64,000 nucleotides of DNA from Mytilus edulis (Eukaryota), in contig NC_092354.1 of NCBI RefSeq assembly GCF_963676685.1, forward strand, positions 21,576,001 through 21,640,000, in the 5' to 3' direction. Numbering within the stretch: position 1 is the first letter of the stretch; each line of letters begins with the position of its first letter. Below, piece after piece: positions 1 to 64,000 of this stretch. The notes beneath the pieces are model-generated. The model ran no database searches. It saw only the letters and a list, made by a program, of their open reading frames with translations, and had not been told where the DNA came from. A program made the translations under genes and the position numbers.

Positions 1-789
1 ACAAAATGATATATGTGAATTAAGAAAAAAAAAAGGCAGGACTAAATAGATTGAAAATTAGAAAACAGGACAGAAATTACAACTAAAAAAGGCAGGACAA
101 CATTTTCCATCATACCTCCGAACCCCTAAAATCAAATGGTTACTCCCATATGATTCAGAAACCAATATTGTGTTAACACGCATAATAACTTAATTAAAAC
201 ACAACAATTAAACGAGCTATCCCCAAGGACTGCAAACAAATCTTAACAAAGACGCAAATATATATTTTTTTCATAATTGAGAGTAATACATAATAAATTA
301 TATTACAATATTTTAGATGTGTAAAATATATTATACATACTGTTCTAGAGCTGAGAAGAGAAAGCAAATATCAAAGGATTCCACGTTCGTTGAGATAAAT
401 ATACCCTTTTCACTTGCATCTGTAAAACGTAATAATATTTCTAAAAGAAATTGGGGCTTTTAATAGTTTTAAGTAGAATACGTAATTGTCATTTGATATC
501 TAGTCCGTCTTTTCTAAAAATAAACTAACAACTTGTGACCAAATACGAAACTACGATTTCTTAATTGATTGATGAAAAGGGGATTTCCGCATAATTATGT
601 TTCATCATCATGGAGCCCATTCCATCGGAAGTATTATCCTAGTTTAAGTAGATTCATTCATAATAAATTAAAAATAAAAATAAAACGTAGATTTTGTTAT
701 GATTAGACAATAACATTTAATGATCAGTTTGTTTTGCGTTTTATATTTAAGACGTATTTTTGCCACAGCGAATGCTTTTATCAAAATAC

Positions 790-1100
790 AAATTTTGACC
801 ATCGATAAAATTTTATAATCATGGCACAATCGATATTTTGATCATGACACAATCAATACTTTTATCATGAAACGATTGTGATCTTCTTTCTGACCAATCG
901 ATACTTTTATCCTGACACTATCGAAAGTTTTAAAATGACACTATCGATACTTTTAAGATTACACTATCGATATATTCATCATGGCACTATCGACATTTTT
1001 ATTCGGACTCAGTCGAAACGTTTGTCCTGACACAATCGATAATTTATCCTGGCACAATCGATATATGTTTATTATGACATTATCGATATTTTCTCATGAT
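790..1100. repeat. Degenerate minisatellite (gacacaatcgatactttt core)
   Basis: About 12 degenerate units. Confidence 0.75.
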
Positions 1101-2209
1101 GCAATTGTTACTTCACTATTTCACTTTATTTATTGATTGCACAGAAAAACATCAAACTTTTTTTTTTATATATATCTCGTAGCTAGTGCCCCTATTAACA
1201 TGTTTATATATATTATGAATATAATAAATTAATGAATTTAACTTAACTTCATTTGCTAAAGTAAAAGATAAATAGAGATGAAATTTTAGACATTTACTTA
1301 TTATTCCGATTTCATACTTAACTTTTTGTTTTGTTTTAAAAGGTAAACACATGCTCATGTTTGTAAAACGATGTTGAATATATATGTATGTACAAAAGTA
1401 TGCACTTGATTTGTACGTAACAGATATAGAGAAATTGAGAACAGCAAACAGGATTTTAAATTAGTTTTTTTAATGAGTAAAATTGACGAAACTCCATCTA
1501 TTACTAGTCATGATTGTCCTGAATAAGTCAATATGCACCAATTTAGGTCTTATATCATAGAATACTTAAAAGGTAATCTAAAACCTTTAACAACAAAAAT
1601 TATCTGCAACACAAGATCTTCAAATAAGTCAAATGATACAATAATTGTTTCCACTAAATTACGATGATTTTTATAATTTTTACATTTTATCTTATACAAA
1701 ATACTTATAAATTATACTATATTTCAACCCAGAGTTTCATTTTACACAACCATTCTTGTTGCATCTTTTTAATTTTATATTAAATGCCAGTTCATAATTC
1801 TATCCATATTCGTCAAGTGGTCTTTATTCCGTAACACCTTTGTCCTTTATATAGATTCGTTATTATTCGTTGGATATCAATTTTCGTGGATTTCGTGGAT
1901 AAAAGTGAACCACGAAATGAAATGTTCAACGAATGACACATTTTCTATAGGCTTGATTGCAGACTTTTGCAAAACCACGAAATCAAATATCCACAAACAT
2001 GTAAGTTTTCTTGATCCACAAAAATACATGAATCCACAGTGTAGGAATGAGACAACTCTCCATCCAAGCCATAATTTATAAGAGTAAACCATTGTTGGTC
2101 AAGTTACGGCCTTCAACACGGAGCTTGGGCTAACACGGAACATCAAGCTATAAAGGGCCCCAAACATTACTAGTGTAAAACCATTCAAACGGGAAAACAA
2201 CTTGTCTAA

Positions 2210-2690
2210 TATAATCTTTATTGCAAAATTACACCCATGAGGGTCAAGCAATACAGTGAAACCTGATAAAACCGAACCCTGAATAAACCGGAAACCTGTC
2301 TAATCCAAACTTGTTCTGAAGACCAATCATATCACATTTTATGCATTGTGAACCTGATCAAACCGAATACCTGCCAAAACCGAACAAAATCTCAAGTCCC
2401 GAAAGGGTTCGGTTTAGTCAGGTTTCACTGTATAATCAAACAATAATTTTATACTATACAATGCAATACTGTAACAGTGAAATACAATGTAATACAATGA
2501 AATACAAAATAATACAATACAATATATAGAATAATAGAACATTAGAGTTCAATTATATATAAATGTATGTAAAAAACACCATCATAACCTTGCCTGACAC
2601 GGGTCTGACTCCCTCAGTTCTAAAGACTGTTTTATGAAGACTCCAATATGACAAACAAGTTCAGGGATGGGGTTTAGAATGTGTTTAAGT
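2210..2690 (-). mobile_element. LINE 3' UTR fragment carrying a nested MITE
   Basis: Reverse complement of ~20885-21185. Confidence 0.7.
2254..2430. mobile_element. 177-bp Tc1/mariner-type MITE (TIR CAGTGAAACCTG, TA TSD)
   Basis: TIRs and TA duplication; 6 near-identical copies in the window. Confidence 0.9.
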
Positions 2691-3139
2691 TTATATAAAA
2701 ACTAAAAACCAGAAACACTTATGAACCATATAAACAGACGACAACCACTAAAAAATCAGATTCCTGACTTAGGACAGGTGAAAACAATTACAGTGGTTTT
2801 AAACGTTTTGATGGTACCAAACCTTCTCCCTGTTCTGAAACAATGTATAACATCACACCATAGAAATACACTCTATAAAATATCAATTGGAATGACATCA
2901 CTCATTAAAAAAACGTAGTAACACAAATTTACACACAATGAACGAATACGTTTGATATGTGATACAATGTAAATACATAGTTTATAAAAATAAGGGATGA
3001 TTCAAGTAAAAGTATAAAACCGCTGTGAAATGTTAAACAATTTTAGAAAAACATCAGCTATGAAAAAAAATACGTCACATTATACACAGGTAAATGAAAA
3101 TAATTTTGTTGTTAAGGATACTTCTTCTGGCTATATAAT

Positions 3140-3770
3140 CTTTAGTCTTAATTCCGTAACAACTTTATCCTTTAGTCTTTAGTCTGTTACATCTTTGTTC
3201 TTCGGTCTTTTTTCGATCACATATTTTGCTCCTTTATTCCGTTTCATATTTTTTCTTTAGCGTTTTTTTAATCACATATTTGTCTACTTTTTGGTCTTTT
3301 TTCGCATCTTTGTCCTTTTGGTCTTTTCGATCGCATCTTGCCATTTGTCTTAATTCGATCACAAATTGACGTGCTCTTTTAGTATTTATTCGATCACATC
3401 TTTATCATCGTTTGGTCTTTAATCGATTCAATCTTTGTTCTTTGGTCTTTATTCGATTCAATCTTTGTTCTTTGGTCTTTTTTCGATTCAATCTTTGTTC
3501 TTTGGTCTTTTTTCGAGCACATCTTTGTTCTTTGGTCTTGAATGGAACACATCTTAGTCCCCTTGGTCTTTTCGCTCCCATCGCTGTTCTTTGGTCTTTA
3601 ATAGAACACATCTTTGTCCTTTTGGTCTTTTCGATTGCATCTTGCCTTTGGTCTTTATTCGATCACATATTTGTCTTTCTTTTGGTATTTTTTCGGTCAC
3701 ATATTTGTCTTTCTTTGACCTTTATTCAATCACATATTTGTTCGCGTTTGGTCTTCATACGGTCACATTT
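3140..3770. repeat. 30-bp minisatellite (ttggtctttattcgattcaatctttgttct)
   Basis: About 20 degenerate units; source of the spurious ORFs at 3405-3782. Confidence 0.9.
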
Positions 3771-4442
3771 ATTATAAACTAACTTTCTACAAAACTTCAT
3801 ATTTTTGAAATGCTAAGGATTTACTGCTTTATGAATAGATTGACCTAGTAGCTGTATTTTGGAAAAACTTTTCGGAATTTTTGGTCCCCAATTCTCTTCA
3901 ATTTCGTAATGTATTTGGCCTTTTAACATTTTTATCGGGCGTCACTAATAAGTCTTTTGTAGACGAAACGCGCGTCAGGCACAAATCTAAAATTTCAATA
4001 ATGGTATCTATGATGATTTTTTTTTTCAGATCCTTTGGTTTCTGTAGATATATTATAGCTTGGTTGGAAAGTATAGCGTGTGAACGCAACACATAGGATA
4101 ATGAAAATGAGGATTAAGATATAAACATGCTTTATTATGTAATTAACATTTGAACAGGATCTGCTTACCTTTCCGAAGCATCTCGCGGGATTAGTGTTGC
4201 TCAGTCTTAGTTGTCTATGTTGTGTTGTTTTGTAATGGCGTTGTCAGTTTTTTTTTCGACTTATGAGAGTGAATGTCCCTTTGGTACCTTCTGCCTCTCT
4301 TTGACAATTGTTTCCTGCATACCACGACGACAACATTCTAATGATATATGAATGTTAAACCTGCTTTGGACTTATACCAACAACATGAATCGATATTTAG
4401 AATGACTTTTCGCAAAGTAATAGTCTGCAGGAAGACGTGTTA

Positions 4443-4685
4443 GGGAGCTACCATTTGATTTTTATGGGGCGGCTAGGATGAAATTTGAAAAAAATAGGCA
4501 GGACAGGAGTTTTGAGTAAATTTGGACGACAATTTAGGTAAAAAAAAGTCAGAATAAACTAAAAAAAAAATGCAGGACCGATTAGAGTGAAAAATAAAAA
4601 GGCAGGACAGAGATTACAGCTAAAAAAAGAGGCAGGACAAAATTTTTCATCCTAGCCCCCCCATAAAAATCAAATGGTAGTTCCC
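4443..4685. mobile_element. PIF/Harbinger-type MITE (TTA TSD, ~40-bp TIR); partial relative at 1-148
   Basis: tta|GGGAGCTACCATTTGATTTTTATGGGG…CCCCATAAAAATCAAATGGTAGTTCCC|tta. Confidence 0.85.
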
Positions 4686-5228
4686 TTAGTCTATCATGAC
4701 ATATAATTCTGACTTGAGCCGACATGACTTTGCTGATACTCTCAAATGCCGCTTGTTAAATTAAGGATAAAGGACCAACTATGTATAATTTTACAGAAAG
4801 GTGTATTTTTATCAGAAACAAAATTTTGCAATGCAACAGCCTGCCATCTTACTCATTTGGGTTGTTGCTGCAAGGGTATTTTAACGTGTATCAACGTGAT
4901 GATGCTTGAATGAGATTATTCCGTAATTGTGTTCTGATACATCCGCATGTCTTAACGGACGCCCTTCTTTTAAATGTTCGGGTCATGCTTAGTGTTATGC
5001 CACAGCATAAAAGTGTATGCCTCAATCAAGAAGGCTTCCGCTTTCTGTGAACTACGATCATGCAATTCCTATATTAATAAGTAGAAATGCATATTAAGTG
5101 GAAGCCTTTGCGAACGAAAATCGTAGCTTTAATATAGATTGGTATTTTACCAGCAAGTAAGTTATCCATTTTCTGATTTAATGTATGTTTATTCAAACAG
5201 CATTTGTCTTTCCATCGCGATCGATATA

Positions 5229-5405
5229 CAGTGAAACCTGACTTAACCGAACCCTTTCGGGACTTGAGATTTTGTTCGGTTTTGGCAGGTATTCGGTTTG
5301 ATCAGGTTCACAATGCATAAAATGTGATATGATTGGTCTTCAGAACAAGTTTGGATTAGACAGGTTTCCGGTTTATTCAGGGTTCGGATTTATCAGGTTT
5401 CACTG
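5229..5405. mobile_element. 177-bp MITE copy
   Basis: ta|CAGTGAAACCTG…CAGGTTTCACTG|ta. Confidence 0.9.
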
Positions 5406-5699
5406 TAAAATAAAATCGAAGGATTGTTATCTCGAGGAAGAAGTAAATATATATCTGTCCCAAGTCAAGCTTACTATTTGGTGTATGTTAAGAAAGTTTT
5501 GTTTCAACAGTCTCTGACTAACAATGTGTCAAGGGAGGTAATCCTCCTTCATCTATTGAATGTATTGTTAACTTGTTATAAAAGTCCTGTATACGCATGA
5601 AATATTTCCTACTTGACGCTGGACACTCAACAAATCCATAATCGCTTTGGAAATCTGAGAACGATTTAACTCTGAAATGAATTTCGATAGGCTCTCAGA

Positions 5700-7180
5700 T
5701 CTGTTCATTGTGTCTTTTTGTGTCGGGATGTATAAGTACCCGGCCACGTCCACTTGTATTTTTGTCCATCTGATGAGTTAAGCCTTTTTCAACTGATTTT
5801 TATAGTTCGTTCTTATGTTGTACTGTTATACCACGTGCTGTCCCAGGTTAAGGGAGGGTTGGGATACCGCTAACATGTTTAACCCCGCCACATTATTTAT
5901 GTATGTGCCTGTCCAAAGTCAGGAGCCTGTAATTCAGTGGTTGTCGTTTGTTTATGTGTTACATATTTGTTTTTCGTTCATTTTTTTATATAAATAAGGC
6001 CGTTAGTTTTCTCGTTTGAATTGTTTTACATTGTCTTATCGGGGCCTTTTATAGCTGACTATGCGGTATGGGCTTTGCTCATTGTTGAAGGCCGTATGGT
6101 GACCTATAGTTGTTAATGTCTGTGTTATTTTTGGTCTTTTGTGGATAGTTGTCTCATTGGCAATCATACCACATCTTCTTTTTTATATTTTTCCGTAATA
6201 TTCTCATCAAGTTTTAGAATTGTCCTTAAATTCTTAATAAGCTTATTGATGAAATTTCTACTGTAAGTGTACTGTTATTGCGAAAGTTCTGCCTATATAA
6301 AAAGAAGATGTGGTATGATTGCCAATTATACAACTCTCCACAAGAGACCAAATGACACAGAAATTAACAACTATGATCACCGTATGGCCTTCAACAATGA
6401 GTAAAGCCCATACCGCATAGTCAGCTATAAAATGTCCCGTAATGACAATGTAAAACAATTCAATACAAAAAATGAACGAAAAACAAATATGTAACACCAT
6501 TTTGTTTTCTTGTGGAGAGTTGTCTCATTGGCAATCATACCACATCTTCTTTTTCATATTAGAAGGTGGAATGCATGGATTCTATATCAGCATGGTCTAA
6601 TATTGTTGTACAACTAGTATATGTGTTTGTCGTAATTATATTTTTAATTAAATTACTTTGATAGCTTTTTGATACCTCTGTTGATAATACTGTTGCATTC
6701 AGTTTCATCAAAAGTACAGTGGCTGATATTAGAATTTTAGAATGTCTGCTTATTACATCAGCATCCTCTAATATTGTTTTACTGCTACATGAAGTATAGG
6801 TGTCAGTCAGTTATATGTTTGTTACTTCTTTTTTATAGCCGTTTCTTTTTATAATGATGCTAAATGAATATAAAGAAAGATGTAGTATGATTGCCAATGA
6901 GACAACTCTCCATAAGAGACCAAAATAACACAGAAATTAATTATAGGTCACCGCACGGCCTTCGACAATAAGCAAAGACCATACCACATAGTCAGCTATA
7001 AAAGGCCCCGAAATGACAATGTAAAACAATTCAAACGAGAAAACTAACGGCCTAATGTATGTACAAAAATTAAACGAAAAACAAATATGTAACACATTTA
7101 AACGACAACCACTGAATTTCAGGCTCCAGACTTCGGACAAACACAAACATAAAGAATGTGGCGGGGTTAAACATGAAGTT
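5700..7180. repeat. Cluster of an abundant ~300-500-bp interspersed repeat ending …gtctcattggcaatcataccacatcttctt (both orientations)
   Basis: Further copies near 2040, 7580, 13315, 16090, 23455, 37900, 43290, 57070 and 60850. Confidence 0.8.
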
Positions 7181-8714
7181 TCCACTGAAGTAAATTGGCT
7201 AATATTAGAACGCACGAATTCTCTAGCATCACTGTCTACAATTGTTTTAATACATACTCTATTATAGTGTTTGTGTATGTCATATGTATATATGAAGAAG
7301 TAGTTAATGAGATAGTTATTTTTTAATCCTGAATTGTCTTAATTCCTGATACACACACACACATACACACCCACTGAAAACCCTGTCATGCCAATCATGT
7401 GTCTACATTGTATCTCGAATCGACGTTTACAATTGCAATAATTTTGCCTTATGAATATGAATATGGTGTTTTGGCAGATCTTTTGTAAAGTCTCTGGGAT
7501 TTTTTCTTGTGTTTCTACACTGGGGATTTAAAGCTTTAACATTATAAAGGTCACAGACACCTCAATTGTTCAATGGATATAGGAAGATGTGGCATGAGTG
7601 CCAATGAGACAACTCTCCATCTAAGCCACAATTTATAAAGGTAAACCGTTGTAGGTCAAGGTACGGTCTTCAATACAGAGCCAAGCTATAAAGGGCCCCA
7701 AAAAAGACCATTTAATAAGCTCTTGTAAAAGTATTAACAGAAATACCTCACTCAAGAAAATTCATAAAAGTATGTCCATAAATACTGACAATAATCAACC
7801 ATCTGAACGAAGAGAAAACAACTGTCTTATTCCGGTTTGGTACATGTACATGTTTTTTCCGAAGAAAAGGTGTGTTAAACCTGGTTTTAAAGCTAGCCTA
7901 AACTACCTAGGTACATGTATAGTGATTTTTAGTCTGTGTCGTGTTTGGTACTTTAAAAACAGATTTATTCTTTAGATAAAAAGAACCATCATTTATCAAA
8001 TGATCAACAGGTTTCAATGATAAGACTGTTTAATTAGACAGATCTAGCATGTTTCATGTAAAAATTATTTACTTAATATGTATAAAAGTCATAATAGCAA
8101 ACAGTCCATTTTATAGTCTATAAAAACATGAACAACACATTACATTTCAAAACACATACTACATATTTTGATATGTTTAACGTCAAACTTGTTGTTATTC
8201 TAATTAATCTCTGTCCATATCACATTTTACAGTAACTGTCCACTTGTTTAAGCAGATTTATATCAGAGTTCACAACTTTCAGGAACATGATATCAAAACG
8301 AATCCGACTACTTGCACTATTTTTAAAAACAGTAACGTGTTTCATGTTTTAAATTCTAAAATCAAACAACGTATAAAAAAATACTTCCGACAACTTTTTT
8401 TAATACAGTAAGTAAACGTGTTTCATGTTTAAATCCTAAAAGCAAACAACTAAAATAAATGTATTAAATGAAACACTAAAAACACAAAGTATTAAATCCA
8501 TATCTAACAATACCATATTTTGACTAAATAAGATTATATGCTAATATTTTTTCAATCTATTGGCGTCATAATTGAAAGACAGCGTTCGTTAATATCATCA
8601 TGACAACACCGCTTTCGTATGAGATTCAAAATGTTTGGCCTTCTGAGAATATACAGTAAACATTGAATATGTTTGAACCGCTTGCACTATATACTTGAAC
8701 GTTTGATTATTATC

Positions 8715-9356
8715 CTATGTCTGAAAAACCTCGTCGTAATCTGGAGGAAGGTCATCGTTACCATAGAAACAGTCGTCGTAATCTGGCGGCATTAAATCAT
8801 CCACATGGAGGCTACTTTTGTCATCGAAATCGACTTTTGATTGGATCCGAGGTATCCCGAACATACTGAATGATGTAACACCAAGCACTGACATTGAACC
8901 TTCAGATGACCGTGTTGTCTTGTACACGTTGAAAACAATGTCATTTTCAATAGGATGGGTTGTTAAATCGCTTACTCGGGAAAGTCCGGGACACTCTTCG
9001 TCAATAATCGTGTTCGCCATATGCAAATTAGCTTTCCGTCTCCAATCTTTCCATTCCTGTATTTTAGCAATGTCATAGGTATCATCACCCGGCCATTTGT
9101 GAATATTTGTAATAGATTTGTAAAAATTATAACTGTCTTCTCGTTTTACGTCAGAAGTATTACGAGACGAAGTCGAGTGAGAAGAAAAACATGTTTTGAT
9201 TCCGACATCAGAAGGTCTCGGGTTACATCCACTACTTTTGTTTATTCTTAGTAACACATGTTCCGGATATCTTGTATTGTCGTCTAACTGTATAACGAAT
9301 TGTCTTGTACTAGGAATATTGTCAAAACTCTGTGAAGATACTACTGCAGCTGCCAT
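8715..9356 (-). CDS. Uncharacterised 213-aa protein with two C-terminal PPxY (PPDY) motifs; single coding exon
   Basis: Long ORF in AT-rich DNA. aaaATGG start context. Splice acceptor (ttatttttacag on minus) with the exon starting at 9434 implies an upstream UTR exon. C-terminus reads MPPDYDDCF...LPPDYDEVFQT. Confidence 0.7.
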   Translation of the reverse strand: MAAAVVSSQSFDNIPSTRQFVIQLDDNTRYPEHVLLRINKSSGCNPRPSDVGIKTCFSSHSTSSRNTSDVKREDSYNFYKSITNIHKWPGDDTYDIAKIQEWKDWRRKANLHMANTIIDEECPGLSRVSDLTTHPIENDIVFNVYKTTRSSEGSMSVLGVTSFSMFGIPRIQSKVDFDDKSSLHVDDLMPPDYDDCFYGNDDLPPDYDEVFQT

Positions 9357-10404
9357 TTTGAAAACAAATAAATCTAGTTATTCCACTTCCTGCCTGATTC
9401 TGAATCAACACATTGTCTGCTTTAACTTGAGAACCTGTAAAAATAAGGAAAATAACAGATTAATATAGACGAACGTCAATAAGTTTAAAAAGAATTAATG
9501 GAAAATACATTCCGAAAATCGAGTGGTTTTGGTATTCTTTTTTCTATATTCATCTTAAATGTGGTTCGGTAGGGAACCGAACTCTCGAGCTCTCGCAATA
9601 GAGCCACGCACACTACTTATTTCAATGACAGAACTAATTTTTTTCTTCGAATGACAGCTATTTAGATGGATTGCTATATTTTTAAGTTCTACATGTATTT
9701 AATCATAATAATTATGCAATGTAGCTCATACATCATTGGCATTCAAATATTCAGTTTTGAGCGTTCCTGATTAATGTTAATTTAGAAAAGCGCTTTGAAC
9801 GCATGAAATTTATAACGTGATCCTTTTTTAAACATTTTTATGACTTCTTAGTCGAAAAAAGAATATACAAATACATGTATACAAAATCATCATAGGTATC
9901 AACAGTCCCTTGTTGACCTACATCCGTCCACCATTTTTACTCCTTACGTTATGTTACAGTGTTTAAGAACTCTAATTTGGTCAAGATTAAAGTTCATTAA
10001 ATTTCAATCTTGTTCTGTACTGAGTTTATTGTGATAACAAATGAGTATATTACAATGGATCATAAGACAGAACTCTTGATTGTCCTTTGGAATGAATTTC
10101 AAGCTAAGAGTATTTTTTTTAAATTTCAAAAGTTTATAGCTAATAGTAAATTAATTCTTAAATTTTAGTGTTAACTACAACACACCCGTGATATCGCGGG
10201 TCCGTGACTGAATTAAAGTATATAACTATATGTGTATGCCTTATTTTAGTATTGGTATTGTCATCTGATAAAGTCATGTCGATTATAAGATGCACAGTTT
10301 TCTCTGCTTTTTAAGTCTTTCTGTTTGAACCCGTCGAACTGGAACCTATCAATTATTGATAATATTAATTACTTGGAAAACAAAGAATGGAGTATTTTTT
10401 GAAT

Positions 10405-10940
10405 GTAGGACAGAAAGTCACAGGACAAAAAGTCACAGACAAAAAGTCACGGACAAAAAGTCACAGGACAAAAAGTCACAGGACAAAAAGTCACAATTCA
10501 TTTTTTCTGAATTTTTTCTTTGAATAAAAAAACACTTATTTCTACAAAAACATTTATGTATTTTTCTTGAACTATTGTATATAAACCAACATTGTAAACA
10601 AAATTTATCCAAAAAATATCAAAGATGATCAAATAATTGTTAAAAAAAACAAAATGTCAACGTGGCTTTGCACTTAAATGGCTTCATGGGGCCAAAAAAT
10701 ATACCCTTTGCATGATTAAAATTAAATAAATCTTCATTTTTCAAGTATAATGACACATTTCCTACACTTAAATATGAATAAATGTATTAAAAAGTAAATA
10801 TTTCAAGATATTTCTCTTATATATTCAAATAATTGTCAACAAACTACTTGTGACTTTTTGTCCTGTGACTTTTTGTCCTATCAAATTTGTGACTTTATGT
10901 CCTGTGACTTTTTGTCCTGTGACTTTCTGTCCGTTTACCG
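10405..10940. mobile_element. Foldback-like MITE with inverted arrays of GGACAAAAAGTCACA
   Basis: ~6 direct units at left, ~5 inverted units at right. Confidence 0.8.
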
Positions 10941-13900
10941 ACTTATTAACGGTCAATGTTGTCTTTTTTTGTAGGCGATCCTAGTTGTCAGCCCCAGTTG
11001 TCCTGCACCCGATTATTTGTATTGAAAGACTTCACGTGTTATCAGAGACTCTATAGAAGGTTTACAGCCTTTTAGAAAAATAATATAAATACCATAAGAA
11101 GTCTTTATTAACTAGTTTTGGACTTTAGGTATCATAGATTCAAATGTGTATTTTAAACGGTCAACAAATTTATTATTGGCTAGAGGCGTCTTTCGATTAA
11201 AATCTAATTGGAATAATTTATGTGATTTTTTAGGTCTTTTTTTTTTTGCACACCATTATTCTCTTCTTATTATTTTAATTTTTTGATCGGTTTTACCCTT
11301 TTCTTTATTTTGTTTTGTCTGTATTTCTGTAGTTTTTGTCTACAAGTCTTAAAATATCATGTTTACCCTCATGTAAGGGAAACAATTACATGTAAAATTG
11401 GACCTACATGTACATTATCAATAAAGATGACGTTGCAAAAGAAAATGTTTTCATTAGAGAATTCAAACAGCGAAATATTGATTTAGGCCTGAGACTACTA
11501 TAACACAGTGTGTTATAGTAGTCTCAATTTAGGCCAAACAAAAATATAATATAGTTCTGTTCCTGTCTCCCTAAATTGTTCCAGTATGATCACTGATGAT
11601 AAGATCATCGCATTTTAGTAAAGTATTGTTTAAGTCAAGAACAATTCCCTTCGTAATTTGTGTGAAGTTTTTAAAATTAAATAAAGTAGGCTATTACTCC
11701 TATTTATCATATTTTCTGTCCGGGGGCAGGAAACAGGTATACATATTTTATTTTACCTTACTAGTCATCCTAAATGGTAAAACTGTAGGTTTTGTCTTAA
11801 AGCTTCCATTTAAAAAAATAATTAAGAGATGAAACTGAGTGGTAAAAAAAGTAGAAATATACAATGTAGTGCATGCATTAATGCCTCACAATCTCTGCAC
11901 TGTTTTAGATGACAAAGCAAGAAGCCAAAAGCATATGCACCATCTTTTTATTGTTGCTCTTCGTCTCAAATTTACCTACAATGATTACGTATTTTTGCAA
12001 GAAAAAAAACTTACCTTTATGCAATTTTATCCAAATTTACCAAACAATGTTTATTGATGTCTTTGTGTGGCCAGTAGTTAATTGAGGGGTCGATATTGGT
12101 ATTTAGTATTTACCGAACCATATGGCTTCCTCTCATCCAATCAAAATCGATAGATTTGTGTATATTCGATCATAAATTAGCTTCGTCAAAAGTTGACAAG
12201 TTTGACAAAATAGAAATTATTAGAGCATTACAATTACGTAATATTTTTGAAAGGGACTTAAAAATACGATTACGCAATCGCGAAAATCTTGGTTAATAGG
12301 TATTAGTAGGTAATCGGGTCATAAATCAACAGACGACAGTGACGTGATTATTGACAAACAATACAAATCTGTTATCTTGTATTATCAATGATATATCAGT
12401 GTCAATGATCCGGATCTGACGGATAAGGAAGATAAATTGTAGAAAAAAATATTGTGATGAAAATTTGTTTTGATAAGATGGTAATAATTACTTTGACAAC
12501 ATACTAAACCGGGAAATAGATAGCGTGTTCAATTTATGGTTTCATTAGTCCATAGATAAATTAAGCCATGCATTTTTGATTTATATAAGCTTCGGAGATC
12601 AAAAGAATTAAATTTCGATGAATTTTAATTTTCAATGAAATACAATCTACATATTTCTGCAGATCTATTAAGCATAATTTATAGCTTCTCATATCAGCAG
12701 TAAAAGAATTTGATTTGAATATAAATGCGAAAAAAGAGGGGAAGGGGAATTTATTTTTATTTTTATCTTTTATTTTTTATTATTTTTTTTTAATCTATTT
12801 ACTTATTAATTTATTTTTTTAATTTTTTTTTTTTTTTAAATTTTGATATTTTTTTTTTTTTTTTATAATTTGTTTTTTAAACTTGTCAGTCACACACACT
12901 GATACAAGGTTAAGGCCAAGGTCTTGCCAAGGTAAAGGCCAAACCACAAAATTCACTAGGGCGTATGATTTAAAAAGAAAATACATTATACTAGTATTTA
13001 TTTTAATTAACTGATTTCATTCGGTTTGGAAAATGAGATTTTTAAAGCAGAGCTCTATAAGTTAATACAATACACAGGTTGAAATATGTCTACGATAATA
13101 TTACTTCAGACAAAATCGATCAATCGGTCTCTTGATTAAGAAAATCGGAAAAATAAGTAGAATTAGCAATAAACATGTCATGGTTTGCATATGTGATCAT
13201 ATTTGTCAGTAAATGAATTGTTAAACATAAAAGTGGCATGGTCAGTGTCACTCTGTATTTCGGACGAATTGACATGGTCACATACAAACATTTCTGAAAT
13301 TGAATACCTAGACATAAGAAGTTGTGTATTAGTGCCAATGAGACAACTCTCCATCCAAGTCACAATTTGTAAAAAGTAGATCATTATAGGTCAAAATATT
13401 CTGTTCAACACGGAGCCTATGTTTACACTGTAACATATAAAGGGCCCCAAAAATGACTAGTGAAAAACCATGATTTAACGGTAAAACCAACAGTATATTA
13501 AAAACGAGAAACGAGAAACACTATCATGAACAACATCAACAAAAGACAACCACTGAAAATCAGGACAGGTGCAAACAAATATAACGGGTTTAAACGTTTT
13601 AATAATGCATTATTAAAGAAATCCTTAAATATATACTCAGAAAAATTCGTTAATAATCATAACTTCAAGAGCGGATTTTTTAGAAAGGGGCATTACACCA
13701 AAAAAAATATTATTCAAAAATACGATTCTAAACAAGGATTTGTATAGTAAACTATACTATACACATCCTTGTTTTAACCAACACGTAATTTTTTTAGGAA
13801 ATGAGTAACAATTTTATATTAAACTTTATACAGCACTATACGGGTGTGTCTCATCAATATTAATATTAAATAAATTAAATGAAGAAAAAAATGTATGTGG

Positions 13901-14333
13901 CAAAATAATATTTGCTGCTACTTTAAACGGGAAATTCCATTTAATTTCAATACAGTTTTTCAAAGATTTCTCACAGTACTGAACTTCTGAACCTATTCAT
14001 TCGGAACAAAGGAACTTAACTGTATAAAATGATATAATTGTAGATCAATTTCCATTGAATTTTCGGTGCCTTTTAAATAGTTCCTTTCTTGCATAATTAA
14101 TGTTAGGAAATTACAGGAGAAAGTCATTACACCTTCAATAAACCGAAAGTCTTAGTCATCATTCTCCGATAATTGATGTTTATAACGTTTTCCTGTAAGT
14201 TTTAAATGACCTTTAATTTTATTTTAACCTTGTCTTCCATCTTTTATGGACTATTAAAGCAATAATAAAGTGAAGTCAAATAGAGAAATAATAAATTGGT
14301 TTAAGGATAAAGTGTATCCGATAAATTATTTAA

Positions 14334-14725
14334 GGATGTTGGCTACTCTGTTAAAAAATAACAAGCTTTTTAAAAGACTGTTATGAATTGATAGTATATA
14401 AATAAAGAAACTAAAAAAGAAGAAGAAAAAAATGAAGGGTCCGTGTGCTCGTTTTCGAGATATAAGCCATTGAAAATTTGGCGGGAAATAAATTTCTCTA
14501 GATTTTTCATATATTTAACATTGGCACCTTATCTGTTTCAAAAGCTATGAAAAAATAACAAGAATTTTATAAAATTTTGAAATATGGCTTTTCAAGCTTT
14601 ATGTTATAAAATTATGAAAAGAAAAGTAGGTATTAGTGGGCAAATTTTTTAATGACAATACATGGATAAAACCAGAGGATTCCGAAAATCTGGCAAAAAA
14701 TCAAAAAATGGAGGAGCAAACATCC
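14334..14725. mobile_element. TTAA-flanked MITE
   Basis: ttaa|GGATGTTGGCT…AGCAAACATCC|ttaa. Confidence 0.75.
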
Positions 14726-15240
14726 TTAACTCAATAGAGACGGCACAGAACACACGAGGGAGTTAACTCTTTTAAAATCAGCTGAACGTTTTAATCACAT
14801 ACTATTAGTAAAGAAAAATCAAGCTTCTCAATTATCACAATACGTGTTTTTCAAACTACGGTATATTTACGAATTCATTCCTGTAAATTATGTGCTTTCA
14901 CTTTTTATTAACTTTTCAACAGGTCAGAGGTCATATTTTGTCAAAATTTTAAAATTAAACTTTACTTGGTAGCTGAATTCACGCTACAATCTAGACATAA
15001 GGTAACGACCATTCTAATTTTTATTGGGGGCATGGGCCTTTCTCGTGACGGTATTTTTTCTCTCACGCAATAGTCGGGTCAAAATAAGATAGCATATTCA
15101 TAAAAATTAAGACACAACAATGAAATACGGCATATTACCTACAAGACATCAAATGTCTAAATATTCATATAACTAATAACTATAATTACTATGAAAAAGT
15201 CAATAAATCACTTCGAACATTGAATTATTACATATGTATA

Positions 15241-15400
15241 CAGTGAAACCTGACTAAACCGAACCCTTTCGGGACTTGATATTTTGCTCGGTTTCATCAG
15301 GTTCACAATGCATAAAATGTGATATGATTGGTCTTCAGAACAAGTTTGGATTAGACAGGTTTCTGGTTTATTCAGGGTTCGGTTTTATCAGGTTTCACTG
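15241..15400. mobile_element. 177-bp MITE copy (internal deletion)
   Basis: Same TIR and TA TSD. Confidence 0.9.
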
Positions 15401-17390
15401 TATAATTGAAAAATAGTTTGATCTATAAACAGTTATCTTTTGCATGTTCAATATCTGTTTTCCCCTCTAAGCGAATGTTAGAGGAAATATGGGATTTGAC
15501 TGATTAGTTGTTATTTTTGTGCAAACATTATATAAAATAAACAGTCGACCGTAGGCCTTAAAACATGACTACTAGTATATATGTCTGTCAAAGATAAAAA
15601 CTTTAAAAAGTTCAGAAAATTCACTATTCCTGTGAATAGTATAGTGTTCTGTAAACGTATGTACAAGAGAGACACAATATGAGGGGGAGAATAGGGGTAA
15701 GGGAGACAGGGAGAAAGGGGGTGGGAGAAAGGAGAAAGGAGAGGAAGGCTGGGAGAAAGGAGAAAAAGTTGGAGAAAGGAGAAAAAATAAAATATCTCTC
15801 CTTTTAAAAAAATTTCTAATATTTCAAGAAAAAATATCTCAAAAGGAGATGTTTTATTCTAATGGGAGAAAGGAGAACGGGGGTAGGAGAAAGGAGAAGA
15901 GGGGTGGGAGAAGGGAGAAGGGTACCCCCTGTCCCCCCTCAAATATACCAAAGGGATATTCAAACTCTGTAGCCAATGACAAACTGACAATGCAATGTCT
16001 TAAAGAATGACAAAGAAAATTCACTCAACAGTCAACTAAACACAACTAAAAAAACTTTAACTTAAAAAAAAACCTTGAGACATGCACCTAGCTGTCCTAA
16101 GTCAGGAACCTGATGTTAAGTGGTTGTCGTTTGTTGATGTGGTTCATAAATATTTCTCGCTTCTCGTTTTTTTTTATATATAATTTAGATCGTTGGTTTT
16201 TCCTGTACATATTTGGATGGTTTTCACTAGTCATTTTTTGGGCCCTTTATAGCTTGCTGTTCGATGTGAGCCAAGGCTCCGTGTTGAAGACCGTAATTTG
16301 ACCTATACATTTTTGTAATGGTTTACTTTTACAAATTATGACCCGGATGGAGAGTTGTCTCATTGGCACTTAAACCACATCTTCTTATATCTATGAACAA
16401 ATCCAACATTCATGGTTGAGCTAAGGTGCTTCGGATTGATGTTTTATCCAATCTAAATGCCTAGTATACAAGTTACAACTTCTATTTTCGGTCGTTGCTG
16501 TATAAAAAGTTTTCTTAGATGAAACAATTTGATAATTAGACGAACGCTCTTTGGAAAAGTTGAAAACCACTTGTTGTTTATTTACCTACTTTTTTTTTTT
16601 TATTATTTTTGTTGCTTATAGGTTATAAAATTGAATTGTTTCTATTTCTATTTCTATTTACATTGAATATCATTTTATGTTGATTTGCTCTGCTTTTACG
16701 ATATTCAAATGCAACTTTCGGCAATCCTCGGTAGAATCCGCTACTCTCGTACGGAATCGGCCGAGTTGAGACGAATGGCATGGCCATATGCACGAAACCT
16801 ACATTTGTTTTATACACGCTTGATAAAAAAGCTTATGTAAAGAAAAATAATGGTCACCGCACAGCCTTCAGCCATGAATAAACCCATCCCGCATAGTCAG
16901 ATATAAAGCCCTGAAATTACAAATGAAACAATATGGAAAATTAAAAAATTTATGTACCGTATAATTTACGAAAAACAAATTTAAAATACAACAACAAAAG
17001 ACAACAACTACCTATAGTATATTATAGACAAAAATGGCATGAGAAATTCAGAATGAGGACCACGAGGTCGAGTTTTATTACGGCATACTGGTAAACTGCA
17101 GCTTGTTTCTAATTTTAATCCTCTGTATTTTATTATTTATATGTAAACTATGTTTATTTTGCTGCAATAATGCTGCTGCTTATATATATTATTCATCCAT
17201 TCAATGTAATACTTCTTTGATTTTTGTTTTAAAATACTCCAGAATACTCTAAACCTTTTTAAAACCAAAATGACTGGTCAATACATGTACTTGTGCATCT
17301 ATATCCCCCATCAGTATTTTTCAAGGCTTTTCAACATTCCCATGTACATGTACATGTGCATAGTTTACAAATTGAAATCATAAACATGTA

Positions 17391-17567
17391 CAGTGAAACC
17401 TGACTAAACCGAACCCTTTCGGGACTTGAGATTTCGTTCGGTTTTGGCAGGTATTCGGTTTCATCAGGTTCACAATGCATAACATGTGATATGATTGGTC
17501 TTCAGAACAAGTTTGGATTAGACAGGTTTCCGGTTTATTCAGGGTTCGGTTTAATTAGGTTTCACTG
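17391..17567. mobile_element. 177-bp MITE copy
   Basis: Same TIR and TA TSD. Confidence 0.9.
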
Positions 17568-19544
17568 TATCTTCAAAACAGGGACTTTCTATAGTCTATA
17601 GTATAGAAAGTCCCTGTTCAAAATCAAAGCCATGACTTAGCAGGTTTAAATATAGATAAATAATTCAAACCTCAAAATTTCAAAAGTTAAAGAGCTAGGG
17701 GTCAACACGTTTATTAAAGGTTTCATTAGATTATGTATAGATAACATCAAACTTGGTATTGTTCCCTTCTTCGATAACTGTTGATAACGGATTATCTAAT
17801 CTTGAATTTATTCAAATGACCCCTGGTCATGTTTATACTATAAGTAATATTTATCATTTAAAATAAACAAACTGCTAGCACTGTCAACATAATATAAGAA
17901 GAGATAAATATGATTGCCTGCATGAAAGTCGGTGAAATGGCGGTCAAGTGTTTTTAGAATAATCTCCACAGCAAAACTTTAATATATGCAAATTTATGAA
18001 TAAAGCTATTGCGAGAATAACACGAAAGGACATAATGATAAACAAGTCAGTGAAAAAAAACAGTCAATTTGTTCCAGGGTTTTGTAATTTTGGCTCAACT
18101 TGTCAAAATAGACAAACTTCTAGCTAGCACTATCAACATACTACAAAAGAAAACAAAACACGTATCATTTGCTGCTTGAAAAATCGGTCAAGTGTTTTAG
18201 AATCAAGTCAATTTGGTCCGGGATTTTGCAGTTTTAGCTATAAAATCTTTCAACATAGACAAACTCCTAGCACTATCAACATAATACAAAAGGAAAAAAA
18301 TATATATAACGTATGATTTGCTACTTGAAGAAAAAAAATTCGGTCGAGTGATTTTAGAATAATATTCATCAGAATACTTTAAACCAAAATAAATGTTTGA
18401 AGCAAAATTATCAATAAAGCGACTGCGAGAATAAATACCGAAAAGGACCTACATTAAATGATAAACAGAACAATATCGTCAATTTGTCCCCAGGGAGTTG
18501 CAATCTTGGTTTAAAAAAAGAGGGACGAAAGATACCAAAGGGACAGTCAAACTCATAAATCTAAAACAAACTGACAACGCCATGGCTAAAAATGAAAGAG
18601 ACAAACAGAAAAACAATAGAACACATGACATAACATAGAAAACTAAAGAATAAACAGTGCTGACAAAAAAAAATATGAGCAGGAAATTTGGAAACAATTA
18701 TTATATCGTTTTCATTTGTTGAAAATTTTCGGATATTCAGTGCATGTAAATGTAGTTTTTTTCACAGAAACCCCATAGTAACAAACACGCTTCAGCAGTC
18801 CAATTGGGAAAACAAAGGGGAGAAATGGTGCATTATACATTAAAAAAAGATATTAAACTACCCATTAAAACTGTAAAAGACATCAAGATGTAAAAAAGGT
18901 CTTTAATGACCAACAAGTGTCCGTATCTCATATCAAACACTCTTCTAAATGTTCGACAACTAAATGACGTAGATGTATAAGCAACTATAGATCATCGCAC
19001 AGCTTTCAATAATCTGCAACACATATAAGGCACATGTACACTGATTTATTAAAACGAGAAAGCCAACGGCTGATCACGTGATTATTTGTTTGTTCCCGAA
19101 AGCATAATATCATGTGCACCCTCGGAATAAAGAGGTATTTTTTTTCAATTAAGATGCAACTTGGCTGTGCTAGCTTTTTACTATGTTTTAAGGAACGACT
19201 ATTTAACGTAAAAAAGGGGGGGGGGGGGGGTTATTGATTTTCTTCTAAAAAAAATCTGAATCTAGTTTTTCCCCATACCTTATACTGTTTAATTTGAAAA
19301 AAAAAATAATTGATACAATGATAGCGTTGAAAAAACTACACAAAACTGATCGCGTAAAGTTTTGATTTCATACACCAACGTCGTATACAGTTGTCGGCAT
19401 TGTCAAATAAGCACTACATGCAGCTATCCTTGTGTATAATACGGACTCATTCTTTTATATATTGTAAGATCGGTACCATTCCCGAACACGGCAAATGACT
19501 CTGCCATAGATATTTGCACTCTTGTTTACACGAACAATTAAGTT

Positions 19545-19757
19545 AAAAGGCTTTGTCGAATTTGTACTGTAGTTTACACGAGCAGGAAAGTAGTTTTGTC
19601 AAATATGTACTGTAGTTTCCACGAACAAATAAGAAGGCTTTGTCGAATCTGTACCATAGTTTTCCACGAACACGACACATTACTCTTCCATAGATTTTTG
19701 TACTGTAGTTTTCCACGGACAAATAAGTAGGCTTTGTCAAACCTGTACTGTAGTTCT
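19545..19757. repeat. ~43-bp minisatellite immediately upstream of exon 1
   Basis: ggctttgtcgaat.tgtactgtagtttccacg units, 5 copies. Confidence 0.8.
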
Positions 19758-19797
19758 ATCTAAATTTATCTTGTTCCTTTATAAATGTCACGAAACC

Positions 19798-19816
19798 ATG
19801 TCATTCCAAATCACAT
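19798..19816 (+). CDS. Exon 1 (MSFQIT, start of signal peptide)
   Basis: aaaccATG context; T|gtaagt phase-1 donor; joins exon 2 to give MSFQITYCVVFLFLNNLSAA. Confidence 0.65.
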
Positions 19817-22800
19817 GTAAGTCTCTTGTTTTTGTTTTTATTTGAAAATGTGCCATTTATAGAAGGAATTGTGTATGTATAAAAATATATGTGGCTGTGG
19901 TCGGAATCGTGGACGTGTACATATGTACGTCTGCAATCGTTGCGTCATAAGGTAATACAGATAAATGAAGAAAGTTCAAAAAGTACAGTTCAAGATCATT
20001 CAAGATCATCACATGTATTAGTAGTTATTAAAGGTACCAGGATTATAATTTAATACACCAGACGCGCGTTTCGTCTACATAAGACTCATCAGTGACGCTC
20101 AGATCAAAATAGATGTAAAACCAAACAAGTACAAATTTGAAAAGCATCGAGGATCCAAAATTCCCCAAAAAATATGCCAAAACGGCTAAGGTTATCTATT
20201 CCTGTGATAAGAAAATCCTTAGTTTTTCGAAAAATTCAAAGTTTTGTTTACAGGAAATTTATAGAATAAACGATATTTATGCCAACACCGAAGTGTGGCC
20301 TACTGGGCTGGTGATACCCTTTGGGACCGAACAGTAGTGTAAATAGTTATCAAAGGTACCAGGATTATAATTTAATACGCCAGAGGCGCGTTTCGTCTAC
20401 ATAAGACTCATCAGTGCAGATTTGACTTGAACATAAAGACTCTATTTAAATTTCAGCAATATGAAAATGTGGTTTGACTTAATCGAGGACGAGGATCTAA
20501 TTCCCTTTTTTGCACTTCATGTACATATACAGTGAAACCTGACTAAACCGAACCCTTTCGGGACTTGAGATTTTGTTCGGTTTTGGCAGGTATTCGGTTT
20601 GATCAGGTTCACAATGCATAAAATGTGATATCGATTGGTCTTCAGAACAAGTTTGGATTAGACAGGTTTCCGGTTTATTCAGGGTTCGGTTTTATCAGGT
20701 TTCACTGTAGTTACTTATAAAAACATTCCAAGAGCACACAGATTATGTAAAAAATGTGAAGTCCTAGATGATGAATTTCATTTCTTTTTGTATTGTGACA
20801 TTAACATATCTTTGCGTTCTAATCTTTTTGCTTATCTAAAAGACTATGTACCATTTTTCAACATCTTGATGCATTCAATAAACTTAAACACATTCTAAAC
20901 CCCATTCCTGAACTTGTTTGTCATATTTGAGTCTTCATTAAACAGTCTTTAGAACTGAGGGGGTCAGACCCGTGTCAGGCAAGGTTATGATGGTGTTTTT
21001 GATATATAAACATTTATAATTGAACTCTTAATGTTCTATTATTCTATATATTGTATTATATTGAATTTCATTGTATTGCATTGTATTACATTGTATTACA
21101 TTGTAGTGTATAAAATTATTGTTTGATTGTATTGCTTGACCCTTATGATCCCTTATGGGTGTAATTTTGCAATAAAGATTATTATAAAACGTTATTGATC
21201 ATACATTATCTAAATCTACTGAAAACCTAGGGGTTCCTTTATTTTTGTATTCTTCAATTTTTCAGACAATGTTCCTCTATTCATTGTGTATTTACCCATT
21301 ATAGTCTTCTGACTATTTTTTTGCATCCAATTATTCTCTATTCTTTATTGTTTCTGCCAACTTTTCTGTACCCCCCCACCACCTTTATTCTGCACTTTTA
21401 CTGAGCCAATTGGCCGTTTCAGAATCTAAAGCATCATGGGTAATTCCATCCAATTATTCTCTATTCTTTATTGTTTCTGCCAACTTTTCCGTACCTCCCC
21501 CCTTTATTCTGCACTTTTACTGAGCCAATTTACCGTTTCAGAATCTAAAGCATCATGGGTAATTTCATAGTTCGTACCCAAAATGAAAATAACGTCACGT
21601 CATTGGTTAAATTTCCATTGTTTATGACATTTTTAACCAATCAGGACGTTTTGGTGTACATTTTTGAAAATATTACCCAGGATGCATTAGATTCTGAAAA
21701 GGCGAATTGTTTATTATGTAAACCTCACCCAGACTCACAGTTATGTTGAAATTGTATGGTGCCATGAAGAAAAACATGAATTGCATTTCCTATACAGAGT
21801 TTGATTATTGTATAGTTTTACTTTCATATATTTTATTCATTTAGAATAAATAGAACACTATCCTAAAAAGGTGTACCTGTTCTATTGTCAACATTCTATA
21901 ACAAGATATGGATTCTATAATATAAAAGAACTATGAAAGAATTTACTTTCGTGTACTTTCATTTTTAAAATGTTTACGTACAGTATAAAGACAAAGTATT
22001 GCCATTTAAGAATTGAATGCTTCTTTTTGTAAATTTATTGGGGTGTAAAAGCGTTGACCGAAGTACATTTTGTATGAAGCGCGGCAGCAATGCAACTGCT
22101 TACGGAATAACACGTGATGTGCAGTTAGCCAATCAGAATAAAATATTATAATGAAACATACATCTAATGTAATCATGAACAAATATTACATCTTGTATTA
22201 AGAATTAGATATTTAATGAATAATATATGTTCTTTATTTAATTTAAGTTATTTTGAATAATTGCTTATTTTTGTACAACCTTCTGTGGTAACTAATTCGC
22301 GTATTCGTAGAACGAGAACACATTAAAATGGTAGCCTCTTGAAGGTGAGCGACTCGGATGAGAGGTGGAAATTTGGACTGCCACTGACAAATAAGGGTAC
22401 TTTTGATAAGGACCGATTTTTTTTCTTGTAATTGGCTACCTGTGGTTCCCGTAAAATATATTTCAATGATCTTTACGCACAAGAGAGTATGCTAATCATC
22501 TTATATGAGGTATCGAATTGCACGATCTCATTTCAAACGAAATGGTTGCATATTTTCACATCCCGCATAGCAAAACGCTGGCCAATTTAGTTGTATCCTT
22601 TATACGGCGAAACCGGTAACAATTTTGCCATCCCAATTTGCTTTCAGGGAAGTTTTATTATTCATTCATAGAGCATTTCCATTGTAGATTGTGTTGTTTT
22701 CCTTTTTTTGAACAACTTATCCGCAGCTGGTAAGTTTTAATGAATTTAATTATATTTGGCAACATTCTTGTTTACTGTATATTTAATTGAATTTGGCAAC

Positions 22801-25800
22801 TTTCTTATTTATTGTATATATAGTTAGTCGTATTTTGCAACATCCTTGTTAACTGTATAGTAAGTTGTATCTGGCAAATTCTTGTCTACTATATACTAGT
22901 AGTTAGTTGTATTTGGTAATTATTGTTCACTGTATAGTTACTTGTATTTAGCAATTTTCTTGTTTACTGTATAGCTAGTTGTATTGTATTCCGTGTATTG
23001 ATAGTTGCTGTCTTGAATACTGTCCAGTTCGTCACTGTCTTTATACAGTACAAAGGTAGTCGCAGGCCCGTAGCCAGGAATTTCTTTCAAAGAGGGGGGG
23101 GGGGTGTATTTGGACTCATGAACTCGACTTTAACAGTCACAATTTGAACAGAACGTTGACTTTAACAGTGCTTATTTGGTTGCAAAGGGGGGGGGTCGTC
23201 CGAACTCCTCGACCCCCCTGGTTACGGGTATGCAGTCTTAGATAGTTAGTTGCTTTGTGATATTGTTAGTTGATATATTTCCTACAGTATAGTAAGTTAC
23301 TGTATACTGTTGAATTTCTGAATCTCAAACACATTTAAATACTTTTATTTATTTTCGCAATGATTCGCAATATCTCGTTTTGTTTTCAAGCTGAGATTTT
23401 TTAACAAACTGTCATTTCAACAGCAGAACACGTACAATTTTCTAGTGATATTCCGGAGCCTGTATTTTAGTGGTTGTCGTTTGTTTATGTGTTACTTATT
23501 TGTTTTTCGTTCATTTTTTATTAAGATAAGGCCGTTAGTGTTCTCGTTTGAATTGTTTTACATTGTCATATCGTGGCCTTTTATAGCTGACTATGCGGTA
23601 TGGGTTTTGCTCATTCTTGAAGGCCGTACGGGTGACCTAAAGTTGTAAATGTCTGTGTCATTTTGATCTTTTGTGGACAGTTGTCTCATTGGCAATCATA
23701 CCACATCTTCTTTTTTATATATATATTTTACTCTAGGGAAACAAAATATTAAGATAAAAGTATGTTCATCTGTAAGCAGAAAATAAAATATTTGTTCATG
23801 GTATTATAAACGCTTCAAACTTGATTAAATCTCTATTTCAGACGGTGGGTTAACATGTTTGAGTTGTAAGCACATGGTACAGCCCGGCGATTGTTTCAAA
23901 CTGACGACATGTGGCGACCACGAGGTAAACATTCAGATAAACTGTGACTTTTAGACTAAGAACAGCAAACAAACGCTCTTATTTTGCTATTTGTGTTTAT
24001 GCTGTCATGAATGGATAGCGCATATCCGTTTTTTTCTTCTATGTTAAACGGTGTTTTGGTTTAGAATGAGAAATAAAATATCGGTGATAATGAAGAAAAC
24101 TGTTTCATATACTGTAAACCAACTTATTTTCGCGGATACTTTATTTCGCGTTTTACCCTTTCTTGACCACTTCGCGGCTATTTAATTTCGCGATTTTCTG
24201 ATTACTTGATGAAGTTTAATAAGGAAAGATCCATTTTTTAACAAATTCGCGAAAATAAATCGCTCGCGAAAATAAGTTGGTTTACAGTAAATGGATTGCT
24301 GAGCAGTTACTAAAAATCAGAGTAATTACAAAGCATTTAGAAAAGGTTAAAAATGCGCTTTGTGAACATTCATAAGTATCTATCTGAAAATAAGAAGTGA
24401 TTACCAATGAAACAACTGTCAATCAAACAACGTGGTACCTAACACCTTCACTAAAATTAATTTGGCTCGTTTAATTTTCTTAAAATTTTGACAAAGTATT
24501 TACTTTGACCCTTTGACAAAAATGTAAACAAAAATCCAAAAAATTGAACCAACCGTTTAATCAGAAAAATTACACTGGTTATATAGCAGTTTGACAATTA
24601 CTTATTTTGATCATTGGAAAGCTGAATATTCCCTTAAGAACACAGACGACGTGCACAAAGTTGACGGCAACTGTAAAATGCGCTTTTTAAATAGTTTTAT
24701 ACAACCGTCATTTTAATATTATTGAAAAACGTCATTAAAACGTTCTGCTGATTTATCTCCCTGTAGTGTTAGGTACCACCTTAAGGTCTTAATTTGTTCA
24801 ATACAATTTTATTTTATCTTACTTTATGAAAAACAAAAAATAACTGACATGCACCTACGACAAACGGCATTACAGGCTCCTGTCTCAAGCCAGATACATG
24901 CAAAATGTTAGCGAGCGTTGTTGATGACAATTGTAATTGAATTTTATGACAATGTGAAGGAAAAATGTGTGCTGTACTTATTGCTTTTGGGGAAGGTTAA
25001 CTTTCTGGTAGTAAGACCCGTCACGGCCAGGCTGGGAAACTGAATAGGCAAATGCTCACATTAAATCTGTACCGATACAGTGTGTTAAATGTCTTCCTAT
25101 TTACACCATAACCAATTGTGATGCTTCTACTAAAGGGGTGATAAATAGAACATGCATACATACCCCCCCCCCCCCCCCCAAAAAAAAAAAGAAAAAGAAA
25201 AAAAAGAGCAGTAGATACGAGCATCGCATGTTTAAAGATAGTCGGACGTATTTATCGAAGGAAAATTCTTTCAATATAATATACGTATCACAAAAACAAG
25301 AAAGCGCGTATACGTAACGTTTAATCACATAACAAATGCAGCCTCGGGATTCGATTTAAGGATTTCACCATACTTATATTATTTCAAAAATGATTCATTT
25401 CAGCAATGTTACTTGAGACGTTATGTGACGTCCTCCGGTACAACATGGTATGATGTTGGATGTTTAGATAATACGGTACGTATAGACTGGTACTAACCTT
25501 CTTTTTTTTTGGTTTTCTGGTACAATATTATAAGTTACAGGAACACACCCGTGATATCTCGGGTCCCTGACTGAATTAAAGTATATAACTATGCGTAAGC
25601 CTTATTTTGGTATTGGTATTGTCATCTGATAAAGTCATGCCGATTATAAGATACACAGTTTTTCTGCTTTCAAATCTTTCTGTTTGAACCCGTCGACCTG
25701 GAACTTATCAATTATTGGTAATATTAATTATTTGGAAAACAAAAGGTCCTGGAATGGAGTATTTAATCAACAGCATTGACCTATATAAGTTGTAAATAAA

Positions 25801-28800
25801 GTTGAATTCTGTGATTCGCTGTTTAACGTCATGCCCGCTAACAAATACAATGATTGAATTTAATAGTGTCAGTCCTGTGATTATGACCCGTGTATATAGC
25901 AAAATTCATAAATACACCGTTTGGTGGTGCGCGCAGATAAGGTAATAGGTAACAGGTGAATATACTATTGGTATCGGTATCGGATTCGACCCGGAACTTG
26001 TTAATTATTGGCAATATTAATGATGTGGAAAACAAAAGGGTCTGGAATGGTGTAATTTTTTAATCTACACCATTGTCCTATATTAGCTATATATAAAGTT
26101 GAATTCTTTGATTTGTCGTTTTTATACCCGATGACGGCTGACACATTGGACCTCGTTATTATAGATATGGTTCGTTACTGACCCCCTACGGACTCGTAGG
26201 GGGTCACAACGTGACGGCGTTAAACAAATCACAATGTGAAAATGTACCCGCGGTGCGATAATGTACAATGTTGGATGTTTACAATACGTAAAGACTTATA
26301 GTCGTCTTTTTTTTTTTATCGTGGATGTTTTGAAGTGTTGTGTGGTATAAAAGCATGATATGCTGTTGGATGTTTAGATAACACAGTGCGTATAGACTGG
26401 TACCCATCTTTTTTTCTAAAATGATTTTTAGTGTTGTACAGGTACAATATTATATGATGCATAAATATCTTAAATTGCATTCTGAATTGGTTCATTGGTA
26501 TCGGCTAACTTTTCTTGTTTTAAATACAGAAGTTTGACTGGTTTAAATAATGTACATATGAGCTAAGAAATATCTATTGATAAATTGTCAAAATTTGGTT
26601 AAAATTCAGAAATGTGCAGCTATATCCGGGCTACCAAAGACTGTTCGTCCAACAACAGTAGAAAATAGTAGAACACTTCCTCCATCGATCATAGGCAAAC
26701 GTCAAAACGAGGTTAATATGACACAATTGCCCATTATGGCCAGACACACATTGCCGCCATCTATAATAGGAAAGCGTCAAGATGCTGACGGGGAAACAAC
26801 GTTGTGTGAGCACTGCTGTAATAGTAGTACTATATGTAACACCGGGGGATATTGTGGATCTTTGTGTAAGTGAATTAAGAAACTGTATACATGTACCAGT
26901 CATACTCCAGAAATTAGAAAAAAACAGACCAAACACGAGTCATAATTAAGCATTTCGCGGTCATTTTCATATCCGAGACTGCAATTGGCATGATGACAGC
27001 GTTTTGATAAATTGTATGGCCTTATTATCATTTAGTTCGTGATTTGAAATGTTTCCAGTCATGAACTACACACTCTTTTTTATACGTTTTGCTTTATATC
27101 TATTGTACCGTTATATCAGGTTACTTGAAGTAGGCCGATTCCAATGTTGTTGTTTTTCTGACAGCGTGTCTTGTTTGCACTCATTTATTGTTGTTATTTT
27201 CTTTGACAACTTGTCAATGACATTAGTCACAGCTATTCATGTTTACATTATCATAAACAACTTTTTGTTGTTTACATTAACAGATTTAAACATAGCTGTG
27301 TTTATAAAATTGTCAAAGAGACAACAACCCGACCAAAGAGCAGAAAACTGCCGAATGCCAACAATGGGTCTTCAATAGAGCGAGAAAATTCCGCTCCCAA
27401 AGGCGTGCGTCAGATGGCCCGTAAACAAAAAAAATATGTACTAGTTTAGTGATAATGGGACGTCATACTTAACTCCGAAATATATAATAGAAACTAACAT
27501 TAAAAATCATACTAGACTGAACCTATATGATTACATCTACACTTCTTGTTTACACTACTAGTAACAGCTTTTCGGTTTTACAGCTTTCCATTTTACTTGA
27601 ACAGCTTTTCGTGTTTTTATTATCAGTCTTTTATGATAACATTTCATATCTATATTAACAGCTTTCCATGTAAACATTAATAGCTTTTAAAAATCCCGAT
27701 CATAAAAGGATGCATGCATTAAAAGTTTTTCATATTTAGGGTAACACTTTTACATGCCTGCATTACTAACTTTTCATGACGTTAATAGCTTTTTGTGTGT
27801 TCCTTAACAACTTTTCATGTTTTCATTAACAGCTTTTCATGTTTACATTAACAGCTTTGAGCAATCCTGGTCCGATATGTTACAGTTGTAAAGAAGCACA
27901 GACCGCTGACAGTTGTGACCAGATTGTTCAATGTGGCGAAGACGAGGTCTGTGCTTTAGATAGAATTTTAAATGTAACACGTCTTCTGATTGGCTGAAAG
28001 CGTTTTGTCTATCAGCTCAGAGACACAATTATGTCATGTGAACACGAAGTCATCAACGTTTTTATCATTATTTACTCCTTTTCAGAAATAAATCATAGGA
28101 CTTAAAGGAATATTTTTAATAGTTATTCTGTCTATTTGAAATAACGTAAAAAATGTGGCGCACACGTTTAAATAACCCATTACGCGCGTTATTCAGCGTG
28201 TACCACATTTTTTATGTTATTTCTTGATAATTTAATTTTGGATGTAACGCATCTTTTGATTGGCTGATGTTGTTTTGTTTATCAGCTCATAGATATAATT
28301 TAGTCATGTGAGCGTGACGTCACATCATCAACATTTTTTAAATGAATGAATGAATGATTTTATTCTCATAAACTAGTTCATAGCTACAGAGAAAATAACA
28401 GTTCATATTTAATACGTATTTTGTTTCGCATGTGTGAAAATAAATAACATTATAATATTATTAAAGTTCTTCTAACCAGGAGAACAGACTTTCAATGATA
28501 TGTATCTTATAAATCTACACAATTTTCTAGTTCTTCAACATTTTCAGATGAGAATACATTTCTAAATTTAATAATCTTAGCATTTTGTTTACAATAATGT
28601 GGTAAATATTTTTCTCTTTCAATGTTAAAAAAATTGCATGACAAAATGTAGTGAAATTCATCAGCAATATCTCGTGAGCTGCAGAGATGACAAGACCTTT
28701 CCGATCTCGAGATAGTTTGCCACCTTCCCGTCCCCACTGGCATCTAAATTTACACAAAGTACATAAAAAATTAAAAGGCAAAATCGATAAATACTTTTCA

Positions 28801-31800
28801 AATTTAAATTCAGTCTTGAAAATTCTATAACATTAACTTTTTGAGGATTGCTGTAAATCTGCACACCACTCTTGTCGAAATTGGTCTTTAAGCATTTGCT
28901 CAATACTTAATTTCATCCATTTTTTGTTTAAAAAATCTTGGCAATGCCATACATTTGACATGCCACATTCATCAAATATTTTCTCAATACATAACATCTA
29001 TTTATTTCCAATACCACAATTGTTATAGTTAATGTATAATAATTTATAAAGTATACGTGATAATTTATCTTCATTCGTATTATCAAGAAGGTAACACAAA
29101 AAGTTGACCATTCGTAGTTTAGCATATAGAGAAATGAGGTATCTCCCAAGTTCTCCATAAATCATAAAATTTGGAGTCGAGCTTTTAAGTTTTAGAATGT
29201 GTCTACAGAATTTCAAATGCACTCTCTCAAGTATATAAAATTTTTCGTATTCCCCAGCCCCGTATAGAAGAATAGTACAACAGCTTTACTAAAATTTATG
29301 ATAAAAGGGATGATTTTTCATTTCCTATCGTTAATTATCCGTTTTTAGATGGTGACGTTCCCTTGTCACCATCTTACGGTGTTTATATATCTCAACTTGT
29401 ACGATTCGCTCGTGTATGTAACAATGTTTTAGATTTTAACGAGAGAAATTTATGTATTACTGAAAAATTATTACATCAGGGTTTTCGATATCACAAACTA
29501 GTCAAAACATTTACTAAATTTTATCATCGGTATAAAGACATCATTCGTAAATATAGCTCAACATGCAGACTTCTAATACGTTCAGGTATTTCACATCCAA
29601 TTTTTTATGGTAATATTCTTTATAAAGCACAAAGGTGTCAGTATTCACCTCAGAAACTTACAAAACCTTTGAATAGACTTATTAAGAAGGGATATAATTA
29701 CGATACTGTTGTCAAGTCATTAAAGATTGCATATTTTGGCTTTAATATTGAGTCATTGATAAGGTTTTTGCATCGGAACTAAACACATTTATTCTAAAAA
29801 CAGTTGTTGGCATGACACGGGTTATGTTCTTCTCATATATGTTATGATGGTATGATACTAAACCCCTAACGGGAAGGATTGTGCCTGATGTTCATATGAT
29901 GAAATCATAATCTTTCAGTCAGTTTAATTGAAGTCTGGAGCTGGCATGTCAGTTAACTGCTAGTAGTCTGTTGTTATTTATGTATTATTGTCATTTTGTT
30001 TATTTTCTTTGGTTACATCTTCTGACATCAGACTCGGATTTCTCTTGAACTGAATTTTAATGTGCGTATTGTTATGCGTTTACTTTACTACATTGGTTAG
30101 AGGTATAGGGGGAGGGTTGAGATCTCACAAAAATGTTTAACCCCGCCGCATTTTTGCGCCTGTCCCAAGTCAGGAGCCTCTGGCCTTTGTTAGTCTTGTA
30201 TTATTTTAATTTTAGTTTCTTGTGTACAATTTGGAAATTAGTATGGCGTTCATTATCACTGGACTAGTATATATTTGTTTAAGGGCCAGCTGAAGGACGC
30301 CTCCGGGTGCGGGAATTTCTCGCTACATTGAAGACCTGTTGGTGACCCTCTGCTGTTGTTTTTTATTTGGTCGGGTTGTTGTCTCTTTGACACATTCCCC
30401 ATTTCCATTCTCAATTTTATTATCAAACATATCTAGTTGGCATTCGATCGATAAGTGATTCAATCTGCTCTTCTTGATAACACTATACATAGCTTTAGTT
30501 GCTTGGTCTCGTAAATATTTCCTAGTTTCGAAAAAAGATGCATTTCTAAGAAAATAACGCGTTTTCATGGTTTACTCCGGTTTAAAATGGAAGTTAGTAT
30601 TACATTATAAGAAATAACTGTAATATTTCATCTGTCTATTCGAAATAACATTAAAAAAAATGTGGCGCACACGTTTAAATAACCCACTACGTGGGTTATT
30701 CAGTGGGCAACTCATTTTTGATGCTATTTCTTCATAGATAGAACAAATATTACAGTTATTCCTTAAATAGCTACATTTGTTTGTAATTTGCCAATGTTTG
30801 TAGAGTAAGACTTTGGTTGGTTTGCTTGCTTTGTTTATATAAACGTTTTCAAAAAGCATTGTTATCAAGATTGACATCTGCGAACAATATAGATAGGCAT
30901 AGTTAAACCTGTATATATCATATCTAAATTTGATTTGGGTAGAGGTAGCCTTTAAGGAGGTAGACCTAGGTTAAGGAAGATAACTCTTTAAATCAGTCAA
31001 CCGTTTGTAAAAGTCAAGTTCACCAATGTATTTTAAGCATTTACCTGAAACAGATTGAAAATAATCTATGTAACCTAGAAGCTTAGAATATGTTTTTGAA
31101 AATGGTTGACACAAACGTACTGATGATTTTAAGAGTTATTTCCCTTAACCTAGGTCTACCACCTTAAGTGTAGTGAGCATTTATCTCTTATCAGCTTAAT
31201 TGGCGAAGCTTTTCATGAGCGTAATTTTCTTGTTAAAACTGTTGTCATAGTTTGTCTAGTTGGACTGGATGCGGGGATGTTTACCTACAGCACAAACTTG
31301 GTGGATATACCAGCAGTGGTGTCAAAAGAGTTTGCACCGTGAAAACTATTGAATATATGTCACCTGCGAATTTTCAATATTAAATACTAGTAAACACCGT
31401 CTACAAAGCACATATGTGTACTAATAGTAAATTATTTTGACTTCTAATTCGATGTCATGTTTGTTCGTTTGTTTCAGAAATGTTTTATTGGACAGGTATT
31501 TAATCGACTATCTCAGGAAAAAAGATGGACACATGGGTGTAAGAGTAATAAAACGGTTTGTACAATCTATAATAATGACAAGGATTCTGTTTTTCAATAT
31601 TTTACCGCTGTAATATTAGTATAAACATTGATGTGAAATTAACAATATTAATCTTCCATGGTATAAACAAACGGTAAGTTGCGGATATTCTATACAAAGG
31701 GATACTGGTCACAGTGTTTTAGCAAAAATAACAGGTATGTGAGTTGACGATTTCTCGAATTTTTATGATTTTTTTTGCATGAACCGATGGTATACGTCCG

Positions 31801-34800
31801 AGAAGACAAAAGTTAAGAGTGACGTCATGACTAAATTTTATACCGAAATCGTATTCTTTTATTTTTAATGTCCACCATAAACAGCTAAAATGAATTCGGT
31901 TACATCAGTAATCATTATATCCAATGACGGAAATTTTAATGGCAATAAAATATTATTTTGAAAGAAATCTTTTTTTTCAATCGGATTACAATACAGATCA
32001 CTTGCCCATGCTTTGCCTGTATGATCTGATGTAGCATTCCGTTTTTACTTTCTGTTCTGGTAATTAAATTTAAGGTGGTACCTAACACTACAGGGAGATA
32101 ACTCTGTAAAATCAACTGAACGTTTTAATTACGTTGCAGACAACCTAGATGTTAACAAAATAGATGAACTTTCAGTTAGACTGGGAGACATTGATCCCAA
32201 AAATACAAACATTGTAACAATTAATGATATAGTTGAAAATTGTAATAGTATTATTAAGAATGCTGCTGAATGTGCTGATATGTTGATTAAAACTACTAGC
32301 AATGTCAAGAAACATGGTTGTAAAAAATATAATCATTGTAAAAAATATTTTAACAGTGAATGTTATACAAAACGCAAAGCTTATCGTAAAGCAAAAAAAT
32401 ACCATTATAGAGTACGTTCTGTTGTTAATCACAATGATTTGGTACGTAAAAGCAAGGAATATAAGAATATACTGAAAAAACAATTTTGTGAATTTCAAAA
32501 GGCGTTTATAGGTAAACTCAGAGGTCTGCGTACCTCAGATCCTAAATCATATTGGTCACTACTAAATAAAGGTTGTGAAAAAGGTAAAGCTACTCAGCAA
32601 AAAGTAGCTATGAATGTATTTTTTGATCATTTTAAAAATTTAAACAATGTTGTAAATGATATTGATATTGTTTTACCAGATAATGTTACAGAATATAATA
32701 CTGTTATTAATGAGCCTATAAGTGAAAAAGATGTGTTAGATGCTATAAAAACATTAAAGAACGATAAAGCTTGTAGTAATGATATGATATTAAATGAATT
32801 TTTGAAACATGGAGCTGTCAAATTATTGCCTGTTTATGTCAAGATTTTTAATATTATTTTTGAAAGTGGTATTGTACCAGATTCTTGGTCTCAAGGTTTT
32901 ATATGTCCAATATACAAAAGCAAAGGTGACCCCGCAAGTGCGGACAATTATAGAGGTATCACTATACTTAGTTGTTATGGAAAACTATTTACATGTATTC
33001 TTAATAACAGATTATTCAATTACCTTGAATGTTTGGGTTTATTATGTGAAGAGCAAGCTGGTTTTCGGAAAGGCTATGGTACTGTTGACCATATTTTTAA
33101 CTTAAAATGTCTTATTGATATGTATTTATTTAGAAGGAAAAAACTGTACTGTGCTTTTGTAGATTATCGAAAAGCTTTTGATTCTGTAAACAGGGTATTA
33201 TTATGGCAAAAACTGTTACGTAATGGTATTGACGGTAAAATGCTTATTATTGTACAAAACTTGTATAAAAATGCTAAGTCTTGTGTTAGATCTGGTAGCA
33301 ACTTTTCAGAATTTTTTGCCTCCAATGTAGGAGTTAGACAAGGTGAGAATCTCTCACCTTTATTGTTCTCAATTTTTCTAAATGATTTGACAGATTTTTT
33401 GTCACATGCTTATAATGGTCTCTCTGATATATGTAATATGTCTCATTTATTATTTGATAATGATGATATTGAAGTTTTCTTTAAATTGTATTTGTTATTA
33501 TATGCTGATGATACTGTTATATTTGCTGAGTCTGCTACTGAATTACAATCTGCATTAAATGCCATGTACTTGTATTGTGAAACATGGAAGCTTAGTGTTA
33601 ATGTAGCCAAAACCAATATTGTGATATTTTCAAAAAACAGACAGGGTGAAAACACTCAATTTTTCTATAACAATGAACCAATAGCTGTGTTAGATGATTT
33701 TCTATATTTGGGTACAGTTTTTTCTAGAAAAGGTACTTTTCACAATAATAAGGCTAGACTTGTACAACAAGCTAGAAAAGCTATGTTCTATGTTTTATGT
33801 AAAGCGAGAAAGCTTAGTTTGCCAATAGATATTTTGTTACAATTATTTGATGCAATGGTGGCACCTATTTTGTTATATGGTGCAGAAGTATGGGGTTATG
33901 AAAATAATGACATTATTGAGTCTTTGCATTTAGAATTTTGCAAGTATATATTAAAGGTTAAAAAATGTACGCCAAATTATATTGTATATGGCGAACTTGG
34001 TAGAACACCCATGTCTATATGTATTAAAGCTAGAATGGTTGGTTTTTGGCAGCGAATTTTAAATGGCAAGAAAGAGAAAATATCTCGAACATTGTATGAT
34101 ATGTTGCATAAACTGAATGAAGGTGATGTGTACCATTCTAAATGGTTATTATATATAAAGGATATTTTAATTGAATGTGGTTATGGAAATTATTGGTATG
34201 ACCAATCTGTATTAAGAAATATAAACCTGTCTAAAAATGTAAAGCAAGTTCTTCATGAAAAATTTGTAGAAGGTTGGAAATTACAAGTATATGACTCACC
34301 GAAGTGTATAAATTACCGTATTTATAAATCTGATTTTAAATTTGAGAATTATCTCACTGTACTTCCACCTGATTTAATGTATAATCTTACTAAGTTTAGA
34401 TGCGGTAGCCACAAATTGCCAATTGAAGCTGGTAGATTTTTTAGTATCAATAGAGCTGAAAGAATTTGTGATCTTTGTAATAAGCAAGAACTGGGTGATG
34501 AATTTCATTATATATTTAATTGTAACTTTTTTACGCAAGAAAGACTAAAGTTTATACCTGATCATATATATAAAAACAAAAATACTGTAAGCTTGTCAAA
34601 TTTAATGAGTAGTCAAGATAAATATGTACTTGTTGGATTGGCAAAATTTTGCAAAATTGTTATGTCTGTATTTAAATGATAATATATGGATATTACTCTT
34701 TCATCTGCATACACCTACTTCATATGTATATATGTTAGTTCATGCATTACTGTTGTTTGTTAAATTTATTGTTTGTTAAATTCATTGTACTATTATGCCT

Positions 34801-37800
34801 CATGTGAGGCCTTTAGTGAAAATAAAAGTTTCAAGTTTCAAGTTTCAAGTTGCGTAGATAATGAAAGCTTCTCAGTGATGAGAATAAGTGTTTGTGAAAC
34901 TGCTATATAACTAGTGTATTTTTTCTGATAAAACGGTTGGTTCAAAATTTTTGAAATTTTTATATTTTTGTTAAAGGCTCAAAGTGAATACTTTGACAAA
35001 ATTTTAAGAAAATTAAACGAGCCAAATTAATTTTAGCGAAAGTGTTGGGTACCACCTTAAATGGAATATTACAGTTATTTACCTCGTAAAAAAATGAAAT
35101 ATCACACACATGATTTTTCGGTATTCAAATGCAGTTTCTTTTGATCTAGTTGTCTGCAAAGTTTCATAAAAACAGTGAGACTACACTTTTCATACTTTTT
35201 ACCTGAAAAAGGAATTGCACAATCCACGATATGAAAGATTCTAATGTTTGTTTACACAGCAAAGCTCATAAGATGTTTTAAGCTATGTTAGGTAAGACAA
35301 AGCAAACATTATAAAGTAATGCTAATTTTGGTTTTTACATCGAGGCTATTTTTAATTGTAGTGTGCATATACACAAGGGAAGAGAGACACAGACGATGGA
35401 AACAGTCAAATATGTGAGGAGTGTTGTGAGGATCACTTGTGTAATAATGTGTGTACAAACTTCGTGGACTGGAACGCCCCCTTTGTACCGACCACTTCAT
35501 CTTTGAAGACTGATGCGATAACTGCGATGTCTACCCTTGATATTATAAAAACAACGTTGCCGACGACAAAAACAACCACATTGCCGACGACAAAAACAAC
35601 TGCATTGCCGACGACTAAAACAATAATACCGACAACAAAAACAACAACCATGCCGACGACAGAAATACTAACAACTAAAACGCCGATGACAAAAACAACA
35701 ACACTGCTGACGACGAAAAAAGAAACAACACTGCCGACGACGAAAAAAAGAACAACCATGCCGACGACAACGACAACCACGTTGCCAACAACCACGCTAG
35801 GTAGGACTTACAGTGAAACCTGTTTAAACCGAATCTCTTCGGGATTAATTTGTTCAATTTGTGCGGATGTTCGGTTTTGTCAGGTTCAAAACGCATACAA
35901 TTTGATATGACGATGCTTAAAACATGGTTGGTTTATACAAGTTTTCGGTTTATACATAATTGGTTTAGTCAAGTTACACTGTATAGACACAGTTTGATAC
36001 AATTAGTAAACGCTAATTCAGATGGGGGCGCAACAAACGCTAATTCGAATGGGGGCGCAACATACGAGTACCCCTCTATAACAATTAATAAAACTGTAAT
36101 TTATATGTTACGTTACAACCAATTAATTTGTAAAAATATAGTCAGGTAACTCTCATTTTCGGTAGCATTCCACAAAATCAAATCCTGGGATCGCACATGT
36201 CTCCTTCAACACCAGGAATGATACTAGGTGCTCAGGAACGATATGTATTTCCTGCTTTTTCACTCATCCAGGCAATTTTATTATTTAAACTATAAAAAAA
36301 AACACCAAAACAAACAAAAAAACTGCGATCACAAAAATCTTATTAATAAATCGTGCCGAAAATGTGAAAAGTATTGCACAGACGGTGTTGTTATAGTTAA
36401 ATGGGCCGGACAGTTGCCTATTATTGCTCACATCCACCTCATTTGAACGTTGATGGATATTTGTCTCATTGGCAATCGTACTATAATCCCTTAGTTTATT
36501 TACGCTAACCAACTTTCAAATGTTTAGGTTTAAGTGAAGAACATGAGAATGGTAAATCCAGAAAATGTTATTGTAAACCAACTTATTTTTGCGAATTCTT
36601 ATTATCGCGTTTAGCCCTTTCTAGCCAGCTTCACAGCGTCTTAATTTCGCGGTTTTCAAATTCACTTGATGTAGTTAGATAAGGAAAGATCCAAGGTTAA
36701 ATTTTCTCGATTTTTATTCGCGTTATTTTTTTCTACTCGCGAAAGTCGCGAAAATTAGTTGGTTAATCGTTGTTTGATTACATACACTGTAAAGTTGTAA
36801 TTATCTACCGTGATTAAATTATAGACCCTGCTGTCATGGTTAATTGTGATTTTGAGGCTGATCTTTGTAATTGGCACCAAGATAAAATGGATGATGGTGA
36901 CTGGAGAATTCACTCAGGTCCTACAGCTACGGATAAAACTGGACCGGATAGTGATCATACATTGGGCAGTGGTAAGATTAGCGACAACATTGCATCCTTT
37001 GAATATTTTAAATTGTCTATAGACTTTTGATGAGGTAAATATATTATAGACGGATCTGTTCAGATTATATTACTGAAGACGAAGTTTTCGATACTGACCG
37101 TCAATCTTTATAAATATAGAAAGTCTGAAACATTGAAAAATAGAAACAAAGCTTCAGATACTTGGAATACCCTTTGATTCACATGATCGTCATGACCAAT
37201 GAAAAAAAGAAGAATGCTACACAGTATTAATAATGTATTACATCATTTGCATATATTACCATCTTATATTAGTACTGTTGTGCAAATCTTTCCTTTACAC
37301 TTACATAATGTTTTCCTTATCTGAATAGCATTGTTCATTCCAACCCTGGTACCTTTGATAACTATTTACACTACTGGGTCGATGCCACTCCTGGTGGACG
37401 TTTCGTCCCCGTGGGTATCACCAGCCCAGTAGTTAGCACTTCGGTGTTGACGTGAATATCAATTATATGGGCATTTTTATAAATTTCCTCTTTACAAAAC
37501 TACGAGTTTTTCGAAAAACTAAAGATTTTCTTATCCCAGGCATAGATTACTTTAACGTTTTGGGCACTACTTTTTTGAATTTCGGGTCCTCAATGCTCTT
37601 CAACTTTGTACTTGTTTGGCTTTATAACTATTTAGATCTGAGCTTCACCGATTAGTATTATGTAGACGAAACGCGCGTCTGTCGTATAACATTATAATAT
37701 CCGGTTTATATTAAATTTCTGACTTGTCCTTCATGCATACTTCTATTTATACCTACCTGTCTGAAACGTCGAAAAAAATGATTATCAGGTTGTCAATTAG

Positions 37801-39783
37801 TGTAAGCTCTCAGAGTTTACCATTTAAGCACTACAATCTTTTCTTTTTCTATGGGAAAAAGACATTATTCATACTTAAATGTTTGTCCCTAAAATTTTAT
37901 TAACTGTGAATTTGCATTCAGATATCGCAGATCAAATTATATTCGTTCATAGTGTGTTAATTTTCGTTTTTTGATTGCGTTAAGCCTGCCAATTGATATT
38001 TTATCGTGTGTTTTACTATGTTGTGATGTTATGCTATTGTTTCAGAAAAAGGTAGAAGGTTTGGTACCATTAAAACGTTTAATCCCGCTGCAAATGTTTG
38101 CACCTGTCCTAAGTCAGGAATCTTCTGTACAAATGTTGTCAGTTGTTTATGTAATTTATACGTGTTTCTCGTTTCTCGTTTTTTATATAGATTAGACCCT
38201 TGGTTTTCCCGTTTGAATGTTTTTCACTAGTAATTTTGAGGCCCTTTATAGCTTTTTGTTCGGTGTGAGCCAAGGCTCCGTGTTGAAGGCCGTAGATTGA
38301 CCTATAATGGTTTACGTTTATAAATTGTTATTTTCATGGAGAGTTGTCTCATTGGCACTCACACAACATCTTCCTATATCTATTATATAGCCGAATATTA
38401 ATATCATTTACTAAATGAATATATCATTTTATTTTTATTGATAATTTTTCCCTCTTTATTAGAACAAGGACACTATTTATACATAGAAGCATCGGATATG
38501 AATTATCAGAACTTTGTTCGATTGCTTTCCGATGATATTGCATGGCCACAGAGAACATGTTTAACGTTCTGGTATCATATGTATGGACATTTCATAGCAT
38601 CTTTAAGTGTTTATTTAAAGGTAAGTAAAACCAGTCAGAATATAGAACATAAGCGTATATGAAACTTTAATCTCTCTATAGAACACTTAAAATTGCAAAG
38701 GATAGCAAATGCCTACATGCACAGTTGATCGAACTATATCACGCATACAATGGCAAAAAAAAACCTCTATGTACATGCACCGTCGATTGCACTATAGAAC
38801 ACGTTGTAAAAAATAGCATATGCGCAAGGAACCACAATCATACTGTAGAACACATAAAAAGCAAAATAGGGAGCGTACATACGTAAAGAACTGTCGATCC
38901 TACTACAGAGCATAAAAATCAAAAACAGAAGCGTATTCGTACAGAAACCGTCAATCGCATTTAAAAAGAAGCATTTGATTTGATTACAGTAGCCATTAAT
39001 CGCGTCACGAAGCATATACAAGTCAAAAAGGCAGCGTATACGGATAGCATTACAAGGTACTGACAAAAAAGGGGAAACAAATGCAAATACATACAGAATC
39101 TGTCGATTGCTCTACAGAACACAGGTAGCATATGCGTACCATAACCCCACTATGGAGCACATCAACAATTAAATTGTAGCATATATGAGTACAGGGATTG
39201 AAGTCATAAAACTTTGCTCAGTGTTTGGAGCACAAAAGTCATGCTCCAAACATGAAATACAGCTTTTTGATTGGTTGATTTTCGAGTACGAGTACAAAAA
39301 TCTGACTCGAAAGTTTTATGACCGCAAGGCCTGGAATCGATACGTCGTAATGATTTTTAAAAACATCTCCACTGGCCACCTTTTTAGATAGTGGTAAAAT
39401 AAAACAATAAAGAAAAACAGACAAAATTTATAAAAACACAAAACAAACATAAATGGAGATTGAATTTGGTTGATCTATTATCGGAATGAACTCGTATTCT
39501 TTGACCTCAATACATTTGGTTGAATAAAACCATTGGCTGACTAGGTTTTTATTTTTTTTGTTTATATTATTTCAAAGTTTACAAATTGATATTAAAGGAT
39601 AGTGATGGTAATTTACAAAAATTATGGAGTCAGTCTGAAAACCATGGCAACAACTGGTTACCAGCTAAAATAAATTTACCAGATACTTCAGGACAAATAG
39701 TAATAGAGGGGTACAGGGGAGCAGATATACATGGCGATATAGCAATAGACGATATTGTACTGGTTCGTAATTGTGGTCCTTAA
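19798..39783 (+). CDS. Secreted protein: signal peptide + 2x Ly6/uPAR-like 12-Cys domains + Thr-rich mucin stalk + MAM domain (11 coding exons, ~523 aa)
   Basis: Exons 19798-19816, 22688-22729, 23842-23924, 25404-25475, 26610-26865, 27855-27946, 31478-31555, 35362-35800, 36825-36971, 38463-38620, 39598-39783. All junctions are GT-AG with matching phases; total 1572 nt with no internal stop. Confidence 0.85.
20022..20416 (-). mobile_element. Retrozyme-like / Penelope terminal-repeat element with two hammerheads 322 nt apart
   Basis: ~73-bp direct repeats at 20022-20094 and 20344-20416, each containing the hammerhead; decayed family members at ~3790-4015, ~37345-37700 and ~56560-57060. Confidence 0.8.
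20055..20098 (-). ncRNA. Minimal type I hammerhead ribozyme
   Basis: Minus strand GCGUCA CUGAUGA GUCU-UAUGU-AGAC GAAA CGCGCG UC UGGUGU: intact core with a palindromic minimal stem III. Confidence 0.85.
20530..20707. mobile_element. 177-bp MITE copy
   Basis: Same TIR and TA TSD. Confidence 0.9.
20712..21185 (+). mobile_element. LINE 3' fragment (…LCKKCEVLDDEFHFFLYC…, 3' UTR, AATAAA + (att)n tail)
   Basis: C-terminal Cys/His motif as in the other LINEs; inverted homolog at 2210-2690. Confidence 0.75.
21528..21708. mobile_element. MITE with ~38-bp TIR; its left junction is tandemly duplicated (21324-21445)
   Basis: aatt…tttcagaatctaaagcatcatgggtaat / attacccaggatgcattagattctgaaa…aatt. Confidence 0.7.
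22688..22729 (+). CDS. Exon 2 (signal peptide hydrophobic core YCVVFLFLNNLSAA)
   Basis: ttccattgtag acceptor, G|gtaagt donor, phase 1-1. Confidence 0.7.
22755..22985. repeat. ~39-bp intronic minisatellite
   Basis: tttggcaacattcttgtttactgtata units, 6 copies. Confidence 0.8.
23842..23924 (+). CDS. Exon 3, LU-like domain 1 start (DGGLTCLSCKHMVQPGDCFKLTTCGDHE)
   Basis: tatttcag acceptor, GAG|gtaaac donor; LxCxxC three-finger N-terminal pattern. Confidence 0.85.
24112..24287. mobile_element. TA-flanked MITE (TIR CTGTAAACCAACTTATTTTCGCG); relatives at ~36571-36770 and ~59270-59450
   Basis: 23-bp TIRs, TA TSD. Confidence 0.85.
25404..25475 (+). CDS. Exon 4 (QCYLRRYVTSSGTTWYDVGCLDNT)
   Basis: catttcag acceptor, ACG|gtacgt donor, phase 0-0; C...GC pattern. 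Confidence 0.85.
25541..26206. mobile_element. Interspersed element, possibly a non-autonomous Helitron/Helentron; partial copy at ~10178-10400
   Basis: Shared AACACACCCGTGATATC… start; internal duplication; GC hairpin at 26179-26206. Confidence 0.5.
26610..26865 (+). CDS. Exon 5, LU-like domain 1 end with 2x TLPPSIIGKRQ and C-x2-CC-x5-CN
   Basis: Within ORF 26577-26873; attcag acceptor, T|gtaagt donor; CC...CN motif typical of Ly6/uPAR domains. Confidence 0.9.
27855..27946 (+). CDS. Exon 6, LU-like domain 2 start (SLSNPGPICYSCKEAQTADSCDQIVQCGEDE)
   Basis: taacag acceptor, GAG|gtctgt donor; paralogous to exon 3 with the same phases. Confidence 0.85.
29288..30418 (+). mobile_element. 5'-truncated Penelope-like retroelement (RT C-terminus/thumb, no C-terminal GIY-YIG; Naiad/Chlamys-like)
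   Basis: TKIYDKRDDFSFPIVNYPFLDGDVPLSPSYGVYISQLVRFARVC… open to TAA at 29782; 3' part recurs at ~56690-56945 (+) and ~27308-27520 (-). Confidence 0.8.
29833..29899 (+). promoter_or_regulatory. SECIS element (form 2) in the 3' UTR of the Penelope-like element
   Basis: tcatat…ATGAT GGTATGATACT AAA CCC-ctaac-GGG a AGGATTGTGCC TGAT…atatga: AUGA/GA core, 11-bp helix II, apical AAA, mini-stem, helix I. Confidence 0.8.
30956..31163. mobile_element. TTAA-flanked MITE (relative at ~48950-49145)
   Basis: ttaa|GGAGGTAGACCTAGGTTAAGG…CCTTAACCTAGGTCTACCACC|ttaa. Confidence 0.8.
31478..31555 (+). CDS. Exon 7 (KCFIGQVFNRLSQEKRWTHGCKSNKT)
   Basis: gtttcag acceptor, ACG|gtttgt donor; paralogous to exon 4. 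Confidence 0.85.
32138..34848 (+). mobile_element. 5'-truncated young LINE (CR1/L2-type non-LTR retrotransposon)
   Basis: Uninterrupted RT frame from ~32139; AATAAA followed by a (gtttcaa)n tail; 5-bp duplication gttgc at 32133-37 and 34849-53. Confidence 0.95.
32280..34679 (+). CDS. LINE ORF2 reverse transcriptase (endonuclease lost by 5' truncation)
   Basis: NYRGI, QAGFR, DYRKAFDSV, GVRQG..LSP, YADD motifs; C-terminal ERIC-x2-C…DEFH…C. Confidence 0.95.
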   Translation: MLIKTTSNVKKHGCKKYNHCKKYFNSECYTKRKAYRKAKKYHYRVRSVVNHNDLVRKSKEYKNILKKQFCEFQKAFIGKLRGLRTSDPKSYWSLLNKGCEKGKATQQKVAMNVFFDHFKNLNNVVNDIDIVLPDNVTEYNTVINEPISEKDVLDAIKTLKNDKACSNDMILNEFLKHGAVKLLPVYVKIFNIIFESGIVPDSWSQGFICPIYKSKGDPASADNYRGITILSCYGKLFTCILNNRLFNYLECLGLLCEEQAGFRKGYGTVDHIFNLKCLIDMYLFRRKKLYCAFVDYRKAFDSVNRVLLWQKLLRNGIDGKMLIIVQNLYKNAKSCVRSGSNFSEFFASNVGVRQGENLSPLLFSIFLNDLTDFLSHAYNGLSDICNMSHLLFDNDDIEVFFKLYLLLYADDTVIFAESATELQSALNAMYLYCETWKLSVNVAKTNIVIFSKNRQGENTQFFYNNEPIAVLDDFLYLGTVFSRKGTFHNNKARLVQQARKAMFYVLCKARKLSLPIDILLQLFDAMVAPILLYGAEVWGYENNDIIESLHLEFCKYILKVKKCTPNYIVYGELGRTPMSICIKARMVGFWQRILNGKKEKISRTLYDMLHKLNEGDVYHSKWLLYIKDILIECGYGNYWYDQSVLRNINLSKNVKQVLHEKFVEGWKLQVYDSPKCINYRIYKSDFKFENYLTVLPPDLMYNLTKFRCGSHKLPIEAGRFFSINRAERICDLCNKQELGDEFHYIFNCNFFTQERLKFIPDHIYKNKNTVSLSNLMSSQDKYVLVGLAKFCKIVMSVFK
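35362..35800 (+). CDS. Exon 8, LU-like domain 2 end (CAYTQGKRD...CEECCEDHLCNNVC) plus mucin-like (TTLPTTKT)n stalk
   Basis: ttgtag acceptor, G|gtagga donor; ~24-nt Thr-rich repeats in ORF 35437-35910. Confidence 0.9.
35811..35981. mobile_element. Diverged relative of the 177-bp MITE, 10 nt downstream of the exon 8 donor
   Basis: ta|CAGTGAAACCTG…AAGTTACACTG|ta. Confidence 0.75.
36825..36971 (+). CDS. Exon 9, MAM domain N-terminal part (CDFEADLCNW...TGPDSDHTLG)
   Basis: MAM signature CDFE-x3-C-x-W and TGP-x2-DHT; G|gtaaga donor. Confidence 0.92.
38463..38620 (+). CDS. Exon 10, MAM domain middle (GHYLYIEAS...CLTFWYHMYG)
   Basis: MAM signature motifs; AAG|gtaagt donor. Confidence 0.92.
39598..39783 (+). 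CDS. Exon 11, MAM domain C-terminal part (…GNNW…GDIAIDDI…CGP*)
   Basis: GDIAIDDI MAM motif; stop TAA at 39781-39783. Confidence 0.9.
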   Translation, partial: DSDGNLQKLWSQSENHGNNWLPAKINLPDTSGQIVIEGYRGADIHGDIAIDDIVLVRNCGP

Positions 39784-40796
39784 TGTAAGTATCAGTTGAA
39801 TTAAAGGAAGTTCTCCACTCTAGATTTTGACCTTTTGTCAGAAAATTGGCATTCTCTAGTTTTATCCATGGAGAGGCATCACATAAAGGCAACAGTAGTA
39901 TACTGCTGTTCGAAATTACAGCAATATCATAAATCGATTTATAGAAAAACAAATCCGGGTTACGAACTAAAACTGAGGGAAACACATCAAACTTACGAGG
40001 AGAACAACGACACAACAGAATCACTAAAATGCAACACACACAAAAACGAACTATAGCATAGCAATTTCCTGATTTGTTAAGGACATTAAAAACAAAATGG
40101 TGGATTAAACCTGGTTTTAGAGCTAGCAAAACCGCTCATTTGTATGACAGTCGCATCAGAAACCATAATATTAACAGCGATGTGTGAACAAAACAAACTT
40201 ACCAATAGGTAAACATATCAGTGCCACATGTTGACCACGATCTGCTTACCCTTCCAGAGCACATGAGATCATCCCCAGTGTTTAATGGGGTTCATGTTGC
40301 TGTTGCTTTTTAACGATTGTTTATTACTATTTTCAGGTTTGATAACAGGTATGATAGGTTGTGGATATCGATTAGACGTACTATACATTGCTATATTGGG
40401 AAAATAGTGTTCATCTAAAGTTGCCTCTGTTTTAATAACTGTTTTTGGTTTTGTTTATTCAGGGATGTACATGGAACATCACACCATTTTTGTCCTCCTT
40501 TTCTCTAAAATAAATACTATTATAGCTAATAACGGTTTATTTATTCATTCGGCACACATCGGCAGACCCACATATCGTTAAATGTCGGGTAGCGGAATCT
40601 GCCGTGGTTTGCTGATGGATTTTTGATGTTTATGATTAGAAGAACGTCCTATGTATGCAATTTTCTTCCCTCAATACTCGGAAATATTCGACAATCTTCG
40701 TCAAATTAAACATGCACTCAAGATTTCATATCTCCTGGGGTAAAATTATAAATTATTCTGTTTAGTGCCGAAGTGTTTTAGGAATTTTAAAGTATT

Positions 40797-41150
40797 TTAT
40801 CATAAGAACCAATTCCGTTGGAACAGTTTCTTCGGACAATAATTCTATTTAAGTGTATAGATTATCCTGTTTAGTCGCACTATGTCATGCATTTTTACGC
40901 GTATATTATCATAAGAACCAATTCCTTTGGAACAGTTTCTTCGGACAATAATTCTATTTAAGTGTATAGATTATCCTGTTTAGTCCCGTACTATGTCATG
41001 CATTTTTACGCGTATATTATCATAAGAACCAATCCCTTTGGAACAGTTTCTTCCGGACAATAATTCTATTTAAATGTTTAGATTATCCTGTTTAGTGCCG
41101 TACTGTGTCATGAATTTTTAACATAAGAAAAAATTACTTTGGAACAGTTT
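40797..41150. repeat. ~110-bp tandem repeat, 3+ copies
   Basis: tcataagaaccaattcc.ttggaacagtttcttcggac… repeated. Confidence 0.9.
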
Positions 41151-42431
41151 AGATATGGTGTAATTTGAGCTAGAGTTATTTCCCTTGCAATTGGTCGTCA
41201 TGTTTTGCGGTGTAATTGGGTGCCTTCATAATTGATACCCGATAAGAGATTCATGCTAGATCTGATGAACCCTGGCAAAAAAAGTGAAATATCATGGCGT
41301 TAAAAAGGTATGAACCCTTGCTATCATAGTTTCAGTTGATTTTTTTTTAAACCAACCAGTCAATGTTTTTAATAAAAATGATAATGATAAAAAAAAAACA
41401 TTTCTAAGAGAGAGAAGACGAACAGTCCAACACAAACAAAAATAGTCCACACAACAAAAACGTCATTGCAAGTGATTGAACCCATAAAAAATGGGGGAAA
41501 CAACAGATGTTGGATTACCTAAAAATCATTGGATTCTGATTTGGCTTTATCAATTTGTCTATGTCTGGGCGATAGTATTTCCCTTTCGGAGCATCTTGTG
41601 ATCACCCCAAGTTTTTGTTAGGGTTCCTATTGCTTAGTCTTTAGTTATGCTTTGTGTACTATTATTTGCCTGTTTGTCTTTATCTTTTAGCCATGGCGTT
41701 GTCAGTTTATTTTCGATCTAGAAGTTTGACTGTCCCTCTGGTATCTTTCGCCCCTCTTTTTATAATAGTTATGAGTTCTAACAAGAATCAGATCTTGGAG
41801 TCATCGCTTCAATCGAAAATTATCTTTAAATGTCGACCAGTCAATAAATGACAGAAAACATCATATCTAAGAGAGAAAGAAAAAAAACCAGCCACACACT
41901 GTTCCCTGTCCCCCCCCCCCAAAAAAAACCCAGTCCACACCAAAAAAAAGATCGTGCTACTGAACCTATACAACAGGAAATACACACATACTCACAATGG
42001 GCACAGATGCTGTAGTTCCCTAGAAATTAATAGATTTTGATTAGGCTTTATCGGTTTGTTTTCTTATGCGCGAGAATATTAGAAATGACGTTATTTTCTA
42101 TTTAGTTTATACTTAATTTGCCAGTTTTATGTTCACTTGTTAAACAAAGAGACAAATGGATCGTTTAAGTTTATCAGAAAATATTGATTAAGACAATATC
42201 ATTATATTGTACTGAATTTTGTTTAATTGCTTCGATGTAAAAATATGTTGGTTTATGATGTTTACATAAATAGTTATGTCCAATATCATATTTAGTTTAA
42301 GTAAAGAGCAATCACATTTTTGTCATTCTACCCAGAATGCAGCGAAAACATATACTGAAAGGAATCATTTTAATAGTTTAAAGTGGTCCATTAGCAATTT
42401 TATCTCATGAACTAGCTTCAATCGCACAAAC

Positions 42432-42731
42432 ATGAATTTTTTGTTTAGAATTATAATTGTTTTTGGAACTATCCTCATAACGCCTCGTTGTTGTCAAACA
42501 AAAGAGAAAATATTCAGCAGAACTTCTGGTTTTCGAATAATGGCGTCTTTGACAGAACCTGAAATAAGTGTAGCCATTATGGAAGATTGTGTTGTTTACT
42601 GTATGCAGACAACATTATGTGTTGCTGCTAATTACAAACCTGACAGTAACATCTGTGAACTATCGAGGATCCATCCTAATGACCCGAGTTTCGAATTACG
42701 TATGAGACCAAATTGGAGTTATATATTCTGA
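42432..42731 (+). CDS. Small secreted PAN/apple-domain protein, paralog 1 (99 aa, intronless)
   Basis: Hydrophobic N-terminus; EDC-x3-C-x5-C-x3-NY-x6-CELS PAN pattern; homologous to three other ORFs in the window. Confidence 0.85.
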   Translation: MNFLFRIIIVFGTILITPRCCQTKEKIFSRTSGFRIMASLTEPEISVAIMEDCVVYCMQTTLCVAANYKPDSNICELSRIHPNDPSFELRMRPNWSYIF

Positions 42732-44224
42732 GATTTCATTTTGAGGAAGGTTTACAGAATCCAGAATGTGTGACTTTCTAACTGAAAATACTTCTTTTTG
42801 CCTCTTTTCTGTTTTCTATACAACAAATGAATATGTGTCCTTGGAAATGTGCGAACAGTGTATTTTCATATTTTCAATTAAGTGAAAGTTTGGTTTGATT
42901 TTTTGGGAATAAATAAAGAAAAAAGAGAATGATTGATGAATTTATTTTCCCGTTAATTATTTCGGATTTATTTTTTACACTTCCATTTCCAATGTATATG
43001 CACAAATAACAATCACCACAATGGGCCTACATGAAACTAGGTTGAACCTTCAACCAATGATTTCACAGAATGAAACATCAATCAGTACTTCTCCAATGGA
43101 CTTAGTGCTCGTCTCAAATTTTAGGAAACTGTTTTCCTATTGGTAAGTTTTTTTTTTTATTGAATTGATTTTTGGCTTAGCATCGATTTGACGATCCTTG
43201 TCAATTTTCAACCGATGTTAATAGTTTGAACAAACTGATATAAGTATAAAATTTAGGTTTCAAACTATTTTTTCTCTAAAAAAGAAATAAGATGTGGTAT
43301 CAGTGTCAATGAGACACCTCTCCCTTCAAGTCACCGAGTGTAAAAAGTAAACATTGTAAACAACTTCTGCCTTCATTACGAAGCTTTGGCTCACAGCGAA
43401 AATCAAGCTATAATGAGCCTTAAAATGACTAGACGCGTAAAACAATAAAAAAAATGGAAAAAACCACGATTTAATCTATCTGCAAAAACGTGAAACGCGC
43501 GCGAAACACACGAGCCACACCAAGAAACGACAATTACTCCTAATTTTCAAAACTGCACCTCGGAAAGGAACATGAAGAGTGGTTATTTCCTGTTTGTTTT
43601 GTTTGATATATAAAGATATGTAGCTCATTTAACAGCAGCTAAATTTGGAATCAATGTCACATAAAAATGAAACGAGGTCAACTCATACATCGTTATAAAT
43701 AGATATAGGAAAACATGTATATGCCAATATATAGAATATATTTATAATCAAATTCATGATTGCATTTTTTTTAAAAGAAAGTAACTTGTCACATTTTGTA
43801 ACAGGTATTATAGGTGATGGATATTGCTGAAAAGCAATACTAGAATATTGGAAACAATAAAATATTGTGTCTCTGTTTTGATAGATGACGAGATTGATTT
43901 TGTTTATTCAGCGATATCTATATTAAGGAATATCAGATTTTATTTTTCTGTTTTCTCATTTTCACAATAGTAATTGCAATATCGAATACATAACGTTTTT
44001 TTTTTAATTTTCATGCCAGGGGAGTGTTAAAGGTATGCAATTTTCGTATGGCAACGTTCATCTAATAAAACACAAGGGTTCATATATATAATCGAATTGA
44101 CCATATGTATTCAAAGTGATGAATTAATGAAGGCTTTAATAAATTAAAATTGTTCTAGAACGACATTTTTACTTGTCGTCTAATTTTGGAGAATTTTGAA
44201 TAGAGTTAGGCACGTTGATGCTAA

Positions 44225-44730
44225 AAATGATAGTTAGTTCCCGCTCTACTAGGCGCCTGTATTGTTACTCATTGATGGCAAGTAGTTCCTTTTCCACTAA
44301 GCGCATGTAGTGTAACGGATTGGTGGTCAAAAGTTCCTGATCCACTTTGCACCACTAATGTTACTCACATTGACTGTAAGTAGTTCCAAATCGACTAGGT
44401 ATGATGGTAAATAGTTCACGATCCAGTAGGCGTCCGTAGTGTTACTCTTTGATGGTAAGTTGTTTCCGGTCCACTGTGTCCCAGTAGTATTTCCCTTATT
44501 GAATGAAAGTAGTTCCCGATCCACATGGCGTCCGTGGTGTTTCTCTTTGATGGTAAGAAGTTCCCGGTCAATTATGAACCCGTAGTATTTCTCCTATTGA
44601 TTGTAAGCACTTCCCGATTCACTTAGCGCCCGTAGTGTTACTAATTGATGGTCAGTAGTTTCCAATCAACTAGGCGATTGTAATGTTACTCACCGACAAT
44701 AAGTAGTTCACGATCTACTAAGTTCCGCTC
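44225..44730. repeat. ~50-bp degenerate minisatellite, ~10 copies
   Basis: gtagttcccgatccactaggcgtccgtagtgttactc units. Confidence 0.85.
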
Positions 44731-45180
44731 TGCTAGGTGTCGATAGTTGTCCATTCTGGTATCTTTCGCTTTTTCTCAAGAGCTCTATATTCCATTCTTC
44801 TTTAAAGTTCCCAAAATGAATTCTAATAATAAAATGTAAGAATTCGTCCAAATAGTTTCAGAATAGAAAACTTTTGAAAAATAAAAAACATATAATTGAT
44901 AAATTGCTAACATATTAAATCCTTTTTGATCTTTCGACCTTTCTTTTAAAGACTGAGAATGTTCGAAATGCGTTGATTTATATATAGTTGATCCTTAATT
45001 GATTTTGTCGGTATGCTAGCTCCTCTATATGTTAATCAAATGTATTTACTTATCTCAAATATAACAAAATGATAAAACAAAGCAACATTGAATATAACAG
45101 TAGACAATAAAAAGATCTTCCAAGTTTATCAGAACATGTAGGTTAACACTATATTATCATATTGAGTTGATATTTAATTT

Positions 45181-45568
45181 AATAGACCACTTTCGAGTTC
45201 ATCCGTCACCGGCAAAAACTCGTCAATTATGCGCGCCTTTATGACGTCATTTACCAGATAGAGGGGATCGCCTGTATCCCTGCAATATTTACGTTCATCA
45301 AGCGTGTTAGTGATCGTCGTTGTGCATGATAAACTAGAAATAATGGTTGTTCTGTAGGTACTTAATGACAATTCCCTAATGACAGCAGTGCTGATTGTCA
45401 ATTTTGAGAATTTAATTTGGCTGAATAATTCGTACAATATAGAATTATAGTTTTCCAACCACTCGCTCAACATTGAAACGGAAGTGACGACACCCCTAAA
45501 CGCACAAATGACGTTCACTAAAACCAGAGTTTTTGACGGAAATGCATCGAACTCGAAAGTTGTCTATT
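45181..45568. mobile_element. Non-autonomous DNA transposon with 20-bp TIR, inserted upstream of the PAN pseudogene
   Basis: AATAGACCACTTTCGAGTTC…GAACTCGAAAGTTGTCTATT; absent from the paralogous flank at ~42220. Confidence 0.8.
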
Positions 45569-45825
45569 GCTTTATTGTTAAAACATGTTGTTTTATGAAG
45601 TTAAAATATATGTGTCAAATATCGTTTGGATATACTATCACAATAGATACCAGGATTACAATTATGACGCATATGGAGGTATAGAAAAAAATATTTGGGT
45701 TTTTCTTCTTTTCAGAAAGCAGCAAAGTCGAAAACTGAAGGAAAGCAATTCAAGGATTTTTTATTCCATTGACTAAAAATGTACAATCTGATCTTGTTGA
45801 TCGGTACTTTATTGATATATAAGAT

Positions 45826-47128
45826 GATCCTCGTAACATCTTGCTGTTACACGCAACAGAAGGTAAAATCACAAAAATACTGAACTTAGAGGAAAATCAA
45901 TTCGGAAAGTCCATAATCACATGGCAAAATCAAAAAACAAAACGCATCAAAAACGAATGGACAAGAACTGTCATATTCCTGACTTGGTACAGGCATTTAT
46001 GGTGAATTAAACCTTGTTTTATATCGATAACCCTCTCACTTTGATGACAGTCTCATCAGATACCGTTACATTTACAATGATGCGTTAACTAACCAGACAC
46101 AATAAATAAAATAGTCAAAATATGGTTACAGCAGTCATCATCGTGTTACAATTTTAAAAGGAACAATTTGACAGAACACAAAAACATCTATCTACAAACA
46201 CATTCATTGATTTGCGTGTCTGACGTCAGAAAATTTTATACGTCACATATATTTTTCGTTCAATGTACATACAAACAATTTCGGAATTTCACATAGGCAA
46301 TGTTAGCTTACAGGGTTAAAAATCAGAAGTATGTAAGAATAAATTTCAGAAATAGACCGAGATTTAAAATAGTCCAAAAGTTATATAGAATTTAAAAGAA
46401 TCCACAAATAGGTAATTCCACTTCGCGATTGAATGATTTTGACGATTGTGGTTCAACGTATTTTGTAATTCATAATAAAAATATATCATAATGACATGAA
46501 ATAGAACAATATGATACTGACGAGATCTTTTAAAGTACAGAGTAACGTTATAAAAGAAAACATTCATAACTATTTCTGACATAAATATTCAGGCGCAATG
46601 GACAACACATGATCCTTTCGTGTCAACTCGGCCGATTCCGTGTCCTCATCTAAGATAGAAAGAGCGGATTCTACCGAGGATTGCCGAATGCTCATGATCC
46701 TTTCGTGTCCATTATGGAGGATTTTTTAGTTTACTGTCATTAAAGCGAGAGGTTCGGTATGCCACAAAACCAGGTTCAACCCACCATTTTTCCATAAAAT
46801 GACCTGTACCAAGTCAGAAAAATGGCTATTGTTACATTATAGTTCGTTTTTGTGTGTGTTACATTTCGGTGTTGTGTCGTAGTTCTCTTATATTTGATAC
46901 GTTTCCCTCAGTTTTAGTTTGTAGCTCGGATTTGTTTTTCTCTATCGATTTATGATTTTTTAACAGCAGTATACTACTGTTGCCTTTATTTACTGTGTGT
47001 AGACAACATTATGTGTTTTCTTCTTATTACAACACTGACAATAATCGCTGTCAACTATCGACGTTTAATCCCAATGACCCGGGAGTGAATATAGTTCAGA
47101 GAAATAAATGGACTATATTTTTCTACTT
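45826..47128 (+). pseudogene. PAN/apple paralog fragmented by three insertions
   Basis: Pieces at ~45826-45856, ~46545-46624, 46710-46737 and 46997-47128 (…NNRCQLSTFNPNDPGVNIVQRNKWTIFY) align to the intact paralogs; frameshifted. Confidence 0.8.
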
Positions 47129-48406
47129 AAATCCATATCCGTACTATTATTTTGTCTTTGTCTTTTTCATTTTTAGCCATGGCGTTGTAACTTAATTTTC
47201 GATCTATGAGTTTGACTGTCCCTCTGGTATCTTTCGCCCATCTTCTGTAATAAAGTGTCTTCTCTGAATAGAATAGATTCAATAGACCCGTGTGAATAAA
47301 CTTACTAGTATCATAGATCATGTAGATACCAGGATTGAAATTTCGTATGTATCCATAGTGTATTTTGATATCCTCATTTTTCACATTTTGTTTTGATTAC
47401 CTGGGGAAAAATTTGAAAAAGGGAACCATTAATAAATATTCATCCCGTAGTATGAATTTGATTAATGTTTATAATTCCGTTCTAAAGAATATGGCCATCA
47501 TAATGCACATTAATGTTCTCGGAATAAACAAGATTTGACATAAAACCAAATGAATGTATTCACAGTAAAAAGAAACATCAATTTGTACACCTCAAACGGA
47601 TTTTTGCGTAACGACGCGATAATCTGATCGTGTGTATTGCCAATATAAGTATTGGCATGATGAAGCACCAGTTTTTTTATTATACCTTTAACATATGAGA
47701 ATTTGAGTAAAAAACGGAGAACATGAATTTGACAGCAAATGCATTACCTCTAGAATAATACAAAATATCGTAATCAGCACACAGGTTATTGCGTATTGGA
47801 CATTAGTAAAACAGGCAATTGTAAAAGAGGATTTTTGAATTAGGTACTGGACATGAGCTATACTAAATTGATCCTGTAATTCCTACACCATTCTGTACCT
47901 CAAACAGTCGTATAAAACAACGTCTTCATTATCTTCTTGTTTAATTCAAAATAAGGGATTAGATAGGAAATTGAAAAATCATGCGATACTTGATTCAACA
48001 AACCCATTTCAACATAAAACTGAGTCTTCTTACTACATTTCTTTTCTTAAATCCTGATTTGTGTTTTTTATGCCTGATGTATCAATGTATTGAAATCAAA
48101 TACATCTTGAATGTCAAAACATTGATAAAATCATTCAACCCAGTGTGATTGGTTTTAAAACAAATTAGTTTAATTTCTGGATTAACAAATATAAATAGAA
48201 TCAGGGTTTTCAATTATTTCAAACTGGTAACAAAACAAACAAAACAGAATTATTTCATTATATATTGTTATACTTCCAAACTAAAACCTCTAATTTCCGA
48301 ATCAAAGCATACTAGTACTACTGAATTATACAGTGCTTTTAATTTCGAATATGTTATGGTTTTTTTTTTAGATGATTAATTATACCCCACCATTCAAAAG
48401 TAGCTA

Positions 48407-48583
48407 CAGTGAAACCTGACTAAACCAAACCCTTTCGGGACTTGAGATTTTGTTCGGTTTTGGCAGGTATTCGGTTTCATCAGGTTCACAATGCATAAAA
48501 TGTGATATGATTGGTCTTCAGAACAAGTTTGGATTAGACAGGTTTCCGGTTTATTCAGGGTTCGGTTTAATCAGGTGTCACTG
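48407..48583. mobile_element. 177-bp MITE copy
   Basis: Same TIR and TA TSD. Confidence 0.9.
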
Positions 48584-49977
48584 TATATTAAAAACCCATG
48601 TCTCATTGAAAAAAATTAAATCAAAGGTGACATAACAACAAACCCGAATTCCGAAAACGGAAAGTCCCTAATCAAATAAAAAAAAAACAAGCTGGAACAC
48701 ATCAAACGAATGGATAACAACTGTTACTTTCCTGACGTTTACCACTTTCAAAAGAATAATTTTCAAACCAAACACAGAATTAGAGTCACGACTACATTTC
48801 TTGTTTTTTTTTGTTGGTAAAGAAAACAGCTTGTTACTGTCTATGATGAATATTGATGGACAACCCGGGTCTTTATTTAAAGTTGTTTATTTTTTTTTTT
48901 ATAGAAGATAGGTTTGATTGTGTTTATCTGTAACATCACACACTTTTAAAGGTGTAGACCTTATTTCAGGGAGATAACTCTTTAAATCTGCGATGCGTTT
49001 GTAAAAGTCAGGTTTTATCAATATATTATAAGCATTTACCTGAAACAGATTGAAAATAATCTATGTAACCTAGAAGCTTAGAACATATTTAGGAAAATGG
49101 TTGACACAAACGTGCAGTTATTTCCCTAAACTTAGGTGTACCTCCTTAAATAACCAGTTATTCAGTATACACCACATGTGTCATGTCATACTTAGATTAA
49201 TGAAAATCTTCAAGTGGTGCAAAGTTGAATTTGGTTGAGTTTTAATAGATTGAGCACATTGACCTCCAACATGGCGACAAAAGGAAAAAACTCTAGCTGA
49301 AATCGCGTCCAAGGATTTTTTTTATTTAAAAACTGACCAGTTAAAGATTGACAGAAAACACCACAACAAAGAGAGGAAACGAGGAACCGATAGACAATTG
49401 TCCACATGATGAAAAAAAGTATGTGCAACAGAACTCAATAATCAGAAAATAAACAAATGCTGACAATTTCAATGGTTATAGAATGCGCCAGTAGTAGTTC
49501 TCTTTCGTGGCATTTAATGAATTTTGCTTTTGTTTTTTCAATTTGTCCTTTTCAGCGGGTGAATGTTAATTTTCTTTTGCGTTAACACTTAACTGGCACG
49601 TGTATGTGTACAACTAGTAATTAAAAACCAAACAAAAAGCTAATAACAATGCTCTATTGTTCATCTAGATAAAAAAAAACGTAGACGATCCAGAAATTCG
49701 AAATTGATCAAAAAGGTCCATTGAAACTTATTGATTAAGATGGTGATCTTATTTTTAATTTGAATTTTATTTGATAGCTTCCATATGAAGATATGTTATT
49801 TCATGATGTTTACGTATATTTGTATCGAAAATTATATCGAATTCAAGGAAGAAAAATTTCATCCTCAGAAAGCTGTTAAACGAATACAGAAGGAAATCAT
49901 TTCAAATTTGTTCAAATTGGTTCATTATTATAAACGTTTTCATTTTATTTTGTTGAATAAACTATAAACTCACAAAG

Positions 49978-50274
49978 ATGAATTTTATGTTAGGAACTGT
50001 ACTGCTTTTTGGAACTTCACTCGTGACATCTCGGTGTGAAACTAAAGAGAAACTATTTAGCAGAAATTCTGGTTTTAGAATTAAAGAGTCTTTGACATTT
50101 CGGGAAGCAGTTGTATTCAACATGGAAGATTGTGTTGTTTACTGTATGCAGACAACTTTATGTGTGTCTGCCAATTACAAACTTGACAGTAACGTCTGTG
50201 AACTATCGAGGATCCATCCTAATGACCCGAGTTTCGAATTACGTACGAGACCAAATTGGAGTTATTTCTACTAA
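49978..50274 (+). CDS. Small secreted PAN/apple-domain protein, paralog 2 (98 aa)
   Basis: Same architecture as paralog 1; C-terminal half nearly identical to it. Confidence 0.85.
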   Translation: MNFMLGTVLLFGTSLVTSRCETKEKLFSRNSGFRIKESLTFREAVVFNMEDCVVYCMQTTLCVSANYKLDSNVCELSRIHPNDPSFELRTRPNWSYFY

Positions 50275-53200
50275 GATGTCATATTCAGGAAGGTTTACAT
50301 GTGTATCTTTATGAGAATACCTCTTTTTGTCTCTAATTTTTCTATTATAGATAAGTTAACCAGTGCGACTAAGTGTCCTGAAACATATACACTCAGTGTA
50401 TTTAGCTATTATCTCTTTTTATTCACGGTATGTTACATTTTAAAGGAATAAATATCTGATTTATGCCTATTCTTCTCGTCATCTGATTGGGATTTATGTT
50501 CACTCTTCCTTTTCCAATGTGTAAAAGAACACTTCATAACGTGCATATATGAAACAAGATTGAACCTTAACCGAGTATTTTCATAGTAAAACAAACCACC
50601 AATCAGGACATCTCCAATGGATTTAGTGTAAAGCCACTATGAACCGTCTATGAACATCATGATCTTGTGCAATGCCAATAGAGTATATACAGTATGCAGG
50701 GCCATAGAGTATCTACAGTATGCAGGACAATAGATTTTGGTTCTGCAAAAATATATGTGTCACTATTTATTGTTAACTGTTCACAAATTCCTCCATGGAC
50801 AGTACGCGTCTGTACTTTTGCAAAGAGGTGTAAAATTTCAAAAGAGAGACCAAAGATACCAAAGGAACAACCAAACTCAAAGGTCGAAAACAAACCGACA
50901 CAGCCATAGCGAAAAACGAAAGCCGCTAATAAGACAAACAGCAGTCTATATAATACAAAATCGAAAACTAAAAACTTAGCAACACATGTTTAGTTATGTA
51001 TAACATTTTGTAAATATTAGACACGAATCGATAACGGCTCCGAATTTGGATATTTTGTAAAACATTGGCGATTTCTGTGAAAAGAGATTGTTTCAAAGAC
51101 AAATTTAGGAATTACAAAACACTTCATGTATACGTCATATCACAAATATTTCGGACGTTGATTTGTGACTGAATGATATTGGTGTCTTTCTTTAGTAGTA
51201 TGGAAGATTAAAGTTAAAAGCAATAAAGATCTAACTAGGATACTATAGAGTAATAAATTTTAATATAAGTCTTTAAAAAATTGATAAGTTCGTATATATT
51301 ATATGTTAACTATACAAGGACTATAAAAGTAGGACGAAAGATACCAGAGGGACAGTCAAACTCATAAATCGAAAATAAACTGACAACGCCTTGGCTAAAA
51401 ATGAAAAAGACAAACAGACAAACAATAGTACACATGACACAACATATAAAACTAAAGAATAAACAACACCAGCCCCATCGAAAACTAGGGGTGATCTTAG
51501 GTGCTCTGGAAGGGTAAGCAGATCCTTCTCCACAGCATTATAAACTACCTGTACAAAGTCAGGAATATGACAAATGCTATTCATTCGTTTGATGTGTCTC
51601 AGCTTTTAATTTTGCCATTTGATTAGGGACTTTCCGTTTTGAATTTGGTATTTATGTAATTTTACTTTTATTCAGTAAAATTAGAAGTGCAATGTCAATG
51701 TAAATAATTGTGGAGAAGAATAATAACACGAGCAACACGACGGATGGCACATGTGGAGCAGGATCTGCTTACCCTTCCGGAGTACCTGAGACCACCCCCA
51801 GTTTTTGTTGGGGTTCGTTTTGCTTAGTCTTTTTTTTCTATGTCGTATCTTGTGTACTTTTACTTGTCTATTTATCTTATCTTTTTTAGCCATTGCGTTG
51901 TCAGTTTATCTTCGATCTTTGAGTTTGACTGTCCGTTTGTTATCTCTAGTCCCTGCTTTAGTTAAATATAATGTAATGTATTTTAAGAAAAACTCAATAA
52001 TTAATATAATTAAATCCCTCCCTCAATTATGGAGTGGGTTTGTAGGCCATATATTTTGAAACCCACCTATAGCCTTCCATCCGTATACATGAAAAAGAAA
52101 CGCGAATGTCTTAGTAAACAAAAAAAGATTGAGTGAAGAAGGTGAATTATTGTTTTTACAAAGCCAATAGCTTTTGAATTATTGGTTAAAATGGTCTCAA
52201 TTTTATCAACCTTTGTTAACATTTTGTTTTTCATTTAATTACGTTGTGTAGTTTTGTTGTATGATTTGTTTGTTTGTTTGTATGAGATCAAAAGAAAAAA
52301 AAATACCAACGGGAGATAACTCTGTGAAATCAGCCAAACGTTTTAATAACGTTGTGTTATAAAGGAAATATTAAGATTCTCAATGATCAAAATTAGTGTT
52401 TGTCAAACTGCTATATAACCAGTGTAATTTTTCTGATAAAACGGTTGGTTCAAATTTAAAAAAAAAAATTATATTTTTGTTAAAGGGTCAAAGTAAATAC
52501 TTTGTCAAAATTTTATGAAAATTAAACGACCCAAATTAATTTTAGTGAAAGTGTTGGGTACCACCTTGAATTCAGAAGTCTAACATATACTGACAATGCA
52601 ATTGCTTTTAAAAAATCAGACAAATAGTAGAACAAAAACACAAGATAAAAAAGTAAAGTTTTTGCAACATAGCCCTCTCCCCAAAAACAATTGCGGGCGA
52701 TCTAATGTTAGAAACCTTTACTTACTTAAAGCTCCGGAATTTCCTTTGTGGATTATTTGCTTCTGTACTTTTTGGCAAAGTAAAAAGACACAAAAGTCTG
52801 TTGACATTGACCATCTCAACTTGATTGACAAAACACACTGTGAAAAAATACATCTAACTTTCTGTAAATAGTGTCTTTTCTTGAAATTAAAAAGACCTCA
52901 TCATATAAATGTATAAATGTATGAGAATGTAACTACGTAGACTTTTAGTTAAAAATTGTATTGTTATCCTACCTAGGTCTGCATTGTCTATAAGACGTGT
53001 CACGGTACTTGTCTATCCCAAATTCATGTATTTGGTTTTGATGTTATATTTGTTATTCTCATGGGATTTTGTCTGTTGCTTGGTACGTTTCTGTGTGTGT
53101 TAAATTGTAGTGTTGTGTCGTTGTTCTCCTCTTATATTTAATGCGTTTCCCTCAGTTTTAGTTTGTTACCCCGATTTAGTTTTTTTGTCCATGGATTTAT

Positions 53201-53894
53201 GAGTTTGAACATCGGTATACTACTGTTGCCTTTATTTGTCACACCACCATACAACAGACTGTAAAATTCAGTTGATAATGGATAAATTCAATAAAACGGT
53301 AGAAAGCAAAAATAAATCAACTGACATAAAGACTAACTAAAGACACAAATCACCGCAGTGTACTCGCAGTTACTGAAAGCTAGTTCAAAGCCAATTATAA
53401 TTAATAAATAAATATGTTTAACTAGATAAAAGTGTACACTAAATTGGGTTTCTTAACTTAATAAAAACAAAACAAAAAGATAAAAGAAATATCAAAGCAC
53501 CATTGATTATCATAGTAGACTATCCAAATACCTTTATTGATCTTTTATTATGTTCTTTTGTGTTTTAGAAAATAATAATTATGACTATATAAATATATTC
53601 AAATCAAATTTAATCCAATTGATTTTATGAGGGGCATATTTAATTCTAGGATGAAAATAATCACAGAATTATTATGTTCGCCTACCCAGAATGCATAAGA
53701 AAACGAATATTGAGGGCAAAACTTTCAAATTGTAAATTGGTAAATCCACAAATAAAATAATCACAGAATGATTATATTCGCCTATCCAGAATGCAGCAGA
53801 AAACGAATACTGACGGCAAATATTTGTAATTGTAAATGAGTAAATTGATAAACAGTTTTATTTCGTTGATTTTGAAAGTTATAAAATTACAGAA

Positions 53895-54173
53895 ATGATG
53901 TTCGGAACAATAATAATTATTATTTGGATTGTGCTCATGCCGCCTCGTTGTGAAACAAATGAGAAAATATTCAACAAAATGTCTGGTTTAAAAATTCGTG
54001 AAGTTCATACAACACATGAAATAGTGGTTTCCATAATGGAAGATTGTTTTGTTTATTGTATTCAGACAACGTCGTGTGTTTCTGTTAATTACCAACCTGG
54101 CACAAATCGCTGTCAACTATCAATGTACCATCCTAGTGATCCAGGGGTTATAATAGTTCAAAGATCAAAATAG
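53895..54173 (+). CDS. PAN/apple paralog 3 (92 aa), truncated by TGG>TAG five codons before the ancestral stop
   Basis: AAA TAG ACT ATT TTC TAC TAA here versus AAA TGG ACT ATT TTC TAC TAA in the adjacent duplicate. Confidence 0.75.
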   Translation: MMFGTIIIIIWIVLMPPRCETNEKIFNKMSGLKIREVHTTHEIVVSIMEDCFVYCIQTTSCVSVNYQPGTNRCQLSMYHPSDPGVIIVQRSK

Positions 54174-54199
54174 ACTATTTTCTACTAAGACTTAATATC

Positions 54200-54900
54200 G
54201 TGTTTTTTTTGTTCATTGTATGCAGACAACGTCATGTGTTTCTGTTTATTACCAACCTGACAAAATCGCTGTCAACTATCAATGTATCATCCAAATGATC
54301 CTGGAGTTATAATAGTCCAGAGATCAAAATGGACTATTTTCTACTAAGACTTAATTTCGTGTTATTTTGGTTTATTGTATGTAGACACCGTCATGCCTTT
54401 CTGTTAAATACCAACCTGGCAATCATCGCTGTCAACTATCAACGTACCATCCTAATGATTCTGGAGTCATAATAGTTAAAGAGATCACAATGGACTATTT
54501 ACTACTAAGACTTTATATCGCAGATTGTGCTGTTTATTGCATGCATACGACATCATGTGTTTCTATAAATTACCAATCGACAAAAATCAGCCCTCAACTA
54601 TCAATGTACCATCCTAATGATCCAGTAGTTTATATCCAAGAATGTTTAAAAAATTTTGAATGTGTGTCTGTCTTAATAAAGTCTCGTTACATCATGCTCT
54701 ATTACAAAAGAGAGGAAAAAAACATTCAATTTCTGACATAAAATTTTAAACGCAAGTAACAACACATGATATTTTTGTGTCGATTATGGAGGATTGTTTA
54801 GTTTACTGTATACAGACAACATCATGTGTTTCTTCTAATGACCTGGGAGTTAAAATAGTTGAGAGAACCAAATGGACTATTTACTATTGAGACATAAATA
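54200..54900 (+). pseudogene. Tandem ~160-bp partial duplications of the PAN 3' half (3 copies) plus another degenerate copy at ~54680-54890
   Basis: Repeated tgtcaactatcaatgtaccatcctaatgat…ggactattttctactaagac with frameshifts. Confidence 0.8.
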
Positions 54901-56086
54901 TCGCGGAATGTTTAAAGAAGTTTGTATGGGTGTGGTTTATAAAGTCTCTTTTCTGTCTGTTAGACCTTCTATAGATTTTTTATTTTTTATTTTTTATTTC
55001 TGGCTCGCCTGCAATCTGTAGGTAAATTTTTCCTTTTTGATAAACGACAGATATGCTCTTTTTCTCGAATTTCCTTTAGCTGTCCAAATGATCTATCAAT
55101 TATCAAATAAACGCGTAAATGTTATGTACCCTTTTTCAATCATAGATTCTATTACGTCATAACACTTCCGGTATTAGATGAGATAGTACTGCGCAACTGC
55201 AACCTCAATGTGTTGCTAACTTTGCTATTGAGCGGACGTGGTTTGTCTCGATGCGCAACCTCTAACTAAGAATTCATTAAAGATATATTAAGTCAATGTG
55301 ATTGACTTGTACATATGAATTACACTTTAACTTCAACTTAACCAAGGTAAGTATCGTTAAATTTGGTAATTCATGTTATAGATATTCACCTTCATAATAA
55401 TTTTCTCTCTCAAACACAACCAATTTGCTCACAACTGTATAGTATCGGATATATCACCGAAAGCCGCAATACATTAATCATGTCTACGTATGCATCTTTT
55501 TTTAAATCATTTATTTAGTATAATCATTCATTGACCCTCTCTCCCAAACAACAGTAAATTGTTCACTACTGTTTATTATGGGTTACATCACCGAACACAA
55601 TGTATTGTTTTTAAAGTCACATGGTAAATGACGTAATTTGAATTATTTCCCTTGGTTGTTGTGTCATGCATGAGATTTATTTGCTTGATTTTCTTTTTTG
55701 AGTTACAATATGGCAAAATTTGTTACACATAAGTCAGATAAAAGATTTTAATTAGATCGTTGTGAAAATTTATAAATGCTTTAAGAAATTAGAATTGTTC
55801 AAAAACTTTTGTGTTGTTTAAAAATTAATTTCGACGAAGTGCTGATGGATTTTAGCACGTTGGCTTTAAATTTAGGGGAAGAGAAAGAACTCTTTCTTTC
55901 ATAGCGCAAATCGAAAAATGTACACAAAAAAGCGAAAATAATAAAAACCAACTTAACAGATATAAAAAAAAACGACGAACAGACAAATGACTGTCAATAA
56001 AACAGTCCACAAAAACAGTCCGAACAGTAATTTCTAGTTCTTGCTTTGGTTCTATTGGTTTCTCTATGGCAAACACGTATGTCCAT

Positions 56087-56230
56087 TTGGTACCCTACTA
56101 CTCCTAGAGGGTCACCACGTGGTATCCCACTCCTCCTAGAGGGTCAGCACGTGGTATTCTACTCCTCCTAGAGGGTCACCACGTGGTATCCTACTCCTCC
56201 TAGAGGGTCACCACGTGGTGTCCTCCTCCT
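56087..56230. repeat. ~31-34-bp minisatellite, 4 copies
   Basis: ctcctagagggtcaccacgtggtatcc units. Confidence 0.9.
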
Positions 56231-57311
56231 TCTTTTTTAATCTATTATTTCATTCTTACGGAAAATTTCGAAATTTCTCCTGTCTGATCAACATCCCTCA
56301 TAAAACAGGGGATAAACAGATACTAATAATGGTAATTATGTCCCGCTTCACTAGGCACCCGTAGTATGATTCATTGATGGCCAGTCGTCTTGATTGTATC
56401 TGTTTCTCTTCGACAAAACAATTGCCTTGTTTGGTATCCTTCGCCTCTTTATTTAAGAAGTTTACATTTGATTCTTATTGAAAATGTACAATACGATAAC
56501 ATTGATAGAATGTGAAGACTCTTGCAAAATAGAAAATTAATTGGTGAAATATTAAATAATACCATCATATATACCAGGATTGAAATTTTGTATTTGTGCC
56601 AGACACGCGCTTTGTCTACAAAAGACTCATCAGTGACCCTCAAATAAATGTTAAAAAGGCAACAAAAAAAAAGAAAGAAAGACAAAAAACCAAGTCAGGC
56701 GCCTCTGGCCTTTGTTAGTCTTGAATGATTTTTAATTTAAGTTTTTTGTGTATAATTTAGAGTTTAGTATGGCGTCCATTATCACTGAACTAGTATGATA
56801 TTTGTTTAGGGGCCAGCTGAAGGAAGCCTCCTGGTGCGGGAGTTTCTCGCTGCATTGAAGACCTATTGTTGACCTTCTGCTGTTGTATTTTTTATGGTCG
56901 GGTTGGTGTCCCTTTGACACATTCCCCATTTCCATTCTCAATTTTGAAATAAAGTACGAAGTTGAAGAGCTTTAAGGACCAAAAATTCCTAAATATTTTC
57001 TAAATACAGCTTACGTAATATATTCCTATGTAGGAAAGCCTAAGTATTTCGAAAATTCAAATATAAAAAAAGAAAATGTGTTTTGATTGCCAATGAAACA
57101 ACTTCCACAAAAGACCAAATGACACAGAAATTATCAACTATAGGCCACCATATGGCCTTTAACAATGAACAAAGTCCGTACCGAAATGTCAACTAAAAAA
57201 GGCCCCAAAATTACGATGTAAAACAATCTCCTGTGGCAGGGTTAAACATGTTAGTAGGGACCCAGTAATATATAATAAGAAGTGCTGCCTACTGGGATCG
57301 TGATATATAAT

Positions 57312-57521
57312 NNNNNNNNNNNNNNNNNNNNNNNNNNNNNNNNNNNNNNNNNNNNNNNNNNNNNNNNNNNNNNNNNNNNNNNNNNNNNNNNNNNNNNNNN
57401 NNNNNNNNNNNNNNNNNNNNNNNNNNNNNNNNNNNNNNNNNNNNNNNNNNNNNNNNNNNNNNNNNNNNNNNNNNNNNNNNNNNNNNNNNNNNNNNNNNNN
57501 NNNNNNNNNNNNNNNNNNNNN
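57312..57521. other. Assembly gap (210 N)
   Basis: Run of N. Confidence 1.
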
Positions 57522-57971
57522 ATTTTTTTTACCTTCTTTTAAAGAGAATGTGAGTTTCTTTCGATTTAATTTATCCTTTACTGATTTTGTTGGCCTGTAT
57601 GATCCTTTATATATTTAATTATCTAAAAGCAAACAAATCGAAAAAACTATGGAATATAAAAGTAGACTATTCAAATATTAAATTTTCCATAAAATATTGA
57701 TTAAGACTATATTATAATATTGCATTGAAATTCAATTGCTTCAATTGCTTCAATGTGTTGTTTTATATATTTACATATATGTAATAAGGATGATATGAAT
57801 AAAAATTCACCATGTATACCAGGATTAAAATTTTGTAAGCCAGGTACATGTTGAATTATAGAGAGAATAATCACATGAGTTTTTAACCAACAAAAAAAGG
57901 CAGCGAAACGAATACCGAAAGAAAACATTTTTCCTCTGTTTTAAGATTATTTATCTTATTGAGTTAGAGAC

Positions 57972-58271
57972 ATGAACTTGGTATTCGGAATTATAATTAC
58001 TTTTGGGACTATTCTCATGATTCATAGTTTTGAAACAAAAGAGAAAATATTCACGAAAAGTTTTCATTCTGATACTAAAATCCGGGCAGGTTTCACATTT
58101 TATGAGCCATATGTATCCAGGATAGAGGATTGTTTAGTGTACTGTATGGCGACACCATGTGTTACTGTTAATTACCAACCTGGCAATAAACGGTGTGAAT
58201 TATCAACGTACCATCCTGATGACCTGGGAAACATATTAAATCAGAAACCCCCTTGGACAATGTACTGCTGA
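57972..58271 (+). CDS. Small secreted PAN/apple-domain protein, paralog 4 (99 aa)
   Basis: Signal peptide, ETKEKIF motif, EDCLVYC…CVTVNY…RCELS. Confidence 0.85.
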   Translation: MNLVFGIIITFGTILMIHSFETKEKIFTKSFHSDTKIRAGFTFYEPYVSRIEDCLVYCMATPCVTVNYQPGNKRCELSTYHPDDLGNILNQKPPWTMYC

Positions 58272-58329
58272 AATTGGGTTTCGATGAACTTGCAGAATCT
58301 TAAAAATGTGTCATTATACTTATCGGTCA

Positions 58330-58580
58330 ACTTCATGACATGTGTTTTTGTTATTTACAAACATTACAATAAACGGTGTGAATTATCAACATACCATCCT
58401 AATGACCCGGGATACATATTAAATCAGAAACCACCTGGACAATGTACTGTTAAAATCCGAATCGATGAACTTGCAGAATCTTAAAAATGTGTTATATTAC
58501 TGTATCAGACAACATTATGTGTTTCTGTTAACTTTTCAATAACCGCTGTTCATTATCAACTAATCAGTCTTATAACCCGG
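58330..58580 (+). pseudogene. Partial tandem duplicate(s) of the paralog 4 3' end
   Basis: 58367-58500 repeats 58185-58320; a further degenerate piece at ~58500-58580. Confidence 0.75.
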
Positions 58581-59507
58581 GATTTTTATCAAGGATATAT
58601 TCTTCTGACGTTTCAGTCTCGTTGACATTTCGTTTTGGAAATATTTCTAAAATATGTGATTCAACATGTTCAAGTTAAAAATATCATTAAAAATTTTAAA
58701 AAAAGTTTTAATTGAACTAAATTGTGTATAAACAATGAATAGTTTTTGAGTAATCAATTTTTCAAATTAAATTACCAATAAAGTCAGTCTTTTGGCCAAT
58801 ATTTCGAATAAAGGGGGTAGAAATTACAAGAAATTATTTTATCACAAACATGTACATCCCACATCCCTTTTCTCTTTTAAAATTTCTTATATATGTATTT
58901 TTAATCATTTATATGAAAGAAGTTGAAAAAATATGCATTCTGTTCTTAAATCTTTGCAAATTTACAAAATTGACAGCATGGTAAATTTGACACAAAAAAG
59001 CATAAAAATATGATAAAGCCTTTTTATATTAACATTTACCTAAAGTTTTTTTCAATTTGAATTTATTCAGATTTGTCCAGTTTATCTTTATTGAAAGTAT
59101 TAGAAAAAACGTTTAACTGTGGAACTGTAATTTTTTTCACATAATAGCCCATAAAATAGGTAAAAATTGATAAAAAATTTGAAACATCATTAAAATTTTG
59201 TACTTTCAAAGAGCCGGTGCAAGAAAAGAAGTGCACGACCATATAATTTCTTCTTCACAAATTATTTTTTAACAGTAAAATGAACCCAAAAATCGCGAAT
59301 ATAAATCGTCGCGAGTAAGTAAAACTTGGATCTTTCATTTTTAAACTTTATTAAGTAAATCAGAAAATCGCGAAATTAAATAGCCGTGAAATGGTCACAA
59401 AAGGGTTACACGCGAAATGAAGTATCTGCGAAAATAAATTGGTTTACAGTAATCAGATATTGTAATGGCAACAATCAGAATATGTAAACAGAGATGGGAA
59501 TGATAGA

Positions 59508-59782
59508 AGAGGGACGAAAGATACCAAAGGGACAGTCAAACTCATAAATCTAAAACAATCTGGCAATGCCATGGCTAAAAATGAAAAAGACAAACAGAAA
59601 AACAGAAAAACAATAGTACACATGACACAACATAGAAAACTAAAGAATAAACAATACGAACCCCACCAAAAACTAGGGGTGATCTCAGGTGCTCCGGAAG
59701 GATAAGCAGATCCTGCTCCACATGTGGCACCCGTCGTGTTGCTTATGTGATTACAAATCCGGTAATAGTCTAATTCGGTAGG
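59508..59782. repeat. Second abundant interspersed repeat (agagggacgaaagataccaaagggacagtcaaactc…)
   Basis: Copies near 4155, 18519, 41575, 47150, 51330 and 51730. Confidence 0.8.
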
Positions 59783-60307
59783 ATATGCACTGTTAATTAA
59801 GAATGATCGATTGGTGTTTTATGCCACTTGCAGCACTTTTTGCTACTTTAGATTAAGAAATTATTTAGATGTTTTTATTATTGTGAAAAATGCGACATGA
59901 TTATCATCAATGTTATTTCAACAGATCGGGCGGAGCTTATGTTTAATTTTCATAAGGACGGTCTATTTGAAGATGTGTGTGATAAGGATGATTGCCGTTA
60001 ATACTAATTGAATTCTAATCACTAATCAGTGTCACCAAAAGCATATACAAAATAACTGATTGTGGGCGAATAACTGGACACTTTATTCATGAGCTTATCC
60101 CTTACATCCCAGCTCCTTTGTTCTAACAGGGGTGATCTGAGCCGGATGACCCCTACCGGATGACGCCAGTTTGAGCTTCTTTGGTATGCATGCTTTCCTT
60201 TGTTCTGTAACATTTTGGCGGGAATGTCAAATCCACTATATAAACTTTTGATTAATTATACGGTAAAGACTATCTATCAAAATTCAAGTAGAAAAATTCC
60301 AGTGTAT

Positions 60308-60370
60308 ATGCTGGGATTCGAACTCAAGACCTTTAGCATATCAAGCCACGACACATACAACTACACGAAC
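60308..60370 (-). other. Degenerate tRNA-derived (SINE head-like) sequence
   Basis: Minus-strand B-box GAGTTCGAATCC with a T-arm-like context; no complete cloverleaf. Confidence 0.4.
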
Positions 60371-61783
60371 TAGATACGAACTAACAGTAATTTAACATAC
60401 TTAAAGGGAGCAAGTTCTTTTATAAGTGGGGCGAGTTGGCAGACCTTTATTCAGTTGGGTTTAAACCTTTTTCGTTTAAAAGTGAGTTGTCAGACTGATT
60501 GTTTTCAATTTGATTTTACACTTTTCAAAAAGTGGGACGAGTCGGTAAACAAGAGTGGGGCGATTTTTTTATAAAGTGGCGATCAGTGTGGGCCGATTGG
60601 AAAGTGGGCGAGTTGACATTGTTTGATATTTACTCGTGTTAGACATAGGGAGGCGGGGCTTATTTCAAAACACGGTTGGTAGAGGAGTTACGACTTGGGC
60701 ACTATTTGACTATTTCCATGTATTCGAAGTTCTGTTAAATGTTGTTATACCAAGGTTCTTGATATTTAATTATTATTGTTGACATTAGGTTTCTTTGGGC
60801 AGACTAATGGAAGTAGGTTCTTAAAATTGAACACTTGAACCCTTTGATATAAAAATAAGAAGATGTGGCATGATTGCAAATGAGACAACTCTTGCCTTAA
60901 TTCAACAAATAAAGATAATCGATAAGATAAATTCGTTACATACTGTGCTCTCACCCAATATGGAATTAACTGACCCTGTATATATCTTATTATGTCAATT
61001 TCACACCATGCAACTAATTATAACTCGAAAGTAATTTATCCAAAGTTTAGTAATATTAAGAACTGATATCGAACGTTTTAGCTTTACAAACATTTAATTA
61101 TTAGTACGCACAGAAGCATTTGATCTTGTTATCCATTGTAAATACAAATTGATCTCCCTATTAAGAGAGAAACTACAAATGGGATTTTTAATTAAAGGGT
61201 GAAATACGGGATTTAATAAATAGACGAATGGAGAAAGAATGTATAGCAGGAGATGATTATTTTGCTTGAAATTTATTTATAGATTATAACATTCCATTTT
61301 CCATAATGGCCTCGGTATCATCTAGAGACTTTAAACCAGTCTTAAGCTTTAGCTGAGGACCGATATATGTCAGGGGATGATACCAGGGCTAATATGGAAA
61401 AGACATTTTATAATATATTTGTCACATAATTAAGTTTTGCAGAAAAGAGAAAGAACATTCAATCAATGTTAATCTGATTAACAACAAAAGGAAAAATAAA
61501 TCGCATTTTCCCAAAAAAAAAATCATTTAGCTTACACATTTATTGTATCATTATCCCTTATTTTTACTATGGTAATACACCAAAGCAATGCTTTGACTTA
61601 ACTGAGTCTAAATCGAAAATATAGTTAGTTGCACATTGTTACTAGTAGCTATTGTAGCTAATCCTAATTAAATTTCAATACAAACACCGTCATTATTCAT
61701 CACTGTCGTTAAAAACACAATGATGTCACGTAATTTGGAATCAGGATAAAATAACCAATAACGGTTTATTCTCCGGGCAGCTA

Positions 61784-62236
61784 TAGGGGTAAATTCAGTA
61801 AATAAATATACGTCATCAGGGACCGCCCATTTAGGGGAGAGCTTTCTGTATAACACTGAAGTCATATGCTCTTCTGATTGGTAGATAATGTTTGTAATAA
61901 ATATTTTTTGGCAGATGGATCAAAACTAGAGTTGAAAAAAAATAAAAAATAAATGCTGAATGTACTAATTTTTTTTACTACAGGGTTGAAAAGTAATGGG
62001 GGTCAGTTTAGGAATTCTGTGCGAATCTACATTGTTTGTAAACAAGGCCATGTGAGTGCCCAAAAATGCCGCATGACCCTATGTTTTTATTAGTGCAAAA
62101 GATAGGGCTACATTTGTACTTTCATGAATGTTATATGAAAGTTTCCAATTTCTAAAGGTAAATCAGGTATAAATTTAATTTCATACATAGATTAGCATTA
62201 AAGTCAATGGGAGATTTTTTACTGAATTTACCCCTA
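61784..62236. mobile_element. 453-bp MITE (TIR TAGGGGTAAATTCAGTAAA, TA TSD)
   Basis: TIRs; near-identical copy at 63514-63966. Confidence 0.9.
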
Positions 62237-63513
62237 TAGGAAAATATGCACTCTTTCACTGTACTTGTCCAAGGCCACACAATAATCCACAAACTCATTT
62301 CCTGTAAATATTAATGTAATGGAAGGATTTTGGAACCATTTGAAGTTGTTTATTACACAAATTTCTATCTTAGCCGCGGCTATTCAGGGTGTCTAATCCA
62401 TTTGTTTTGAACAATAAAATATGTTTAAACTGAGTGTACTGTGAGAGGAAGCATGGGGTATATGTTAAAAATCAGTTTTTGTGTGCAGATTGAACGAAAC
62501 AATAGAAATGACACTTTAGAGTTATGATATCAATGAAAGGCACAAATATCCTCCCCATTTACATCACATTTTGCACATATTTCTCCTCATAATATATATA
62601 TAAAATCATATGAAAAATGGATTACCTCCCTTTGACATAGTGATTTTTTTTTAGCTGTGTTCCCCATGTTAAGTTGTAGAACAAGTGGTAAATAAGCACT
62701 TTTCTAGTATTTTAACACTCAAATAATCTGACCGCATGAAGATATTCATTTATTTTCACATAACGCATTGCGATTCTTTATTTAAAAACTATACTAGACA
62801 ACTTTTCATGATTACATGTCCTTCATCTAGGAAACTAGTGTTGAAATGTTTGTAATTGGATTTTTTTGTTAAATAATTGCTTTTAAATATTCTAAATTGT
62901 TACTTTAATCTTCCAAATACAAAGTTTGGTTATATTTAGACTTATTTATTCATATTTGGCACTTTTTTCTACTTCAGTTTTGGCTGTCTAGTTTTGGCGA
63001 AGAATCCATCCTGATGTTGGGGTAACAGGAATTTCTGCAGAGTGATTGTCAATGACATTTTGTGAACTTTACAAGTAATTAAAACACAGATTTAGTATAA
63101 TGAAACATAATTGTTGTTTTATTTGGTATCAAACTGCTTAAAAAAGCCTTTAAAAAGTCCTTTTGTGCTCTTTTCAGGGTATTTAATCAAAAACTTCCAT
63201 ATAAGGAAAAATTTAACTAAGAGTACACCAAGTCTTTAGTTTCTAGGTGTACTTGCAATACTGGTCAAAGCAAACACAGAAAACAATTCATATTTATTAA
63301 ACATAGTATTTTACACCATTCTTTTAAAAACAGTCAATGTGCAACTTTATATACAAAATATACATTGGCCGCAGTATGGGCTGTAGTATAAATTTTGCTC
63401 TATCTTTACAAACTCGGCATTTATGAATGTTGTATTGAAACTGGAACTTGAAAATTGGATACCTTACATGTTTATTACAAAAAAAGTAAGAAAAGAAGTA
63501 AAAAAGTCCCTTA

Positions 63514-63966
63514 TAGGGGTAAATTCAGTAAATAAATATACGTCATCAGGGACCGCCCATTTAGGGGAGAGCTTTCTGTATAACACTGAAGTCATATGCT
63601 CTTCTGATTGGTAGATAATGTTTGTAATAAATATTTTTTGGCAGATGGATCAAAACTAGAGTTGAAAAAAAATAAAAAATAAATGCTGAATGTACTAAAT
63701 TTTTTTACTACAGGGTTGAAAAGTAATGGGGGTCAGTTTAGGAATTCTGTGCGAATCTACATTGTTTGTAAACAAGGCCATGTGAGTGCCCAAAAATGCC
63801 GCATGACCCTATGTTTTTATTAGTGCAAAAGATAGGGCTACATTTGTACTTTCATGAATGTTATATGAAAGTTTCCAATTTCTAAAGGTAAATCAGGTAT
63901 AAATTTAATTTCATACATAGATTAGCATTAAAGTCAATGGGAGATTTTTTACTGAATTTACCCCAA
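63514..63966. mobile_element. 453-bp MITE, second copy
   Basis: Near-identical to 61784-62236, same orientation. Confidence 0.9.
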
Positions 63967-64000
63967 TAGGTGTCAGACCACCAATTAAAAATCCCTATCT

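Follow-up and report, generated by a model that had tools for sequence, protein, structure and literature searches.

A mollusc lineage of twelve-cysteine LU domains that usually carries a hormone-precursor-style, optional signal for putative cleavage in loop III

The 64,000-nucleotide window, the whole stretch of Mytilus edulis DNA that was analysed, contains a gene (Table 1) with a predicted product of 523 amino acids, arranged in the order signal-like peptide, LU domain, LU domain, Thr-rich stalk and MAM domain. All six LU-coding exons (3–8) have AG/GT ends and run twice through the phases 1-0-0-1. The joints between exons 3–4, 4–5, 5–6 and 6–7 are present in transcript contigs from three of four sequencing runs, and, among the rows listed, exons 5 and 8 occur together in two transcript contigs at a spacing equal to exons 6 plus 7. 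The remaining run consisted of raw reads, about 18% of which were covered; it had zero depth on three exon-bearing bins and gave no LU-exon joints. Splice ends, contigs and translation bear out the two three-exon units, each with 12 cysteines, that a first-pass annotation had delineated; its span of 23842..35460 takes in neither the exons upstream of the LU domains nor the Thr-rich stalk or the MAM domain. A signal peptide is predicted in exons 1–2. Strong hydrophobicity over 11 residues is confined to windows starting at residues 3–8 of the product, and the highest 19-residue hydropathy beyond residue 25 is 0.82. The stalk following LU domain 2 is 47% Thr across 107 residues, and the product terminates with the MAM domain, with no GPI-anchor-type C-terminal hydrophobic signal. 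The gene product is likely to be secreted.

Table 1 Features of the LU-LU-stalk-MAM gene, in positions of the window.
Feature	Position	Strand	Basis or remark
Exon 1, coding part (start codon, first residues of signal-peptide-like stretch)	19798..19816	+	Predicted: match to N-terminus of orthologue P0002, GT donor, open 523-aa product
Exon 2 (hydrophobic core of signal-peptide-like stretch), phase 1-1	22688..22729	+	Predicted
Exon 3, LU domain 1, Cys1–4, phase 1-0	23842..23924	+	
Exon 4, LU domain 1, Cys5–6, phase 0-0	25404..25475	+	
Exon 5, LU domain 1, Cys7–12, loop III of 63 residues, phase 0-1	26610..26865	+	
Repeat copy 1, TLPPSIIGKRQ	26673..26705	+	GKR at 26694-26702
22-codon stretch between domain 1 GKR sites, candidate released peptide	26703..26768	+	Release and amidation putative
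Repeat copy 2, TLPPSIIGKRQ	26748..26780	+	GKR at 26769-26777
Exon 6, inter-domain linker and LU domain 2, Cys1–4, phase 1-0	27855..27946	+	
Exon 7, LU domain 2, Cys5–6, phase 0-0	31478..31555	+	
Exon 8, LU domain 2, Cys7–12, then Thr-rich mucin-like stalk, phase 0-1	35362..35800	+	
Domain 2 GKR	35377-35385	+	In exon 8
Exon 9, MAM domain, first part	36825..36971	+	Pfam MAM
Exon 10, MAM domain, middle part	38463..38620	+	Pfam MAM
Exon 11, MAM domain end and stop codon, without membrane-like segment after	39598..39783	+	Pfam MAM

Domain 1 (residues 26–154) and domain 2 (residues 166–245) each contain 12 cysteines; domain 2 is 80 residues long and domain 1, owing to its long loop, 129 (the LU norm is 60–90). 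Both have the ten ancestral LU cysteines in order and an Asn following the tenth, a CN pair kept in 253 of 258 family domains (from the best 150 of 269 family representatives). In LU domains generally, the disulfides among these ten ancestral cysteines link 1-5, 2-3, 4-6, 7-8 and 9-10. In the AlphaFold2 model (mean pLDDT 83.8) the cores of both domains exceed 90 and loop III is of low confidence in each, with a pLDDT of about 50 in domain 1; both domains are predicted to have the three-finger fold and loop III is predicted to be disordered in both. The best structural matches are GPIHBP1 (Z 8.3, 77 aligned at an rmsd of 3.4) and CD59 (Z 8.1, 69 aligned at an rmsd of 2.9), three-finger proteins occupy the top 39 of 50 match rows, the best Foldseek match is uPAR (E 2e-5), and Atlas gave a TM of 0.83 against a mollusc LU cluster. 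The fold proposed in the first-pass annotation is thus upheld, the structure check having returned no non-three-finger fold. On the four Mytilus orthologues Pfam UPAR_LY6 scores 20.4 bits, under its curated cut-off of 24.8, and Toxin_TOLIP 7.6–18.2 bits, under 21.2; LU-clan Pfam models are matched at E<=1e-5 by 11 of 100 homologues. Cys8 and Cys12 are both present in 251 domains, both absent in 24 and discordant in 3, and because they appear and vanish together in 275 of 278 domains (best 150 of 269 representatives), their co-occurrence points to an additional Cys8–Cys12 bond, in agreement with the extra disulfide originally suggested.

GKR sits between Cys7 and Cys8 in both LU domains, as had been claimed; a single GKR per domain holds for domain 2, and domain 1 has two. 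The loops, taken to be otherwise unrelated, are not wholly so, because 9 residues separate the last GKR from Cys8 in both domains. The two domain 1 sites lie in copies of an 11-residue repeat that differ at 7 of 33 bases without a single amino-acid change; such an all-silent divergence arose in 4 of 300,000 random draws, for a stretch picked after being seen. With two GKR sites in domain 1, a 22-residue peptide could therefore be released, which has Gln first, an N-glycosylation sequon inside and Gly-Lys-Arg directly after its end. Both T-x-P-P-S-[IV]-I-G-[KR]-R copies, the first Gln and the sequon are kept in all four Mytilus orthologues, and also in P0030, a 60%-identical exon. No second double-repeat paralogue stood out in the mussel genome (the next match, E 5e-4, covers query residues 53–84 only), a metagenome scan for the P0030 locus gave no confirmed match, and PPS[IV]IG occurs in 0 of 258 other family domains (from the best 150 of 269 representatives). 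The domain 2 site follows Gln and has Trp in place of Gly (WKR) in two of the four Mytilus orthologues, and so is not a conserved amidation signal.

Word-based searches gave only 4, 4 and 7 proteins, and the family set was therefore taken from a full HMMER search, which returned 269 representatives at E<=0.001 and substantiates the variant domain family that had been postulated. The best 150 of these were analysed; the four Mytilus orthologues and P0030 were left out of the family counts, and 8 of 148 proteins were dropped for having no domain that fits the 12-Cys expression. The module is present in bivalves, abalone and a chiton and, judged from sequence, is an old mollusc family. Partner domains of 12 kinds other than MAM, among them lectin, fibrinogen, C1q and Ig, were found, one or more at a time, in 60 of 100 homologues. 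In the mussel genome the three exon types recur with the same phases at all five paralogous loci fetched. The genome was also searched with a pattern, 100 of whose 109 matches were examined: 17 belong to another LU class and 25 failed the acceptor/Cys12 filter, several of these, both with and without a dibasic site, look like genuine members.

The two domains had been read as a duplicated module. A recent duplication inside the gene is ruled out, since the best non-self match is the same-position domain of another protein for 164 of 168 domains, and first and second domains are separated by 5 changes on the tree versus 56 when shuffled. As matches to mussel domain 1, 106 of the 166 other domains outscore domain 2 of the same protein.

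Among the 258 family domains (best 150 of 269 representatives), K/R-R is found in loop III of 170 (shuffle mean 54) and G-K/R-R in 115 (shuffle mean 5), with G-K/R-R in 0 of 258 for every other loop; these are counts of related, hence not independent, sequences, retrieved with a query that itself contains GKR. Two or more sites are present in 44 of these loops and none in 88, and placement is variable, from 0 to 37 residues past Cys7 and from 2 to 55 ahead of Cys8. The mussel-genome pattern is blind to the loop and gave, among the matches listed, K/R-R in 35 of 58 paralogous exons (shuffle 10.9) and G-K/R-R in 21 (shuffle 1.1), or 23 and 16 of 38 with near-copies collapsed; G-K/R-R is found in 0 of the 17 listed matches to the separate LU class that this pattern also picked up, a class with a Cys inside the loop. 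Literal GKR, whose absence from most homologues had been set beforehand as refuting the annotation, is in the minority (80 of 258 domains from the best 150 of 269, and 16 of 58 exons among the matches listed), so that, taken strictly, the annotation fails its own check; these counts, with WKR in Mytilus domain 2, rule out an obligatory GKR.

Prohormone convertases and the amidation machinery favour Lys/Arg-Arg pairs that end in Arg and are followed by neither Pro nor an aliphatic residue, with Gly in front where the product is amidated. The loop III site follows these rules, being an exposed K/R-R in which the basic run closes with Arg in 210 cases (shuffle 55) and with Lys in 16 (shuffle 38), with Ile, Leu, Val or Pro right after it in 8 of 218 cases (expected 55); the residue before Gly is hydrophobic in 109 of 130 Gly sites, compared with 26 of 87 before non-Gly sites. 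A furin-type site was rejected, as R-x-K/R-R (8 of 258, shuffle mean 4.2, maximum 11) and RxxR (25, shuffle 28.7) are near shuffle level in the 258 domains from the best 150 of 269 representatives. With 88 of the 258 domains lacking K/R-R in the loop and 32 switches of the site label on a 168-domain tree of poor resolution (shuffles 46), the module cannot depend on processing. The sequences define a mollusc lineage, three-fingered by prediction, that usually has a hormone-precursor-style signal in loop III, common yet optional; because of this signal, the product is probably cut into disulfide-linked chains.

Hydrophobic-Gly-Lys/Arg-Arg might instead be a conserved linear motif for binding or sorting, carried on a flexible loop that stays uncut in a single-chain protein. 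Inheritance from a common ancestor would yield equal enrichment, and a third of domains do without the site; adherence to protease rules both in the Arg-last order and in what follows the pair, the multi-site loops and the freely varying position make this reading unlikely. Still less probable is a gene that is mainly a peptide precursor, with the amidated peptide of domain 1 as the signal and the folded domains as carriers: the silently diverged repeat and its retention in the orthologues and P0030 speak for it, but Gly-extended release is expected from only 4 of the 44 multi-site loops (best 150 of 269 representatives), PPS[IV]IG is confined as described above, the LU cores and MAM are well conserved, and a literature search on the motif gave unrelated work only. 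That loop III is bait for host or microbial trypsin-like proteases, cut outside the cell on challenge and not during secretion, would suit an exposed, hypervariable basic loop on proteins bearing lectin, fibrinogen, C1q and Ig domains, but is improbable given that such enzymes require neither Gly nor a hydrophobic residue before the pair and also cut after Lys, whereas both the hydrophobic-Gly context and the Arg-last order are selected in loop III.

LYPD6 has a CxxCC motif. The mussel module shares this motif and, like LYPD6 and LYPD6B, in which an additional disulfide lies in loop 3 (PMC6600238, in the part available), it has a putative added disulfide near loop III; unlike LYPD6, it has no Cys inside loop III, and the partner of the extra Cys falls after CN. 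A LYPD6-type structure, 6zso, was matched with Z 7.2 (rmsd 5.0, 85 aligned). With canonical Ly6/uPAR proteins (CD59, GPIHBP1, Lynx1 and uPAR; PMC6600238, same part) the module has in common the three-finger fold, the order of the ten ancestral cysteines, the Asn after the tenth and phase-1 flanking introns. It differs in occupying three exons, with two phase-0 introns ahead of Cys5 and Cys7, where the canonical gene typically has two, with the intron between them at the loop 2 tip, and in its two additional cysteines, the length and variability of its loop III, the dibasic site there, its absent membrane anchor and its fusions to many unrelated domains. Mollusc LU+MAM proteins are already published: a 2026 in silico study (PMC13719153) describes, in its main text, molluscan and arthropod LU+MAM and LU+Ig and molluscan LU+C1q and LU+fibrinogen proteins, architectures of the same kind as the mussel LU-LU-stalk-MAM. 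Neither the 12-Cys pattern nor the three-exon layout nor a dibasic/amidation site is mentioned in that main text, and the study's figures and supplements may list the mussel protein. The two-finger conotoxin fold, as given in the available text of PMC12236594, was judged irrelevant.

For the mussel gene, the reading we favour, and hold to be moderately probable, is a secreted LU-LU-stalk-MAM protein whose loops III would be cut at Lys/Arg-Arg and amidated at Gly, its chains held together by disulfides. A prohormone-type convertase would probably make the cut in the exposed loops, with amidation probably following where Gly precedes the site; trimming and then amidation after a dibasic cut is standard prohormone chemistry. 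Within each domain a single Cys7–Cys9 bond and the β-sheet would keep both parts together after the cut, and domain 1 would free its 22-residue connecting peptide. In insulin-family prohormones a dibasic-flanked connecting peptide is removed while the chains remain disulfide-joined; the likeness is one of analogy only, fold and gene being unrelated and the putative mussel processing optional across the family. The most likely role of the LU pair would be that of a shared receptor- or partner-engaging handle, matured by the cut and spread through exon shuffling to many domains that serve recognition and adhesion, MAM being the one in this gene; this handle is the weakest step and is offered tentatively. 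More doubtful is a prohormone–recognition protein hybrid, in which processing would open both three-finger domains into disulfide-linked chains, leave a tethered, amidated ...PPSII end on the first chain and release a second copy as a 22-residue pyroglutamyl, amidated and glycosylated peptide, with the mollusc-wide LU pair as a neuropeptide-style processed signalling handle. Secreted precursors that are rich in Cys and have KR/RR sites predicted in them are known from mussels (PMC4558851, available part), and the literature searched, mostly outside subscription papers, held no report of dibasic processing within an LU domain or of a TLPPSIIGKRQ-type motif.

Many entries now called ‘uncharacterized’ or ‘mucin-like’ are flagged by this family, their N-terminal module being mostly missed by standard Pfam cut-offs. 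LU domains appear in reviews as single-chain folds and probably not as a true mobile module (PMC6600238, in the part available), in contrast to a shuffled mollusc lineage with putative cutting signals inside the fold. If the hybrid reading were true, shuffling of a processed handle onto MAM, C1q, lectin, fibrinogen and Ig domains would have been under way since before the chiton/bivalve split. If the favoured reading of a cut, disulfide-held protein is true, neuroendocrine-style processing would be tied to the secreted bivalve proteins of lectin, Ig and fibrinogen type, a large group that for the most part lacks annotation.

The gene encodes a 523-residue product without internal stops, in which two LU domains (exons 3–5 and 6–8) are followed by a stalk rich in Thr (47%) and then by a MAM domain (Pfam E = 6e-39); no membrane-like segment was found in the product. 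Over its final 492 residues the product is identical to P0001, the public protein of this gene, named Mytilus edulis by its source. The P0001 entry begins at an internal Met; the signal-like N-terminus and the first two Cys are missing from it. Exons 1 and 2 are a prediction, unconfirmed by reads, that draws on similarity to the orthologue of M. trossulus and on good splice sites; they would supply a signal-peptide-like N-terminus. Joints 3–4, 4–5, 5–6 and 6–7 were seen in contigs of three of four sequencing runs (one run recorded as RNA), and none was found in the fourth, a raw-read run. Orthologues are named after their stalk or MAM domain (mucin-like, nephronectin-like), so that the LU pair is hidden in annotation.

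The duplicated 12-Cys module proposed in the first-pass annotation is real: each domain shows the intron phases 1-0-0-1 and has 12 Cys, with GKR placed between Cys7 and Cys8 (loop III). Domain 1 carries two GKR sites within a 63-residue loop III, longer than those of all 83 homologous first domains (maximum 58). Four Mytilus orthologues all retain both domain-1 sites; in domain 2, two of them have GKR and the other two WKR. A model of both LU domains of one orthologue, P0002, built from 84 sequences (mean pLDDT 83.8, pTM 0.74), has cores above 90 and loops III at approximately 50 (domain 1) and 64 (domain 2). It bears out the suggested three-finger fold at the level of prediction: Foldseek ranked uPAR, C4.4A and TEX101 at the top, three-finger proteins filled rows 1–39 of 50 in VIA-align (GPIHBP1, Z 8.3; CD59, Z 8.1), and the Atlas comparison agreed. 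The VIA-align Z values alone are middling, yet one fold is common to all clear matches to the model.

Cys8, which opens the CxxCC motif, and Cys12, which comes after CN, go together: 251 domains have the two, 24 have neither and 3 have only one of them. This co-occurrence among related sequences points to a Cys8–Cys12 disulfide beyond the ten ancestral Cys of LU domains (reference set in PMC6600238), as the claim of an extra bond had anticipated. The presumed bond differs from that of LYPD6, which lies inside a loop. A second LU-like class in the same genome (loci L005–L013, L017, L018, L020, L022, L023, L040, L090 and L091, many on G000:C2) has CxxCC, an extra Cys within loop III and none after CN, a LYPD6-like arrangement.

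A HMMER search returned 269 representatives at E ≤ 0.001. Species were named for 25 of 30 homologues looked up, all molluscs, which we take to be 20 bivalves, 4 abalones and 1 chiton. Among 100 homologues scanned, 60 have a non-LU partner domain (C-type lectin, 22; Ig, 20; fibrinogen, 6; EGF, 5; TSP1, 2; C1q, ShK, IgGFc-binding, Kazal, kringle, WSC and SRCR, once each), and only 11 match an LU-clan Pfam model at E ≤ 1e-5. The tandem arrangement is old: for 164 of 168 domain cores, the best match other than the core itself sits at the same position. Exons with these three types and phases were found at five of five paralogous loci inspected, and 109 matches to a loop-blind pattern turned up in this genome versus 8 for a control.

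Among the matches listed, 148 proteins were counted, leaving out the orthologues and P0030 (a related exon); 140 of them have 12-Cys domains, 258 in total. Loop III of these contains GKR in 80 (shuffle mean 2.4), G-K/R-R in 115 (5.2) and K/R-R in 170 (54), with no G-K/R-R in their other loops. The idea of GKR as a family trait stands as enrichment over shuffles and fails as a literal rule; 88 domains have no K/R-R. Because GKR lay inside the search query, the counts were repeated on two control sets. The first, a partial control made up of proteins that match best upstream of the site, has G-K/R-R in 69 and K/R-R in 100 of 142 domains; the other, exons from the loop-blind pattern among the matches listed, has them in 21 and 35 of 58. 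In the LYPD6-like LU class caught by that pattern, they occur in 0 and 3 of 17.

Basic runs in loop III end in Arg 210 times and in Lys 16 times, Ile, Leu, Val or Pro follows the site in 8 of 218 cases (55 expected), and a hydrophobic residue precedes Gly at 109 of 130 Gly sites versus 26 of 87 Gly-less sites. This context follows convertase and amidation rules; the furin consensus is not enriched in loop III of the 258 domains. A rival reading makes the motif a binding site in an uncut protein, and another makes the loop a bait for outside proteases. The 88 site-less loops, the site's absence from the 17 shortest loops and its 32 changes of state along a weakly resolved tree argue against an essential role. 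Six tandem paralogous exons (L072–L077; G000:C10, 52.1–53.1 Mb) share a conserved hydrophobic-GKR site, after which the loop continues in a long segment that changes fast. A minus-strand gene of the same family (L115–L117; G000:C11, ~150–175 kb past the window's end) has about five LU domains, some with a dibasic site and some without.

Both domain-1 GKR sites sit in copies of an 11-residue repeat. The two copies differ in 7 of their 33 bases yet encode the same amino acids, and they lie between unalignable flanks; this indicates selection on the residues preceding GKR, beyond the basic pair alone. Simulated silent-only divergence arose 4 times in 300,000, a figure that overstates the case because the stretch was picked after inspection. 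In the P0030 exon (60% identical), the two motifs are retained along with the first Gln and a sequon. If both sites were cut, a 22-residue peptide would be released, and an identical amidated end would stay tethered on the first chain. The gene could also be read as a peptide precursor; release of a Gly-extended piece is predicted for 4 of 44 multi-site family loops and is thus rare.

Further features of the window are tabulated. The LINE copy is partly covered by contigs of three runs, possibly derived from other copies; the PAN genes are short and appear single-exon.

Features of the window, in window positions
Feature	Position	Strand	Remarks
LU-LU-stalk-MAM gene	19798–39783	+	11 exons
LINE-type retrotransposon copy	32064–34676	+	in intron 7; 871-codon frame, Pfam RVT_1 E 3e-30, then short tandem repeats
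PAN-domain gene cluster	42411–42728, 49957–50271, 53844–54170, 57963–58268	+	hydrophobic N-terminus and one PAN each
PAN-cluster fragments	near 46956–47192, 54385–54738, 58272–58481
220-codon open frame	8718–9377	−	no Pfam match; acidic repeated end

Molluscan proteins that combine LU with MAM, Ig, C1q or fibrinogen domains are already reported (PMC13719153). The pattern of 12 Cys, the layout in three exons and the loop with its dibasic/amidation site are apparently new, not being found in the accessible text of that paper or the literature searched; the accessible part of PMC11595613 yielded no mention of cleavage. Most likely, the protein travels a secretory route containing prohormone-type convertases, where loop III would be cut, then trimmed and amidated at Gly sites, giving a secreted form of disulfide-linked chains with the MAM domain borne on a mucin-like stalk. 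We infer that the LU pair, matured by this cut, may serve as a receptor-engaging handle.

Follow-up and report, generated by a model that had tools for sequence, protein, structure and literature searches.

A duplicated Gly-Lys-Arg hallmark in finger 3 of a mussel LU-like domain and its putative processing

Few extracellular binding modules are as widespread in animals as LU (three-finger) domains. To our knowledge they have been treated as single-chain units, and we know of no LU domain that is processed internally by a convertase; a literature search for internal convertase processing of an LU domain did not find a case, and one for work on Ly6/uPAR proteins of Mytilus brought up nothing pertinent. 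Here we analyse a 64,000-nucleotide stretch of the Mytilus edulis genome (the window; NC_092354.1, positions 21,576,001 to 21,640,000), in which one gene carries twice, under strong selection, a canonical dibasic and amidation-type signal that is nearly invariant at one finger tip in about 60 mussel paralogues.

In insulin (C-peptide) and horseshoe-crab coagulogen (peptide C), a connecting peptide is excised between disulfide-linked chains. The mussel gene is similar in that two basic sites flank a variable segment within a disulfide-bonded domain whose chains would stay joined, but the folds are unrelated, the mussel cleavage is a prediction, and in most mussel members the one site present would lead to a nick, not to an excision. 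In α-cobratoxin, Gly34 sits between Arg33 and Lys35/Arg36. These three basic residues at the tip of loop II are key to receptor binding and the toxin is secreted intact (PMC12390062), which makes it an example of an essential, uncleaved R/K cluster around a Gly at the finger tip of a three-finger fold; the cluster lies, however, in loop II rather than loop III, is not a G-[KR]-R sequence with a strict final Arg, and is akin to the mussel motif through the superfamily fold only.

In sodefrin and the sodefrin precursor-like factors of newts, a small peptide is cut at Lys-Arg from a precursor of the three-finger family, as is conceivable for the mussel protein, but that peptide originated in a frameshifted C-terminal tail and not inside a finger, is not amidated, occurs in one genus and is not associated with a family-wide motif (PMC4776240). 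Within the mussel genus itself, the precursors of myticalins, defensins, mytilins and myticins, which come from non-neuronal secretory tissues, have a conserved Lys-Arg site, often with a preceding Gly for amidation, and an anionic, fast-evolving extension after it; they differ in being small and linear or compact, and their site separates the mature peptide from a C-terminal propeptide and does not lie within a folded LU finger (PMC5577615). Molluscan proteins that combine LU and MAM domains have been catalogued in invertebrate genomes and share the architecture of the mussel gene product (LU domain(s) plus MAM, secreted); a term search of that survey, as far as it went, brought up neither a convertase, furin or amidation feature nor a finger-3 G-K/R-R hallmark, and no internal duplication (PMC13719153).

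Gene, transcript and host protein

The host protein, M. edulis RefSeq XP_071138950.1, is a predicted secreted glycoprotein of adhesion type with about 500 residues (492-517), in which a signal-like exon is followed by two LU-like domains, a mucin stretch rich in Thr and, last, a MAM domain. In place of the joined window protein, we used the database models P0001 and P0003, the latter being the M. trossulus orthologue. All exons lie on the forward strand. LU1 is encoded by exon A at 23842-23924 (finger 1, Cys1-Cys4, ..LTCLSC..GDC..TTC..), exon B at 25404-25475 (finger 2, Cys5-Cys6, 24 codons) and exon C at 26610-26865, which contributes Cys7, a 64-residue finger-3 loop, Cys8 and the domain end C-x2-CC-x5-CN-x4-C; all three were read from RNA joints or contigs and translation. 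LU2 follows in exon A at 27855-27946 (..ICYSC..; from the RNA joint 26865->27855 and tblastn), exon B at 31478-31555 (ends approximate; tblastn of P0001) and exon C at 35362-35826 (3' end approximate), which has a GKR of its own five residues past a cysteine and continues into the Thr-rich, mucin-like repeats. Three MAM-domain exons were placed by tblastn at approximately 36824-36970, 38462-38620 and 39580-39783.

A transcript containing exon 26610-26865 is made and spliced in M. edulis. RNA contigs from two runs (X1 and X2) span 26609-26865 with two differences from the window, carry an A>G at 26706 that changes Asn to Asp, and join this exon by GT..AG splicing to 25474/5 upstream and 27855 downstream; both also contain the GT..AG joint 23922(+2)->25402(+2). 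In two raw RNA runs (X21 and X24), no expression of the gene was seen.

The 5' end is less regular. An exon at 22672-22729 (19 hydrophobic codons plus one base, donor G|GTAAG; found by tblastn of P0003) shows homology to the N-terminal end of the models for M. trossulus and M. coruscus, which begin with Met and a hydrophobic stretch that is signal-like as judged by eye. Where these models have Met, the window has TAG (22669-71), and a scan of the exon and about 130 bases upstream (22543-22729) found no ATG. The RefSeq models of M. edulis and M. galloprovincialis begin at an internal Met, so that the signal peptide and two cysteines are missing. The lost start codon, the truncated models and the absence of reads in X21 and X24 could be taken as signs of a gene in decay within the M. 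edulis complex, the repeat being a leftover without a present role. We consider this very unlikely, given that the ten coding exons downstream all have open frames and are seen spliced in RNA contigs, that the repeat described below combines saturated synonymous divergence with zero replacements and conservation in five species, pointing to long-term selection, and that the AG at 22670-71, which is preceded by a pyrimidine tract, might act as acceptor for a further 5' exon, the X1 contig extending about 30 bases past the signal exon. The original prediction had placed the repeat in exon 5. This numbering is plausible: four coding exons are documented up to and including 26610-26865, and the fifth, a 5' exon bearing the ATG, is one that we infer.

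The assignment to the Ly6/uPAR-like domains, proposed earlier, is supported by the cysteine pattern together with weak profile and atlas matches. LU1 has the spacing C-x2-C-x8-C-x5-C-x5-C-x17-C-x5-C-x64-C-x2-CC-x5-CN-x4-C, LU2 repeats this frame, its third loop being 16 residues long, and both show the LU framework of an N-terminal C-x2-C, 8-10 cysteines and a C-terminal CC-x4-5-CN. Against the Pfam LU profiles PF00021, PF00087 and PF16975, with the gathering score as threshold, LU2 of P0003 fell below the cut-off both for UPAR_LY6 (20.4 bits versus 24.8; E 7.5e-4) and for Toxin_TOLIP (17.4 versus 21.2 bits), and LU1, or exon C on its own, had no match; because the scores are below threshold, we term the domains LU-like. 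A PDB sequence search with the exon family profile had no match either. An AlphaFold2 model of full-length P0003, built with seven orthologues, has a mean pLDDT of 37, with 20-25 across the loop, and is unusable for the LU part and for judging the exposure of the loop. An ESM Atlas model of residues 20-160 gives TM scores of 0.56-0.59 to molluscan UPAR/Ly6 clusters and 0.47 to PSCA, which serves as a lead only. The MAM domain is clear, with P0003 scoring 136.6 bits against PF00629 (gathering score 26.4) over the full profile.

An old, selected duplication in the finger-3 loop

The peptide TLPPSIIGKRQ is encoded twice in exon C, at 26673-26705 (copy 1) and 26748-26780 (copy 2). Translation bears out the predicted positions, and the repeat lies, as had been proposed, in a loop of the three-finger domain, namely in finger 3 between Cys7 and Cys8 of LU1, two cysteines that pair in canonical LU domains. 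Copy 1 is 26 residues past Cys7 and copy 2 is 9 residues ahead of Cys8. The 14-codon spacer between them (26706-26747) contains an N-glycosylation sequon, NMT, at 26715-26723, which is conserved in orthologues.

Six of the 11 codons differ between the copies (CTT/TTG, CCT/CCG, TCG/TCT, ATC/ATA, GGC/GGA, AAA/AAG), and all six changes are synonymous, exactly as listed in the original prediction. They amount to seven base changes on 8.8 synonymous sites, versus none on 24.2 non-synonymous sites; when seven substitutions were placed at random, the peptide was unchanged in a fraction of 3.5e-5 of 200,000 simulated trials. The 14 codons preceding each copy have only 9 of 42 bases in common, so the flanks, likewise predicted not to be conserved, are not recognisably duplicated.

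Other origins of the identity were considered. Gene conversion or chance was rejected, because conversion would homogenise the DNA, yet the synonymous positions have diverged almost to saturation. We also rejected an origin from a close paralogue, the exon being single-copy in the genome with the next match at only E = 4.7e-4.

Orthologue conservation of GKR, on which the original prediction had staked itself beforehand, was found throughout: M. galloprovincialis, M. trossulus, M. coruscus and M. californianus retain both copies, and G-K/R-R is kept in every orthologue found. Across the five Mytilus sequences, only 1 of the 22 motif positions varies, compared with 18 of the 42 other loop positions (Fisher p = 0.0013). 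A homologue with 57% identity has T-x-PPS-[IV]-I-G-R-R twice, with GRR in place of GKR. Taken with the all-synonymous changes, this cross-Mytilus conservation upholds the predicted purifying selection, which has acted on the protein to maintain both copies from a time before the Mytilus species diverged.

A hallmark of finger 3 in the mussel LU family

The motif had been proposed as a cassette specific to this gene, but it proved to be a family feature. The genome was searched with a profile (A5) of 22 residues lying wholly downstream of the motif, so that the motif itself was excluded from the search. Among the 88 exon matches and 62 distinct LU Cys7-Cys8 loops in the genome, a hydrophobic residue followed by G-[KR]-R occurs in 56 of the 62 loops, about nine residues past Cys7; shuffled loops gave a mean count of 2.1 and a maximum of 9. 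The sequence is GKR in 34 of the 56 loops and GRR in 22, never GKK or GRK, so that the final residue is always Arg. The residue before the Gly is F, I, L or V in 54 of 56, the distance from Cys7 to the Gly is 5-11 residues in 54 of 56, and no Pro occurs at P1' or P2' among the 56.

Short members have a loop of about 20 residues with the motif in the middle, at a median of nine residues from Cys7 and eight from Cys8. In longer members, insertions of up to 35 residues always lie C-terminal to the motif Arg and are often acidic directly after it (DYDEG, GDDDG, NDDDE, ENEM, DIVETD). Most of these loops are single-site, more than 50 having G[KR]R once. GKR is thus the hallmark of the family (hydrophobic-hydrophobic-Gly-Lys/Arg-Arg), which has been duplicated in the window gene and is not its peculiarity. 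The repeat is an old internal duplication in which copy 2 holds the ancestral position, canonical for the family, and copy 1 was added. In all, we are highly confident of the combined picture of a finger-3 exon, an LU-LU-mucin-MAM protein, a spliced transcript and an old, selected duplication of a family hallmark.

The family is large, expanded and tandemly arrayed in the mussel, and is currently missed by Pfam: UPAR_LY6 searched against the whole genome matched N-terminal exons only, at E > 0.1, and did not sample finger 3. The motif offers a handle for its annotation. Homologue searches that used the exon-family alignment or a single-domain paralogue as query returned almost nothing outside Mytilus.

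Putative processing at the finger tip

What the hallmark does is a matter for tentative interpretation. Judging from the sequences, we slightly favour a role for G-[KR]-R as a convertase processing signal, with a binding or structural tip as the nearest alternative. A subtilisin-like proprotein convertase in the secretory pathway would read the motif, and in ordinary family members a single cut would nick finger 3, leaving two chains joined by the disulfides of the domain; trimming by a carboxypeptidase would bare the Gly, which might then be converted to a C-terminal amide. In the window gene, two cuts would release a connecting peptide of 22 residues, comparable to the C-peptide, that would probably be N-glycosylated and would end in ..LPPSII(-amide). 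Such a piece would more likely be a by-product, or its removal a step in LU maturation, than a hormone.

The invariant final Arg and the interchangeable K/R in the middle constitute a convertase-like signature, together with the hydrophobic residue ahead of the Gly and the absence of Pro at P1' and P2'. Orthologues of LU2 replace the Gly by Trp and retain KR, and many convertase P-domains and Cu-monooxygenase (PHM-type) domains are encoded in the genome. In mussel antimicrobial-peptide precursors, propeptides follow dibasic sites much as the acidic insertions follow the motif Arg (PMC5577615). Some observations point against processing, among them the absence of expression in X21 and X24 and the M. 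edulis and M. galloprovincialis models without start codon or signal peptide. The sites are without the P4 Arg favoured by constitutive furin-type enzymes. In short members the motif stands at the very centre of the loop, 9 and 8 residues away from the cysteines, a place in which a basic β-turn with a Gly would be expected on structural or binding grounds. The conserved sequon also counts against processing, since it suggests that the mature glycoprotein retains the spacer.

These last observations bear on an alternative that we regard as only slightly less probable and as explaining the data almost equally well, in which the tip is left uncleaved and its basic turn is a docking epitope or stabilises the fold, the window gene displaying two such sites on an enlarged, glycosylated loop. 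Finger tips are the usual partner-binding sites in LU and three-finger proteins, as the intact α-cobratoxin illustrates, the host is of adhesion type with mucin and MAM parts, a central position in loops of about 20 residues resembles a hairpin turn, and the glycan agrees with a retained loop. On the other hand, a turn or epitope does not readily account for the strict final Arg, the K/R exchange at the middle position and the lack of GKK and GRK. Nor is there a symmetric hairpin tip in members where the motif is fixed near Cys7 and the insertions come after it; a pure β-turn role fits poorly because the long loops are asymmetric about the motif. Binding epitopes also usually diversify, and here some 60 paralogues with otherwise differing loops share one sequence. 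If the hallmark is a binding tip, a common partner for an expanded, tandemly arrayed gene family would be implied; if it is a cleavage site, it would represent a new mode of maturation for the LU fold, and mussel peptides might have a new source in it.

Read strictly, the original prediction went further, to a prohormone from which convertase and PAM would free a bioactive pGlu...LPPSII-amide, or shorter ..PPSII-amides, acting on a receptor. The predicted length of 22 residues is correct, counted from the first KR to the second Gly. The conserved NMT sequon, which had been missed, lies inside this peptide. Two identical units, delimited by dibasic sites, supplied with a Gly as amide donor and conserved in orthologues, are what such a precursor would contain; conservation is strongest in the seven residues before the Gly and weak N-terminally, as in amidated neuropeptides, and a precedent exists in sodefrin, a pheromone peptide released at Lys-Arg from a precursor of the three-finger family (PMC4776240). 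We nevertheless consider a prohormone unlikely. The hallmark is present singly in more than 50 paralogues able to release nothing, copy 1 would remain tethered to the domain via Cys7, and the would-be peptide carries a conserved glycosylation site. The short monobasic products, such as TLPPSII-amide, are not supported: the upstream monobasic sites that they require are not conserved, with R, K or M in Mytilus and, in the more distant homologue, F or V and W. The idea of a prohormone-like precursor also fits badly with a large multidomain LU-LU-mucin-MAM glycoprotein, which is unlike any neuropeptide precursor, these being small, spacer-rich, devoted to peptides and free of large folded adhesive domains, with a motif specific to the peptide units, and no PPSII-type peptide was found in the searchable literature.

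The broadest version of putative processing, in which the whole mussel LU family is cut, and perhaps amidated, at the tip of finger 3 to give two-chain, disulfide-tethered forms and the window gene in addition frees a conserved, signalling 22-residue ..LPPSII-amide glycopeptide, appears improbable from the sequences at hand; if true, it would describe a recognition protein that doubles as a peptide precursor.

A duplicated motif in finger 3 of an LU-MAM protein

The plus strand at 26673-26780 translates to TLPPSIIGKRQ, a 14-residue spacer and a second TLPPSIIGKRQ. The 33-base copies (copy 1, 26673-26705; copy 2, 26748-26780) have 7 base differences in 6 codons, exactly the codons listed in the original prediction, and all are silent: 7 synonymous changes on 8.8 sites and 0 non-synonymous changes on 24.2 sites. 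In simulation, the peptide was unchanged after seven random substitutions in 3.5e-5 of trials. The 14 codons preceding each copy share 9 of 42 bases, i.e., similarity is undetectable. The identical pair of 11-mers is therefore confirmed as far beyond chance, and because synonymous sites are near saturation, the duplication is old. Gene conversion was rejected as the source of the peptide identity, since it would also homogenise the DNA.

Both copies are kept in M. galloprovincialis, M. trossulus, M. coruscus and M. californianus, and the sole motif change is in copy 1, where the last two species have Val for Ile. In the five sequences that cover the full loop, variation is seen at 1 of 22 motif positions, compared with 18 of 42 in the rest of the loop (Fisher p = 0.0013). 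A 57%-identical homologue from metagenome and Logan data (models P0002, P0006 and P0007) has T-M-PPSII-G-R-R and T-H-PPSVI-G-R-R around a spacer that again contains an N-x-T sequon and is otherwise unrelated. The exon that encodes the repeat is single-copy in the M. edulis genome, so this homologue comes from a different taxon, and the duplication is older than the split. Lack of GKR in orthologues had been named as one result that would speak against the prediction; instead, G-K/R-R is kept in the orthologues and in this homologue. The internal duplication is real and strongly selected.

The host protein has two Ly6/uPAR-like (LU) domains, LU1 and LU2, and the repeat lies in LU1. The predicted domain type is supported as LU-like by the pattern of cysteines (C-x2-C ... 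CC-x5-CN) and by its neighbours in the ESM Atlas, which are molluscan UPAR/Ly6 clusters (TM 0.56-0.59); in Pfam, however, LU2 matches UPAR_LY6 (20.4 bits vs 24.8) and Toxin_TOLIP below threshold and LU1 has no match. On the canonical LU disulfide map, known from CD59, the repeat would by analogy sit in finger 3, between the seventh and eighth cysteines. This loop has 64 residues in LU1 vs about 20 in typical relatives. The AlphaFold2 model has a mean pLDDT of 37, and it is only from topology that the loop is taken to be exposed. The Pfam MAM domain scores 136.6 bits, and the host belongs to the LU-plus-MAM type already catalogued in molluscs (PMC13719153).

G[KR]R in the mussel LU family

Weaker genome matches to the exon were all homologous C-terminal LU exons that share an intron position just before Cys7 and encode hydrophobic-G-K-R a few residues after it. 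For counting we used a profile (A5) of the 22 residues from Cys8 to the last cysteine, which lies wholly downstream of the motif and avoids motif-driven search bias. It gave 88 matches in the M. edulis genome; 70 of these were read, and the counted set comprises the 62 distinct loops in which a single open frame includes both cysteines. G[KR]R is present in 56 of the 62, against a mean of 2.1 and a maximum of 9 in shuffled loops. The motif is GKR in 34 loops and GRR in 22, never GKK or GRK, and F, I, L or V precedes the Gly in 54 of the 56. The Gly follows Cys7 by a median of 9 residues (5-11 in 54/56), and the Arg precedes Cys8 by a median of 8 and up to 35; long insertions all come after the motif, often with acidic residues first. 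Pro is found at neither of the two positions following the Arg in any of the 56 G[KR]R loops. LU2 of the window gene also has GKR, which is WKR in two species.

Gly-Lys-Arg is thus shared by the family and as conserved as the cysteines, and it is no cassette that arose with the window gene. Copy 2 is at the canonical distance from Cys8, aligned with the family motif, and copy 1 is the added copy. The window gene duplicated the hallmark together with seven gene-specific upstream residues, T-x-PPS-[IV]-I. What is new is thus a finger-3 hallmark, undescribed before, that an expanded mussel LU family shares and that is duplicated in a known LU-MAM protein type.

Family members form tandem arrays of near-identical genes on contigs C10 (52.84-53.12 Mb) and C11 (55.78-56.12 Mb) of the M. 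edulis genome (loci L031-L035 and L042-L047). The C10 array has a 30-residue insertion behind GKR and a conserved [VI]-R-S-x-G-D-T ahead of Cys8, possibly what remains of a second motif copy. In many short members (among L039-L099) the return strand of finger 3 carries G-H-H or H-x-H 3-5 residues past G[KR]R. This feature, which the window gene lacks, may be sensitive to metal or pH.

Cleavage or retention of the loop

We tentatively favor G[KR]R as a putative convertase processing signal. Several features point this way: (i) the last residue is strictly Arg, with K and R freely swapped before it; (ii) the Gly is invariant, with a hydrophobic residue before it; (iii) no Pro stands behind the site; (iv) variable, often acidic insertions follow immediately; and (v) in LU2 the G changes to W while KR stays. 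A subtilisin-like proprotein convertase would cut at G[KR]R, and a carboxypeptidase and then PAM would act. With one site, finger 3 would be nicked into two disulfide-tethered chains; with the two sites of the window gene, a 22-residue connecting peptide would be excised. Convertase P-domain and PHM-type loci are numerous in the M. edulis genome. Against processing, the G[KR]R sites lack a P4 Arg, and cleavage is itself a prediction. We know of no internal processing of any LU domain, and the literature search found none. A similar route, with convertase, carboxypeptidase and PAM, has been predicted for Mytilus antimicrobial-peptide precursors (PMC5577615).

A close and credible alternative is that G[KR]R forms an uncleaved finger-3 tip that serves folding or binding. 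Short members have the motif exactly at the middle of the loop; a basic Gly turn at that place could act in either, and finger tips are the binding surface of three-finger proteins. In alpha-cobratoxin, Arg33, Lys35 and Arg36 form a binding site of the intact toxin (PMC12390062), although in loop II rather than finger 3. A retained loop would also fit the conserved N-glycan sequon in the spacer. However, the motif stays near Cys7 even with 25-35 residues after it, and therefore is not always at the hairpin tip.

The stronger claim of the original prediction, that processing releases a bioactive amidated peptide, is improbable. The idea has a precedent in sodefrin, a peptide cut at Lys-Arg from a three-finger-family precursor (PMC4776240), and the prohormone reading is possible, though others are better supported. 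Yet nothing could be released from the single site that most paralogues have, and the host is a large adhesive glycoprotein. No such peptide is reported in the literature searched, and the upstream monobasic sites that the shorter products need are not conserved.

About a dozen convertase P-domain exon matches, of at least 35 in the genome, lie within half a megabase on contig C3 (0.09-0.56 Mb), pointing to an expanded cluster of convertase genes in M. edulis.

Gene model and other features of the locus

The window corresponds to C11:21576001-21640000 of the 1.37-Gb M. edulis genome (G000), and RefSeq XP_071138950.1 (Mytilus edulis) includes the product of the repeat exon. This exon (26609-26865) is present, with two differences, in contigs of X1 and X2, runs recorded as probable RNA, where GT..AG joints link it upstream to 25404-25475 and 23842-23924 and downstream to 27855. 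Two raw-read RNA runs ('organism B') had 0 reads over it, so expression is tissue- or sample-specific. At 26706, the X1/X2 contigs have G vs A in the window (Asn to Asp right behind the first GKRQ); the G agrees with the M. galloprovincialis protein, which makes it an allele or species difference and not evidence for editing.

The remaining exons were placed by tblastn of database models P0001 and P0003 (the latter the M. trossulus orthologue), which stood in for the joined protein; searches from the window itself used single exons. They comprise a signal-peptide-like exon (22672-22729), three exons for LU1 and three for LU2 (27855-27946, about 31478-31555, and from 35362 on), followed by a Thr-rich mucin-like stretch and three MAM exons ending at about 39783.

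In place of the Met of M. trossulus and M. coruscus, the signal-like exon has TAG (22669-71), and a scan of the window found no ATG in 22543-22729. In RefSeq, the M. edulis and M. galloprovincialis models begin at an internal Met, so that two cysteines and the signal peptide are missing; an older model from M. galloprovincialis is labelled 'partial'. An unseen 5' exon may use the AG at 22670-71, which follows a pyrimidine tract, as its acceptor, and an X1 contig runs about 30 bases past the signal exon. Such an exon would make the repeat exon 'exon 5', its number in the original prediction. The alternatives are a 5' exon that the models miss and loss of the start in the M. edulis complex.

The intron between the second and third LU2 exons holds an intact 799-codon ORF of a LINE-type retroelement (32280-34679, plus strand; RVT_1, E 2.9e-30), and the minus strand carries degraded relatives of the ORF's C-terminal part at about 28500-29200. 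Five intronic stretches (23497-23890, 24285-24875, 25467-26254, 27240-27436 and 28225-28421) are very deep in all four runs and show non-canonical 'joints' and numerous partial alignments; their behaviour is that of dispersed repeats with transcription elsewhere in the genome, rather than of exons of the LU-MAM gene. At 25163-25205 an intron has 17 C followed by about 26 A, at which reads seem cut, and a run of N occupies 57312-57521.

What the first reader, a model, noticed from the sequence alone, without database searches (positions are those of the whole stretch)
42432..58580. Birth-and-death cluster of intronless secreted single-PAN/apple mini-proteins
Seen: four co-oriented ~100-aa ORFs (signal peptide, TKEKIF-like motif, 4-Cys PAN core, HPxDP…W tail), at least two decayed near-full copies and several partial duplicates within 16 kb. 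Established: PAN/apple modules mediate protein or carbohydrate binding and usually occur in multidomain proteins. Inference: a rapidly turning-over family of ~9-kDa stand-alone effectors or lectins (immune, mucosal or reproductive), and a candidate for presence/absence variation between individuals.
Basis: partly seen in the sequence, partly recalled or inferred. Interest (0 to 1): 0.7.

Follow-up and report, generated by a model that had tools for sequence, protein, structure and literature searches.

The report
Mussel stand-alone PAN mini-protein gene cluster
A 93-kb run of duplicated genes in a genome that is likely a mussel's encodes tiny proteins made of one predicted binding domain with a predicted secretion signal, likely cut loose from larger multidomain proteins; the genes show selection to stay intact, but no RNA was seen for the three copies tested and what they bind is unknown.

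Summary
The cluster is real and larger than reported: 12 intact and about 8 broken near-full copies plus 9 short 3' duplicates over about 93 kb, running 72 kb past the window. All 13 long ORFs pass Pfam PAN_1. A model (pLDDT 94.5) matches plasminogen/HGF PAN and leech LAPP. PAN exons are common in this genome (140 matches of 150 scored), but 28 of 30 others carry a splice donor before their stop; 0 of 13 cluster copies do. Nearest outside relatives look like first exons of PAN-kringle genes, so the family likely arose by truncation. Selection is purifying (omega 0.53), with weak site-level positive selection and A/B gene conversion. Against: essentially no RNA reads on copies A-C in 4 of 4 runs; other copies untested; ligand unknown; 'intronless' unproven. 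The scan had noted a different WSC-PAN cluster in this genome, not this family. A new variant of a known kind; moderate interest.

The parts
42432..42731 (+). Copy A, intact ORF, 99 aa: predicted signal peptide + single 4-Cys PAN domain; AATAAA 177 nt after the stop
   Evidence: (PAN_1 27.8 bits)
46555..47124 (+). Broken copy psi1: mature region only, frameshifted, short internal duplication, split by a ~250-bp repeat (46738-46984); start coordinate approximate
   Evidence: the inserted stretch is covered by repeat-type RNA reads
49978..50274 (+). Copy B, intact ORF, 98 aa; 3' half homogenised with A (likely gene conversion)
   Evidence: (27.1 bits)
53895..54188 (+). Copy C: ORF ends early at 54173 (TAG at the conserved Trp codon), losing the last predicted strand; likely a pseudogene or null allele
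54207..54629 (+). Three tandem partial duplicates of the 3' half of C (54207-54357, 54366-54518, 54515-54629), frameshifted or with stops
54704..54902 (+). Broken copy psi2: mature region with a stop and a ~48-nt internal deletion
57972..58271 (+). Copy D, intact ORF, 99 aa; 89-90% identical intact relatives in other samples (P0003, P0151)
   Evidence: (22.8 bits)
58339..58583 (+). Two partial 3' duplicates of D (58339-58493, 58488-58583)

Best explanation
This is a tandem family of genes, confined to one locus, for ~9-kDa proteins made of a predicted signal peptide and one PAN domain, which likely arose when the signal+PAN first exon of a multidomain gene gained a stop codon, and which likely act as secreted non-enzymatic binders in a narrow tissue or life stage. 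Shown: ORFs, PAN sequence match, stop before any splice donor, purifying selection, duplication, conversion and decay. Predicted: signal cleavage after about residue 20 and the two-disulfide PAN fold. Inferred: the conserved core is a scaffold, while the variable N-terminal strands (residues ~30-51 of copy A) and the pI range (5.7-9.7) give each paralogue a different extracellular protein or polyanion target. The protein would work by coating or masking that target, as leech LAPP does with collagen, rather than by catalysis. The biological setting (mucosal non-self surfaces, or gamete/larval surfaces) is not resolved.
For: Pfam PAN_1 above cut-off in 13 of 13 long ORFs. Model pLDDT 94.5, with VIA-align Z 11.2 to plasminogen PAN, 10.8 to the HGF N-domain and 8.9 to LAPP. 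No donor-like site scoring above 0 between the domain's end and the stop in 13 of 13 copies, against 28 of 30 other PAN loci in a fixed 42-nt window and 15% of random windows. Six of 7 nearest outside relatives have a strong phase-1 donor 27-28 codons after the fourth Cys, where the cluster's stop sits at 24-25 (M 31). Kringle exons lie within 10 kb downstream of two of them, and a C-type lectin exon downstream of a weaker relative. M0 omega 0.53, p=1e-7 against 1; M8 vs M8a p=0.007. Neutral simulation keeps ORF plus 4 Cys in only 1.4% of cases at 0.2 substitutions/site. Intact 88-94% identical relatives of B, D and L exist in other samples. LAPP is a PAN-domain leech salivary protein that binds collagens (PMC7191736, passage).
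Against: Essentially no RNA depth on A, B, C in 4 of 4 raw-read runs from 4 studies (about 45 million records; 2-6 reads per run expected per TPM). These runs carry a label whose DNA runs hold about half of the query words, and their tissues are unknown. No RNA-labelled run held copy B beyond one 6% share. Copies D-M were not tested for expression. M2a vs M1a is not significant (p=0.087), and the candidate selected sites lie in a gappy region with conversion. No ligand evidence. The donor scores use an approximate recalled matrix, and no single parent gene was identified (best outside match E 1e-5, about 26-31% identity).
Confidence: 0.58

Rival explanations
1. A family in decline: once functional, now mostly silent, its intact ORFs being recent duplicates not yet hit by a stop.
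For: No reads on A-C; no convincing RNA holder for B; about 8 of 20 near-full copies broken; omega near or above 1 in some close pairs (L/M 1.28, E/F 1.05, E/G 1.15).
Against: Overall omega 0.53; youngest pair I/K has omega 0.14; intact relatives of B, D and L in other samples despite 6-12% amino-acid change; invariant Cys and core.
Confidence: 0.2
2. Soluble galactose-type lectins like apicomplexan SML-2 or MIC4 apple 5, acting as pattern-recognition or agglutinating proteins.
For: Same fold (Z 9.8-9.9 to SML-2 and MIC4-A5); SML-2 is the best, though weak, sequence hit in the PDB (E 0.16); these PAN domains bind galactose (PMC10034466, passage).
Against: SML-2 has Lys three residues after the fourth Cys where the family has an invariant Ser. 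MIC4 needs Lys469 for binding (PMC6608980, passage); that Lys469 is this position is recalled, not tested. Non-lectin PAN domains score as high or higher.
Confidence: 0.14
3. The ORFs are first or internal exons of larger multidomain genes.
For: That is the usual architecture of PAN exons in this genome. A phase-1 GT lies 15 codons after the fourth Cys in 6 of 13 copies, and an AG|GT motif 18 nt after the stop in 7 of 13.
Against: The in-frame stop precedes any credible donor. The internal GT scores negative and its use would remove the conserved last strand. No kringle, C-type lectin or other partner exon was found in 264 kb with 172 homologues and 9 partner-exon queries. The upstream MAM gene ends with its own stop near 39783.
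Confidence: 0.05

Closest known systems
Leech anti-platelet protein LAPP (PDB 1I8N) and saratin (2K13)
   Same: Small secreted proteins built on one PAN fold in a lophotrochozoan; structural match Z 8.9 and 5.2; LAPP binds collagens I, III, IV (PMC7191736, passage).
   Different: Only 11-16% identity, no evidence of direct orthology; no blood-feeding context; here a 20-copy tandem cluster with active decay.
Plasminogen / HGF N-terminal PAN domain
   Same: Best fold matches (Z 11.2, 10.8; TM about 0.79); four-Cys core.
   Different: There the domain heads kringle-protease chains; here it stands alone; 10-14% identity.
Bivalve signal+PAN multidomain genes (PAN-kringle, PAN-C-type lectin, PAN-VOMI, PAN-F5/8C)
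   Same: Signal peptide and PAN in one exon, same Cys and Trp spacing; nearest relatives in this genome and in the protein library.
   Different: They carry a splice donor after the domain; cluster copies stop 3-4 codons before that position.
Apicomplexan apple-domain lectins SML-2 and MIC4
   Same: Fold (Z 9.8-9.9).
   Different: The Lys seen after the fourth Cys in SML-2 is Ser here; the third, enclosing apple disulfide is absent (apple pattern recalled).
Mytilus expanded, dispensable secreted gene families
   Same: Short ORFs, tandem duplication, pseudogenes; dispensable genes are shorter, younger and less expressed (PMC7653742, PMC10514466, passages).
   Different: Presence/absence was not measured here; PAN/apple terms were not found in the 2 supplements of PMC7653742 or the main text of PMC10514466.

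Membership tests
PAN module superfamily (Pfam PAN_1) | Profile score above the gathering cut-off (21.4 bits) | tested here: met
   13 of 13 long ORFs, 22.8-34 bits
PAN module superfamily (Pfam PAN_1) | Four core cysteines in C-x3-C...C...C spacing | tested here: met
   C53, C57, C63, C75 invariant in 13 of 13 and in 65 of 65 of the wider alignment
PAN module superfamily (Pfam PAN_1) | PAN alpha/beta fold | tested here: met
   Predicted model pLDDT 94.5; all 12 rows with Z>=8 are PAN/apple-containing proteins by title or recall
Apple domain in the strict sense (factor XI type, three disulfides; definition recalled) | Six cysteines including a pair linking the domain ends | tested here: not met
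   Mature regions have 4 Cys in 9 of 13, 5 in 2, 6 in 2 (L, M; internal extra pair)
Galactose-binding apple lectins (SML-2, MIC4-A5) | Conserved galactose-site residues including the critical Lys | tested here: inconclusive
   Ser in place of the SML-2 Lys; mapping of MIC4 Lys469 to this position is recalled; primary paper not held
Galactose-binding apple lectins (SML-2, MIC4-A5) | Measured sugar binding | not testable with these tools
   needs a glycan array
LAPP/saratin family | Sequence homology to LAPP/saratin | tested here: inconclusive
   Not among the PDB sequence hits of either profile; fold match only
LAPP/saratin family | Collagen binding | not testable with these tools
   needs a binding assay
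Birth-and-death multigene family | Tandem duplicates of mixed age with intact and broken copies | tested here: met
   dS from 0.09 to >2; 6-kb and 3-kb segmental duplications at 90-93%; about 8 broken copies
Mytilus dispensable (presence/absence) genes | Absent from some individuals in resequencing | not tested
   No read-depth comparison was made; B-like DNA is held by runs of 4 organism labels
Expressed secreted proteins | Transcript evidence | tested here: inconclusive
   Essentially no reads on A-C in 4 of 4 runs of unknown tissue; D-M untested

The most novel reading that the evidence does not exclude
The cluster is a set of recognition modules freed from PAN-kringle/PAN-lectin proteins by one premature stop and then diversified under positive selection: soluble decoys or fast-evolving gamete/larval surface binders, made only in a short stage, whose copy number and chimeric alleles differ between individual mussels.
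Probability: 0.15. Interest if true: 0.65.

Novelty: new variant of a known kind. Interest (0 to 1): 0.38.

Why it matters
If expressed, it is a compact, well-folding natural panel of 12 sequence-diverse 9-kDa binders on one scaffold, and a clear case of a new gene family born by truncating the first exon of a multidomain gene. It would give a simple test of what the many bivalve PAN domains bind, for which I found no study in the library searched. It is not surprising in kind: single-PAN secreted proteins (leech LAPP) and decaying tandem families in mussels are both known.

Tried and rejected
Word-index homologue search with copy A: 1 candidate, none scored. ESM Atlas gave no result for copy A or P0003. 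First model from 13 sequences was poor (pLDDT 64) and gave only weak Foldseek rows; replaced by a 65-sequence model of the mature part. Foldseek gave no E<=0.001 match even with the good model; the assignment rests on Pfam and VIA-align. Many ~100-140-aa 'single PAN' hits in the protein library (42 of the best 150 are <=180 aa) were considered as further stand-alone relatives, but most run on a few residues past the domain in the way first exons read into introns do, so they are not counted as stand-alone. Motif scan of 1752 ORFs for partner domains gave 3 matches, all overlapping or directly flanking PAN copies and judged chance. Literature searches found nothing on this family: 0 papers; 1, unrelated; 0; 51 hold the words, 40 listed, none on it by title or abstract start; 2, unrelated; 25, one on a nematode protein; 1, unrelated; most subscription journals are not in the library. 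No complex prediction was run, as no partner is claimed. A second expression test, on downstream copies J, K, L, yielded no result.

Full report
What is there. The window is G000 C11:21,576,001-21,640,000 of a 1.37-Gb animal genome. I take it to be a Mytilus mussel from its size, its repeats (recalled) and earlier notes of this scan. Four + strand ORFs lie at 42432, 49978, 53895 and 57972. They are 42-72% identical and all pass Pfam PAN_1. Copy C stops at the codon of the otherwise invariant Trp and loses the last predicted strand. Two broken mature-region copies and five partial 3' duplicates complete the window part.

Extent. Searches of the genome with three members placed every strong match on C11:21.618-21.712 Mb. 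In 264 kb (window plus 200 kb downstream) a profile found 13 long ORFs, 12 intact plus C, about 7 further broken near-full copies, and 9 short 3' duplicates. Copy J and several broken copies are on the minus strand. Segmental duplications of 6 kb (93%) and 3 kb (90%) produced some pairs. Pairwise dS runs from 0.09 to above 2. DNA upstream of the window was not fetched; within the window no copy lies before 42316.

Protein. Each ORF has a hydrophobic N-terminal stretch (best 11-residue hydropathy 1.9-3.5; no SignalP was available), a mature part of 73-85 residues (8.3-9.7 kDa) and a pI from 5.7 to 9.7. Four Cys and a few core residues are invariant. A model of mature A from 65 sequences has pLDDT 94.5. 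It aligns to plasminogen PAN (Z 11.2, rmsd 2.0, 73 residues), the HGF N-domain (10.8), factor XI/kallikrein apples (10.0), MIC4-A5 and SML-2 (9.8-9.9) and leech LAPP (8.9). It is a four-Cys PAN, not a six-Cys apple (definition recalled).

Stand-alone or exon? This was the key test. PAN exons are abundant here: 140 matches among 150 scored of 862 candidates. In the 30 best of those loci (three pairs are near-duplicates), 28 have a donor-like site before the in-frame stop within a fixed 42-nt window after the domain, against 15% of random windows. In the cluster, 0 of 13 have a positive-scoring donor between the domain's end and the stop. Six of the 7 nearest outside relatives carry a strong phase-1 donor 27-28 codons after the fourth Cys. 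Of 4 such relatives followed 10 kb downstream, two lead to kringle exons, one to a C-type lectin exon, and one showed nothing recognisable. No partner exon was found in the 264 kb, and the upstream MAM gene has its own stop. So the ORFs are complete as they stand, and the family likely began as a first exon that gained a stop. The donor matrix is approximate and recalled, splicing of the relatives was not seen in RNA, and no single parent was identified. An AG|GT motif 18 nt behind the stop in A, B, E-H and J scores weakly (at most 2.9) and may be a relic or a 3'-UTR donor; E-H and J have no AATAAA within 500 nt. 'Intronless' therefore holds for the coding region only.

Selection. On 98 codon columns of the 13 copies (C's stop masked), my own codon model gave omega 0.53 (p=1e-7 against 1). 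M8 beat M8a (p=0.007) and M7 (p=0.02), but M2a did not beat M1a (p=0.087); the best candidate sites are residues 37, 40, 46 and 49 of A, with posteriors of only 0.71-0.85. Pooled omega is 0.93 for mature residues 22-49 and 0.58 for the core. A and B differ at 39 of 144 bases in the first half but 10 of 150 in the second (permutation p=0.001; third positions 13 of 48 against 4 of 50), which points to gene conversion and weakens the site tests. Other samples hold intact relatives of B, D and L at 88-94% identity, one of them a B-head/A-tail mosaic.

Expression, the weak point. Four raw RNA runs from four studies gave essentially zero depth on A, B and C (at most 0.08), while repeats between them were deeply covered; 2-6 reads per run would be expected at 1 TPM. 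Their tissues are unknown, they come from a label whose DNA shares about half of the query words, and the individuals may lack the genes. No RNA-labelled run held B convincingly. Copies D-M were not tested. The genes are therefore not broadly expressed in those samples; narrow expression and silence are both open.

How it likely works. A secreted, disulfide-stabilised single domain without catalytic residues can only bind. Conserved core plus variable N-terminal strands and charge suggest paralogue-specific targets. The closest working precedent is leech LAPP, a PAN protein that binds collagen and blocks platelet adhesion (PMC7191736 and PMC3631404, passages). A galactose-lectin role is less likely, since the Lys of SML-2 is an invariant Ser here; MIC4 needs Lys469 (PMC6608980, passage), but mapping it to this position is recalled. 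I put 0.58 on functional stand-alone binders, 0.2 on a dying family, 0.14 on galactose-type lectins and 0.05 on exons of larger genes.

Known or new. I found no paper on this family, no PAN/apple mention in two supplements of PMC7653742 or the main texts of PMC10514466 and PMC11739312, and no earlier scan note on it. Subscription journals are mostly missing from the library, and database annotations may already list some copies. For all papers I saw search listings or passages only. Mussel dispensable genes are typically short, young, tandem and weakly expressed (PMC7653742, PMC10514466, passages), which fits but was not tested. Verdict: a real, apparently undescribed variant of a known kind; interest 0.38.

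Noticed in passing
window 35362-39783 (+): Upstream neighbour gene: an exon ending a cysteine-rich three-finger-like module (recalled motif; no Pfam hit) with a KR site and a Thr-rich stalk, then three exons of a MAM domain (Pfam 36-40 bits each), ending in its own stop.
   Followed up: partly
window 32064-34679 (+): Long intact LINE-type reverse transcriptase ORF (799 aa from ATG, RVT_1), apparently in an intron of the upstream gene.
   Followed up: no
window 8715-9356 (-): 213-aa ORF without a Pfam match.
   Followed up: no
P0002 (Logan contig, 1269 bp): Its upstream and coding part match copy B while the tail after the last Trp matches copy A's 3' flank over about 55 codons read with TGA as Trp: a likely B/A recombinant in another sample; an assembly artefact is not excluded.
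   Followed up: partly
window 54207-54629, 58339-58583; L023 7778-7992; L025 2317-2527: Short tandem duplicates of the gene's 3' end sit directly behind the stop in C, D, I and K, apparently arising at least three times; cause unexplained.
   Followed up: no
L113, L114 (G000 C1:107.8-108.5 Mb): Tandem genes with signal+PAN, Thr-rich, kringle, an unclassified Cys-rich exon and a further kringle: a plasminogen/HGF-like order of domains in a bivalve.
   Followed up: partly
G000 C11:21,646,100-21,648,400 and 21,667,400-21,671,500: Two arrays of an ~87-bp satellite inside the cluster.
   Followed up: no
window 61778-62240 and 63513-63965: A near-identical ~450-bp direct repeat pair seen by eye.
   Followed up: no
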